In this document: piece by piece, positions 1 to 64,000 of the stretch
How the letters are laid out: every line of letters begins with the position of its first letter
Numbering within the stretch: position 1 is the stretch's first letter
Assembly (NCBI GenBank): GCA_051294905.1
Contig: CM119372.1
Coordinates: 27,964,001-28,028,000, forward strand
Direction: 5' to 3'
DNA: 64,000 nt
From: Botryllus schlosseri
Taxonomy: Eukaryota
Translations under genes and position numbers: made by a program
The notes under the pieces: generated by a model
What the model saw: only the letters and a program-made list of their open reading frames with translations
Databases searched by the model: none
Told to the model about the DNA's origin: nothing

Positions 1-540
1 GGTCTACTAGGCGATGTAAAGAAGGCATGCACACTGAATGAAAAGTAAAAGAAGATAGTATAAAAAAAAAGCAAGCGACAAAAAATGGGATGACATGTCG
101 TGGAAGGCGAGATCGATAGATCAGGTCGTGGTCCGGTAATTTTGAGGATGGACTAGTATTTATTTAGTAGTATTAGTTGCTTGTATTTCGACTTGAATGT
201 GGACATGCTCGTTGACTGTCGGATGGCCGGCAGAATACTGTTCCACACATCAGGTCCGGCATATTTGATGGAGCGATGATCTTTTCGGTCGGTCATATGA
301 TATTTGGACGACGTGGACGCTCGTGTGTTGTACTTGTGCGCTTTTGATTCCGAGGTAAAGAAGTCCTTGAAATATTCGGGGCAATGACCTCAGTGGAACT
401 GATACATAAACTCGTCGATTTCTAGTTTCCGCATATCTGCTATGTTTAGGACACCGAATCTCTTCAGCAGCGACTTGTTGGATGGACAACCAGGCCCCTT
501 TGGGGCCCTACGATACGGAGTACGATATATGTTGTAGTTT

Positions 541-3209
541 TTGCAGTGGCACTTCATCAGCCCCCCCCCCCCCCCCCCTCCAAAAAAAACGTTGGTCTTG
601 GGCCGCCCATATGATGATAAACCGGACTTGTGGAGGCCTCGGCCTCCCAGACTCCCCTCAGGCTGTTCGCCGTTTACCGCTACTTATCTTCTACATTGGG
701 GCCTTTTACTGAGTCAGCATTTCTCTTCTAAACGCGCGAAGCGCGGAAAATTTCTATGCGAAATGATTGAATCGGTCAATATGATCGAGAATTACAATGT
801 AATTGCTAATTACAATAATTACAGTAATTACAATATTTGCTATCAATTTTTATTCTCTCTCCGCTCACGTAATCAGATTTACAGGTAGAGCTGAGTGAGG
901 TGTGTTTGAAAACTAAATTAAAAATCCGGCGTATGCCCGTTGGCAGGAACGAAACAGCACTTCGTCAGCCCCCCCCCCCAAAAAAAAACTTTGGGTCTTG
1001 GGTTCCCATAGGGTTATAAAGCTACCCCAATCACGTTGTTCGCTTTTGCCACGAAATTAGTCGTACTGCATAGTGAGTCAGCGCTAAGCGCGAAAATTTT
1101 CGATAATTCATAATAAAATCGCGGTCAATAAGATCGGGAATTGCATATATATTATATATTGCTATCAATTTCTTGTCCTCTCTGCTCACGTAATCAGATT
1201 TACCGGTAGACCTGAGTGAGGTGTCTTGGAAACTGTGGGGCCCGTTGGTATGACTCCGTAACATGATGTTATTTCGTGACCTCCTGTCTGCTATATATCA
1301 AAAAATATAGAATCGCCCAAACGTAGGCTACTAAACTAAAATACGGATACGATTTCAAATTGCTATTTCTTCACTGCATGCAGGGCCGTAGCTGCCGCAC
1401 CCCAAACCCCCCAATTGGGGCGGGGGGGCCGAGCTCGAAGGGGGCCCAAAATTATTTCGTGAATTAGCATAAATTATAGAGTATTTTTTGAAAATTTATG
1501 CAACTTTTTTGAAAATTTTTCGCGCCGTGCGCGATTTCACGTCGCCAAATATCTTTATTATTGGGTCCTCTTCCCCCAAGAAAAAATACCCAAGATTTAT
1601 AGAAATAGGCATATCATCAGCGTTGGTCATTACCGCGCCACGACGCACCAAGACATATAAAGTTTTAGGCCATGTAACATGCGATTCCAAGAAGTGTGCC
1701 AGAATTATCGGCAGCGAGAAAACCTTGGCCGTAAAGGACTGCCCTAATGCTGAGCGAAAATTTCGTTATATATACAAAATACATATGGGTTTAAATGTCC
1801 ATATGGGCGCCTAAATGACTGTCGCCGAATGTTCCTGTATTGGCAATCTGAACCTCTCAAGATAAATACCATATCCCGCAGGATAAAATTATATGCTAGT
1901 GAAGAAATGCCAATCCGAAATCGTGTGATCTTTCAATTTAGTACGTTTGGACGATTCTATTTTTTTTTTATAGCAGATATAGGAGATCACGAAATAACAT
2001 CGTGTAACGAAGTCATACCGACGGGTCCGCCCGCCCGCAGATGTTCAATTATTATTTACGGGCTCTACAGTTTTAAAGACACCTTACTCATCTCTACCGG
2101 TAAATCTGATTACGTGAGCAGAGAGGACAAGAAATTGATAGCAATATGTATGCAATTCCCGATCTTATTGACCGATTTTATCATGAATTATCGAAAATTT
2201 TCGCGCTTCGCGCTGGCTCACTGAACAGTACAACTATAATTTCGTGGCAAAAGCGAACAACGTGTTGGGGGGGAGGGGTCCGTTTATCACCCTATGGGAG
2301 CTCAAGACTCAATTTATTTGGGGGGGCTCAGGGCCTGACGAAGTGCTGTTTTGTTCCTGCCAACGGGTATACACCCGGAGATGTTTAATTATTATTGAGG
2401 GGTCCTACCTTTTCAAACCCAACTCACTCAGATCTACCCGTAAATCAGAATACGTGAGCAGAGAGAGGATAAAAATTGATAGCAAGATATATGCAATTCG
2501 CGATCATATTGTCCGATTCTGTCACTATAAACTATAGAAATTTCTCGCGCTTCGCCCGTTTAGGCGAGAAAAGGTGACTCTCTAAACGGACATTCAATGT
2601 AGCTGATAAATATCGATAAACAGCGTATAGCCTGAGGGGGGTCTGGGGGGCGAAGCCCCCATAAGTTCGGTTTATCACCATATGGGGGCCCCAGGACCAA
2701 CGTTTGGGGGCGGGGTGGGCTGACGAAGTGCTGTTACGGCTCTGACTGTATGGCATATAATTTTTCCCTCCGGGATGGTATTTGTCTTGTGAGGCTCAGA
2801 TTGCCAAGACAGAAACATTCGGCGCCAGTCATTTAGGCGCATATGGACAATTAAATATATGTGTATTTTGTATATAAAACGAAGTTTTCGGTCAGCATAA
2901 GGGCAGTGCTTTTCGGTCAAGGTTTTCTCGCTGCCGATCGTCCTGGCACACTTCTTGGAGTCGCATGTTACATCGCCTAAAACTTTATGTCTTGGTGCAT
3001 CGTGGCGCGGTAATGGCCAACGCCGATATGCCCATTTCTATAAATCTTGTGTAAACCTCGATAATTGGCAACTTGAAATTTTGAAAAAGTTGCATAAATT
3101 TAAAAAAAAAATACTCTATTATTTATGCTAATTCACGAAATAATTTTGGGCCGCCTTCGAGCTCGGGCCCCCCAATTGGGGGATTTGGGGTGCGGCAGTT
3201 ACGGTCCTG
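541..3209. mobile_element. Non-autonomous hAT-type element (CAGGGCCGTA family), host copy
   Basis: Right terminus gcagttacggtcctg at 3209; the left terminus is degenerate. The sequence is continuous across the 1381-2744 insertion when compared with the copy at 53860-53940. Confidence 0.75.
1381..2744. mobile_element. Non-autonomous hAT-type element (CAGGGCCGTA family) inserted in reverse into a copy of its own family
   Basis: Termini cagggccgta...ttacggctctg; 8-bp TSD actgcatg (1373-1380) / actgtatg (2745-2752). Confidence 0.85.
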
Positions 3210-3332
3210 AATATGAGTCTTCCAGGCATGGCATGGTATGGTATGGAACGAGAATTTTCCATACACCATACTTGCCTTACTCTCTCCATACCATACTTGC
3301 AATTTTCCATACCATACCAACATTGTTCCATA

Positions 3333-3380
3333 CAGGGATATCTAGAAGCTCTATCTAGAAGGAGTTTCAAGATATCCCTG
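3333..3380. mobile_element. 48-bp miniature hAT-type element
   Basis: cagggatatct...agatatccctg with perfect TSD gttccata (3325-3332, 3381-3388). Confidence 0.85.
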
Positions 3381-3636
3381 GTTCCATACCATACTTGATA
3401 CATATTCCATACTTTCAAATACTTCAATATCATAAGTATAGTACCTTTTATAGCACCTATATTATTGATATTTCGGATGTCATTATTGCTTAAACTAGTG
3501 AATCTAATTCCTGGTAATAGTTTTACAGAGTCTGTTTTGGTGAGGTTTAGTTCACGCGGTGCCGTGTACATCTACTCTACAGCTTCCGCGAGCAAGATGA
3601 GATAGTGAGCAGATTGTTATCTAGAACTGTCCATAA

Positions 3637-4238
3637 AAGGGACTGGCAAGTGGCAACATACGGCCCGCGGGCCGGATGCGGCCCGCAACAAGATTTTTTC
3701 CGGCCCGCGGACAGTTTCCCGTCTGACATAATAATGTGGCCCGCGGCCCCAGTCTGCCAAGATTCCCCCCTACTTTCCTAAACGTCAAATTTTAGTGACT
3801 GTATGTTATTATATAGGTGTGCGCACTGTGCAGCGTGCGAGAGTGGAGCTTACGCGTAAGTTCGTCGAAGCGAGAAGACTTGCATAATCGGCATTTACGA
3901 TGTGCTGAACCCTAATCAATTGATTCTTGGTAAATCTTGGGTACCGGGCTTATCAAACGCTTTGAAATCTTAATTAAGGATTGCACCGCGAGTTATTTGA
4001 TCAGAAAGAAGCAGACACGGCGGCGCCTGTATGACAATGCTTCTCAAATCAACCTTGAAAAGTCATTATCGGCGAGAAATGGCTTTGAAGTGACATTGCT
4101 GTCGATGAAATACATTCATTAAATACGATTTATTCCTTGTATACATGGGCGAATAATTTATCCATTCAGCAATCCGGCCCGCCAAGTACCTAATTTTCCT
4201 ATTTCCGACCCGCCGACTGGAGAAGTTGCCCGCCCCTG
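3637..4238. mobile_element. hAT (Charlie/Buster-like) MITE
   Basis: ggcccgcgggcc subterminal motifs, terminus gttgcccgcccctg, TSD gtccataa/ttccataa. Confidence 0.75.
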
Positions 4239-5459
4239 TTCCATAAGGATATCATCTCATTTCCGGTACATTGGCATGAGGCACATGCAAGTTTGAAGTA
4301 AATACTCGCAAAATAATTTATAATATAGGCGCACCCATAAAATATCCTAGCTGCGGGCGATCTGCGTGATTATTAGTACAGTATTTGGTTGGGGTTAGCG
4401 TGGCGAGAATTCCAAACTATATCTACCTCACTCCCTGATCTATAATCCTAATGCGAGATCGTTTGAAATATGACCAATAAGATATCTCGGTATATAAATA
4501 GTATAGATGTGCGGACGATGTTTCGGAATAAATGTAATTATCAATCACATTGAGCATTTAGTTCGTTGCATTCATGATTGCTTGTAAGCTGTCGTCACTC
4601 AAGCAATGAGGTAGTTGGAGTAGCCTACATTACCAATTATTGCGTCACATGATAGACTATATGCTCGGAGACGTCGTGTCTAGAGTCTAGACTCGAGAGA
4701 ATATCGGATCGACATACTGTTGTCATTATTACATCACAAAATCATGTCATTCCAAGTGCTCCGAAAACCGTTGCACAAGCGTGTATTTGTTCCTACACAG
4801 CGTTCAATAGTTCACGTTCAAACATAACAAAAGCGATCGTATTCCGTGAACAACGAACAACGTACGCTTCATGAAGCTTGCACAGATCACGATAAAATGT
4901 ATAAAACACCAAAGTATGGAAATGTCGTTCCATACCGTAGATTAAAATTTTCCATTCCATCCCATACTTGCATTGTTCCATATTCCATACCAAAATATCG
5001 ATCCATACCATACCATACTTCCATACCATACCATACCATGCCCTGCTTCCAGGACATGTCCGATCGAGTCCAGTAAAACTCCGAGATATTTGGCATTTTC
5101 TGTGTTGGAAATGGGCTGACCAGCGATGTTAACTGTTAGGTAATTTTTTGAATTTACTGTCTGCAATTGGGATTTCGAGGCGTTTATGCAAAGGTTATTT
5201 TGGGCCGTCCACTCATGCACTTTGGGCGTTTAGTCACTATAGTCAGTGCATCCAGCTCTGCCGTAGAAGATGCGGAAGAGAGGAGGTGAGTATCGTCAGC
5301 AAACAGTGTGGTGTTCAATGAGGAGGTCTCAAAAATGTCGTTGACATATATATGGGTACACCACAGGTCACCAGGTGAGGACAAGGTGTTTGAGATTGCA
5401 ACCATTTGTTGGCGTCCAGTGAGGTAACCTACCAAAGTGGAGAAAATTATTTCCAAGTT

Positions 5460-6056
5460 CAACATAGTGATATAAATATTCATGTAATGGTAGCTACATT
5501 CTTAGACTCTACGATCTTAAAACTTTCTTGGTAGTTCACGGAGTGGAAGTGACGATAAGCAACATGCAAGTTGTGTCACGACGGCGGTCGAGTATCATTC
5601 GTTTTTACACACGCGCGTCATCGAAGAACAACTACCATATGATCAGGACTGAATACAAGAAAACGCATTGCTCTATCAAGTATGCCGGACCCGAATTGTG
5701 GAACAGCATCTCGCCGGCTATCCGACAGTCGTCGAGCATGTCCGCATTCAAGTCGAAATACAAGCAATTTCTTCTAAATCAATACTAGCCAGTCTTCAGG
5801 ATTACCGGACCACGACCTAACATCGACCTCCGCCACATGCCACCTCATTTTGTCGCTTGCGTCTTATATTCACTGTATTACTTTTCATTCAGTGTGCTGT
5901 GCATGCCTCTTATTTACTTCGCTCGCCTAGGCTAAGGTGGGTGTCTGATCTTAATGGCTACTCCAAGTTGTTTCGACACCTTCCTATCTTTTCATTGTAT
6001 CGCAGTCTTGTGATGTTTTGAAACGATAAAAATATTAATAAAACTGATTGATTTAT
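5460..6056 (+). mobile_element. CR1/L2-group LINE 3' fragment
   Basis: ORF2 C-terminus SIKYAGPELWNSISPAIRQSSSMSAFKSKYKQFLLNQY*, then a 3' UTR shared with other copies, aataaa and a TGAT-type tail. Confidence 0.85.
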
Positions 6057-6132
6057 GATATTTAGATTGGAATAATCTTCAATGTATTTTAGGACTAGCT
6101 TTATTTCCTTTTTGGTCGCATAAAAGGTACAT

Positions 6133-6390
6133 ACCGAGCGAGATAGTGTAATGGTTATGCGTCCGGCTTCTCGAGCGGTAGGTCGTGGGTTCGATCCCCG
6201 GCCGGGTCATACCAAAGACTCGAAAATTGGTATCCGCAGCTATCCTGCTAGGCGCTCAGCAATCACGGATAGCATGGAGGAGAAAAAAAACGGGGGCGCA
6301 GACTAGATGACCTCATGGGGCCGTATCGCAACTCCGTCGTCAAAGCATCTCGACGGTGCAGGCGAAAAAGAATATCATCTCTCTCTCTCT
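6133..6390 (+). mobile_element. tRNA-derived SINE with a Meta-like central domain
   Basis: A box tagtgtaatgg, B box ggttcgatccc, then gggtcataccaaagact...ggta...cctgctaggcgctcagca and a (CT)n tail. Confidence 0.8.
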
Positions 6391-7878
6391 ATCTGAACTA
6401 TCCACATTATTCATACTATCATATACTATTGCGGCGTCATCGTGAGCCATACTCGACGCCTAATACCCTTGATTCAGAATTTAATTTTTCTACCGCCCGT
6501 ACTCGCTGGTCACAGAACAGGAATGAGTGACGTTGAAGTCTGTCAATAAATCTTGGTCTATACATACACTATACAGAGCGTTGATCAAAGTAGTTACTCA
6601 AGCAGCCGCACCAGCGACAACGTAAATTTCCACTCAATTACTAGTAGTGATTTCCAAGATATATCAAACTAATTAGAGTGGAAAGTGAAAATGTAGGTCG
6701 GAAAGGTACTAAACAAGGAGTTTTGTCGCATACTTTTGCCGGTAAATGTAAGGTGGCTACTTCAGAAATTGCAAGGCGCATATTTGCGATTAACGAAAAG
6801 GACTATGGGTACAACAAAAAGATGTAACAGACATCAAGTTCTCACCAACCGCAATGGACAATATTTCGAAAAGTTCCGATGTATTTTGATTCCCAATGTT
6901 GAAAAGGTAAAAATGCAGAGTTTGCCAAATACACAAGCGAGACATTGCAAAATATGACTGTAAATAAACTGAAAAGGCATTGATGTCACAAGAAACCCAC
7001 ACAAAATCATTCATCAAATATAAAAATCTATTTTGATACAAGAAACTTCAAGTAGCGGAATTTATTGGAACAGTAATGTATCAAAGAGCTACATTTTGAG
7101 TCGTCTTTAACTACGTAAACAACAAGTGAAAGAGTCTGAATAAAACTTCATAGCATATTGTGCGCATTAAAAATCTGCCACAAATATACACTGAAGATCA
7201 AATATGTTAATAAACTGTCATTGAATTATGAGAATACAAAACCGGGATGAAACATGACAATGCTGGTAGGCCGAATTCAAACCATTATCGATAAGAATTG
7301 AGAAAGAGGACACAAAGAGGTTGAGCACTTTTTCAGACGTATGTGGCCATTCTGTGTTTCAGACGGTTCATGAAACAGGTTGACCGGACGGATAGGTATA
7401 CAGACATGTCATGTAACGTCGCAAAGTAAGGAGCCAATTACAATTCCGACGTTTTGCTGCGAATGTTGCGATATGAAATTCAGTTTACAACTTTATTATA
7501 CTACCTGTAAGAGGGGACATATTCGAGAGAAGCAATGTCAGGTCCGACTCGAAAGTGATTTGCTAAATTAGTATCAGCAGTCCTGGTGATACCAAGACTA
7601 GACTATACTGCTCGAAAATAGCGACTCGAATTACCCATCCCTCATGATTATTGCAAATATGATTATCGCGATACCGAATAAAAAGTGTGATTATTAACAA
7701 AAATTTGGCAATATCAACTGGAAGGTAAAAGCACCGCCCCGGAAGAAGCACTTGTCACAACATTGCAGACAAAATTTCATAGGTCCCACTAAAAACGAAT
7801 TCACCTCGGTCTTCACTATACATTAGTACAAAAAAGCTGCGAGGGAACAGGAATCTTCAACAACACTTCAAAAGAAAT

Positions 7879-10800
7879 CTACTTTTTTGCAATGAACGGC
7901 TTCGTCTGCTGCATAGTTTCGTCACTTGAATCGAGGCATATCGACTCCGGGCTGCTATTGCGCTGAGGTGCGGAATCGACATTGTTTGGACTGCTTCCGA
8001 TCTCTTCATCATGGGCGACTCTGGCAGACCCAGGCGGACGAGAGTTGTAGATAAGCAACGATGCGAATATGACGAAAAACGAAACGATGTACAGTGGCGA
8101 AAACTGTCGGAAAAGCATACATGGTTTGTTAGCCTGCCGTTGAAAACGTTTTATCAACGGGAAGGGGGTGGTCATCCGGTCAATTGTGATCTACCGGAAT
8201 AACGCGGCCCTTTTGGTGTGTAATTGCGGGATCAGCTCTCATCATAGCTCCTACCAAGTGAAAATGACGATATGGACACAAATTTCTCGAGTTCTATCCG
8301 GCAGTCAGTTCAGTATGGCTACAAATTTCATTATTTCAAGCCCACAGGATTGTGATACAATTAAAAGATGGGAGGGAGTCGAAATGACTTGGTAATGTCT
8401 TTCAATCAAACCTCAGTCTTTGCTTAAGACAAGAGGCATGCAAGCCCACTAAACGTGCATAGCAACAAATACAGCAGTATTCAACGAAGCCAAAATCAGC
8501 AATACGAGAGCATGTCGCCACATCTTCAACAGAAGTCACTTTTCACCGAATACCCAATTGTATGAAATTCGATATTGGTGTGCTCGTTACCACTCCGTTT
8601 GAAGTGGGTTCCATTGAAACGAATCAAACATATTCATAATTGTCAATCTGGCAGCAGTATTGACAAATAATGCTGTATTTACGCGATCTAATTCAGTGCA
8701 CTGCACAATGTGCTACACACGGACAAGCAAGATTGTGTTGGTACGTATCAAGCAGAGATGAATTAATACAAAGCAGATGATAACAAAACTATTCGAGAAG
8801 CGTGCATCTGATCAATAACAATTCATGGATCTGACTTCACATTGAGTTGAATGTTCGAATAGACTTTTAGCACTTTCACTTGTCTAGTTGTCATGAAAAC
8901 TGGGCGACTGCAGACATATCAACACTGTATGCCGAGTATAGAGGAGGCTTCAAACTACTGAATTTAACTGCATTCTATTGCCGTTACTCTTATTGCCTTG
9001 GTCGCAAATATGCCACTTGAAATTTTGTTAACTGTGATCGGCGAATGATCATAAAAGTCAGCAGCATCTAATTTTTCAAACTACTTTCGAGTCAGGCATT
9101 CCTTGTCTAGTTGAATGAACTTTCTTAAAACTTACCATTTCTACTCATAATCGAGAATAACCTTATGAAATTACTTTCCCTTGTACCAAAGATCACTACT
9201 TTGCCGATCGTAAGAACATTTTCACCATCACCAACATTGTCATAGACAATAGACAATAGAATTACCTTATAGTGGAAAATGTAGATCCCGACAAACAAGG
9301 CGTACAGATCTGCCGTTAGGATGGACAGATTCACGGTTGCGGCACTGCTCATTTTCATCACCAGCGGCATGCACGTGTACAGGATGAACATGCATGCGGT
9401 GAATCCGAGCAAGACACCACCAGATTCCAGTGACCAAACTACGTCCCGCAACGCCTGTCTTTCTAAGCCGGCTCTACAAAGAAACAAAGTGAAATGAACG
9501 GAAGAAAAGGATTGTTTAGGTGGGCCACAGCCATATTTGTAATATTATGAAACTGGTGAAAAGTCTACTTTTATTTGGCTTGTTTTTTCCGATAAAGAAC
9601 GTTAGCATCTTCCAAATTGATTCTATTTCAAAAGTTTTGGGTGACTCTTTAGGGAGAAACATTGATAAACGTGAGCCAAATGAAAAATTTAGAAATACTA
9701 TTTTCTAGCGTGAAGTAACAAGAGGGCCATGGCCACATTAATGAAATTCTTACAAGTCAAATTGACTGGCAATTGGTAATGATGCATCACTTCTTTGTAA
9801 ACTGAAACCTCTTCCGAAAACAACTTTATGTAAGTAACGCAATATTCACAGTAAGTAACAAATCTTGAACTTACACCAGAACGCCGCTGATAACAGATCC
9901 GAATATTCCATACATTCCCAGCACTTCGGTATGGGCAGCTGGCCGCCCCTTCATGAAGAACTCCATTCCGACATTGGAAAACCCATAACAAGACGCCCCG
10001 GACAGTACAAGAATATCACCAAGCAACGGATTGGGACCTTCGAAATGGTCAACAGGATTGGTAACAAAATGCATCCGACAGAACACGTTACGTTGTTACC
10101 TTGTTTGCTTTTTCCGAGTACCACATCAGCCGTTATCATGCAAGCAACGCCGGAAAGCGCGATACCCGCTCCGACAAAGTGAACAATTCGATATCGCGTT
10201 TTTAACACAAACCACGACAGCGTCATCACGACGGGTATTATGAAACAGTCCAATACCTGAAAATACACTTTGACATGAGTACTACAGTAAAGTTTAGTAC
10301 TATGCTACTGACCGCCTTCGTACGTCAGAACTTAAGTTCTAGCGCTATGCAGATCTAATTCACCTGGAAAGTTTCATTATGCATGGGTATGCGAACTTCC
10401 CACGTCAAATTTTGAATCAGTTCATGATTTCTCACTATATGGGGTCGAAGCGATATATGCAGGGTCGTCATGGATCCCAACATAAGGACAGTCGAAAATT
10501 CTGGTAGTATGGTAATCTAAATCTAAATATTCTAAGTCAGCGGTTCTAAACCTTTTTGTCTCCGCGGGCCCCTTGGGGACCCTCACAGACCGCCACCTTG
10601 TTTTCTTCACATTTAGACCTATTATCGTGTAACCGTCATCTTTTTTGTGCAAATATAACTGTATAGGCTAGTGGTTCCCAACCTGGGCGATATCGCTCCC
10701 CAGGGGGCGATTTTTCTTGTCAACCCGCCGGTGATTACAGTTTGTATGCCCATTTTTCGGTACACAAAATTTGGGGGGCGATGATCGGTGTTGAGCTTGA

Positions 10801-13800
10801 AAAGGGGACGATGGGTCGAAAAAGGTTGTGAACCACTGGTATAGGCTGTTCTAAACAGCAACAAAATGGCTTTTCTTTATAATAACATCATGCTATTTTT
10901 GTAAAAATTGAGTAGACTTAATTATTTCAAAGCTAATTCGACAGCTGCATTTCTTTAATACGTGGTCATGACTTGAAATTCGGCAAATGATAACGGCAAA
11001 CGCTTTCAACGACACCTTTAAGTATGATCGCAACATATATGGCAATAGCACCAAAATGGAAACATATTTTTCAACGAACATATCACGTCCAACCAATAGT
11101 ATTTTCTATCTAGCAGCTCATCTTGAAGTTATTATGGAATAGCGGTTATGTATATTGCAGGTGAAATGGATTTTTAAAAACATTTCGAAGTCACCAGTCA
11201 CCCTGCTCGACCTTAATATACTCCAACTGCTATTTTTTCCGGAAACCCGCCCAAAAACATCTCTAAACATCAATATGCTTGTATCAGTAGGCTATTGGCA
11301 ATTAAAATGAGTTTTCACAGTAGAATATTTCATCTAAGACGGCCATTTTGTTGATGCGAGTCATGAAGTGCCGCAGTGAAGCACAAACTGCCTCGCGATT
11401 TCGCTAAAATAATAAAATAAAAATTAGGTTATCGACCATTTTGCAAATTTAGAGGCTTCACGGACCCCCTGGAAATGCTTCGCGGACCCCCAGTTGAGAA
11501 CCACTGTTCTATGCCCTTAAGTTCTACAAAACTTTTCACAGCTGCTGACTAGAAAGAAAATTGATCACTTCATTCCAGCCTTAAGCAGGGCCCTCAATGC
11601 CAGTTGAAGAGCATTATTAGTTATGTAACTATTGTAACCTATGATGAGCACTGACAATAAGATAGGTATAGAAATAAAGACATTTTTCAAATAAGGACAA
11701 TGTAGTTTTATAAGTAGTTCTCAAACTAAGGATAAATCTTACAAGATTGGTAGGTAGCCTACCGCTAAGAGTGTTGGAGCAAAGTTTCAATATTGAGAAG
11801 ACAGAAATTGAACATATCCAAAATAACCTGTTGCATTGGTTGTATAATTTATCACCAAGCATCCTTGAACATTCAGGAATAACTCAACGTCTAGAATTGA
11901 ATTTCGGTAGCTAAGATAGTACCACTTCTGACAAGATCGAAAATCACACTCGATATCATCTGTTTTGTCTGTGGGCATCAGTGTTATCAAGATAACATAT
12001 GAGTGAAATGACACGAACTATAGAGCAACAGTGGGAACAACACGCTATACCTCACCTGCACACTGGTGAGCGATGTGAATTGATAAGCTTTCACGACAAG
12101 ATAATTTGCCATCACGTCAGTGACTGACAGCAATAGATACTTCCATCCCACTGTCTTGAGAGTCTGAATGAAAAATACAATGTTAAGCAAAGCTGTTAGC
12201 CGTTTGTGCAAAAGCAAATCAAATACGAATCCCTTTTTCTCAATTTTTGGAACGTTTATCTGCACTATTGAGGGGTTTGGACAATGGAGATGCAATAGAA
12301 CCACAAGTAGGTCTGGGCAAAATCGAGAACTGAGTGAGTAGACTCCAAATTGAGTATTTTAGCATCACTCATATGGATAGTCAAATGTGTGGGCTAATAT
12401 TTTTGCGACCACATATAAAGTAATATCAGTTCCATACCATAATTATAATTTGGAATTTTTCTACCATACGTAATCCATTGGACTGAGTGACCTGGTGGGT
12501 TGATCATGTTTTCGAAGAAATGTCATTCCACCAACATGAGTAGCTTCGCACCACATGTCTTGGGTGCTATGAGAAGAGCAAATCAGAGTTCCAAGGTGTC
12601 CACGTTTGGAAATTAGCAGCGAAACTATAATTAAGTATTAAGTGAGTGCCTGGCTAGGAAGAAGAGGATATGGTACTAGTTTCACAGTAAAGTCTACGGT
12701 CTGACTCAGCCAGGGATTGAACCAGCTACCTACCAATCCAGAAGCTACATGCTCTAGCATTGCTCAATCGACTTTGGCGAGGCAGGGATATCTAGAACTA
12801 GTAGTTCTAGATATTCCTGTGGCGAGGCGATAACTGAAGTACATTCCTCACTCCATAGACATAATATGCCAAACATTACGTTACCACATTTATCCTTTCA
12901 AACCAAATGATTGCAAGATTAAGATACGAAGGAGTCAAAAACACTTAGTGAACTCAACGTTAGAATTAAACTCCTTCCACTCAGAGTAGTAATAAACTAC
13001 AGAAACATTGGACACTGACTTGTAAGCTGACAGCTCTACCATTGACAAAACCTGGAAACGTTGTAGGAAGTCAAGATTGTAACGATTTAGCAACACCTCT
13101 CCTGTGATATTCTGAACATATTCACATTAAAGGCGACATCTATAAGCAAAGCATGTGCTACTAGAAGGCATAGATTGTCCCTCAACAACATTTGAAGCTG
13201 TTGCCTCCAATTCAATCAAGTCACATTTAAAAAGGAATGAAATACCTTCTCTACAGCCAGGTTTACTGTGTAGAGATGGTATACCTAATTGAAAGCCACA
13301 CTTCCAGCAATAATTCCATAATAATTTTATAAATATCTCACTTGGAGAAAGATGCTTCGGCCTTCTTCATTTTTCGACGCCACCAAGCGCGTTCCGTAAA
13401 ATAGTGCCAACAGTGAGTAGTTGCATAGCGACTGCGTCAAAGGTATGTTCGCGTTGTAGTTTTGAACCAAGAGATTCGAAGTGATTGCGGTTCCGCAGAT
13501 GAGCAATGATAAAATTTGTCCGTAAAAAATTGGCGTCAATACCTCCCTGAACAGAACATAATTCTAATGATCATCGTACAGAAGGTTGACTTTGAATTGA
13601 TTGTACGGCAGACAATCTGTCCTTTTGATCGATATCTTGGACCAGTTCAAAACAGGCATCAACACACGTCGCTTATTACATTGTATTGAGCACCTTCAAT
13701 AATTGAAATAAATCATTGACTCGTACCGTTACATTAGTTTTTAAATGGCTGACTGGTTCGCCGTATTTAGCCTGTATGCAATTCTGCATATATGCCGCTG

Positions 13801-16800
13801 CACATTGAAATCGAACAGAAAATTCTAGTTGACACGACATGTGACTTGATATGGACTACATCGCTTATTGCTAGAGCGAATTTTTTAACAGGAAGCAAAG
13901 TAAAAATTGTGGCGTTAGGTCAAAAAATTGTCAAAATTGTTTACGAAGTCAGAATGTTTTTGCAACCTGCATTTCGTTTGTATCGTAGATGTTTCCACTG
14001 TCAGCTTGTAGCCTACTTTATAGGCCTACCATTATAAAGGGCCCATTTTCTGCTCATTTTCAATCATAAGCGGTCAAATGAAACAAATAGGTTGACATGG
14101 TGTTATGTTCCGCATATACTAACTGAAGCAAGACTGCGTGTGGGCATTGGTTCTTATATCAAGAAGCGCATGATGAAAAATTGCAATGTAGACATCATTG
14201 TCAGAATGAAGCAACACGGTGTGTCACCAGCAGTGTACGCACAACTTCAGTGTTGCCAGTCAACAACTGCTGCTGTTGAATGTTCTTTCTCAATTCTTGG
14301 CACGTTACTGATTAACGACAGACACTTTCTAACCAAGTATGTCGGAAAGTACCTTTCGTGACAACCTACTACAACAAATTTTGATGATTTCTATCATAAT
14401 GCGTGATGTAACTACTGGAATTCTTCATAGGTCCAGATTTCGTAAAAATAAAGTTTTTTTATGTAAAAATTTGTCAGTTTTCAAGTCAAAAAAGTTTTTT
14501 TCGAGTCAAACTACTTCGTAAGGACAGACAGTTCCTAACAGAATTGAAGATAAGGAGTACATTTCTATCATTATGCGCAAAAACACCTAATTTACATACA
14601 TGACGAGGGAAAAATTTATTGAAATAAAGTTTTATAAGGTCAAAAAATGTCAAAATTTTATTTTTTAGGTCAAAATTTCCCGTTTTTAGGTTAAAAAAAT
14701 CGGCACTTCTTCGATGGCAGTCAGAGATCGAAAAGTGTTCACCATGATCACCAATGAATGTTTTCCATGAACTCGAATTGTTTTTTTTTGTGCCTTTGGA
14801 GAGACGGATATTAGGGTGGGGGAAAGGGAGATTGAAAGTGGGTTAGGGTCAAAGTTGGGGTTAGGGTATCCCAAGATTAGGGTTGGGGAAAGGGGTATAT
14901 AAGGGCTGTGGGAGAGGGGATATAAGGGTTGGGGAAAGGGAGATTGGAGGTGGGTTAAACCCCAGTTAGAGATAATCTAACCCCAACTTAGAACCTAACC
15001 CACCACAACCCTAATATCCTCCTCCCTAACCCTAATCTTGGGATATCCTACCCCATCTCCCTCTCCCCCAACCCTAATATCCCCCTCCCTAACCTTATTA
15101 TCCCCCAACCCTAATCTTGGGATACGCTACCCCACCTCCAATCTCCCTCTCCCCCAACCCTAATATCCTCCTCCCCAACCCTAATCTTGGGATACCCAAA
15201 ACTAGGGTTGCCATACGTCCGGAATTTCCCGGACATGTCCGGCATTTCACTGTTCAAACTAGCGTCCGGGAGGAATTTCTAAAATATGCCAAATATCCGG
15301 AATTTTGAAGACTTGACGTAGGCTCATAACTTTTTCGTAAATCAGCATAAAAACAATATTTTATGTGGAATATTTATGCTGATGCATGATATTTTTCTTC
15401 GCGCTGCGCGCGATTTACCATCACATTTATTGATTGTAATATGGAGACTACCACCCTCGCAAAAAACTGCAATCAAATATAAATAAAAACAACCTTCATT
15501 TACAATTGAATAGTATATTCATATTGAAATGAACCCAAATATTTTCGGCTGACACTCGTCAGGGGAAATCGTCAGCAACTAGTAGAGATTGGAAAGAACA
15601 TTGTATACCAACAATCGTATCACAAAATATGACGTCACCAGCATGAAAGAAAGAGTGTTCAATGCACTATTTTTAGGTGGTACACGAACTCCTTTTGTTG
15701 ACAGAGTTTTGGTCGGTGTATTTTGATAAAAGTCGACTCCAAGGCTCACAAATGGAAGTCTGAACGGCCCCGCCCAACGATTCGAAATCGGTCGTCTCGA
15801 TAATTATTCGCAAAAATCCGATTATCTAACAGATGTTTGCCGATGGCAGAATTAATGGCCTTTGATTGGTCAGCATCAATCATAAGCGGATGAGTTAAGG
15901 GTGAGCTTCTCACTGAGCGTGATGCACGTGTTCTGATAATTCTGGGGACATGTTGGTCTTTCCCATTCTCTACTAGTTGCTGACGATTACCCCTGACGAG
16001 TGTCAGCCGAAAATATTCGGGTTCATTTCAATATGAATATACTATTCAATTGTATAGTGAAGTTCTGTACCTCCAAGAAGAAGCTCTTCAGACCTTCATT
16101 TACCGGAATAAGCCCAATTGTAATCGCAATTATAGGAGAATGGTATATTCCCAGAGATCGTTAAGGCCGCTTAAATGCTTTATTCAAAGATAGTGGTTCT
16201 AAACGGGGGGGTCGTTTGCTTTTATTCTGGGGTTTACGAATATGTTGAAAGCAATCAGCTTCCAAAATAGCAGGTGAGTAAGTCTGGGCAAAGGTGCTGA
16301 CTTCTTTTAGTAATCGGCTCGTCAAATTTTGATCTGGGTCACGGAACATTTTCAAATTGGATATTGAGTAGCAACCATAAAAGGTTGGAAACCACTGGAT
16401 GTTTTTTTTCATAAAGCTCCGTGGTGCGCACCGGCAAGTGACATGGATTACCCCATAGTGTGGGCTCAAAATCATTGTTTTTTGGGCGGGAGGGGGCTAA
16501 AAACATGTGCTTTCGGTCCCAGTTACATAACACACAGTCACATGCTCCTGAACCGGATCGTGACCACCTCTGGTCGATGAGCAAAGCTTTGCTAGTGTGA
16601 CGCCATAACTCATTTTGAAATCCACCAGTGGGCACTAAAGAGTGTCCGGAATTTGGGTTGCTGAAATATGGTAACCCTACCCAAAACCCAACTTTGACCC
16701 TAACCCTCTCCAAACGCAAAAACAATATATTTTGACGTTTATAAATTTTTATTCATATTCATGGAAAACATTCATTGGTGATCATGGTGAACACTTTTCG

Positions 16801-19800
16801 ATCTCTGACTGCCATCGAAGAAGTGCCGAAAAATCGCCCTTATTGCATACAGCCTCTAGGTTGCCTAGCATCGGTTGACTGAAAATGAAACAGTCTCATG
16901 GCCTGCCATGAATTCTATAAATTGATTTTGGCTTATGTCAGCAGGTAGCAGTCAACACAAATGCTCTAAACTCTAATAGTGTCCGTTGATTTTAGTTCAT
17001 GTTGTAAGTATTGCTGGACTGGATTATGCAGAGGAATAGCAGCCAGTCCTCAAGTCCTCCAAACGCCGGGTAATTGGTCTCTTCAATTCTTCAGACGGAT
17101 TTCACGAAGTGTAGCAAGGGTCGTAATGTAGTGCCGATTCAAGTCATGCCGCAAAACCTCTCACGCGAAATAAATCACAGACATTCCACATTACCCATAC
17201 ATGGACGATTGGATACATGCCTGTTTCAGTTACGGTACTGCTTCAAGTATGGAATAAGGTATATATGGATGGTGAACGTTCATAATATTCTAATAGCAAT
17301 AGGGGTGGTGCAAGATTTAGAAAGCCGTGGTAGTGGTAGAAGGCTATACCTGCACCCCTGTTTGGAATCGGTGTCCTGTGCTCACACTATGTTTTATTTT
17401 TAAATTATTTTTTAATAAATTACTTCAACTGGGAAAATCATCGAGGCTCACCTGATATATCAGGCAAAAAGGCCAGCGATTCCAATTGCACCTTTTTTGT
17501 CCAGCGGCATATGCACATCATGTTCTCATGGTATGCATATGCGCAGATTGTGTGTATTTGTATCATGAGTCGCCCTGAGTCGGTGTATATGCCGCAAAAA
17601 CATCAAGGACAAAAATATACTACGTCCTCTCTATGGCACCCAACCTTACCTCGACCCTAGGTGGGCGAAAAAATCTTTTAGCTTGACCATTACGCGTCCC
17701 GAACTCATAGCTGCGTCGTCGTCCGGGTACTATATGCGTCAATATACAAGTCGGCGTAGCATCAGGTACATCTGTGTTGTTGCAGCCAAAGAAGGAGTTG
17801 CAGCGATGCGTGGACACTGGGCAATTTCATTCGTACTTCGCACACGTGAACTTTATTTGCTACAGGATACCCAACAACGTCGCAAACACTGCCTATCAGC
17901 GCGACCTTGCGGAAATATCACAATCTATAAAAATATATGAGGATTGAGGATATATGACTGTATGTATTTGTATAAGAATGAGAACGAGAACGTGTCGGTA
18001 GGCTAGGTCAATATGTCCAATCGTAGCTCGTTAATCTTAACGGCTGATTAGCATTCGTTTGCATTCCCACGGCTTTGTTCTTTTTACAGTTATTTCAGAA
18101 AATTTCGAAAAGTTACGCGGCACACCTGAGAATCTGTAACGGCACATTATAGTGGCAAGTTTTCTGGCGATCCGCGAAATATATTTGAATTTATTATTGC
18201 AAAGTTGTGCACTTGATCATCAATTACAGAAATAAAACATCAACTGTTAAATGGACTTAGAAATTAGGAACGTGTTTTCAGCTTGTTGTCGTAGTCAATA
18301 TATAGAGTTTATGCTTTACTAGACTTGGCATACACGATGCCGCAACTGGTGTGCGCAATTGAGAGCAGTGGCGTGAAGCACATATGCTTCCACCCCTGAC
18401 TTTCGTTGAAAATGCCGCCCAAATTTGGAAATAGTAGCAATCTTATCATTATGACTACCGGAAATCTTGTTGAGCTGATCAAAAAAAGGTCATCACTTCG
18501 CCTCTACTCCCGCATTTCCGACCTTTTTCAGTACTTATGTAGTGTTGACTAAAAAAAAGTCATCTCACATTTTGCCGCCCCCTTGCAGCCTGTCACACAT
18601 GGGCAGAGCCATAAGCGCCAAGTGGCTGCTACGCCACTGCTTGAGAGTAGCCTACAACTCGTTTAATACCAGTTATAATGCGAAATTAAGTCAACGAGAC
18701 TTCTTGGGAACTAAATTCGTTAATTTTCGACAGTATAAATTAGCGAAGTTTTGCAGTGTAATAGAGACTGCAAAACAGTAAACTCGCATTTCTCTCAAAA
18801 GAAACAGAAGAATCAAAATCAAGTTGAGCGGTTTTTTCGACTTCGCTTAGCAGAAATTTCTATAAAGCAACGTATAAATGTCTAATACTCAGGCCGTGTT
18901 ATTTTTGGCATTTCAGGAGCGGGATGCCAAAACTGCCAAAAATAAAAATTTGAAAATGCCAAAAATAAGCAATTTTTGGCATATGCCAAAAATAAAACGG
19001 CCTGCCAAATAGTGTATTTCGTTCATGGTGTTGTGTTAACAGGACCGCGTTACAAACGAGAAGAGCGTTTGTGAAAGGCGGGTTTCTTAATCTGGGTCCA
19101 GCCCACCCATTAGGGGTGAAAGCATGGTGTCATAAATGGTGTGGGCACAGCGAGATTGAACGGCTGACTGCATTTGGTTTACGTCATACTTTCCATTTGT
19201 CCAAAGGCAATTTTACGACCATTTTTGACCGGCTTGTCGAGCGCTAAATTTGATAAAACGGGTATCAATGAGAAGCTACCGCAGTACTGATTATTAAAAT
19301 ATAAATTATATACTGCTCATGGAACTGGAACCCCCAAAATCAACCACGATTTTTGCATTGTGATTGAGTTGAACATTGTGACGCAACAAACTGTCTGGCT
19401 ATTTCTGAGCTGAATAGTCTCGTTTTGCCAGACAGTCTTGTTGCGTCAATGTTCTTAAACAAGCTAACCTTCCCAGGACTCTTCCATGCGAGTTTGTAAT
19501 ATTAAAGCCACGTGTAGTGAATATATCAGTAGACTGAAGGAGAAATGATAGTAGGGCTACTAAATAGAATGTGTTGAGAGACAACACAGGAAACTCCTGG
19601 AATAGGATCGGGAAGACAATTCTTTCCGCGACGAGATCGATGGCACTGGCGAAGTGATCTCTTTTCATGATCCATGGAAGCCGGTTCGGCCCTCCAAATA
19701 TTTTGAAGCTCTGAAAACCTTTTGTGGATGACTGGCAACATTTTTTCCCTCAACGGCTACTGTTGAAGCCGATATTTCCCAGATTCTCTGGGCGAGAAAT

Positions 19801-20552
19801 GAATTTAGGAGAAACTTAGCTGACCTGAGTTTGGAAGCACTGTTACAGTGCAAACGATTTAAGTCTATTCAACAGCTGTAACAATGAGCTGTTGAGCGTG
19901 TTTGTTAGGCTTTTCTTTCTTTTTTTTGCTTATTGGCACCGATTCCGATGAATACTGCAAATTTTGTGGTTTCGTTTGATATTATTAACCTATGAAATCG
20001 TTAGGTTTTTTTTCTTCCTATTGTTTGTTGGCACTGATTATAAGTGGATGCTGCACATTTTGTGGTGTCTTTTGACAAACTAGCCGAAATAAAGCGTTTT
20101 TGTGACTAATTCGAGGCTGAAACTATCTATTTAGAGGACGATGCCAAAACTGCCAAAAATAAAAATCGAAAAATGCCAAAAATAAGTTATTTTTGGCAGT
20201 TTTGGCATATGCCAAAAATAACACGGCCTGCTAATACTTAAATGGCAGCATCAAATGAAGTATCCTATATTGAGCTTAGAGTTGCATACATTTGCCGCAA
20301 TTACATTTTGAAGGTTCCTCGGTCTGTCACGTCAAAAAGGTAGAGAACCATTGTTCTAGCGTAAATGGCATTATATTTCATTGGCGATTGCGCAACGTTA
20401 CTCGATCGAATCTCCAGATCATTCATGCGGCTAAGACGCCAAAATACTCAACTCGACGTCCTAACATCCGATATAGAACCGAATCACTCATAGTCTACTA
20501 GATTTCGTCATTCACTAATGCCTACCTGGTTCCTCCTTTGGATTGCTACCAT
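7879..20552 (-). CDS. SLC35F2: Solute carrier family 35 member F1/F2-like transporter (DMT superfamily), about 390 aa, 8 coding exons
   Basis: Exons 20552-20526, 17729-17650, 13546-13342, 12163-12056, 10256-10100, 10037-9875, 9473-9266, 8103-7879; all GT-AG, phases consistent, 1173 nt. Motifs [70 protein letters not shown] match SLC35F1/F2. First exon (MVAIQRRNQ) is less certain; a fallback in-frame ATG is at 17708. F1 versus F2 cannot be resolved. Confidence 0.9.
10538..11506. mobile_element. hAT MITE (CAGTGG family) containing a nested MITE at 10669-10838
   Basis: Outer termini cagcggttctaaac / gttgagaaccactg with TSD ttctaagt/ttctatgc; the inner element has perfect TSD gtataggc. Confidence 0.8.
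12635..12772 (-). mobile_element. Degenerate relative of the 6133-6390 SINE
   Basis: The reverse complement shows a tRNA-like head (ggttcaatccctggctgagtcagacc) and a decayed central domain (cctagccaggcactca). Confidence 0.55.
12783..12819. mobile_element. 37-bp miniature hAT-type element
   Basis: Near-perfect palindrome cagggatatctagaactagtagttctagatattcctg with perfect TSD tggcgagg (12775-12782, 12820-12827). Confidence 0.85.
15203..16679. mobile_element. hAT MITE (TAGGGTTGCCA family)
   Basis: Termini tagggttgccata / tatggtaacccta, perfect TSD cccaaaac (15195-15202, 16680-16687). Confidence 0.88.
15503..16052. mobile_element. TA-flanked MITE with about 85-bp TIRs (Tc1/mariner-like)
   Basis: caattgaatagtatattcatattgaaatgaaccc...ctagtagaga is inverted at 15967-16052; TA on both sides. 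Confidence 0.8.
18366..18639. mobile_element. hAT MITE
   Basis: cagtggcgt...acgccactg, TSD attgagag/cttgagag. Confidence 0.75.
18890..20230 (+). mobile_element. Internally deleted hAT transposon with pseudogenised transposase C-terminus
   Basis: TIR caggccgtgttatttttggca, perfect TSD ctaatact, tgccaaaaataa subterminal repeats; decayed frame at about 19463-19881 includes LATFFPSTATVEADISQILWARNEFRRNLADLSLEALLQCK. Confidence 0.85.
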
Positions 20553-20635
20553 TTGTCACTGGCGAAAATCTAACCTTCCATATTCAAACCATGGTAAGCA
20601 CAATCTGCCACTCAACCGTAACAGAAACCACTCAC

Positions 20636-20660
20636 CGCCTAAGAAACTTAAACCATTTGA
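20636..20660 (-). promoter_or_regulatory. Candidate trans-splice acceptor (tttaagtttcttAG) followed by 3 nt (GCG) and a GTGAGT donor
   Basis: The minus strand reads ggtttaagtttcttag GCG gtgagt; a 77-nt intron (20635-20559) leads to the ATG-containing exon. Confidence 0.5.
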
Positions 20661-20756
20661 ATTCCGTAACAAAATGCATCAAATAGGACTTGGAACAAGT
20701 TCATACATCAAAAATAGAACCAAGATTTCATAAAATAACGGCCCGCTCGGGCAGAT

Positions 20757-23700
20757 TCACTTCTTCTTGGGCGGCGTAATTGTCGGCGGCGGCATCAGGC
20801 GATTAGAGTCGACCCGAGCATGCTTTGGATTAGCATGCGACCCGTTGCCTAAAGAAAACACCGGATTATACCTTGATTGGGCGATTGAAAAGATGCACGC
20901 AGGAGCCACATGCATAGCCAGGATGAAAATTATTGGGCAAAATGTTTTAAACGAGGGGCATACGCGGACTAGTTACAAAGGGTCCATGAAAAGCCAACGC
21001 TTGAATGTAGAATTATAAAACTACATTGCCCTTGTTTATGAGATCGATCATTATTATTGACTTATGTCGTTACTTTCATTGCTAATCACTCTGGGACGAT
21101 TTTTTACATTTTGTCAAAATTGTAGAGTTAGGTAAAAAAAGTCAGAATTATTTGCCAAAGTCAAATTTTTTTTGCAACCTGAATTTCGCTTGTGTCGTAG
21201 ATTTTGCACTGTCAGTGACGTTTTACAGCTTGTAGCCTTACTTTATAGGCCTACCGTTGCAGACAGCCCATTGTGAATCATAAACATTCGAATGAAACAA
21301 ATAGGTTGACATGGTGTTATGCTCAACGCACCGCAATATCCTAACTGAAGCAAGACTGCGAGGGCATTGCATGGTTCTTATATCAAGAAGCGCATGATGT
21401 AAAATTGTGATGTATACACCATTGCCAGAATGAAGCAACAGGGTTTGTTACCAGCAGTGTACGCACAACTTCAGTGTTGTCAGCCAACAACTGCTGCTGC
21501 TGTTGAACGTTCTTTCTCCATTCTTGGCAAGCTACTTAGTAAGGACAAGCACTTCCTACCCGAGAATGTAGGAAAGTATCTTTCGTTGCACTACAACAAA
21601 TTTCAATTATTTCTACCATAATACGTGATGTCACTACTGGAATTCTTCATAGGGCCAGATTTTGTTAAAATAAAGTTTTTTCACGTAAAAATTTGTTAGA
21701 AGGTCAGAAAATGTCAATATTTTAATTTTTTAGGTCAAAATCTTTCGTTTTTGAGGTACAAAATAATAGCCCTACTAATCACGGTCACAATCAGCTACAT
21801 TGACGATAAGAAAACCAATATCGAACATCCAACGCTCAAATTTGGAGGGGTGTTGGCGGCGTTTGCACCCCGCTTGACCACGTGTCTGTATGTCAGGTAA
21901 TTGCGGTTGAGCTCCGATCATATCCCAACTTACTTGGTCGCTTGGTAGCGTCCCCAGGATGGGGCTGATGACCCGGCGCTTTGGTCCGGTACCTTCTCTT
22001 GTCGATGACGTCGAACAAAAGCTCTTTCGTGACCGGATGTTTGATGCTCCCACAAACAGCTGCACAAGAAAGTTCAAGGAAAAATGAAGCCCCTCAACAA
22101 GGGTGCTGTCAGGGTTAAGTGGGAGAGGGACGAAATAGCAGCCGATCAATTTGCATTTGACATCAACATCTAAAATACTCCGGTTAAACCAGGAGTTCTC
22201 AACCTGGGGGGCGCGAGAGGCTCTCAGGGGGGGCGCGAGAAATTGACGAAGTCAGTATAGGGGGGCGCGAGAAATTGACAAAGTCAGTATAAATTGTACG
22301 TGTCTGAACATGTGTTTCACATCCATTAGGAGAAGACGATTAATGAAGATGAAATTTATTCCATATTCAAGAAAGCTTGCAAAATACAAACTCTAGAAAC
22401 CGCGCTCAACGGAGTATAGTCTGATTTCAACTTCATTTGAGCAAATTTTTGAATCTCTTTGGAGATATAGAGAGCAATTCCCACGTGTAAGTCATTCATT
22501 GCTTCATAGCTTTGACAGTAGCCTAAAGCTTGTCGCGCTGGGCAGCTCTTGTTAGTAGCTTGCGAACTGCACTGCCTAAGACAGACTTAGATGCAACATA
22601 GGTTGCCCGGTTTCGCCCTCAATTAGACTATAAATCAACACAATTTAATTCATTTCCAAAACTGATCAAATTTAGCCTGGCAGGACAGAACGACGCCTTG
22701 CTCTCTGTACTCACTACCAGCATCAGGATTAGTCTCAGGGTGACCTACCTTGAAATTAATTAATGGATGTCTTGTTCAATGTTTTTTTTTTGTTATTTTC
22801 AAACAAGTTTGGAGAAATTTGTCAGCAATGTAAAAGACTCAACAACTGGAATGCAGATTCAAAATTGGCGTAAGATATACCTTATGTATACTATTATATC
22901 AGGGGTGGGCAGCCTGCGGCCGTAGAAGGGAATTTGAGCGGCTGTCGACGCCTAATTCAATTAGTATGTGTTGGCGGCCGTAGACATGCAAATTGCAATT
23001 ACGAATTCACTACCGCATTTTCGAGAGATTTTAATTAATCTTGAAATTTTCTTCGCCCTCCGCGCAATTCAACAAGACTTCATTTTTCGATTCTAATGCA
23101 GTAGCGCCCTTCTTAATCTGAGCCGAAATGGGAATTGGCAAGAAATAACAATTCGTTCGCAACCCTGAAAAATTTTCGCGCTCCGCGCGACATTATGCAC
23201 CTCCCGGCAACTATTCATAACATTGCCACTCGCGATTTCGGTGCGTACAATAGGCCATTGTGAAAAGTAGAATAGTCCGGAGTTCACCGGGAATGGATAT
23301 GGACTGGACAGTTTACCATAGGAATTTTCTGTCCAGATCGTTCATTGCGGCATTGCCCTGGAATGCGGCCTTACGCTACATAAGCAATCGAAATGCGGCC
23401 ATGATTATCAAAAACGTTGCCCACCTCTGTATTATATGATGTGCTCTTTTTGACATGACGATAAATGCAAGGGGGGTCAGGGGGGCGCGATATTTTTGAC
23501 CATCTCCAAGGGGGGCGCGTGTCAAAAAAGGTTGAGAACCACTGGGTTAAACCATATTAGTGACAATAAGTGCACTATCAAAAGTTCAGTTCAGTTTGTC
23601 ACTTAAATTTATTAATCCCAACATTAGAAGATAGCGATGAAATGGAAATACACGACGGAGACAAATAGCCTTGAAGCAGACTTGAACAACTAGATCAGTG

Positions 23701-26700
23701 GTTGTGTGGTTCCCAACCTTTTTCGTCTCGTGGACCCCTTGGCCGATATTTGAGCTAAAATTCCCCCCCTATGAATAAGGTGCCTGTGACTAAAAAAGGT
23801 GTTTATTACCGCACAACCATTTATTGACTAAACAATTTATGGCCAAACATAACAGAGGGTGTGATATCTACGGAGGGCATTTAAACATTTACCTAGCTTA
23901 AAATCCGCCAAAGAAACATACAGTTACAAAGAACCAGTTTCATATTTAACAGTTCTACCATAAAAATCTAAAAACCTTGTGAACTCAGTGTATCTTCCGA
24001 TACAACCCTGAAGCCAGATTCCCCCCTAAAAATTTCAAAATTCCCCCAAGGGGGGAATTCCCCCCGGTTGGGAACCACGGAACTAGATGATTCTAGTTGC
24101 CAAATTAGATTAATCAGGGCGAAATGCTCGTAATCTAATTCTAATCTGATTTGTAAAAGTTACTTTGCTCTAATTCTCAGCTGATCTGTGAAATACTTTT
24201 ATGCTCTAATTTCAATTGTGATCTCATATCTGGTTTCCTGAAAATGCTACAGGAGAACTGCATGGTGGGAAACGAGCCAAGCTTGCTGTACAGACATTTT
24301 CCAACATCACGTTTATAACTGATCTGCATACCAAATATCTATTTGTAATTGGGAGTTACCGAGTGTATGTATGGGCAAAGCATTGAAACTATGACATATC
24401 ACAATGCGACCATTCACTTTTTCCACGCCGAACAGCAGACCGAACGGATTTAGCGATTTCGGATGAAATCATATATCGAATTCACAAACGAATACAATTC
24501 CTCAAAAATCATCAAAAATTCCAACAAGAGTGTTGTCCATATCCAAATCGGTATCAAAGAATGTTAATCCAAGCTCGAAGATATGCTCGTATCACTTAAC
24601 ATCAGAACTACGCTAGAGTTAAGCGGTCGACACAAAAAAAACCTTAAGACTCACACATGGCAGTGGTGTAGGAATTGGGAAAGCTCTTGTCGGTACGTTC
24701 TCGCATGAACTTCCACGAATTATTCTCAAACGTGCATTCGATGATCTTGTTATTGTACTGCTGTAATGCCTTTGTCACCTGTAGTAGAGTATTTCAAAAG
24801 AGGTTACCGATAACCAGAGGTGGCCAATAACGTAGTACTTCCAGTTTTTACAAGTACGGAAGTAGGTTGATTGTACTATTTACTCAAGCAACACGAATGT
24901 TCTACTCAAATACAAATAGAAGTATCATTTCCAAACTACTTTGAGTAAAAATAAGCGGCCCTGGGTTAGCTATCACCTTCATTTTAGCAAAGGGCGGGTC
25001 ATGCTGGCCGACGTACAGCAGCCCCAGCGTCTCGTTGAGCATTCCCTCGCCAGACACTTTCTGAATCTTCAACCGGAAATCGACGCTGTTCAGTGTGGAC
25101 GGCTTCCATTTCAGGATGTCGTCATTTCGGCCAGAACGGTACGGCTGGCAAAAAGAAACACGTTTTCCTCAGACAAGTTCACGTGTACGATACATCTTGC
25201 TGACGACATGAAGTAACAGCACAAATTGAAGTACCCCTATTCTGTGAATTACTTTTACAGTTGACAGTTGCAGATTGGCACTTATATGCAGTTTAAACCG
25301 CGAGCCATGTCGATTGAGGAAAATGGACGTAGTCCTTTGAACTGTCAACTTCATCAAAATTCGTAATTGTAATGGTTCTTAATCTTGTCATTCCCTTTCT
25401 GAAAAGGAGCAATGGAGGACAAAAAGTTCAAGAACCACTGAATCAACCGATACAAAAACTAAAAAAAACATGGCCATAAATCGGTTTGCGCTTCAACTTT
25501 AGTGTATCTAGGAATGTCGCTTAATAGATGTTGTTTCAAAATTGACTCAACAAACCAAGACCCAGTAAACACACTGCACATAACAACGGCAGTGCAGCAA
25601 ACTTACATCTATCGGATGCGCAGATGCCGGCTGAAATATTAATCCGTCCACCTCGTGGCTGATCTGCTTGGAAAACCTGAAAAAATGCGTCACCGAGTCA
25701 GCTGCAGCAGAGCCTACACATTTCCTACAGGAATGGGTGTAGTCAACGTTCTGCGCAATTTATTTATATTGCAATGGTTCCAGGACTACAGTAGTGGCTT
25801 TCGGGTAGGCCCTTGTGTCATGTATTTGAATATAGAATTCAAGCTGTGCGTAGGACTAATACTAACAAACCGCTGATACGGTCTGCTTGGTGACAATTGA
25901 CTGCCAGAAACAGATTTTTGATATTGTCCGTAGGGTCAAAATTCTCATACGGTTAGTTCATGTCTCGGTGAAAAACTGAAATTCCTCGCAAACCGTTGCT
26001 ACCGTAATTTCAGTCTGGACCATCTGGCAGAGTCGTCTGACGCAGTTCATTAACTCATTGATATTTTGATGAAATATCTAGAAAACGCAGCGGCCCGTGT
26101 TTCGGCAGACCATATCCTTTTTCATATAGTTCGATAACCTAGTGATCTCATCTTTTGTTGTATAGTAATTGTGCTCCTTAGTACAAGTCATGGCTAGGTT
26201 AATAATGTCAAAATCCACATTTACTTCCAATTCACGCCTCAAACCCATGTCTTTTATTGGTGCGCTGCAGGTTACCGGCCGATAAGTTTAAAAAATAATC
26301 TATTTACGGAATGGAACCCATTGCTCACAAACAACTAATGTTACATTGTTACAAGGGAAAGGGGGAGAACATTTAGGTGTGTATGAGATCTCAAAAGTTG
26401 AATCCAAATCTCGACACTAGGTGCCAACTTACTGTCCATCGATGAGTTCATGCGCAGTGGCGATGTCCCAAAACTCCTTAATCCTCACACTGAACGCCTG
26501 CCTGGTCCGGTCCAGCAGGCCCTGCCGCATTTTCTCGTGTCTGGGACCGATGATCTCCTTTTTGATGCAGGAGAGACGCGTCAAGAAGTCACAGTCGCCA
26601 ACCGGTTGGCCCTGGAATGAAATAGACCTGGTCAACTATTAAAAACGGTGTCATTTCATAATATATCACACATTCATTAAAAAAGCCTGACCAATATTTA

Positions 26701-29700
26701 TCGTTGTCCAATGATGTCATCACTCCTAGAATTGATGCAAATGAAAGAGTCTGCAGTTCTGTTGGACTGATTTATGAGGACTATTCCAGTTCAATTTTTG
26801 GTGAAAATGAAGAAAAGCTGTGTTTGCTGAGCCACAAACACGCCCGCCGGTTTAGAAGTAGGCTACTAGACTCTAAATCAGTGGTTCCCAACCTTTTTAT
26901 GCTAATTCCCCACTTCCGAATTATTCCGAGCCTTCATTCCCCGCCTAAAATCTTTATATCCATATCCACCCTTTAAAATGCTATCTCCAATAAAATTTTG
27001 CAAGACTTTGCTTAGTAAATAGCACGTGCTATTGGTGATTGTTAAGATCCCCGGAATTGATCAGTACACAATAAAATTACCACAGCAGTGAATTGGTAAC
27101 CAAAAACGCACCCCCGTAAATATGTATCTATACCCCGATGCGCAGCCAACAGAAAAATAGGAGGGGTTTGAAAATTTTCCAAATGCGCGGGGTAGCATCA
27201 ATTTACGTACGTAAATGCAGAATAATACATGGGTCAGATAAACTTCCGGATGTTGACGATCTCATGCGTGTGATATAGATGTAAGCCGCCGTAAACTACA
27301 CTTTCGCACAGTACTAAAAAAACTTGAAATAACATAAATATGTAATTTCATTTGTAACGAGTCCGGATGTGCTATTAGTTAGCAAGTCCATGATCTCCCT
27401 TGAATACATGTTCAGCAATATGAGCTCTTAATACAACGAAGCAGAATTTTTCTATCACTATGTTTCGTGACCGATGATGGTGTGCAAATGAGTAAAAACA
27501 TTTGCTGGAGATCGCGTGTCGCTATCCAGGCGATTCTCGCTAATTGGAGGCACTGATATTAAGAATCGCTGAATTGCAAATGAGGTAAGAAATATTCGAG
27601 ATACGATCGGCATTTCAAAACGCCATTTAATAAAGGAGAATATTACTGTGAAGATTTTTGCAAAAGTGAGTCTATTCCCCACCAGAAATCCCGAAATTCC
27701 GCACTAGTGGGGAATTCCCCACCGTTTGGGAACCACTGCTCTAAATCAACTTAGCAAGTACTTTATTGTAAATCAAATTCTGGTCAAGCGGTTTTTCCCC
27801 TATTTTTAACGCGGACCCAAAAATTTGTGTCTGCGTGGACTCCCTAATTGCAAATTTTGGGAAGGTGATGACTAAAAAAGATCTACCATATTAGCGTTAG
27901 CATCGTCTGTTTACTATTGTGACCGGTTTTGAGCACTGTATATAAGACAGTCGTGGTTCAAAAATAAGGACGACATAGTTTTATAGTTGTAGTTTCATGA
28001 TTGGGTTTCAATAGACCTCTTCAAAGTACTCTTGGACTACAGGTTAAGAGCCCCTGTGTAGCTAACTAAGTCAGCATAAATCATCAGCTCCACCGACAAA
28101 AATATGTTATATCGGCGATATATATATATAAATAATATAAAAACAAGGTCACTCAAACTCACCGAGAACAATATAATATCGTACATAAGATATCTTGGCA
28201 CGGTCTGCCCGTTCACAGTATCAAGAATCATTTCCCCGTCAATGAGGGTGTCCGTCAAGTGGTCGTGAAGATTTTTACGGTGAATAAACTCGAGGTTGGA
28301 TATCTGTAATCAGCAAGCATGGAGTAAAAACCTGTGCCTCGCAACAAAAACAAATGTTATTGGGTAGGGCAAACTTTAAGGCGAACAGGCCAGACATAGG
28401 TAAAAGACCACGACAGCAGATCAGTGTTGGGATCACTTGAGACATGATTTGGCTGCAGTAATATTTTTTGAACGACTCGGAGTTGACTTGACTGGAAGTC
28501 GCAGAATTTGAGATGACTCGACTCGGGTCACTTTGAAATTCTGCGTTACTGGACTTGAAATTTATTTTAATCGCTAGAGTAAAAATATGATAACAGTATG
28601 AAAAATAGGACTTGATCCAAATGCTGCCACACGTCGGCTGCTTCCATGAAAATTGACCAAGTTGGTGATGGTGACGGTGGTCAGAATGAATAAATCTAAT
28701 CGGACCATAGATCATGAAAGTTGCTCCAAATAGGCTTTTACAAGTACAGAACGTCAATATTGCAATCAACAACGTTAATATTGAAAAATATATTGTACTC
28801 GAAGCTTTTCGGCCGATTCTCATCAGGAGTGAAAGTCAGTAAATGTATGGGGAAGAAATTTGGCAATAATAACAGATTGTTTGTTGTAAAAATTATTAAC
28901 AGGTTATTGAACAAATTTTGCCTACAATAGTCCTATTTTATCGATTTGGGTGTTTTTGGGATTAGTTGTGCTTATCTGAAAAGTGTCAAACTAAGCTAAT
29001 TCATGAACTCGTTTTGTAATTGCGTTGGACTGTTTGTATGTGGTATTCATGGTGTTTGTTGACTACTATGGTCATTTACACCAGGCCGATATTCTTTATC
29101 TTTGATTCCGTTACTGCCGACTTGTAGCACGACCCACTTCTATGCTTTTTATGTGACACCGCTTACGTGGATGAGGTGGCGCGGAGGAGCCTAGATAAAC
29201 CTCCAACACTTAGACAGGAATTCTGGAGTCGACCTCGGTCGGACTCGAACCCGCAACCCAGTGGTGTTGAAGCTGTGGATTGTACCACTATGCTATCTCG
29301 CCACACAATTGCGTTTGACTGGCTACAAAAGCAAGCAAAACTGCCAGTGCATTGCAACTAAACTCATTTTATATCACCGTTTTTAGTAAAAGCCTGCAAG
29401 TTCAGATATATCGGCCGTATAACACGAGTAGACCTACACTAGATCTAGGGAAGGGCTAGGTACCGAGGTGTTTGGATCCTACCTGAAACACTGCGTTGTC
29501 CCGATCAATCATGTAGACTTGGTCTTTTCCGTTGATTAGCATCATGTACCGAACACCATCCGCTTTCCAGCTGACCTGATACGATTTTTGCATCAACAGT
29601 TTGATATTTTCCAAAGTCATCGAAACAGGCTGGGCGCCGGGGAATCCGTTTCTGTAATAATCAGATGTGCTAATCGGAGCAGATAATATCAAATTCAATA

Positions 29701-32700
29701 TTTTAAAATCTAAATCCCACTCAAGTCCAAACATAGAATTCAATTTGTATCAGTTCAAATCCAGTTCAATGCTGCGCCAGTCTTCAATAATAATGTTAGT
29801 CTACTACCACTATCTATTCTAAAAATGGTTATAGTTAATCAAACCCTACCAATACAATATTACAATTTCCTGCACGACATCACTGAAGGAATAGAGCTTG
29901 GCTTTAGACATGGCAATTTGTGGCCGCGAGTGCTCATTGTGATCTGGCAACCCTCTTTGACGTAACACTCTGGGCGGAACCCTAATACGCCTGAGAAATT
30001 GCTACTTCATCTGCGACTTTTATTCTGTCATAGGTACCAAGGCAAACGAAACCGTACTTTACTTTGGCCATTTGCAAATGTTCTTGACCCTGTTTTGAAC
30101 TTGCGACAACGTCGGTTGTACCGATATCTGCTGCACGTCGGGAATGTCGGCCCCCTCCACGAAGGTTTTCACTTTCACCTGAAAAACGCGAAAATCGGCA
30201 CAGATTCGCAACCAACGCAAACAAAAAACTTACTCTGACGTGCCGCACACGGCCGCCGGACCCAGACTGAATTTCTTGCCCATTGTCATCGACTGAAATT
30301 TGGAATTGCACGTTTAAAGAGGCAGTATCAAAAAGACAATCGGTGGTGGTTAATGCTACCACATACTTTCACAATGCTCATAGTCATACATAAGCAGAGG
30401 TGGTCAAAGTAGTCAAGAAAGCTACTCAAGTAGAAGTAGAAGTACCGACGGAAAAATCTACTCAAGTACGAGTAGAAGTACTTCTTGAGTAAGCAGTCTA
30501 AAACTACTTGAAGTAGAAGTAGAATTGACTGACTTTAAATTTACTCAAGTAAGTAAGTAGTTGTGAAAACGATCGTAATTCGTTCACATGGATTGTCAAA
30601 AGGTTCAAATTGAGCTATGCGAAAGGTGCCGAGCTTGATTTATATTGATGCATACCAGGAGGTATCCAATTTTCGACAGCATAAGCATTCGTCCACATCA
30701 TGGGATGAAAATGACAGTATTGATATGGAAATGCGATACTAATCCTCTGTTTACTCGAACAGAACGTTTTAGAAAATATCGTGGTATGGCGCCCTTCCCC
30801 CCATATTTAAGGCCCGTAGTTTAGTCAAAGAGCAATATGGAAAATTGGTATAGCATACGGTGTAAAGTAAACACTTTGCACGATTAGTAAACATTAATAA
30901 AAATATGGGGATCGTAAAAATCCCATATTGTGTAGCTTTACTTCCGGAAATTAAAGGCATTACTACACTCGCTTCCATACTTCTACATGTATGTTATCCA
31001 AACAAAAGAACTGATATTAATTAGAACTCGAAGTATATGATACTGGGAATTGAAAGTGAAATATAAATACTATTTCTAAAAGCGTCTTTAGTCGAGAAAG
31101 TTTCGAAGGTTGGTATGCTAAAACAGCTCTGATACTAAAAAAAGTCAAAGTCCAATTTTCCAGATTAGAACATGCCATGGACTGCTAGATTACGATATGA
31201 TCAGTAAATGCTAGATTGCGAAACATCAGTTTCAAACGTTATGATGAGCCATAATATTATATACTGTGATGAAATATTTGATATGGATGAAGGGCGACAA
31301 TGATCGAGGTGTGAACGGTACCACGCCAACCCGCTACCTAAACTATATTCACTGATACTTTCGTGAAATCATACTGGTTAGCCTACCCCGTATCAACTGT
31401 GCGCGAAGCGCGACAAAAATTCTGGGCTTTACTCAACTTTGTTGAAAATTAAATGTTGATACTAAGTGAAAACAGCCCCGAAATTCCTCAAGCTATCTTC
31501 CAAATTGGAGGATTAAACAACTTCTACTTGACAAACTGAAAAAAGCGAAAACTAAGTAAGTAGATCACAAAATATTTCGAAGTAGAAGTACCGAAAATCA
31601 TATCTACTTGAGTAAGTACCAGAAGTGGAGGAAAACTACTTGAGTACTTCGAAAAAGTAGAAGTACTTCGTTAATGACCACTTATGTACATAAGACAGAT
31701 GGGAAGGAGCCGCACGGAGCAGAGTGTGTTACCTGCAGCCGACAGAAAAATTGTCGTCCGAGTAAAATTTTGATACATTACTTCTACTTGAACTTGAGCA
31801 CACAGACGACTACTTTTGGTCATAGCCACGCTCTAATAACGGGATGTATCAAAGTCTACAAATTTACCAAAAGTACATCATTTCTGCGTTACTGCATAGC
31901 CTACGCGAATGAAGCAACACCTGATAATACTGGGAAAACAACTTTTGTCCGCAAAGATTTAGAAATTAATATCCAGTAACCTCAACTATTTGCATAGATA
32001 GGATACTTGCGTAGGATAGGATTGTTGAACATAGACATTCTTAAATTGACAGGATCACCATTACAATTGGCATTGACACAAAAAATCAAAGAACAGTAAG
32101 CAAGGATAAATGAACATAACAGCACGAAGAGGGGAAATTTCAAAATTCCATTTTACCATTGGCTTCTGAATCGTCACATTCCGTATGCCAGGGTGGGAGA
32201 GGGGGTGGTGCTGGGGCGTCGGCCGCATCCCCATAGCGCCGAAACAGCTCTTGGATGTAGTGACCTTTTATAATTCCAGGCGGTCTCGCTTGAGCGAATG
32301 CCATAAATGATGCTTCAACACTGAAACAGGATATTATGGTCTGTTGCATATTAAAGGAACGGAAACGTGGCCTTGCCTGATAGTGGCCACTATGTCAATG
32401 ATATGACCGGTAGCAAATTCGGATAGGCTATATAGCGGATATGCCGATGGATTTGGAGTCTTCCAAATAACCAGTACCTAATACGTCTGACAAATCACAG
32501 TTAATACAGGAAAATTATCAAGACATTCACAAGTGATAAATGTAAAGGACTCCATAATATAAATACCGGTAGATGTTAGTACGGTCGGCGACCTACGATA
32601 AGTTATCATTGGCCCAGATATCCTACGCACACGCAGGGCATTGAAACAAGTACGGTACCCATCATCAAGTTTATCCCATCGCTACACTTTAATTAGGGAT

Positions 32701-35088
32701 GGCTAATAGCCTACGTATTATTGATTTTAAACCAATTCGAACCATATCCTTGGAAGATGTCTCAAAGCGAGAATCAAAATGTACCAATTACTTCAGAGCA
32801 GGTAGTCGCCAACACGCGGCCCGCGACATGATTTGAGATTTAGGAGGAACGCTTAGTAAATCATTTTGAAATGCTGAAATTGATTTCAGTTTGATATATT
32901 GTTGTTGTTCAAAATTAGCTGATATGAATGAGCATAATTATTGCCTTCACTTGCGATGGCCCAGACACTGCCAAGACCGAGACGCTTACAAAACAAGATC
33001 AAGCTTTACGAAGAAATAGTTTTCAAGCAATTACCGTGTCTAGCTAACTCCAAGTTTGTCAAATAGAATGAAAGTGACGGTCATGACATTTTTGTTGTAT
33101 CTGGATTTCCTTGACAAAAAATTTTAGCTTTCGTGGTAACCATGCCCGTTGTCCATGTCACAGAGCACAGTGCTATAATGATGTAAAGTTTTAAAATCGT
33201 GGTTGTTAGACTGTGTGTTCCATCCATTGTATCTCGATATTGAACTCATGCGGTCCGCGGCCTCTACGAAATTTGAAAAGTGGCCCGCGACCCGTTTTGA
33301 GTTGGCGACCCCTGCTTCAAAGTCACAAGTCGATGACGCGGTGAAAGATGTTAGAAGTTGTCAGCATATGCAAGCATGTACCGGTACGTACAATTATTTC
33401 GCACTGTCCGCAATCATTTGAATCACCGGTGTTTCAAAGCAATATAGGTAAGCCTATATCATCCAAGTCACTGTAAGTGCCACGGTCCTCATGGACATCA
33501 CCACTGAATTTTCTTACCTCCAATCTAATTTCTCAATCAGATATGCAGAAATAAGGAATCCTGTTCTGTTATATCCGTGCGTACAATGTACTCCGATAAT
33601 GGCGAGTGGACTGCTCCTAATCAGTCTGTCACATAAGTTCACAAAAAGTCTCGTATTCTCTTCGTCTGGGCATTCACCGTGTCTGAAACATCAATGCACA
33701 TAGCTCGAAGGACGCTTCCGACTAACGTACATAGACATACTATGGGGCTATGTATGAAAGTATACTATTCAGAAATAATCAGATTTATGCAAATGTAGTA
33801 CGGTATTTCTACACATAGCTTGTTTTGCTATACGTAATCATAGGCTAATGTATATTATATGATCACTTGAAATACGGGCAAAATTTGGTTATGGGCGAAT
33901 TTGAGACCCCTGACCTGGCCTAATAACCGAACACAGTTTAATTTCCTCTGCAACATCACAGTGGTTCGACTATCGAGATGGGAGGGAGCCAGTGAGGTTA
34001 TAGAGTCTGCCTCACCACGCACACGAACCCGATGTGCTGGTCACCTAATGGGGATAAGATAGTCATATTTACACTCATCTAATAGACTACAATTTGTCGA
34101 AATTATCACATTGTCTGGAGAGTTGCAGCTAAATCCACATATCTCATCGATGTTCTAGTTGTAGGAAAACAAATTTGCAGAATATTACCCTTTGCATGCC
34201 ACTTTCTGATGGATGATATTCATTTCTGTTATTTCATTTTTTCCGTAAAATCTAGTTGTGTTGGTGAGATCTATAACTGCAGACATTTTCACTTTTAATC
34301 CGGCAAGATACGCGAGCAGCATCTTTGGATGAAACCTGAAATTGTGAAGAAAAATCAGAGATGTTGGTTAAATCGACACAGTGATATTAAGTTTTATAAT
34401 GTGGATGGAATTTTGGTAGGCTATCATTTCGCCCGAGTTGGGATGGGATGACTCCTCGTTTGACACACCATGTGGCATTTTGACAATTTCAAAAAATCCG
34501 CGAGGCTACTCACAATTAATGCCAAAGACGGAAGCCCAATACAATTCAAGGTTGCATATATATACATGCCTCACCATTGTTCAAATAGCCAACTGTCTAC
34601 ATAATAGCAGCCGATGTGTCATCGAAAAATACTCGCACTCATATCACACCAGAGACATAGATCCTGCCGAGTAACTTGACAAACACTAGACCCACTCTAT
34701 ACCATAGATCTATCATGGACCAAGGCACGAATCACAGCGGGGTATTTAAAAAAAAAAACTACATGCAATAGAGATAAATCCCGTTCGGCTCATTTCCTCT
34801 AACTCTAACTATAGTGTAAACTGTAAAGTAAAAGCATGCCAGCACAGCCGAACTATCCAAATGGTATTTACCATTACTGTGATGTAACAGTCCCGCCTCA
34901 CTGCATCGCTAGGGGTAACAAGGCCGTTATCATTTTAGTACCTCTAGCCTAGCTCTTAACACTTACCGACATTCCTCTGGAACATCTTTGTCATATTTTG
35001 TTGAAAGAGGTGTCTTGAATGGAAGAAATTTACCTCCTACTAGCGCTCCTTTCCTTGGGCAATGTAGCCATCGTGGAGGTACGCTCAT
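20757..35088 (-). CDS. RNGTT: Bifunctional mRNA-capping enzyme (RNA 5'-triphosphatase plus guanylyltransferase), 613 aa, 14 exons
   Basis: Exons 35088-34967, 34335-34189, 33682-33518, 32320-32157, 30292-30234, 30178-30063, 29651-29483, 28303-28163, 26611-26433, 25676-25607, 25144-24977, 24778-24655, 22059-21934, 20848-20757; 1842 nt, every phase matches. N-terminus [14 protein letters not shown], phosphatase loop [10 protein letters not shown], GTase motifs [33 protein letters not shown]-terminus [13 protein letters not shown]. Confidence 0.97.
21090..21774 (+). mobile_element. Deleted hAT-type transposon with transposase C-terminal remnant
   Basis: Perfect TSD ctaatcac; ORF 21430-21621 has [21 protein letters not shown] (hAT C-terminal ERxFS motif). 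Confidence 0.82.
22190..23544. mobile_element. Composite hAT MITE with inner hAT at 22900-23429
   Basis: Outer TSD ggttaaac and inner TSD tattatat, both perfect; homologous to 60939-62438 in reverse. Confidence 0.88.
23696..24080. mobile_element. hAT MITE (CAGTGG family)
   Basis: gtggttcccaacc / ggttgggaaccac termini, perfect TSD aactagat. Confidence 0.85.
26879..27738. mobile_element. hAT MITE (CAGTGG family)
   Basis: cagtggttcccaa...ttgggaaccactg, perfect TSD ctctaaat; related to 57505-58804. Confidence 0.88.
28422..28562 (+). mobile_element. Fragment of the GACTC/AAGTC-array hAT-type element
   Basis: Starts cagtgttgggatca like 63271; gactcg/gacttg repeats. Confidence 0.6.
29031..29303 (-). 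mobile_element. tRNA-derived SINE, family 2
   Basis: The reverse strand begins tggcgagatagcatagtggta, has B box ggttcgagtcc and a CAAA-like tail; homologous copies at 48989, 56687 and 47098. Confidence 0.82.
30395..31686. mobile_element. hAT-type element with (AAGTAG/TACTT) subterminal arrays
   Basis: cagaggtggtca...tgaccacttatg, perfect TSD tacataag; a short relative lies at about 24814-24963. Confidence 0.85.
32799..33314. mobile_element. hAT MITE
   Basis: gtcgccaac / gttggcgacccctg termini, TSD cttcagag/cttcaaag. Confidence 0.8.
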
Positions 35089-36016
35089 TCTACAGCGGTT
35101 TATCTATTGGTATCTACTGAAAAGCTAATAAGTGGATAAAACATAAACTGTAATGAACTGTAAATCCGTCAGTTAAGAAGGTAAAATATCTATCAACGCC
35201 TTTGAAATGAGCTAAAACCCAGGCGGTGCTGTTTGAGCTGAGCGGTGCCGGGGCGGGGTGAAAAACAACAACACAGGAATAAAACTACACTGTTGGTTGC
35301 CGCTCCACTCTCGATCCACTCACTGAGTGGTGCAGACTGCAAAAAGTGCAGAATGAATGAATCATCCGTCATGTCTGTACTCCTCGCTAGGTAGCCGTAT
35401 AGTGTCCAGTTGAGATTTACCACTGAGCTAAAGAGCTATATAAATATTTGGTAGGCCTATATAATTTTTACAGATTCACAGAATCATGATTTTGGATTTT
35501 AACCGGACAGTATGGTTACCATATTTTGAGACTTTTGAAGTCGGACGAGATGACGGGTAATTCGAATTTTTTTCTAGAAATACTGTTGTGCTGGCCATTT
35601 TTCTAAATCTACACTCGGTCGACCCGCTCTAACACGTCATCGCAACCGTCGAGATCCGGTTTTGGCGATATTTATGGTGTTTTTTAGTAATGCCTGTGCA
35701 ATCGCCTGCCTGTGCAATCGCCTGCCTGTCAAAGCAATATATATATCATTGGTCAAAGCTAAGGACGGTCTAGTCTGCCCTCAAGATTAGTGGACTCTGC
35801 AATCTGACATATCGACATCGCCTACCGACACATGCAGCATTCGTTTTTGCCGCTTACTTTTATGCTATCCTCTCTTTTATCCAGTGTGCATGCCTCTTAT
35901 TTACATGCTGTAGGCCGGGAGTGGGCAACTTCTCCAGTCGGCGCGCCGGATATGGGAAAAGTGAAGTACTTGGCGGGCCGTATTCGATCCTTATTAGATG
36001 AAACACGTATTTATCC

Positions 36017-36415
36017 TAGGGTTACCATTACGTCCTCTTTTAAGAGGATTTGTCCTCTTTTTTCACTTTTTTGAAAGTGTCCTAGGAGGACGCCGAAATG
36101 TCGTCTTTCTCGAGAATTTTGTTTAAAAATAGGGTAAAATTGGAGAGGCGATACAGTAAATCAGCACTGAACTAACAATTCGGCGGGTATTTCGGAAGCT
36201 GGACCGTTAGATTGATCTTTTTTTAGTCAACCAGCTGATAATGTGAAAGAAAAACTGTATTTTGGGATCTGAGCCAGAAAGTTGACTTTTTTTTAGTCAA
36301 CCGACCACGAAGTGGGAAATATTTGCCATTTTTTCAGGATTTTCCTCCGCTTGTGCAAGTCTAAAATTTTTGAAAAAGTGTCCTCTTTTCAGGTTTCCAA
36401 AATATGGTATCCTTA
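36017..36415. mobile_element. hAT MITE (TAGGGTTACCA family, AGGAC repeats)
   Basis: Perfect TSD atttatcc; second copy in reverse at 39161-39594. Confidence 0.85.
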
Positions 36416-36594
36416 ATTTATCCACCTATATATAAGGATTAAATCGTATTTAATGTAAATTTTACGTTTGAAGCATAGAAACCAAACAATTAAAAAATAA
36501 TTATTATTGCAATGTATTTTAATATAGCTATTGAAGTCAATAAGTAATCTGTGGTACATCAAAGTTGTGAACAGGTTCTTTCAACTCTGGCGGC

Positions 36595-36883
36595 ATATTG
36601 CACACAAAAAACAATTGAGCGATAAATAACTAAAAATAACTATTATTTGTGTCCGAAAACAGGAATAAATAACCTACAGTCACTATAATTTGACGTAGTG
36701 AGAAAGCAGTGGACACGACAGACACAAATTATTGCACACAAAATTGCACACAAAATATTGCACACAAAAAACAATTGAGCGATAAATAACTAAAAATAAC
36801 TATTATTTGTGTCCGAAAACAGGAATAAATAACCTACAGTCACTATAATTTGACGTAGTGAGAAAGCAGTGGACACGACAGAC
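36595..36883. repeat. 129-bp direct duplication with a 31-bp spacer
   Basis: 36595-36723 reads identical to 36755-36883. Confidence 0.9.
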
Positions 36884-38392
36884 GTCAGTACTGTGGCCGC
36901 CGGCCGTATGTTGCGCGCCCCTGGTATAATGTGTTGTGTACGAACGAGGTGTTGAGATTGCTTTCCAAATTTACCAAGATATCAATTCATTACGGTTCAG
37001 TACATGCGTAACGGCCGGTACACTGTAAAAAATAAAAACCTCGATTTACCGCGAAATGTTTGGAAGCACGGTAGCCAGACATTTCGTGGTAATCTGACAT
37101 TACCGTTAGTCAATGTAAATTTAACTTACACTCGTCCGTTAATCTCACTTTACACGCCAGACTGTAATGTTACAGTCACCTCCGGTACATCCAAACTACA
37201 TGTTCTCCTGTACATTTACTACCGATACTGTCATTTTACCGCCTACCTACCTACGTCCTACATGCTGTCCCTGTAAATCAGGATTACATACCAGCTTGTA
37301 AATTCACGTACATCCATACCTATCGCAAAGCAACCCGATACTAAAATATAGCAAAATTTTCTTCACATTCCCAAAACGACATTGAAACAAACTGTATATT
37401 CATTCATGATATCACAATGAAGTGGTTATCGATGGGAAAGTATTGCTGCTGGAGGTCTAATTCTTCTTTAGGAGACATGCAGTAACACGAGTGGTCTCAA
37501 GAAAAGGTGAATTAATTCCACCACCGGCCAAACTTCCAATTGTTTCTTTTTCTCGTCCTCATTCCTTCTGTGTAACTAGTATCTTGCAGTTCCACTAAAA
37601 AGAATTCATGAGTAAGTCGCTATCTAAAGCAAAGTTCCTAACCTAGACATGACATTATGAAGACTTGAGACAAATAGGCTAACAAAAATACAACATGTTT
37701 TGAAGTACCGGTACTGGTACATTGTGTGATGAAGGCTCCGCCTTGTACATGATATAGCAGAGATTCATGACTAACTTTATCTAATGTATTGAAGCAAATG
37801 GTTCCTCATTTGAGGTGGCATGTGTGCCAAACAAATCCAGCAGTGGATGAAAACATCTCTATGCTATGGCCCGAAAATGACATAACCAAGCCAACAGTTT
37901 CAACTTCTCCGCGACGGAGTATGTGGTGTCACAGGTCACTATATAAGTCGACTAATATCCCAAAATAGAACAGAGAATGCGGCGAATGAAATATTTCAAT
38001 CATGAAATCAAAGTGGTGTGCACACTGCACAGTCGCAGATATTCACCGTAACAAATACTATGTAGTAGCCTACTGTACCTTTTACGATGCGTATCCCATT
38101 CAGCGTTCCTAGGAATCTTCCACGATCGTGTCCACTTTCTTCAAGCACAACAACCTTCGCCCCACCCTTTGCTCAAATCTCAATAATGGCCAGACGACGA
38201 TACGACACTCGAACGATTTCGAAATAAGTGGTATTCATCCGCTGACATGCCACCAATAATATTTACTGGCCACGTTATAATGTTTGACTTAGGTCATTTC
38301 TTTTTCATACAGAAACATTTACCATTACATATAGTCCCTTTCTTTTCCATCTAATTTCGTATAGATTGATATTTATCCCAAGTGTTGTTCAC

Positions 38393-38721
38393 ATTCATGT
38401 CCACATTCAAGTCGAAATACAAGCAATTACTACTAAATAAATACAGTCCATCCTCAAGATTACCGGACCACGACTGACCTATCGATCTCGCTTCCCATGA
38501 CATGCCGTCCTATTTATTGTCGCTTTCTTTTTCTATGCTATCTTCTTTACTTTCATTCAGTGTGCATGCCTCCTCTTTACATCGCCTAGGCCAAGGTGGG
38601 TGTCAGATTCCATAGACTGCTCCTTGTCGCTTCGACACCTTCCTGTCTTTTCATTGTATCGCATTTTTTGTGGTGTATTGAACTGATAAAATTGCTAATA
38701 AACCAATGATGATGATGATGA
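38393..38721 (+). mobile_element. CR1/L2-group LINE 3' end
   Basis: Homologous to 5735-6056; ends in aataaa and a (TGA)n tail. Confidence 0.85.
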
Positions 38722-39160
38722 TACTTACTGCAGTGCTCTTCAACCTTTTTCGACGTGGTACACCCTTTTAAGGTTTGCTCAAAACTCGTACACCCCTGTT
38801 CATTAGGGGTCTTCAAACATGACTATTTTTCTCAAATCGTACTGGCTTCTTGATAAAATTGTTAGGTTACCTAACTCAAGCCTACACATCAAATTTGGTT
38901 CTATTCCAACTAGAAGCCGCCTTGCTACGGGAGAGGAAAGTTTCTATTTACTATACAAAAATAAATAACGAAAAATTTGAAATTTTTCTGTTCACCCCAT
39001 GAAAGTATTAGGTTGTCTATAAAAACTATGTTCTTCAAATTTGGTTCAATTCCGACCAGTAGAAGCGGAGGTATTGCCGTAAAAAAAAATGGATTTGAAT
39101 AAAATAGTATTCGGTCACAGAGTCTATTCGCAGCCAGTTAGGCAGCCCGCCACGCAAATT

Positions 39161-39594
39161 TAGGCTTACCATATTTTGGATATCTAAAAAGAGGACACTT
39201 TGTCAGAAATTTGAGACTTGCAAAACCGGAGAAGAATTCTAAAAAAACGGTGAATTTTTCCCACTTGGTGATCAATTGACTAAAAAGAAGGTCATCTTTC
39301 CGCTCAGAGCTCAAAATGTCGTTTTTCTCTCCGCATTGCTAGGTGGATGACTAAAAAAAAGGTCAACTTTTCACTCAGAGCTAAAATCACAGTTTTTCAC
39401 TCCGAAATACCCGCCGGAGCGTCACTTCTGTGTTGATTTACGGCATATCAATTTGCTCTAAATCTGACCTAAATTTTCAAAAAAGAGGACAAAATCTCAA
39501 AAAAATGAAGACAAAAGAGTGTCCTCCGAGGACACTTTCAAAAAAGTCAAAAAAGAGGACAAATCCTCTTAAAAGAGGACGTATGGTAACCCGA
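39161..39594. mobile_element. hAT MITE (TAGGGTTACCA family)
   Basis: Perfect TSD cgcaaatt; reverse homolog of 36017-36415. Confidence 0.85.
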
Positions 39595-40277
39595 CGCAAA
39601 TTAGAATTTATTTCGTGTCAGAGCAAAAACAGCATGATATAGCGAACGATAATCAACCTAAATGTAACAGTATTGGGGGGAGAGTATGTAAAGCTACTGC
39701 TGCAGAAGCGGTAATTCAGATCAGCGATGATAGCAGGCGCACCAGCCTACTGCGCATCAGGCCTGCCACACACCACACACCGTCGATAGTAGCACATGGG
39801 CTGCAAGAGATGTCAGTAACCTCAGATCGTATGCCGCTATACACAGTCTATTGTCGCTAATTTACATCACTTATAACAAAATGTTAAATTGCAAATGTAT
39901 GGCGAAAGATTGGACATACAATCGGCATTTTAAAACAAAAGGGTTTCGATTTCAATATGGAAGCTGTTTCGACCCTGGCTAGCTACGTCACTTCATTTAT
40001 GTGCATTGCGGTATTTATTAGCGTCGGGTAGGAAGCATGGATTCAAAAAGTCTGAGCTATCGCGGCGGTTTCCTCACAAATCAATAAAATACAAATGACT
40101 AGCTGAACACATGTTTGTTAACTGCATACTTTACAACACCAAACCGAACCATTGGTTTATTACCGACGGCTAAGTGAATAGAAGAAATATTTTCTTATGA
40201 CATCACAATCAAGCGGTGTACAGTATTACACTAGAGATAACATTGTACCATATTGCTCGTTGACCTGTGCGTCAACC

Positions 40278-41212
40278 CAGACTTGGACAACTAGAACATT
40301 TTCAGCTTTTCTGAATTAAATTAGAATTAGAATTAGAGCTCTTCAGTTTTTTTCAAACTAGATTAGAATTAGAATTAGAGCTGCACAGTTTTTCCAAATT
40401 AGATTAGAATTAGAATTAGAGCTACACAGATTTTTTCAAATTAGATTAGAATTAGAGCTACTAAGCTTTTTCCAGATTAGATTAGAATTAGAATTAGAGC
40501 TATACTTAGTTCGCAAAAACTTGGAAATCGAATAAAATTGTATATGGGATTTGAATACAGCAAAATACAGTTCACATCAAATCACAGTGCGTGGTGCAAA
40601 AGGCCGCGAGGCGATATGCGCCACATATTTTTGTTTAATAAACAACAACAACAACAGTGCATTCCCATAAACATGAGAATGGTTAACTTCTGTACACCAA
40701 GCTTGGCTCGATTTTTCATATACTTTAATAAAATATTACTTTTTTTATGGTAACCGTGGGCATCGCCCATGTTAGTCAGAATGGCGATGTACTAACGTAA
40801 AGTTTTAGAAACTAGAGTGTTGTTCGCAGACTACAAGCTACTCTAGCAGGCTATATTCGTCATAATATCTACTATGACTGCACGGTATAAGTAAGGCGAT
40901 GGCGGCTTGGCACTGGATTTCCCTGCGCAAGCGAAATATTCTTTTTAACTCACTGCAATAGTGCAATATGCCTCGGACAAAGAGGAATTTTCAGGAAAAC
41001 AATTATTAGATTAGAACTAGAATTAGAGAATACGTACATTTCACAAATTAGATTAGAATTAGAATTAGAGCATAAGAACATTTCACAAATTAGATTAGAA
41101 TTAGAATTAGCGCATGGAAGCATTTCACAAATTAGATTAGAATTAGATTACCGGCATTTCGCTCTAATTTAGTGAAATTAGACAACTAGAATTATCTAGT
41201 TGTCCAAGTCTG
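40278..41212. mobile_element. hAT-type element with (TTAGA/TTAGAA)n subterminal arrays
   Basis: 18-bp TIR cagacttggacaactaga, perfect TSD cgtcaacc. Confidence 0.9.
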
Positions 41213-42141
41213 CGTCAACCTGTCTGTACTGACCTATAAACCGGCATTTGTAATAGCTAACCATCGGCTCATTGTTACTCGGATCTGGTACACCCCTGTA
41301 CACCCCATCCGAGTGGTACACCCTTTGCGAATTGTGGTACACCCTAGGGTGTACGACCACCCCGGTTGAAGAGCATTGACTTACTGTACTTACTTAACGA
41401 GACGCTGCTTGTGATGTCACAGTTGTGCGGTGGTTGTTTACTACGATTCTCAGCAAACCAGAAACGCGTAACGGTAACCTATTGTAACCAGGTCGCCTGG
41501 TCCGCCATTAACAAATTGTCAACTGAGCGTGCGGTGCTGATATTTCTAGTTTCCCGAACAATATTATACATCCTAAACTTATTTTCTAACTATCAGACCT
41601 ATCCCTAACAACGAATGTAACCAGCGAGAACGGCCGTATAGCCATAGCCTTAAAATGGCTATGGTGTAACCACATTAGCTGCGATTGTCAGTTGTTTATT
41701 GTACCCTACTATGTACTGTACTGAAATTGGTACTAGGGCCAACAATTTCCGTACGACACACCCCAGTTTCGCGAACGAGGTTGAATCAGGTCAAATCACC
41801 ACGAGAATGATATATCAGTAACATTCAGTTCCACGTATATATTGGCTGCAGCGATTATGAAACTAATCAATCTTCCCAATAGCCTGGTAAACTGCAGTTA
41901 CGAGTAACTGTCAGTAATTTTGCGAATAAATTCTGGCAACTTGACTTCACAGCTAAACTAAGGTAATATTACATATCAAAATGTATAATTACAAACTAAG
42001 CACAGTTATTGGCTGCGACCGGTAATTCGTTGCAAAATTTACAGAGATTTCCCAGTAAATCTACCAGATTTTTTACAGTGTAGATGGCAAGCTATTTCGT
42101 GTTGACGAACTCACGCGTAAAAGCTACTCTCTGACTCTGCT

Positions 42142-42175
<34 letters not shown>

Positions 42176-42192
42176 CACACACACACACACAC
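42142..42192. repeat. (CA)n microsatellite
   Basis: About 25 CA units with one CG interruption. Confidence 0.95.
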
Positions 42193-43456
42193 GCTAAAGA
42201 ATAACCAAATACAGTAACTATATCATTTAACGTAATAAGCAAGTAGTGGGAGATTGCGGCAGACAATGGCAGCGGGCCACAATATCATGTACAACCGGAA
42301 ACTCCCTGCGGGCCGCTCAAAATCACGTCGCGGGCTGGGTCCGGCCCGTGGGCCGTATGTTGCCCGTTCCTGCGGTACGCCAAGGTGGGTGTCTGATTAA
42401 AGGACTAGTCCAAGTCGTTTCGGTTTAGTTCGGTTCAGTTTATTATTATTTTCATCATTTCAAAACACCACAAAACTGCGATACAATGGAAAGCTAGGAA
42501 GGTGTCGGTTTCTTGAAAAAGGAGGACAAATCCAACTAACCGAGGACGTATGGCAACTAGAGATGCATACGGATCATGTTTTTTGTTCGGGATCCGGATC
42601 CAATCCTGTACGATAAAATGGAATCCTGATCCAATCCGGATCCTGTTTCCGTCACAAATGTCAAAATCCGGATCCAAAAATATCCTGCACAAGATTCAGT
42701 ATCTATTTGCCCTTGTCGTCGAACATTTTCTAATTACACCTCGGCAATGCCTTGATGGTTGTTATTAGGGATTTTATGTTAGTACTTCGATGTAATTTGT
42801 ACCACAATTTCAAAAATTAACTATTTGCAAATTTCAATACATTACCGAAGGTAGAAAGCTGAAGAATAATTATTACATCGCGTATTCATTGAGGCTTTAG
42901 CTACTGCAAAAGAAAGCAGGTAGAATTAACTCAATTAAAAAACATCGTAGCCTGTATACCACTTGAAAGCTGTTCCGTATCACTAGTGGTAGGCCTACGC
43001 ATCTAACAGTTTGAGAACCACTGTGCGACGAAGCCCTTTTTTGCGTTGTTCTTTTCGAAAAGTCATCATCAATAGTTTTGTTGGTTCGTCCGTTATCCGA
43101 GATTTATACCGTTAGATGATTTATGCCAAATCTGGCAAGCGCTCTGAACGAACAATGAATCTCGGTAGCTCTTTTTTTGCTACTCTGTGACTCCATGCCC
43201 TGCTCATCAATGTGCAACAATAGGCTACACACGAAATGGGATGTAGGTATATAGGCTATCTCCTAACAGTAACACTCAATGACAAAGCTTAAATAGCGAA
43301 GATTGGTTTAATCACAAAATCCAAAAATATAGAAAGACATATATTATAATTCGATTGAACTCAATGAGAAAGGAGCAAAGTTTCACGCATATTGAGGTAC
43401 AGACGCACGATAATTGAATATTGAAAATCCAATGATAAATCATCGATGGCGAGTAC

Positions 43457-46400
43457 CTAACGGCGAATTGATACGAATTTAAACATTGGTTCTCGCGACA
43501 GGCATCCAGTCGCTCTCATGATAGATGTAGCAGGTTCGTGATGGTACTCGACTTTGAAATTACTGAGAATCTCGATCAGCAACAAAAATATCTCCTGCTT
43601 CGCGAAAAATCGGCCGGGGCAAGCACGGGCGCCGACGCCGAAACCACTGGAGGTTACGAATCTGGAAATAAATTATATTTACAGATGGGTCTTACCATTT
43701 AGTAGGATTGATTCCATACTTGGACAGGCTTTTATCGATCCACCTCTCCGGCATGCATTTGAAGGGATTTTCAAAGTATTCCGGGTCCATGTTGGATGTG
43801 GTGTTGATGGTGTTGATGATAGTGACCCCTGCGAAACAAGATAATCGAATTATTCTGCGGAAGAAGGTCTACGGATCCATGTCAATGTTTTAGAAGGCGA
43901 CCAAGTAGGGGAAATCCGGCGAATTTACGATGTTCAATGCATTCCAAATCTACTTAGAACAGGTTTTTGTTTTGTTTTATTCGCACAACTTTGGCGCTTA
44001 TCGCCTATAAGGTCATTTGCGCCCAGTACATCAATTTCAGTAATTTCAACGGTCTTTTACGGTCTTTTTCGTCAGATTTCGGACGACTTCCATGCACGCG
44101 CTCTTCCACCATCAGTCTCTCTCGATTTTCATGCGCCCGCAACTTAGTCTTTTGATGCCATCTTTCGGGAGTTCGGCTCTCTCTCTTTCTCTGGGCTTTT
44201 CAAGGCGCTGTATATACAGCGGGATCGGCGATGAGGAGCCCAGATAAATCTTAGAACAGGTGGTTTCCAAACTAGTTGTATTGTTGTCTACCATTAAAAA
44301 CCTTTTTCAAACTCGAGACGCTGCAATTAATTCCATATTCATATAAGCATTCAAGATTTTAAGACATGGGTCGGGAACTTTTTCGTCCAGAGAGTCACAT
44401 CGGCCATATATTTACAATTTTAATTCCCAAAGAGCCGTATACGATGTCAATTAATTGATACGTCACAATTGGAGACTCGTGATGGCATTGCGTCACAAAA
44501 TCGAAGTTCACTACATGGGATTTGTCATGTAATGTTGTAGCCCGGTGATGATCAAGACGGTTACTTAGGGTCGGAAACCTTTTGCAAGATTGCATTTCCG
44601 TTTGGGCCATGTCATCGAACAAGTAAGTTAAATGAGCAAATAGCAACAGGCAAATATTTGGAATAAATTTTAGGAGACCTTAAAACCCCTGGATACGCCA
44701 CTTGTTGCCTCATATAGACTTGCAAATAAGTTGCAGCTGATGGAAGTATATGCAAGATTGAAAATTCATCTGAGAATCACAGGTCCTGCTGCTTTTCAGA
44801 TAAGACTACAATATACACGGTTCAACAAAATCCTGTCTGCTCAATATAAACATTATCGAGCTCATATGACGTGGATTAAGTAGCCTACCAGTCGATTTTG
44901 CACACTTGATCAAACCGCTATACGATGTTTGGCATTGCAATACGCACTATTCGACGTCAATTAAGTGCTGTCGAAATCATCTGTACCGCGAAAAAACGTG
45001 TTCGCAAAAGAAGAATGTTGCATGCGGTACAGGAGCAGAGACAGATCCACAGCCGACAAGTAGAAATTCAGACCGGCAAGACCCGTAGACGATTTAAACG
45101 AATTAGGATAGTTTATGCCTAGATATGCAGTTATTTTCTACAAGCGCATCTAAATAAACCAACTATTGACATTTTGCGGTTCCATTATCAAAGATCAACA
45201 TCTAAGACGTGAGAGGGGAAATCTTTGAACGCGGTCGTATATTGTACATGATATTCAGTGGAAATCTTTGCGATTCACGAGGATAAATATACCTTACCAA
45301 GTGACATTTTTCATTAATTCATCACGGAGACGAACCCCAAATAAAGAAAGGTGCATAGAAAGTTACTGCAGGGGTAACAAAATGTAAACGTAACGTAGAC
45401 ACGGTAACATTTATGTATGTGGTCAAAATCAAAGCGTACCGACGATACGCTGGTTTTACCTGCAGGTATCCTATAACCGGAAAGCACTATGTCGTGCTCG
45501 AATTCGCGAGGCAGAGCGTGGATGAACGGATACAATCGATGAGTTTCTTTGAAGAATGCGTTCATGTAACTCATACTGTCGACAGCCTGCAACTCCGTAA
45601 TTGTAATCTATGTTCATGCGGTTAAATATGTGGTCATACCCGGCCTGAAGATGATTGTTCGGGAGTCAATGCCATGATTTCGCTTCGGAGCTTGTCTTGT
45701 ACATCACTGTTGGTGGCTAAGCAGTACAAGCACATGGCAATAGTACTTGCTGTTGTTTCAACTGCACCGAGTAGGATATCCATCAACAGAGACTCTTTTT
45801 CTCTATATACGGAATGAGAATCGATTGCAATATATTGACTGAGTAAGATTTTTTATTGGTTGGGCGATATTCATGGTATCCGTCGACACGTCCACACATC
45901 ACATAATGTGGACTTGTACATCAAAGCCACGCGCGTCCATGAAAGATATCAAAGCAGGATTAGCATGACGCGATCATCTATAATCGACTTAAAATTTTCA
46001 ATGACACAAAGATAGAGACTTATTGGCAAAATCCCTAGTTGGTTACAACATTGCTAGGGCACTTAATTGAGCCGTGTTCTAGATCAGTGGTTCTCAACTA
46101 TTTTGAACTCGCGGTCCGGTACAACTTGAAAACAAATTTTGCGGACCGGTGAACCATCAAAATCTTAAATTCTTCCTAAATTTCATTGCGGCAACTTTAA
46201 TGTAGTATTGGAAACTCCATTTGATGGCGCCGTTTTGATATTATATATTTATACGTGGTTCTATTGAAGTTTCTGAAAGGCGAAGATCGTGAAGTCGTAA
46301 CTTGATTGTGATTGTTCGGTGTCCTTTGAAAGATAAGTGAATGTTCTATTTGATATAGGCTTTATTATGCTGCCACGAGTTTCTTCATTGACGTCTGTTT

Positions 46401-49400
46401 AAAAAAGTCTCCGTAGCTTTCACATAGGGCCTATAACTTGTCCAAGACGGGTTGTAGGTTACTTTTCGAGAGTTTCTTACATTGTCGGGATGAATCGAGT
46501 CACTTTGCAAAAATTACTTGACTTGACTTGACTCAGCGTTTCAAAAATGTATACTTTGACTCGTGACTCATAGAAGAATTTACGATTCAATTTCAAGTCA
46601 TCAAGTAATCGGTGTCGAAAAAAAGCGGTGTTTCTTTCATGTCTTCGGATTCTCGATACGTTGGTGTGACCTGGAGCGACCAATGTCATTCATTCAATGA
46701 TTGTGCGTTTTACTGAACCTCCAATCACAAATAAATTGACCGCAAACGAAGTGATTGCAGCATGCAGCGTGCGTGTCGAGTAGGAAAGTTATACAATAGC
46801 TAAGTATCCATCTCTGTTCAATAGACTGATCGTTGGTGCCCGGTGCTCATGACCTTAACAAAACCTCCTGTATGATTTAAATAAAATTCGAATATGGTTT
46901 ATGTTACTGGTCAACCATTGACACAGGCTTAAATTATATCCTTTGGCTATGTAATTGGGTAGTGCATCATATCACTACGCTTCAACTATATGAAGTCTCT
47001 CTATTTTAGCGGATAATTATAGACGGAGGGTTTACTTACGGTTACTTACGTAGTTTAGCAATTCTACGCATGTGTGAGCTACGAGTCGCCTTCTTGCATG
47101 TTTGTTTGTTTGTGGTACTCATGGTGTTTGTCGACTACAAAGGTCATTTACACCAGGCCATTTGTCTTCATTTTTATTCCGCAGCTGTCGACTTGTAGCA
47201 CGGCCCACATCTAGGCTTTTATAAGACACCACGTGTCTATTTAATTCTATATTAGGTCCCCGATTTAAAATAAATGGTGAATGCGATGACTTAATCATAC
47301 CTCGTACTTCGACAAGACATCTTGACTTGAATTGTCACTTGACTCGTGAATTCACTTTACTTGACTCGAGTCAACTCCAAAATTCGAGTGACTTGACTTG
47401 ACTTGACTCGAGTCACCTTCAAATGTCGATTGACTTGACTTGACTAGAGTCAACATGTGCAATGACTCGAGACGACTTGTGACTCGAATGTAGTGACTTG
47501 ATCCCCAACATTATGGTTCTTATAATTCTTGAACAATAGTGACTAACGCCTAAAGTAGATCATGAACTTTCTCTTGCGAAACCATGCAAGAAATACATTC
47601 CGCACTTCCAAATAAATGTGAGATTTGATGTATATTTTTCTAATTAATGGACATTTGGACAAGACCCTAACTTCTTGCATTTCGGAATTGAGATATAAAA
47701 TTCCAATATATCTGGCGGATCGGCAGGAAACTTGTCGCGGACCGGCACCGGTTCGCGGACTGGCGGTTAAGAACCACTGTTCTAGATGACTTTCGTCAGA
47801 TACATACGCTTCCGAGAATGTTTCTATGCTCATGACTTCCTCCAGTAAGCTGCCTTTTATGTTCTCACTCATCATCTGCTCATTTATAATAGAGAGCATG
47901 ATGCTTTTTGAAGCCAGGAGATGTTTCTTCAGACCCTGTAGATTAGTGGGCAGTTGGACGCGAAAGTCTGTATATGCACGATTCTAGAAAATACAGTGCA
48001 GTACGGATGGTCTATCGAAGTATTCACAAAAATTGTTAAGATATAGCAATAGAAAAAACGCCAGTTTAGCAAAATAGCAAACTGACTACAGGAGGACTAT
48101 GTGTCAACACCTTTGAATGGACACTAGAAGTCCTAAACTGTTAGAGACGTCGAAGGCAAGCGTACTCCAATATTATAAAGCGAATACAGGTGTATGTATT
48201 GTATATGCCTACCTGACATTTGAGCATGCAACATAACGTAAAACTAACATTTGAAGTCGCCACCGTATATACTACATGCTTGCCTGCCCTTGCAACCTGT
48301 CTTCGGAACCGCGAATCTTACTTACCAGCTTCATGAAATACTTCCACGGGCCACCCATGAATCCGGCTCCGATGTACTGCATCATTTTGGAAGATCCCTC
48401 AACAGCCGTTGCTACGTCCTCGTTTACAGTTTCCTGAAGTAAACCTGAAAACGCAACTTTCTAATCAGAAAAAAACATAAGGCTGATTGGGAATCACAGA
48501 GATTTGTCGCAATTACTTATTTTGAAGGGACACTGATATTCTGCCTCACGCGAATCCGCACGGTGCGACACGGCAGCGCTTTTATATATCTACATTGTGA
48601 GAGGAATTTGAAATTACCCAGGTTTGCACCATAGCGCGGGGGTAAATCTAATCAGCGGAATTTCATGGTACAAAATCCAGCTTTCACACTTATTCTACCA
48701 CTTTATTGACACAGGTACTCCCACAGATATGATGTCTTGAACACTATAGGGTACAAAAGTGAAAATGACCCCAATTCACCATATGCATGTGCAATTGTGC
48801 ATGGGCAGATTGTGCGCCGTAGATAAAGCACGTGGAATGCTCCTATATCGCCACTGAAAGTGACACCCGAATCAACTCTGCACTGCAGTTTTCATGCCCA
48901 TGCGAGTTGGAGACCGAATACTCCCATGGACCAATATGCATCGACTTATGTCTGGTTGGCGCGAGTTGCGTTAATATTTTTTTGAGGGGGTATTCATGGT
49001 GTTTCTCGACTACTATGGTCATTTACACCGGGCCGATATTCTTCTCATTTTCCGTAACTGCCGACTTATGGCACGGCCCACCTCTAGGCTTTTGTAAGAC
49101 ACCGCTGACGCGGATGAGGAGCCTACGTAAACCTCCAACACTTAGGTATCGGAATTCGGAAGTCGACCTCGGTCTGACTCGAACCCGCACCCATTGGTGT
49201 TGCAGCCGCGGATTATACCACTGCGCTATCTCGCCACTTTTGCGTTAATGTGTTTCACCTTTCTGATGTAGATACGCCTTAACGAGTAGCATTACTTCTG
49301 AAATGATTGTATTTCAAAAGTAATCACAAAGATTGACGATTACATATATTTTGCTACTTTGACTGATATAAGCCGCTTCATAACAGACCTAATTTAGAAG

Positions 49401-52400
49401 TTTCAAAAATTTTATCGCAATTTTAGTATTAGGTCTACGTTACATTATATCACTCACACAACTATATCGCAGACGATTGGTCTACCGTTTTTTTTCTTAT
49501 ATCGCTCTAGCTACGCCACATGCCAATATAACATATAAGTGGTTATAGCCAACGCCGGATTCGAATATTGTGTAAAAATGGCGCTCTCGTCAAGGTCAGG
49601 ACCATCGCATGATATTACAGTCTCATCCGAAAATCGCTAATTGTAGTCGCAATTTCGAATGTCGGTATGTAAGTATAGCCGTCAGAGATGCGCGATTCCC
49701 CATCTACGCTTATTCGAGAATATGGGATTACAAGTGCGAGCCCGATATATAAAGATAAGATCAAGGTAGACATCCATTTATTCCAGTGCTCTAGTCGAAT
49801 TTGAAAAGAAATGCCCATTATTTGGTAGTTCAGCACTCACCCAGCTTCGTATTGAAAACGAATATTCCCGCCATTTCGAACGCCCATGCTTGTAAAGCAT
49901 CGGCGTAACCTGGAATCTGAACAAAGTAATAACTCCTTTCAATGCATTTTAGTTAGTTGCGAGCGGTGAAGTTTTCTGCAGTCACACGCAGTATTCATCG
50001 AAACTACTGTATTTTTGTTGTTGATCGGGAAGGAAGAGGTTCCAACTATACGTCTTTATACTATAGTCAACGCTCGAGATTGCCGGACAGCGACCTGACC
50101 TATCGTATTGAAAGACTACTTCTGCGACTTCTTCCTATCTTTTCCTTTCTCGCAATCTTGTGGTGTCTGGAGCTGATGAAGATATTAAAAACGACCCAAA
50201 CTTGCAATATTTGGATTATTGATTTCGATTTAAGACTTATTCCAAAATTCATGACGCTGAAAAGTGTTACGCAAAATATTTTCTCCAGTTTTGTGAACGA
50301 AAATGTCAATTTGAAAGGGCTATGAACCGTAAATGGATTTCCGAAAACGCTATTCAACGCAATAATATGCTATATTTTAAACCTCCAAATTTTCGTCCCT
50401 CCGCCTCTTCATGTGCGATACCATGTCTTCACAGACCTGTCTTTGTTGATTGCAGTACTTCCACACCGTCTGCTTTTTTAACAAGATTCTATTGATGGGT
50501 TGACGCAACTGAAAAGCATCAATAAAGCTCGTGATTATAAAATGCAAAATTCATATTAGTTTGTGTAAGACGCAGAATATGTTTAGATACTCTGATTTCG
50601 AAGGATGCTGGTGATTTATTTCAAAGCAAAATGCGTCCAACTTATACTCGAGCATACATTTAATAGACATTTTCCCCCCTCTATAGTTAAAATGGTTATA
50701 GTCCATTTTCTGCGACAAGCAGTCGGGAAGAAATCCTGTACATTAGTCCATACTTTCTATCATCCCCAGGAGTCGAGGCGAGAGCTAGGAACTGAGCCGA
50801 AATGTACAAAGCGGGTTCATATTATATAGCAGGGGTGGGCAAACTGCGGCTCTTTAACGGTTGACATTTTTCTAGAGGGGTTAAACGTGATCATGATTAT
50901 ATATTACCGCATTCGATCACGTATTAACAATAAACACATCGTTTTCGTGTTGTTTTGTCCTTACGGTTTACGGTTGAAAAATTAAGGGATGGTGAAACCA
51001 CAAGGTTAGAACCATGCAATTCAACTCCCGAATCCAGTTCACATGAACTTTCCACAACAATGGTGCATGCTCATTGCTCATCAATCAATGATAAATCATT
51101 GTGTTCAACAATGAACTCGATAAAATAATCACAGTAGCGCGGGTCGCGGTCATTTTGTGGACTAACAATGGTGAATATACGGCTCTTCCATTATTATTGG
51201 AAAGACTAACAATAACTGCAGGGTTTGGACACGAAAATGTCATTGAGTGATAATTGCAAGAAATGAAAGTATGAACAGGAGAACAGAACTTGTAAAACTG
51301 AATGGGGAGAAGAGTCCGCATTCAGTGATATTGGAGGTAGGCCACTGTATCCTATCTGTCAATTGATTAGCTCAATAACTATAAACGTAGTAACTTGAAA
51401 CGTCAAGGTTTAGAAACCAAAAACCAAAACTTTGCCACGAGTTGACAAACGAAAAAAGATTTACAGAGTACTAAGATTACAGAGCTGCAATCTCCCTTAA
51501 ATACCGGTAGCAGCACTTGAAGGAACTGCTCCACACTGCGTTGACGTCATATCAGCCCGATTTCAAATACGCTGTAGCCCAGTTGAGGACGCACCGTATC
51601 GCCGCACGATAATAAACTTCATAAGATAGCCTACATTTCATTGTGACGTAATAGATTCGTATTTTCGAATTTTTGTGATGGCTCTTTAAAACCAAGATTT
51701 TTGATATGCGGATCACGCAGGAAGCAGGTCTGTCCACCCCTGTTATATAGGGTATCCCATCCGTAATTGCTATGGCAAGTCTTGATAATTGTTAGGTAAT
51801 TTCAGCATGGTTTTCTCTCATTCTCCAGAGCATAAAGAAATGATTAAAAGTCCGTACTCGGTACCACTCTTCCCCTTTCAAGTTCCCCACTGTGTCCGGA
51901 TATCCCATCATCGATTTGACTTCCCTCAAAACCGCCAGATCGCTTCTAAAAGGCATTCTGCCTTCCAAGCGGAAAAGTCTTTCCGTATCTTCTTTGGTTC
52001 GGCAAAACACCCAATCTTAAAACAATTTCAACAATATCGGCGTGCAGTTAGCAGAGTCACACTGTCATGTCTTACATTTCAATCCTATGCTTTCCTTGTA
52101 GATATCACCGCATTCATGGTGCCGTTTCAGCCACAGATCATTCACTCTCGTGATGTCGAATCCGCGAAACGACGTGTAATCGAGAATTGTTCCAATCAGC
52201 GGAAGTCCCTTAGGCTGGGGTATTTTGTCGAAAGGCAACGCATCACTGAGGGAAATATCGTCTGCAGGGATAGATTTACATCTTTGTTATCAGTGGAATA
52301 ATAAGCATAACCATCCGAGAACTAGTCGCAGATCACAGGAAGAAGATAGTACCCACATCAAACGGTCACGCTGCGTCATAAGCATAATCGAATGTCACGT

Positions 52401-52518
52401 ATGTCGAATTGCGCTATAGAATCTGAGACTCACTTGTAACTGACGATTCTTCCGCTGTGCGCAATTTATGCAGTGTTCTGATGCTGTTTCTATTACCGCT
52501 CAGGAGTTTGGATAACAT
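43457..52518 (-). CDS. Cytochrome P450, mitochondrial clan (CYP24/CYP27-like), 493 aa, 11 exons
   Basis: Exons 52518-52434, 52261-52076, 52015-51858, 50508-50383, 49916-49841, 48444-48326, 47935-47808, 45802-45640, 45586-45460, 43828-43720, 43661-43457; 1482 nt in frame. Basic amphipathic N-terminus MLSKLLSGNRNSIRTLHKLR with no TM anchor, PFDKIPQPKGLPLIG, WYRLR, I-helix GAVETT, ETHR, PERW, heme motif FGVGARACPG. Confidence 0.93.
46085..47779. mobile_element. hAT MITE (CAGTGG family) hosting a GACTC-array element (about 46480-47513) and a SINE fragment (about 47098-47232)
   Basis: Perfect TSD ttctagat; the inner terminus gtgacttgatccccaaca matches 63271 in reverse. Confidence 0.85.
48989..49236 (-). 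mobile_element. tRNA-derived SINE, family 2
   Basis: Colinear with 29031-29303. Confidence 0.82.
50830..51742. mobile_element. hAT MITE (CAGGGG family)
   Basis: caggggtgggca / tgtccacccctg, perfect TSD ttatatag. Confidence 0.88.
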
Positions 52519-52814
52519 AGAGCCTGACTGCATTCTAAACATGCATGTAAGAACTGGCTATAGCGGATAATATCTAGAATGAGATCATCGCGTTTATATC
52601 TGTAGCGTAGGATGAGTATCGAAGGGCTCAATACGATAAATCCCGAACAAGATAAGATGTAGCATGTGGATTATAGAGTGGGTTGGAGCACATAGTAAAA
52701 TTTATTTTGTGTCTGGGACGAAGGTCACGACCTTAACAAATGGGTATTGGGTATCTAATCTGCTAACATTGATTACGTTTCAACATTGCAATCCATCCCG
52801 TCGTATACACTATA

Positions 52815-54020
52815 CAGCACTTCGTCAACCCCCCTAAAAACGATTGCTTTGCGCACCCATAGCGTGATAAGCCGAACTTCTGAGGGCTTCGCCTCCACGA
52901 ACCCCATATCGTGATTTCAATGGTCAGCAAAGTTTGTGTGGCCTGGTCGCCCTAGGTACCAAAATTTTCTATAATGCATGAATGAATAGGTGGTAATTAC
53001 ATATATAAGTCGCTATAAACTTAGTATCCTCTCAGCCCACGTAATCAGATTTACCAGTAGCACTGAGTGAGCTGTTGTATAGGAAAATAAAGGGCAAGTA
53101 ATTAATAATTAAACATATTCTGGCGTGCCCGCAGGTACAAATATTCGTTACCAGGGCCGTAACAGCACTTCATCAGCCCCCCCCAAAAAAACAAAAAACG
53201 TTGGTCCTGGGCCCCCATCGGGTGATAAACCAAACTTCTGGGGAACTTCACTCCCAGACCCCCATTAGGCTGTCCGCTATTTGCTGATAGCCTATTAGGT
53301 ATCTACATTGGGTGTCCATTTACTGAGGCAGCTATTATCGCCTAGTCGCGCGAGGCGCGAAAAATTTCACTAATTAATGATTGAATTGGTCAATATCATC
53401 GGGAATCGCATGTAAATTGAGAACAATTTTTATCCTCTCTCTGCTCACGTAATCACATTTACCGGTAGAGCTGAGTGAGGTGCAATGTTCCCTCTAAGCT
53501 GCGCACGTGTGCAGTGCTGACACGGTCTCTGCGCACAGAAAATCTATGTTGCGCACAACAAATCCGAAGTTATTACCTTTTTTAGTCGTTACGCACTATT
53601 GTCCAAGGGTCAGCGCAGTGAGTTGTTGAGTGTGCGCAGACTCATCAAAACTTAAAGCGAACATTGTGAGGTTTCTTGGAAACTGTAGGGCCCGTTACTA
53701 ATAATTAAACATATTCGGGCGGGCGAACCCGTTGGTTATTTCGTGCCCCCCTGTCTGCAATATCAAAAAATATAGAATCGCTCAACGGGGATATCGCCCA
53801 ACAGGAATATCCCTGTCGCCCAATCGTACTAAACTAAGAGACGCACATGATTTCAGATTGGTATTTCTTCACTGACATGTAATTTTTCCCTGCCAGATGG
53901 AATTCGTCTTCTGGGGTTCAGATTGTCAAGACAGGAACATTCGGTGTCAGTCATTTAGGCGCCCATGGACAATTAAGCCTATATGTATTTTGAAGGCTAT
54001 ATGTAACGAAGTTTACGGTG
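52815..54020. mobile_element. Two adjacent or nested fragments of the CAGGGCCGTA family (one starting at 53152) plus a small MITE at about 53483-53666
   Basis: Homology to 545-1380 and 2750-2890; inner TIR caatgttc...gaacattg. Confidence 0.7.
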
Positions 54021-54514
54021 GTAATTTGCTTTGAATACTCATTAAGGTTATGTCCTATTACCACATCATCTACTGCGAAGCCATTTTTCTCCAGCGCCCC
54101 CCATACCGCCCCCCTGAGCCCAGCGCCCCCCATATCGCCCCCTGAGCGTTTCCGCCCCCTTCAAAATCGCCAGCGCCCCCTGGGGGGCGCTGGGGGCAAG
54201 GTTAAGAACCACTGATTTAGCTCATTAGTTGCGATAAAACGTAGACACACCACTAAAATTGATTATTGCTAATCAATTATAGCTTCAAACTTCGATGGAG
54301 CATGACGACGATGCATTTCGCCGTTACTCTTATAATTATATAAATGAAAACACTACACCAACGCAGTAAGTGCTATTAAGTACATTTATGCCTCTGTCAG
54401 CGCACCAAATTACGTCTCTGCGCGGCAGGAAATTGGTAAGGTAGGAAACAAAAAATATCGTAATTTGCATCACGAATTAATTTTGTTACACCGTGTTAGT
54501 GCGACACTATAAAA

Positions 54515-56183
54515 CAGGGGTGGGCAATTATTTTTCTACGCGGGCCAAATGAGAGGCATGAAATATGTTGGCGGGCCGAGTCAGGAATTTTAGCTCTATT
54601 CTCCAGCGTTTTGATTTTATTTCTTAATTGAAAGCAGTGCATTACAGTTTAAATGGTGCTCAGTGGGTGTGTTGATATTGGGGAATGAGAAAGTGCGACG
54701 GTTGATTACCAAAACAAAATACTTATTCGCCGTCATATTTTGAAACAATGTTAAACATGATGCATTTTGAACTCTCTTTAAACCCCTATCCCCGTTTTAC
54801 TATCAATGCATTAAAATGTATCTGGGAAGACTGAAACAGCCCGTCGTCAGCCCCCCCCACGTTGGCCCCCCATAGAGTTATAAACCAAACTCCTGGGGCT
54901 TCGCCCCTATACCAGACTCCATCGGGATGCACGTTTTAACACTAGGCTACTTCTAAGCGAGAATACACTAATTGGCAACGTTTTATGCTCTAATCGCGCG
55001 AAGAGCGGATTTTTTTTTCATGATTCATGATTTAATCGGTCAATAACAATGGTAATTGCATACATATTGCTATATTTTGTAACCTCTCTCAGCCCACGTA
55101 CTCGATTTTACCGCTAGAGCTGAGTGAGGTGCTGTCTTGGAAATATCCGGGAGGGCCCGTTGGTATAATTACTTCATCGTTAGATATATTGTTATTTCGT
55201 GACCTCCTGTCTGCTATGAGAAAAGATATTGAAATCGCCAAAGCTTACTAGACTAAAAGACGCACACGATTCCCAATTGGTATTTGTTCACTTGCAAATA
55301 TTGCCTATGGACAATTGGACATCGTGGTTTTCGGTCAACATAAGGTCAGTCCTTTTCGGCCAAGGTTTTTTTGCTGAAGAGCGTTTTCCCCTTTACTTAG
55401 TTCATCTGATCATCAGTTGCAATTACAATGCCTTATCGGAATTCCGTGTTGGCCTAAACTTCATATATCTTTGTGCATCGTGGCGCCGTAATGGCTCACG
55501 CCGAAATGGCCAATTCTACATACCATAGAGCTCTAAATCGCACCCTGCGCGAGAAAAAATTTGAAGAATTTGTTTAAATTTTCAAAAAAATACCATATAA
55601 TTTATGGTCATTCACGAAATAATTTTGGGCGCCGTTCGAGCTCGCCTCCCAATTGGGGGATTTGGGGTGCGGCAGTAATGGTCCTGGGGATACTATAAAG
55701 CTTATTGTCTTGGTGGCTGGTTTCCGAGAAGTGTGCAGCTTGCCGAGATGGCCTTGTTGTTGAGCCAAGCTTGCAGTTATTCCGAAATTCGCCTTCCCTT
55801 GATCGAGTGTATGTCTTCGTGTTTTTGTCATAAAACCGACTTAAATTATACTCATTAAACACGGCGACATGCCCGGCACTAACTACTAAAATGACTAAAA
55901 TATTTAGTCCCCCGATCCGAACCATTTTTGAATTTCAACTTTCGGCTTTCTTTTTTTGACATCCTTTATAGGTGGTGATATACTCATGGAATTCACGAGC
56001 ACTGATTGACTTGTTTTACGAATTAGGGATACGAATTAGGATACGAATTTCGGTTCAGTCTATACGTCCTATGGTTTTAGTCCACACAGCAACACTAAAA
56101 AGTAGGTTCTACATTTGCAATTTCCAGCAACCTTTCGCGGGCCGCACAGAATAGCTCCGCGGGCCGCACTTTGCCCAGGTCTG
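54515..56183. mobile_element. hAT element (CAGGGG family) containing a CAGGGCCGTA-family copy (about 54830-55686)
   Basis: Perfect TSD ctataaaa; the internal segment is homologous to the 541-3209 family. Confidence 0.82.
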
Positions 56184-56686
56184 CTATAAAATATCGTACC
56201 GGTACATTGCGGTAAATCTATCATACCGTGATCCTACTTTGCAATCTGATGGATTGACTGAAAACATTGGTCATGTCACGGTGTAGCTACTAGTTATAGT
56301 AAAAATGCACCACGAATTCCGAGTTTATATATACATGTTCCGAATGCATCAAATTTTTGTCGTAATATACTACCAAGGGGATTGGCTAAATATGATTATA
56401 TCTAAATGCAGTGGCCTAGCCAAGGAGCGAAAGGCGTATATGCCGCATCTAACCATCCGAGTTGAACATTGTGGCGTTATTCGTTTCCTCGCAATGAATA
56501 TTCGTGTTGTCAATTCATTGTTTCAAAAAATTCTTCCGCTATGAAAATAATTGAACATGGCTACGGTATACTGAGCATGTCATCGATCGCGCAGAAATGA
56601 TATTGATTATTCGGAAAAGGCTACAATGCCGTACTGGGCCGGTAACACGTGATAACTTATAGCATAATTTAACTATGGTTACGGTA

Positions 56687-56946
56687 TGGCGAGATAACGT
56701 AGTGGTTTAATCCACAGCTGCAACACAAATGGTTAGCGCGTTACAGTCCGACCGAGGGCGACTTCAGAATTCCTACCTAAGTGTTGTTGTTCATTTTGAC
56801 TCCTCCTCGCAACGTGATCCGCGCGAGAGCTGTCTTATAAAAGCTTAGAACCGGGCCGAGCTACAAGTCGGTAAATACGGAATAAAAATAAAGAATATTG
56901 GCCTGGTGTGAAATGACCATGAACACCATGAATATCAAACAAACAA
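56687..56946 (+). mobile_element. tRNA-derived SINE, family 2
   Basis: tggcgagataacgtagtgg head, CAAA tail, homologous to 29031-29303. Confidence 0.78.
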
Positions 56947-57164
56947 CTATGGTTACGATTTATTTGAGAACATCCAAGGATAATTCCGTAAGTGCTATTC
57001 TAAATACTAAATCTTCCTGCGAAAAATGGGCACGGTCACACAGTGAATGAGTCAACGTTCAACTTCAACTCGTACCCGAGTAGAATATGCAATACAGAGG
57101 TGTTTTCAAAGTTCGAATGAAGATGGCTTTACCGCGGCGATACAGGGTACATATCTCTCAATAC

Positions 57165-57467
57165 TAGGGATCTCAAACACGCAGCCCGCGAAAAATTTTT
57201 GTCCGCCCGCGTCGAAAGCAAGTGCAAAAACAATTTTATTCAAATATGCGACTTTTTCGTGGCAAGCGTGGATTGCTTCATGGTAAATCACATTTTCACG
57301 ATCGGTGTGGAATAACAATCAGCATAATCGCGTCAAATAAACCTACTTGCCTCTTTGGAAAGACAGTGAACACCGAACATGGTACCCATATTATTGATGC
57401 AGCGGCCCGCAGCGTCATCATAAACTAGGAAATTGGCCCGCGAGAAACTTTGAGTTTGAGACCCCTG
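57165..57467. mobile_element. hAT MITE
   Basis: tagggatctcaaac / gtttgagacccctg, TSD ctcaatac/ctctatac. Confidence 0.8.
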
Positions 57468-57504
57468 CTCTATACCGTAGATTCCACCGAATATCCGTCT
57501 AGGT

Positions 57505-58804
57505 CAGTGGTGCCCACCCTTTTTGTCTTCATTCCCCACTTCAGATTTATTCCTAGTCTTCATTCCCCACCACCCAAAACTACGGTCGTATTTCCTCATA
57601 ACTTGGGCCATTACGGAGCAGATATTTGCTTGTTTGAGTATAACTGCAACATAAAACGTATTTTGAACCGATACCGGTAACCCTAAAAATTTAGCGAAAG
57701 TGTTATTTACGTCATACTGGTCGTGCTGGGTGCGTTTGTGACGCCATAATTGGTTATCCAGAGTTAGATGACTTTTCGTGAACAACACCAATGTTGCCAA
57801 CTGGCGCATTCTTTCAAAGGTCGGTTGGCAACGAAAACTTACGTTTGGCGCGTTGGCTCCGATTTGGCGCATTTTACTATTAAATTATTTAACAATTCAA
57901 ACTGATGTAAAGTCGAATCGCTCTTCTTTAGTTCTCGTTCTAGCCTTGAATATCAGGATTTTCCAGGCCTCTGTTATCATTGAGCGGCTTATTGCCATCG
58001 CAGTGCTCCATATTCTAGAAATCTAGATCACGGGTCACCAAGGCGGTGCCCGCGGGCCCCAGGTAGCCCACAAGGACCAGATGAGTCGCCCGCGGGCCTG
58101 TTCTAAACTAGTAACAGCTCATACCAGTGAGCTTTTATATAATGAGATTGATTATTTAGTTGTTTTTGTGTAAATCACACTGACATGTAAACTTAAATAC
58201 TCCAGTCACTTACCCGCTTCAATATTTTACTGTTTTTTTGGCTGTAACACATTTTGTGTTCACAATAGAGACAGATGAAAACATCCTGACTCTACGAACA
58301 GTGGGTGTCGAGATGTGCAATTGTACCCCCTTGTGCGCAGAAATTTGGGGGTTGCCGGCTGGAAAATAAGGGCAATTCCCTAAAGTCAATTTTTATTCGG
58401 GTTTTAGGTTATTTGTCGGGATTTAAGAATCCCCTTTCTTCGATTTAAAAAAATAGTTATTCTAACTCCACCCTAATGTGAAAGTGCACAGGCTATTGAC
58501 AACGTAGGCTATCTGTGTTTTAGGTGTAATTTATAAGCATATTGGTTGAAATCGAAAATTGATGGCTCACTGAAGGGTCATTTGGCACATTTTGGAGAGC
58601 AATTTGGCTCTTTTGGACCACCAGCAGTATGCAACACTGAACAACACTACGCAATATAATTTTCGATACATACATTCCAGAGCAGTTTACTGGTAACGGT
58701 AATATCGCATGTGTCTCCGCAAATATGTAGACTATCCTGTACATGTTTAACAAACGCGTCTATTCCCCACCAGTGGGGAATTCTCCATCAGTTGGGAACC
58801 ACTG
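57505..58804. mobile_element. hAT MITE (CAGTGG family)
   Basis: TSD gtctaggt/gtctgggt; ends resemble 26879-27738. Confidence 0.8.
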
Positions 58805-60938
58805 GTCTGGGTCTACATTACAAAGAAAATTTGTCGATATCGCAAATTGAACGTCCAACAAACTGCCTATGTCGTCCCACGGCTTCAATATTTGTATTCA
58901 GTGGCGCAGTCAAACACTGTATTATTCCTTTGTAATCTGTGGGGTCTTTCCCTTCACCTTTGAGGTGATGCCATGACAAGTACATATTCGATGGTGATAA
59001 AGCAGCATATAGCATTACTGTTATGATTACTATACTCAGTGCGCATGGTCGATAATATTAAACTGCTGTCACTTCCGGAGAGCCACACATTTCACACACA
59101 TTTACAGAAAGATTGAATGATGAGCAAAATAATATTGCTCTCCACGTCAGAAATACCAAGATACAATTTTTCGGAATTCAACTTCTGTTCCAGGTATGAG
59201 TTTCAAATCCATGTTTAAATCCAAATCCTGGTATCATAATATGTTGTTGCAATCTAAATCCATGAGAACTGAGTCAAAGTTGTCCCACATTCGCGTGGAA
59301 TTTAACTTCATTCCGGATTTATGTCCAATTCCAAATAGGGTTTAATTTCAAGTCTGAATCCGAAGCCTCTATATTTCCTTGGATTCGTCTTTTCCTCGAA
59401 CCCTCTTACAATCACGATACATAGACATATACCGCAAGGGTTCGCCTCTAACCCCCCCCCCCCCCGGACTTCGTAAAGTAGCCTATGGCCACAGCCATAC
59501 ACGACGGTTAAAATTGCCTATAATATGGCCACAAAAATCAACCCTTGGACAATGTAATGAATATGATTGAATAATTATGCATTACGAATTTCAATATTAC
59601 CTCCATATCTTGATCATGTACGTAGCTCACAACTTACAAACACATTTTACTAAGGTTATTTAATTCTATAGAAGTCGTTCTCCACCTTCTTACAACGTGA
59701 CCCAAATTTGAACAAATGTTGGTAACGTCTTGTGACACAAATAATATTCATACACGAAAAGTCTTCTTATGAGACTTTCTGAAGACAAAATTATCAGATT
59801 TGCTTCCGCAGCAGCCAGCAGCCAACAGCCACAATTTTAGTTCACTAATGATTCAAACTGCGCGTCGCGATAGCAATTAGCATAGCGATATGTAAACTTC
59901 GCAGGCAACTCACATATCTCTCTGCAGGTTGCTGTTTCCACGGCCCTGCTTAAACGCATACTGCCTTATACCTTTTCACTCATTCACAAATCCCCCTTCC
60001 ACGTGTAGGCTTACTGTTTGTTGCCAATGATAGTTTTTGAACAGTGATATGAAGTATGCCAAAGGTGACTTTACCTGTTGTAGGCTCGCATTCAAGCATG
60101 CTCTATCAGGGAAATGCCCCCAGCAAGGCGAACCAATCGACACAAGGGCTTTTAACCACTGACCTAGAATTCTAGACATCCCTATACGTCTGCATATTAT
60201 CCAATTACCACCCTCAAATAAAGAGTAAATGGAGTGAGCCACGCAAGACTAACAAACTCATCGACAGCCAGGTTATGGTTGCAGCGCAGCTATACTGCTA
60301 CAGCCACACCAAAAGACTCATATATGCTACTATACAGAATATGATTGGCTTTACAGAACATACACTGCTATTATGCATATACCTCTCAACTCAATCTGAT
60401 GCAAGTTCTATGTCGACGATATAATGCAGCATCCTTGTTACACAGCACAGCATACCCTATTAAAAATTTCAATACATGCAACTACTACCAGTTATTGCGT
60501 GAATATCATGCCGGATACTATACATACGACGATTCTTTGAAACTTGGAATAGCCTATTATGTCATATCTCGTACGGCGACTTACAGAACAAAGGAGCCAG
60601 ACTCCTGACAACATCAAATCCTTGAGCGCAACCAAAACGGTTCATCGAGTCGACATCGGGTAATATAAGACGCTTCAGGCTACGCTTCAACACAGAACAC
60701 TGAGTTGCTATGTATCCCCTTTTACGAAGCTATATTTATCGCAAGAAGGTATTCATTGATGCGAAAGCGTATATATCAAGTATCGTTCAATACACGCAGA
60801 TTTCCTTTCGTACCGAGATCTTCGACAAGGCAAAGTGCACAAAATGATTTATATTTTCGAAATGGAGTTCGGGTTGTTCTGCTTCGTATATAATCAATCA
60901 TCGCGTTATCTGTCCAATGCAGATACCTACAACTAGAG

Positions 60939-62438
60939 CAGCGGTTCTCAACCTTTTTGGATATGCGCCCCCTGACCCCCCTGCACTTATCGTCATGTCA
61001 AAAATAGTACATCATCTAATACTGAGGTAGGCAACCTTTTTGCTAATCACGGCCGCATTTCGAATACTTATGTAGCCAAAGGTCGCATTCCAGGGCATAG
61101 CAGTAATGAACAAACTGGGCGCAAAATACTTATGTTAATCTGACAATATCCATTCCCGTTTAACTCCGGACTATTCTACTTTTCACAACGGCCTATTGTA
61201 CGCACCGAAATCGCGAGTGGAAATGTTATGAATAGTCGCTGAAATTGCATATTGTCAGTAATTAATATTAGCAGAATCACATATTACTTTCAAATATTTA
61301 TCCTTTCTCCGCCCATGTAATCAGATTCACCGGTAGGTTCATGAAGGGAGTGCTTTCGAAAATTTAGGGCAAGTTGTAAATGATAATGCATCATTAGTCG
61401 CTTCGTTGCATGCTGATATTTCTTGACCTCCCATCAGGATTGTCGATTGTATCGGTAGTGGAAATAGCGGAAATATATTGAAATCGCCCAAATGTACCAT
61501 CAACAAATTTATTTCGCGAGGAGCACACCATTCCGATTCCTGCTCATATTGAGAAGGGCGTACTACTATATCAGATTCGAAAAATGAAGCTATGTTGAAT
61601 TACGCGGAGCGCGAAGAAAATTTCAAGATTACTTAAAATCTCTTAAACCATTTAGGAGTGAATTCGAAATTTCCATTTGCATGTCGACGGTCGCCAACAC
61701 ATACTAATTTAATTAGGTGTCGACAGCCACACAAATTTCCTTCTACGGCTGCAGGTCGCCCATCCCTGGTCTAATCGTATACATATGGTGTCTTATGCCA
61801 AGTTTAAATCCGCATTCCCGTTGCTGAGTCTTTAACATTTCTGACAAATTTCCCCAAACTTGTTTGAAAATAGCAAAGAACATTGAGTGGGACATCATTT
61901 CATTTCAAGGTAGGTTGCACTGAGACTAATCCTAATGCTGGTTGTGGCTACAGAGCTCACGGCGTCGTTCTGTACTGCTGCCATACTAAATTTGATCAGT
62001 TTTGGAATTGAATTAGATTGTGTTGATATAGGGTAGCCTAATTGAGGGCGAAACTGAGCAACCTATACTGCATCCAAGTCTGTCTTAGGCAGTGCAGTTC
62101 GCCAGCTATTAACAACAGCTAGCGCACCGAGCTTTAGGCTACTGCCAACGCTATGAATTAATGAATGACTTATAGACGTGGGAATTGCTCTAAACCTGCA
62201 AAGAATATCAAAAATTTGCTCAAATGAACTTGAAATCAGCCTATCCTCCATTGAGCGCGACTGCTGGAGTTTGAATTTGGAGAGCTTTCTTGAATACGAA
62301 ATAAAGTTTTATCTTCAACAATCGTCTTCCCAGAATGGTTGTGAAACACATGTTTAGTCATAATTCATACAGACTTTGTCAATTTCTCGCCCCCCTGAGA
62401 GCCTCCCGCGCCCCCCCCCCCCAGGTTGAGAACCACTG
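60939..62438. mobile_element. Composite hAT MITE, reverse copy of 22190-23544
   Basis: Perfect TSD aactagag; carries the same inner element (about 61022-61768). Confidence 0.88.
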
Positions 62439-63270
62439 AACTAGAGGGATGATGTGAACCGATGAAAGGTTCTGGTTTGTGTGATCACGAGCCTTTAGAT
62501 AAGGTTCGCTGTGAACGCGAACGTGAACGTGAATACGATCCTCTGACGTCACATGACGTCACGTGACGCTACAATTCCTATTTCAAATATCACATTTTCA
62601 GAAGGAAATTGCTGTGCAGGTGGACATTGTACCATTTTTAAAAGACAAAATAGATAAGTTTTCAAAACAAAATAATACCCTATTGCCACTCTGTCGTTCA
62701 GAAGTATCAAATCTGGATAGACACGCTGGAGCTCGTGAACTCTCCCTGACTACATTCACGTATGTGATGTTACAGCTTGATCACTATCCCGAATGGTGTG
62801 CAGCTTGGTTAAATCGTCCTCTTATATTTGTAATTTTGCTGGCAGGTTTTCCGAATTCGTCTTCTCGCAGCTTCAGCCGAATGACTGCATGCTTACTGCT
62901 TATGTCATTTTCCTGACTTAAATTAACCCATGTTATATCGACTTTATTATGAATAGGCTACATATTACGCCAGGTATCGGTTACCCCTGGCACGCGCGCC
63001 AAATGTGGCACGCAAGATAATTTTTCATGGCACGCTAAATGAGTTGATGTGCATTATTATATTCACGTTTCTCACAACAAGTGAAACAAAAGTTTTTAAA
63101 ATTTAAAAAGCTCGAAGGTGAATACAAATTATTTCGTACAGGAACATGAAGTAGCCTAGGGTCTTTTGGGACCGATTTTATTTTTGTTCAAAATTTTCTT
63201 CGCACTTCCCATGTATAATCTATATTTGGCCAAGGGGCTGTAAAAAGCGCAGGTCTTCCCTACGCTGATG

Positions 63271-64000
63271 CAGTGTTGGGATCAAGTCACTACCTTCGAG
63301 TCACGAGTCATTTCGAGTCATTGCAGTTTTTGACTCGAGTCAAGTCAAGTCAATTGATTTTCGAAGGTGACTCGAGTCAAGTCAAGTCACTCCATTTTTG
63401 GAGGCGACTCGAGTCAAGTCAAGTCACGAGTCAAGTCACAATTCAAGTCAATTTGCCTTTTCGAAGTATGAGGCATGATTACGTCATTGCATTTTGCTAG
63501 CTGTCTGAATTACAGATTGAGTGGCCAATGATTCTGAATCGATGAACGCATATAGACGTAAATGTACCCGCAGGCGTTGTATCGCTCAATATACGTAGAA
63601 CTGGTAAACTACTTAAGTAATTGCATAGCCTCAGTTATTAGTTACTAGCCAAAATAGAGAATAGAGAAACGACTTGATAAGATGCAATGCATTACCCATT
63701 TATAAATATTGATATGATACAATTCGAGTCTGCGCCAATGGTTTAGGAGTATAGAAACTATATCATATTTCAATTTCAATAAAACAAGAGGTTTGGTTGA
63801 GGTAAGAACAGAAAACATAAATATATATCTTGCTGTTAAATTACTTTACTACTAGTTGCTTACTAGAGCTGTAGGCTTCGATCACTTCTTTAGTGGTCAA
63901 TTTATTTGCGAGAGAACAATGGAGGCTCGGTAAAACGCACGATCATTAATGTTTGGTCGCTCTCACGGTTTACTCCGCCGTTTCGCGAACAATCCGAACA
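63271..64000 (+). mobile_element. GAGTC/AAGTC-array hAT-type element, apparently inserted in a Charlie-like element starting near 62970; right end not seen in the window
   Basis: cagtgttgggatcaagtcac followed by dense gagtca/aagtca repeats; homologous to 46700-47513 in reverse. Confidence 0.7.

What the first reader, a model, noticed from the sequence alone, without database searches (positions are those of the whole stretch)
20526..20848. Candidate operon: mRNA-capping enzyme RNGTT directly followed by an SLC35F transporter
Seen: the RNGTT stop is at 20757; 117 nt further on the same strand is a strong acceptor (tttcttAG, 20640-20639); an ATG exon (20552-20526, CAG/GTAGGC donor) splices in phase 0 to exon 17729-17650, which joins the conserved SLC35F exon. 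There is no AATAAA/ATTAAA and little room for a promoter in between. Established: ascidian operons are resolved by spliced-leader trans-splicing with essentially no intercistronic DNA, and human SLC35F2 has been reported to transport queuine/queuosine. Inference: the two genes are co-transcribed, so the downstream mRNA would get its cap from the SL rather than from the enzyme encoded upstream, and two RNA-modification-related functions would be coupled.
Basis: partly seen in the sequence, partly recalled or inferred. Interest (0 to 1): 0.72.

Follow-up and report, generated by a model that had tools for sequence, protein, structure and literature searches.

The report
Capping gene beside transporter, operon unproven
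In a sea-squirt genome, the gene for the mRNA-capping enzyme sits just ahead of a probable queuine-transporter gene; both genes are real and ordinary, but the RNA data do not show the proposed start exon, and whether the two share one transcript remains about an even bet.

Summary
Both genes are real: RNGTT (14 coding exons, 613 aa) and an SLC35F1/F2-type transporter (7 coding exons, 374 aa), same strand, in a stolidobranch ascidian. The sequence details are as described, but RNA does not support the proposed ATG exon 20552-20526. Its bin had zero depth in 3 of 4 runs, no 20526-17729 joint was among the 15 of 33 shown, and an SLC35F contig runs unspliced through the claimed acceptor to 17857. 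RNGTT mRNA does end near 20663-20640 without AATAAA, as predicted. The observed ends are 2.8 kb apart, 63% of that transposon-like DNA. In Styela clava the two genes lie on different sequences. Best reading (0.5): separate transcription units, RNGTT using a non-canonical poly(A) site. Close rival (0.4): an operon of another layout, since the gap's best splice donor lies 3 nt behind the AG at RNGTT's 3' end, implying a 3-nt first exon. No spliced leader was seen at any site, but few loose ends were visible. The 'cap from SL' coupling has no mechanistic weight. Earlier scan notes report a spliced leader elsewhere in this genome; none concerns this pair.

The parts
20757..35088 (-). RNGTT coding region, 14 exons (35088-34967, 34335-34189, 33682-33518, 32320-32157, 30292-30234, 30178-30063, 29651-29483, 28303-28163, 26611-26433, 25676-25607, 25144-24977, 24778-24655, 22059-21934, 20848-20757), 613 aa
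   Evidence: Open frame over 13 GT-AG introns; Pfam DSPc, mRNA_cap_enzyme, mRNA_cap_C; 77% identical to Styela clava RNGTT; only the last junction directly seen in RNA
35089..35118 (-). Two AG acceptor-like sites ahead of the RNGTT ATG (35118-35117 and 35091-35090); a GC box at 35256
   Evidence: By length arithmetic the X2 RNGTT contig begins about 3 nt inside the 35090 site. Trans-splicing here is inferred, not seen.
20639..20756 (-). RNGTT 3' UTR: U-rich (42% T), one TGTA at 20707, no AATAAA/ATTAAA; mRNA end at about 20663-20640
   Evidence: contig ends at 20663 in X1 and X2, depth fall in X21
20639..20640 (-). AG after a short pyrimidine run: candidate intercistron boundary and trans-splice acceptor
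   Evidence: Sequence; modest score, rank 31 of 170; no leader seen
20630..20638 (-). GCG|GTGAGT: best consensus donor of the gap, 3 nt behind the AG; candidate 3-nt first exon 20638-20636
   Evidence: Rank 1 of 174 GT sites; only GTRAGT in the gap, 3 such in 21,081 nt of the two genes' introns; no junction seen
20609..20638 (-). G/U-rich 30 nt (80% G+T): may be the downstream element of a poly(A) site, which would also explain the donor-like word
   Evidence: 154 of 63,970 windows are as G- and G+T-rich; role inferred from recalled poly(A) site anatomy
20526..20552 (-).
   Evidence: donor rank 12 of 174
18890..20230 (.). 1,341-nt hAT-type DNA transposon copy: 22-nt perfect terminal inverted repeats, 8-nt target duplication AGTATTAG
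   Evidence: many reads from other copies lie on it. 'hAT' rests on the 8-nt duplication (recalled rule).
18365..18638 (.). MITE-like element with degenerate inverted ends
   Evidence: flanks match over 6 of 8 nt
17860..17861 (-). AG (tcctgtAG|CAAA) 2 nt ahead of the SLC35F contig end: candidate acceptor, cis or trans
   Evidence: weak score 0.3, rank 47 of 170
17650..17857 (-). First observed SLC35F exon, unspliced across 17730; three upstream ATGs (ORFs of 22, 10 and 7 aa); coding start at ATG 17708
   Evidence: X2 record 9, depth 40.2. 17857 is a minimum 5' extent.
7879..17708 (-). SLC35F1/F2-type transporter coding region, 7 exons (17708-17650, 13546-13342, 12163-12056, 10256-10100, 10037-9875, 9473-9266, 8103-7879), 374 aa
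   Evidence: Open frame; PF06027 in 5 of 5 exons scanned; 59% identical to Styela clava, 44% to human SLC35F2

Best explanation
Two ordinary neighbouring genes, each its own transcription unit. RNGTT is cut and polyadenylated at about 20660-20640 by a site without AATAAA (upstream UGUA and U-rich sequence, downstream G/U-rich stretch). SLC35F starts from its own promoter within a few hundred bases upstream of 17857. It is probably leader trans-spliced at 17859, or further down at 17729 or 17710, which would remove the upstream ATGs, and its protein starts at ATG 17708. Shown: gene models, RNGTT 3' end region, the unspliced exon 17857-17650. Inferred: the poly(A) mechanism, the promoter, the trans-splicing.
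For: Observed mRNA ends lie 2,805 nt apart (20663 and 17857). No joint between the RNGTT end region and SLC35F among the 15 of 33 joints shown, and no contig depth in 20485-20639 in X1 and X2. SLC35F RNA runs unspliced through 17730. TGTA at 20707 and an 80% G+T stretch right after 20640; with that composition a GTRAGT arises by chance about 3% of the time. Styela clava RNGTT and SLC35F lie on sequences of 22,500,630 and 32,746,820 bp. Ciona outrons peak near 100 nt and are mostly under 500 nt (PMC4691747 passages), which fits a start just above 17857.
Against: No promoter was shown: no start-site data, zero depth at 17850-18314 in both raw-read runs, and the only GC boxes in the gap are inside a MITE. 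RNGTT lacks AATAAA, as 16 of 18 Ciona operon upstream genes do. Its end falls within 24 nt of an AG followed by the best donor of the gap. About 5 read-lengths of minus-strand RNA lie beyond 20640 in X21.
Confidence: 0.5

Rival explanations
1. A Ciona-type operon of another layout than the first reader's. One transcript runs from the RNGTT promoter through both genes. The AG at 20640-20639 is the shared boundary: poly(A) goes on its G for RNGTT, or the leader is joined to G20638 for SLC35F. The first SLC35F exon is only 3 nt (GCG), and a 2,776-nt intron (20635-17860), swollen by transposons, leads to 17859. A variant has the leader joined directly at 17859, as in Ciona operon 42.
For: RNGTT end within 24 nt of the AG in 2 of 2 contig sets. 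No AATAAA or ATTAAA near it, and no 3' tags at the distal AATAAA 18195 (X21 minus-sense depth 0 at 18160-18469). The donor at 20635 ranks 1 of 174; 8 of the 19 true donors are GTRAGT while introns hold 3 in 21,081 nt (chance in 60 nt about 0.9%, chosen after the fact). The SLC35F contig stops 2 nt inside an AG. About 20% of Ciona genes are in operons (PMC2760879 passages). Operon 42 precedent (PMC1488885 section 14).
Against: No leader, no 20636-17859 joint and no dicistronic contig seen, though only 24 of 669 loose ends and 15 of 33 joints were shown. The G/U-rich context raises the chance of the donor word to about 3%. Both acceptors score weakly (1.4 and 0.3). The mRNA would carry three upstream ATGs. 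Adjacency is not kept in Styela. Operons have been reported for Ciona; I found no paper showing them for this group.
Confidence: 0.4
2. One reading: leader joined at 20638 or 20558, ATG exon 20552-20526 spliced to 17729, giving a protein with 16 more N-terminal residues.
For: The join is in frame. The longer N-terminus (43 residues before the GQ motif) is within the range of relatives (30-50), while the ATG-17708 form is the shortest at 27. Contigs drop rare variants, and X23 covers these genes at depth 3 or less, so a minor isoform could be missed.
Against: Zero depth in the exon's bin in X23, X1 and X2; the small X21 signal continues unspliced into 20330-20484; X2's SLC35F contig passes 17730 without a break. 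Acceptor 17730 scores -4.1, below all 19 leave-one-out scores of true acceptors (lowest -1.1).
Confidence: 0.07

Closest known systems
Leader-resolved operons without intercistronic DNA in Ciona (Satou 2006, PMC1488885: passages, sections 14 and 17 read; Satou 2008, PMC2760879: passages)
   Same: Same-strand neighbours in an ascidian; upstream gene without AATAAA; an AG at or near the upstream 3' end.
   Different: The observed downstream exon begins 2.8 kb away, not at the boundary. Leader, poly(A) on the G of the AG and dicistronic cDNAs were not seen here. If it is an operon, the first exon would be 3 nt.
Monocistronic trans-spliced genes with an outron in Ciona (PMC4691747 and PMC11155486, passages)
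   Same: Short U-rich stretch ahead of AG acceptors near the start codon, for RNGTT (35090) and SLC35F (17860, 17730, 17711).
   Different: No start site or leader was mapped here.
fuhc sec / fuhc tm pair of Botryllus schlosseri (PMC3691228, passages)
   Same: Close same-strand pair in a stolidobranch with low-level read-through, where operon and leaky termination were hard to tell apart.
   Different: There the gap is 227 bp and 5' RACE found no leader; here the gap is 2.8 kb and no 5' mapping exists.
Metazoan RNGTT (bifunctional triphosphatase and guanylyltransferase)
   Same: Same domains and order; 60-86% identity to six relatives.
   Different: Nothing unusual found.
SLC35F1/F2 queuine and queuosine transporters (human SLC35F2, S. 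pombe and T. brucei Qtp1; PMC12207525: passages and section 11)
   Same: PF06027; 44% identity to both a vertebrate F1 and human F2. The paper reports that organisms with a single SLC35F use it for queuine.
   Different: It groups with other tunicate-type sequences, outside the vertebrate F1 and F2 branches (midpoint-drawn tree). The paper says the family is not isofunctional; substrate untested.

Membership tests
Ciona-type leader-resolved operon | Adjacent genes on the same strand | tested here: met
   Both on the minus strand. No other gene was recognised in the gap; its one long ORF, 19402-19749, had no Pfam match.
   Zero depth in 3 of 4 runs; SLC35F contig unspliced to 17857.
Ciona-type leader-resolved operon | Same feature via a 3-nt exon 20638-20636 | tested here: inconclusive
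   Such an exon cannot give depth; contigs lack their outermost bases; 645 of 669 loose ends hidden.
Ciona-type leader-resolved operon | Spliced leader on the downstream mRNA | tested here: inconclusive
   None of the 24 loose ends shown lies at 20638, 20558, 17859 or 17729.
Ciona-type leader-resolved operon | Poly(A) added on the G of the acceptor AG | tested here: inconclusive
   Contigs end at 20663, 24 nt short of G20639, in X1 and X2; no tail junction shown.
Ciona-type leader-resolved operon | No AATAAA within 40 nt upstream of the upstream gene's poly(A) site (16 of 18 in Ciona) | tested here: met
   None of 12 hexamers tested occurs between 20756 and 20383.
Ciona-type leader-resolved operon | Unresolved dicistronic transcripts | tested here: inconclusive
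   About 5 read-lengths beyond 20640 against about 240 on the last RNGTT exons in X21; no bridging contig among the pieces shown.
Ciona-type leader-resolved operon | No separate promoter for the downstream gene | not testable with these tools
   Needs CAGE or TSS-seq.
Metazoan RNGTT | N-terminal cysteine phosphatase domain with HCxxGxxR | tested here: met
   [10 protein letters not shown] in the model; DSPc E 1.4e-06, below its curated cut-off for the single exon. Motif label recalled.
Metazoan RNGTT | Guanylyltransferase domain with KxDG, plus C-terminal domain | tested here: met
   KADG in the model; PF01331 in 3 exons and PF03919 in 1.
SLC35F1/F2 | PF06027 over the whole length, similarity to F1/F2 | tested here: met
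   5 of 5 exons scanned match consecutive parts of the profile; 44% to human SLC35F2.
SLC35F1/F2 | Queuine or queuosine transport | not testable with these tools
   PMC12207525 section 11 names no binding residues to check; its supplement alignment was not read.

The most novel reading that the evidence does not exclude
A hidden operon: the RNGTT poly(A) site and the leader acceptor share the AG at 20640-20639, and SLC35F begins with a 3-nt exon followed by a 2.8-kb transposon-filled intron. The mature mRNA would read leader-GCG-17859, which short-read mapping would score as a leader joined 2.8 kb downstream with three stray bases. Distance rules of under 100 nt would miss such operons, so tunicate operon counts could be too low, and one AG would serve 3' end formation, trans-splicing and a neighbouring cis donor.
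Probability: 0.25. Interest if true: 0.5.

Novelty: new member of a known kind. Interest (0 to 1): 0.25.

Why it matters
Under the best reading it matters little: two conserved genes next to each other. An operon would be one more among the roughly 1,310 counted in Ciona (PMC2760879), though in an ascidian group for which my searches showed no operon survey. The useful lead is the geometry at 20640-20630. If a 3-nt first exon hides an operon boundary, a simple re-scan of leader reads for a few unmatched bases would reveal a missed class, and would offer a compact test of the open question (PMC1488885 section 17) of whether trans-splicing itself makes the upstream 3' end.

Tried and rejected
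Whole genome: none held, so no genome-wide rate of AATAAA use, donors after 3' ends or operons could be measured. Run search: no holder on record as RNA; I laid 4 of 24 listed runs, and X1 and X2 are RNA only by the tool's guess (both show the spliced RNGTT junction). X23 was too shallow (depth 3 or less on these exons). Repeats filled the tables, hiding 18 of 33 joints, 645 of 669 loose ends and 3,224 contig pieces; the call cannot be repeated. One search used a wrong reading frame and found nothing; the correct frame gave 5 hits among 79 candidates. Synteny: only Styela could be tested. The representative search and the look-up of its 10 best hits gave no named Ciona, Phallusia or Clavelina SLC35F; a second Styela paralogue beside RNGTT is not excluded. 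The metagenome scan gave 8 loci of 117 stretches at 29-53% identity; I did not read them and did not use them. Supplement searches for RNGTT or SLC35F names found nothing in PMC1488885 (2 files searched, 1 not searchable) and PMC4528069 (1 file), so whether Ciona RNGTT is in an operon is open; bioRxiv supplements were closed. A search for RNGTT, SLC35F and operon found 23 papers with two of the terms; none of the 20 listed concerns tunicates. Earlier scan notes had nothing on this place or its look-alikes. Rejected: use of the distal AATAAA at 18195 by RNGTT (no 3' tags); a long unspliced RNGTT 3' UTR as the main form (about 2% of read-lengths beyond 20640); RNGTT abutting its own upstream neighbour (the P450 gene ends about 8.4 kb away). 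No structure or complex prediction was run: neither bears on transcription.
Full report
What is there. The window comes from a stolidobranch ascidian: the nearest named relatives of both proteins are from Styela clava; the species was not established. On the minus strand, 14 exons from 35088 to 20757 give an open frame of 613 aa with 13 GT-AG introns. It carries phosphatase, guanylyltransferase and C-terminal capping domains and is 77% identical to Styela RNGTT, 66% to Ciona and 60% to Xenopus. Downstream, 7 exons from 17708 to 7879 give 374 aa, matching PF06027 in 5 of 5 exons scanned, 59% identical to Styela and 44% to human SLC35F2. In a 13-row tree it sits with other tunicate-type sequences, apart from the vertebrate F1 and F2 rows; the root is only a midpoint and three long rows are unsure. 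Human SLC35F2 and the single homologues of fission yeast and trypanosomes transport queuine (PMC12207525; abstract start, passages and section 11 seen). Queuine transport is therefore likely here but untested.

The sequence observation. The stop, the AG at 20640-20639, the ATG stretch 20552-20526, its in-frame join to 17729 and the lack of AATAAA and ATTAAA are all as stated. The sites are weaker than claimed. With a matrix from the 19 introns of the two genes, the 20639 acceptor ranks 31 of 170 AGs in the gap, the 17730 acceptor 97 of 170, and the 20525 donor 12 of 174. The matrix is small and built on cis introns, so it may underrate trans-splice sites. A simple acceptor of the 20639 type occurs by chance in 120 nt about one time in three.

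RNA evidence (4 of 24 listed runs, four studies; stretch 17540-22189). The last RNGTT intron is confirmed (59 reads in X21 over two listed placements, one contig each in X1 and X2). RNGTT contigs stop at 20663 in both X1 and X2. X21 behaves as a 3'-tag library (inferred from read lengths and from 3,873 of 3,886 laid reads being second mates). Its depth is 154 at 20813 and 19 at 20692, with bin means of 56.6 (20640-20794), 1.67 (20485-20639) and 1.14 (20330-20484). The proposed exon's bin is empty in X23, X1 and X2. X2 record 9 (2,277 letters, depth 40.2) covers 17649-17857 without a gap and ends there, so SLC35F RNA passes the claimed acceptor unspliced. In that form two in-frame stops precede ATG 17708, which becomes the start. 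Limits: X23 is shallow, contigs drop rare forms and lose ends (the RNGTT contig starts about 2 nt into its coding sequence by length arithmetic), and 18 of 33 joints and 645 of 669 loose ends were hidden. No leader was seen anywhere, so the leader test is open, not negative.

The gap. From 20638 to 17860, 1,750 of 2,779 nt are transposon-like: a 1,341-nt element with 22-nt inverted ends and an 8-nt target duplication, a MITE, and a piece repeated at 46239-46373. This fits an intergenic region or an intron equally.

Three bases behind the AG stands GTGAGT, the best donor of the gap and its only GTRAGT. The two genes' introns hold 3 such words in 21,081 nt, while 8 of the 19 true donors have it. 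The SLC35F contig ends 2 nt inside an AG at 17861-17860. Together these allow an operon with a 3-nt first exon and a 2,776-nt intron. In Ciona, poly(A) is added on the G of the acceptor AG, 16 of 18 upstream genes lack AATAAA, and one operon showed the leader on exon 2 (PMC1488885 sections 14 and 17). Against it: the 30 nt after the AG are 80% G+T, as expected for the downstream element of an ordinary poly(A) site, a TGTA lies at 20707, and in that composition the donor word arises by chance about 3% of the time (the poly(A) anatomy is recalled). These features were chosen after seeing the data. The exon 17857-17650 holds three upstream ATGs, which suits an outron removed by trans-splicing at 17729 or 17710 from a nearby promoter; Ciona outrons peak near 100 nt (PMC4691747 passages). 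In Ciona, trans-splicing favours the first acceptor when its donor is weak (PMC11155486 passages), so a donor this strong, if used, would be cis-spliced.

Conservation. In Styela clava the two proteins map to sequences of different length, 22,500,630 and 32,746,820 bp, and their older accession numbers are 6,825 apart, so they are not neighbours there. Other tunicates could not be tested.

Mechanism and the functional claim. Under either model the capping enzyme works in trans on nascent Pol II transcripts, including the leader RNA (established knowledge, recalled), so a leader-derived cap on SLC35F says nothing about RNGTT's position. Satou 2006 argues that one precursor from an abutting operon yields either the upstream or the downstream mRNA, and found members neither tightly coordinated nor exclusive. 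Two RNA-related genes side by side, without conservation in a fellow styelid, is weak ground for coupling.

Earlier scan notes report a 24-base leader in this genome and leader reads at acceptors placed at start codons. I did not check them; they only make trans-splicing in this organism plausible.

Verdict. Observation partly confirmed; exact model unlikely (0.07); separate units 0.5; operon of another layout 0.4, of which the 3-nt exon form is about 0.25. These odds are my judgement, not computed. Interest 0.25.

Noticed in passing
window 43460-48460, minus strand: A multi-exon cytochrome P450 gene (Pfam p450 on 45317-45607; heme-cysteine exon at 43672-43460) lies about 8.4 kb upstream of RNGTT on the same strand.
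   Followed up: partly
window 35091-35088, minus strand: An AG acceptor sits one base ahead of the RNGTT start codon, and the X2 contig starts about 3 nt inside it; RNGTT itself may be leader trans-spliced.
   Followed up: partly
window 17857-17852, minus strand: An AATAAA begins exactly where the SLC35F contig ends; no 3' tags lie upstream of it, so its role is unexplained.
   Followed up: partly
window 17830-17730, minus strand: Upstream ORFs of 22, 10 and 7 aa in the observed SLC35F 5' region; they could regulate translation if kept in the mature mRNA.
   Followed up: no
window 18890-20230: The hAT-type element has an internal second copy of its end motif (18923-19008), and 11 X21 reads skip 18968-19477 with GC..AG ends, probably from spliced transcripts of other copies.
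   Followed up: no
   Followed up: no
window 36595-36883: A perfect tandem duplication of a 160-nt unit (1.8 copies, 100% identical): recent, or an assembly artefact.
   Followed up: no
window 14879-15185: Purine-rich degenerate tandem array with TTAGGG-like words inside the SLC35F intron, with an inverted counterpart near 16700.
   Followed up: no
window 4800-5790: Fragments that read like a decayed LINE reverse transcriptase by eye; no Pfam match for the 3 pieces scanned.
   Followed up: partly
window 17576-17629: A short intronic stretch attracts thousands of reads with poly(A) or adapter loose ends: a piece of an abundant repeat-bearing transcript from elsewhere.
   Followed up: no
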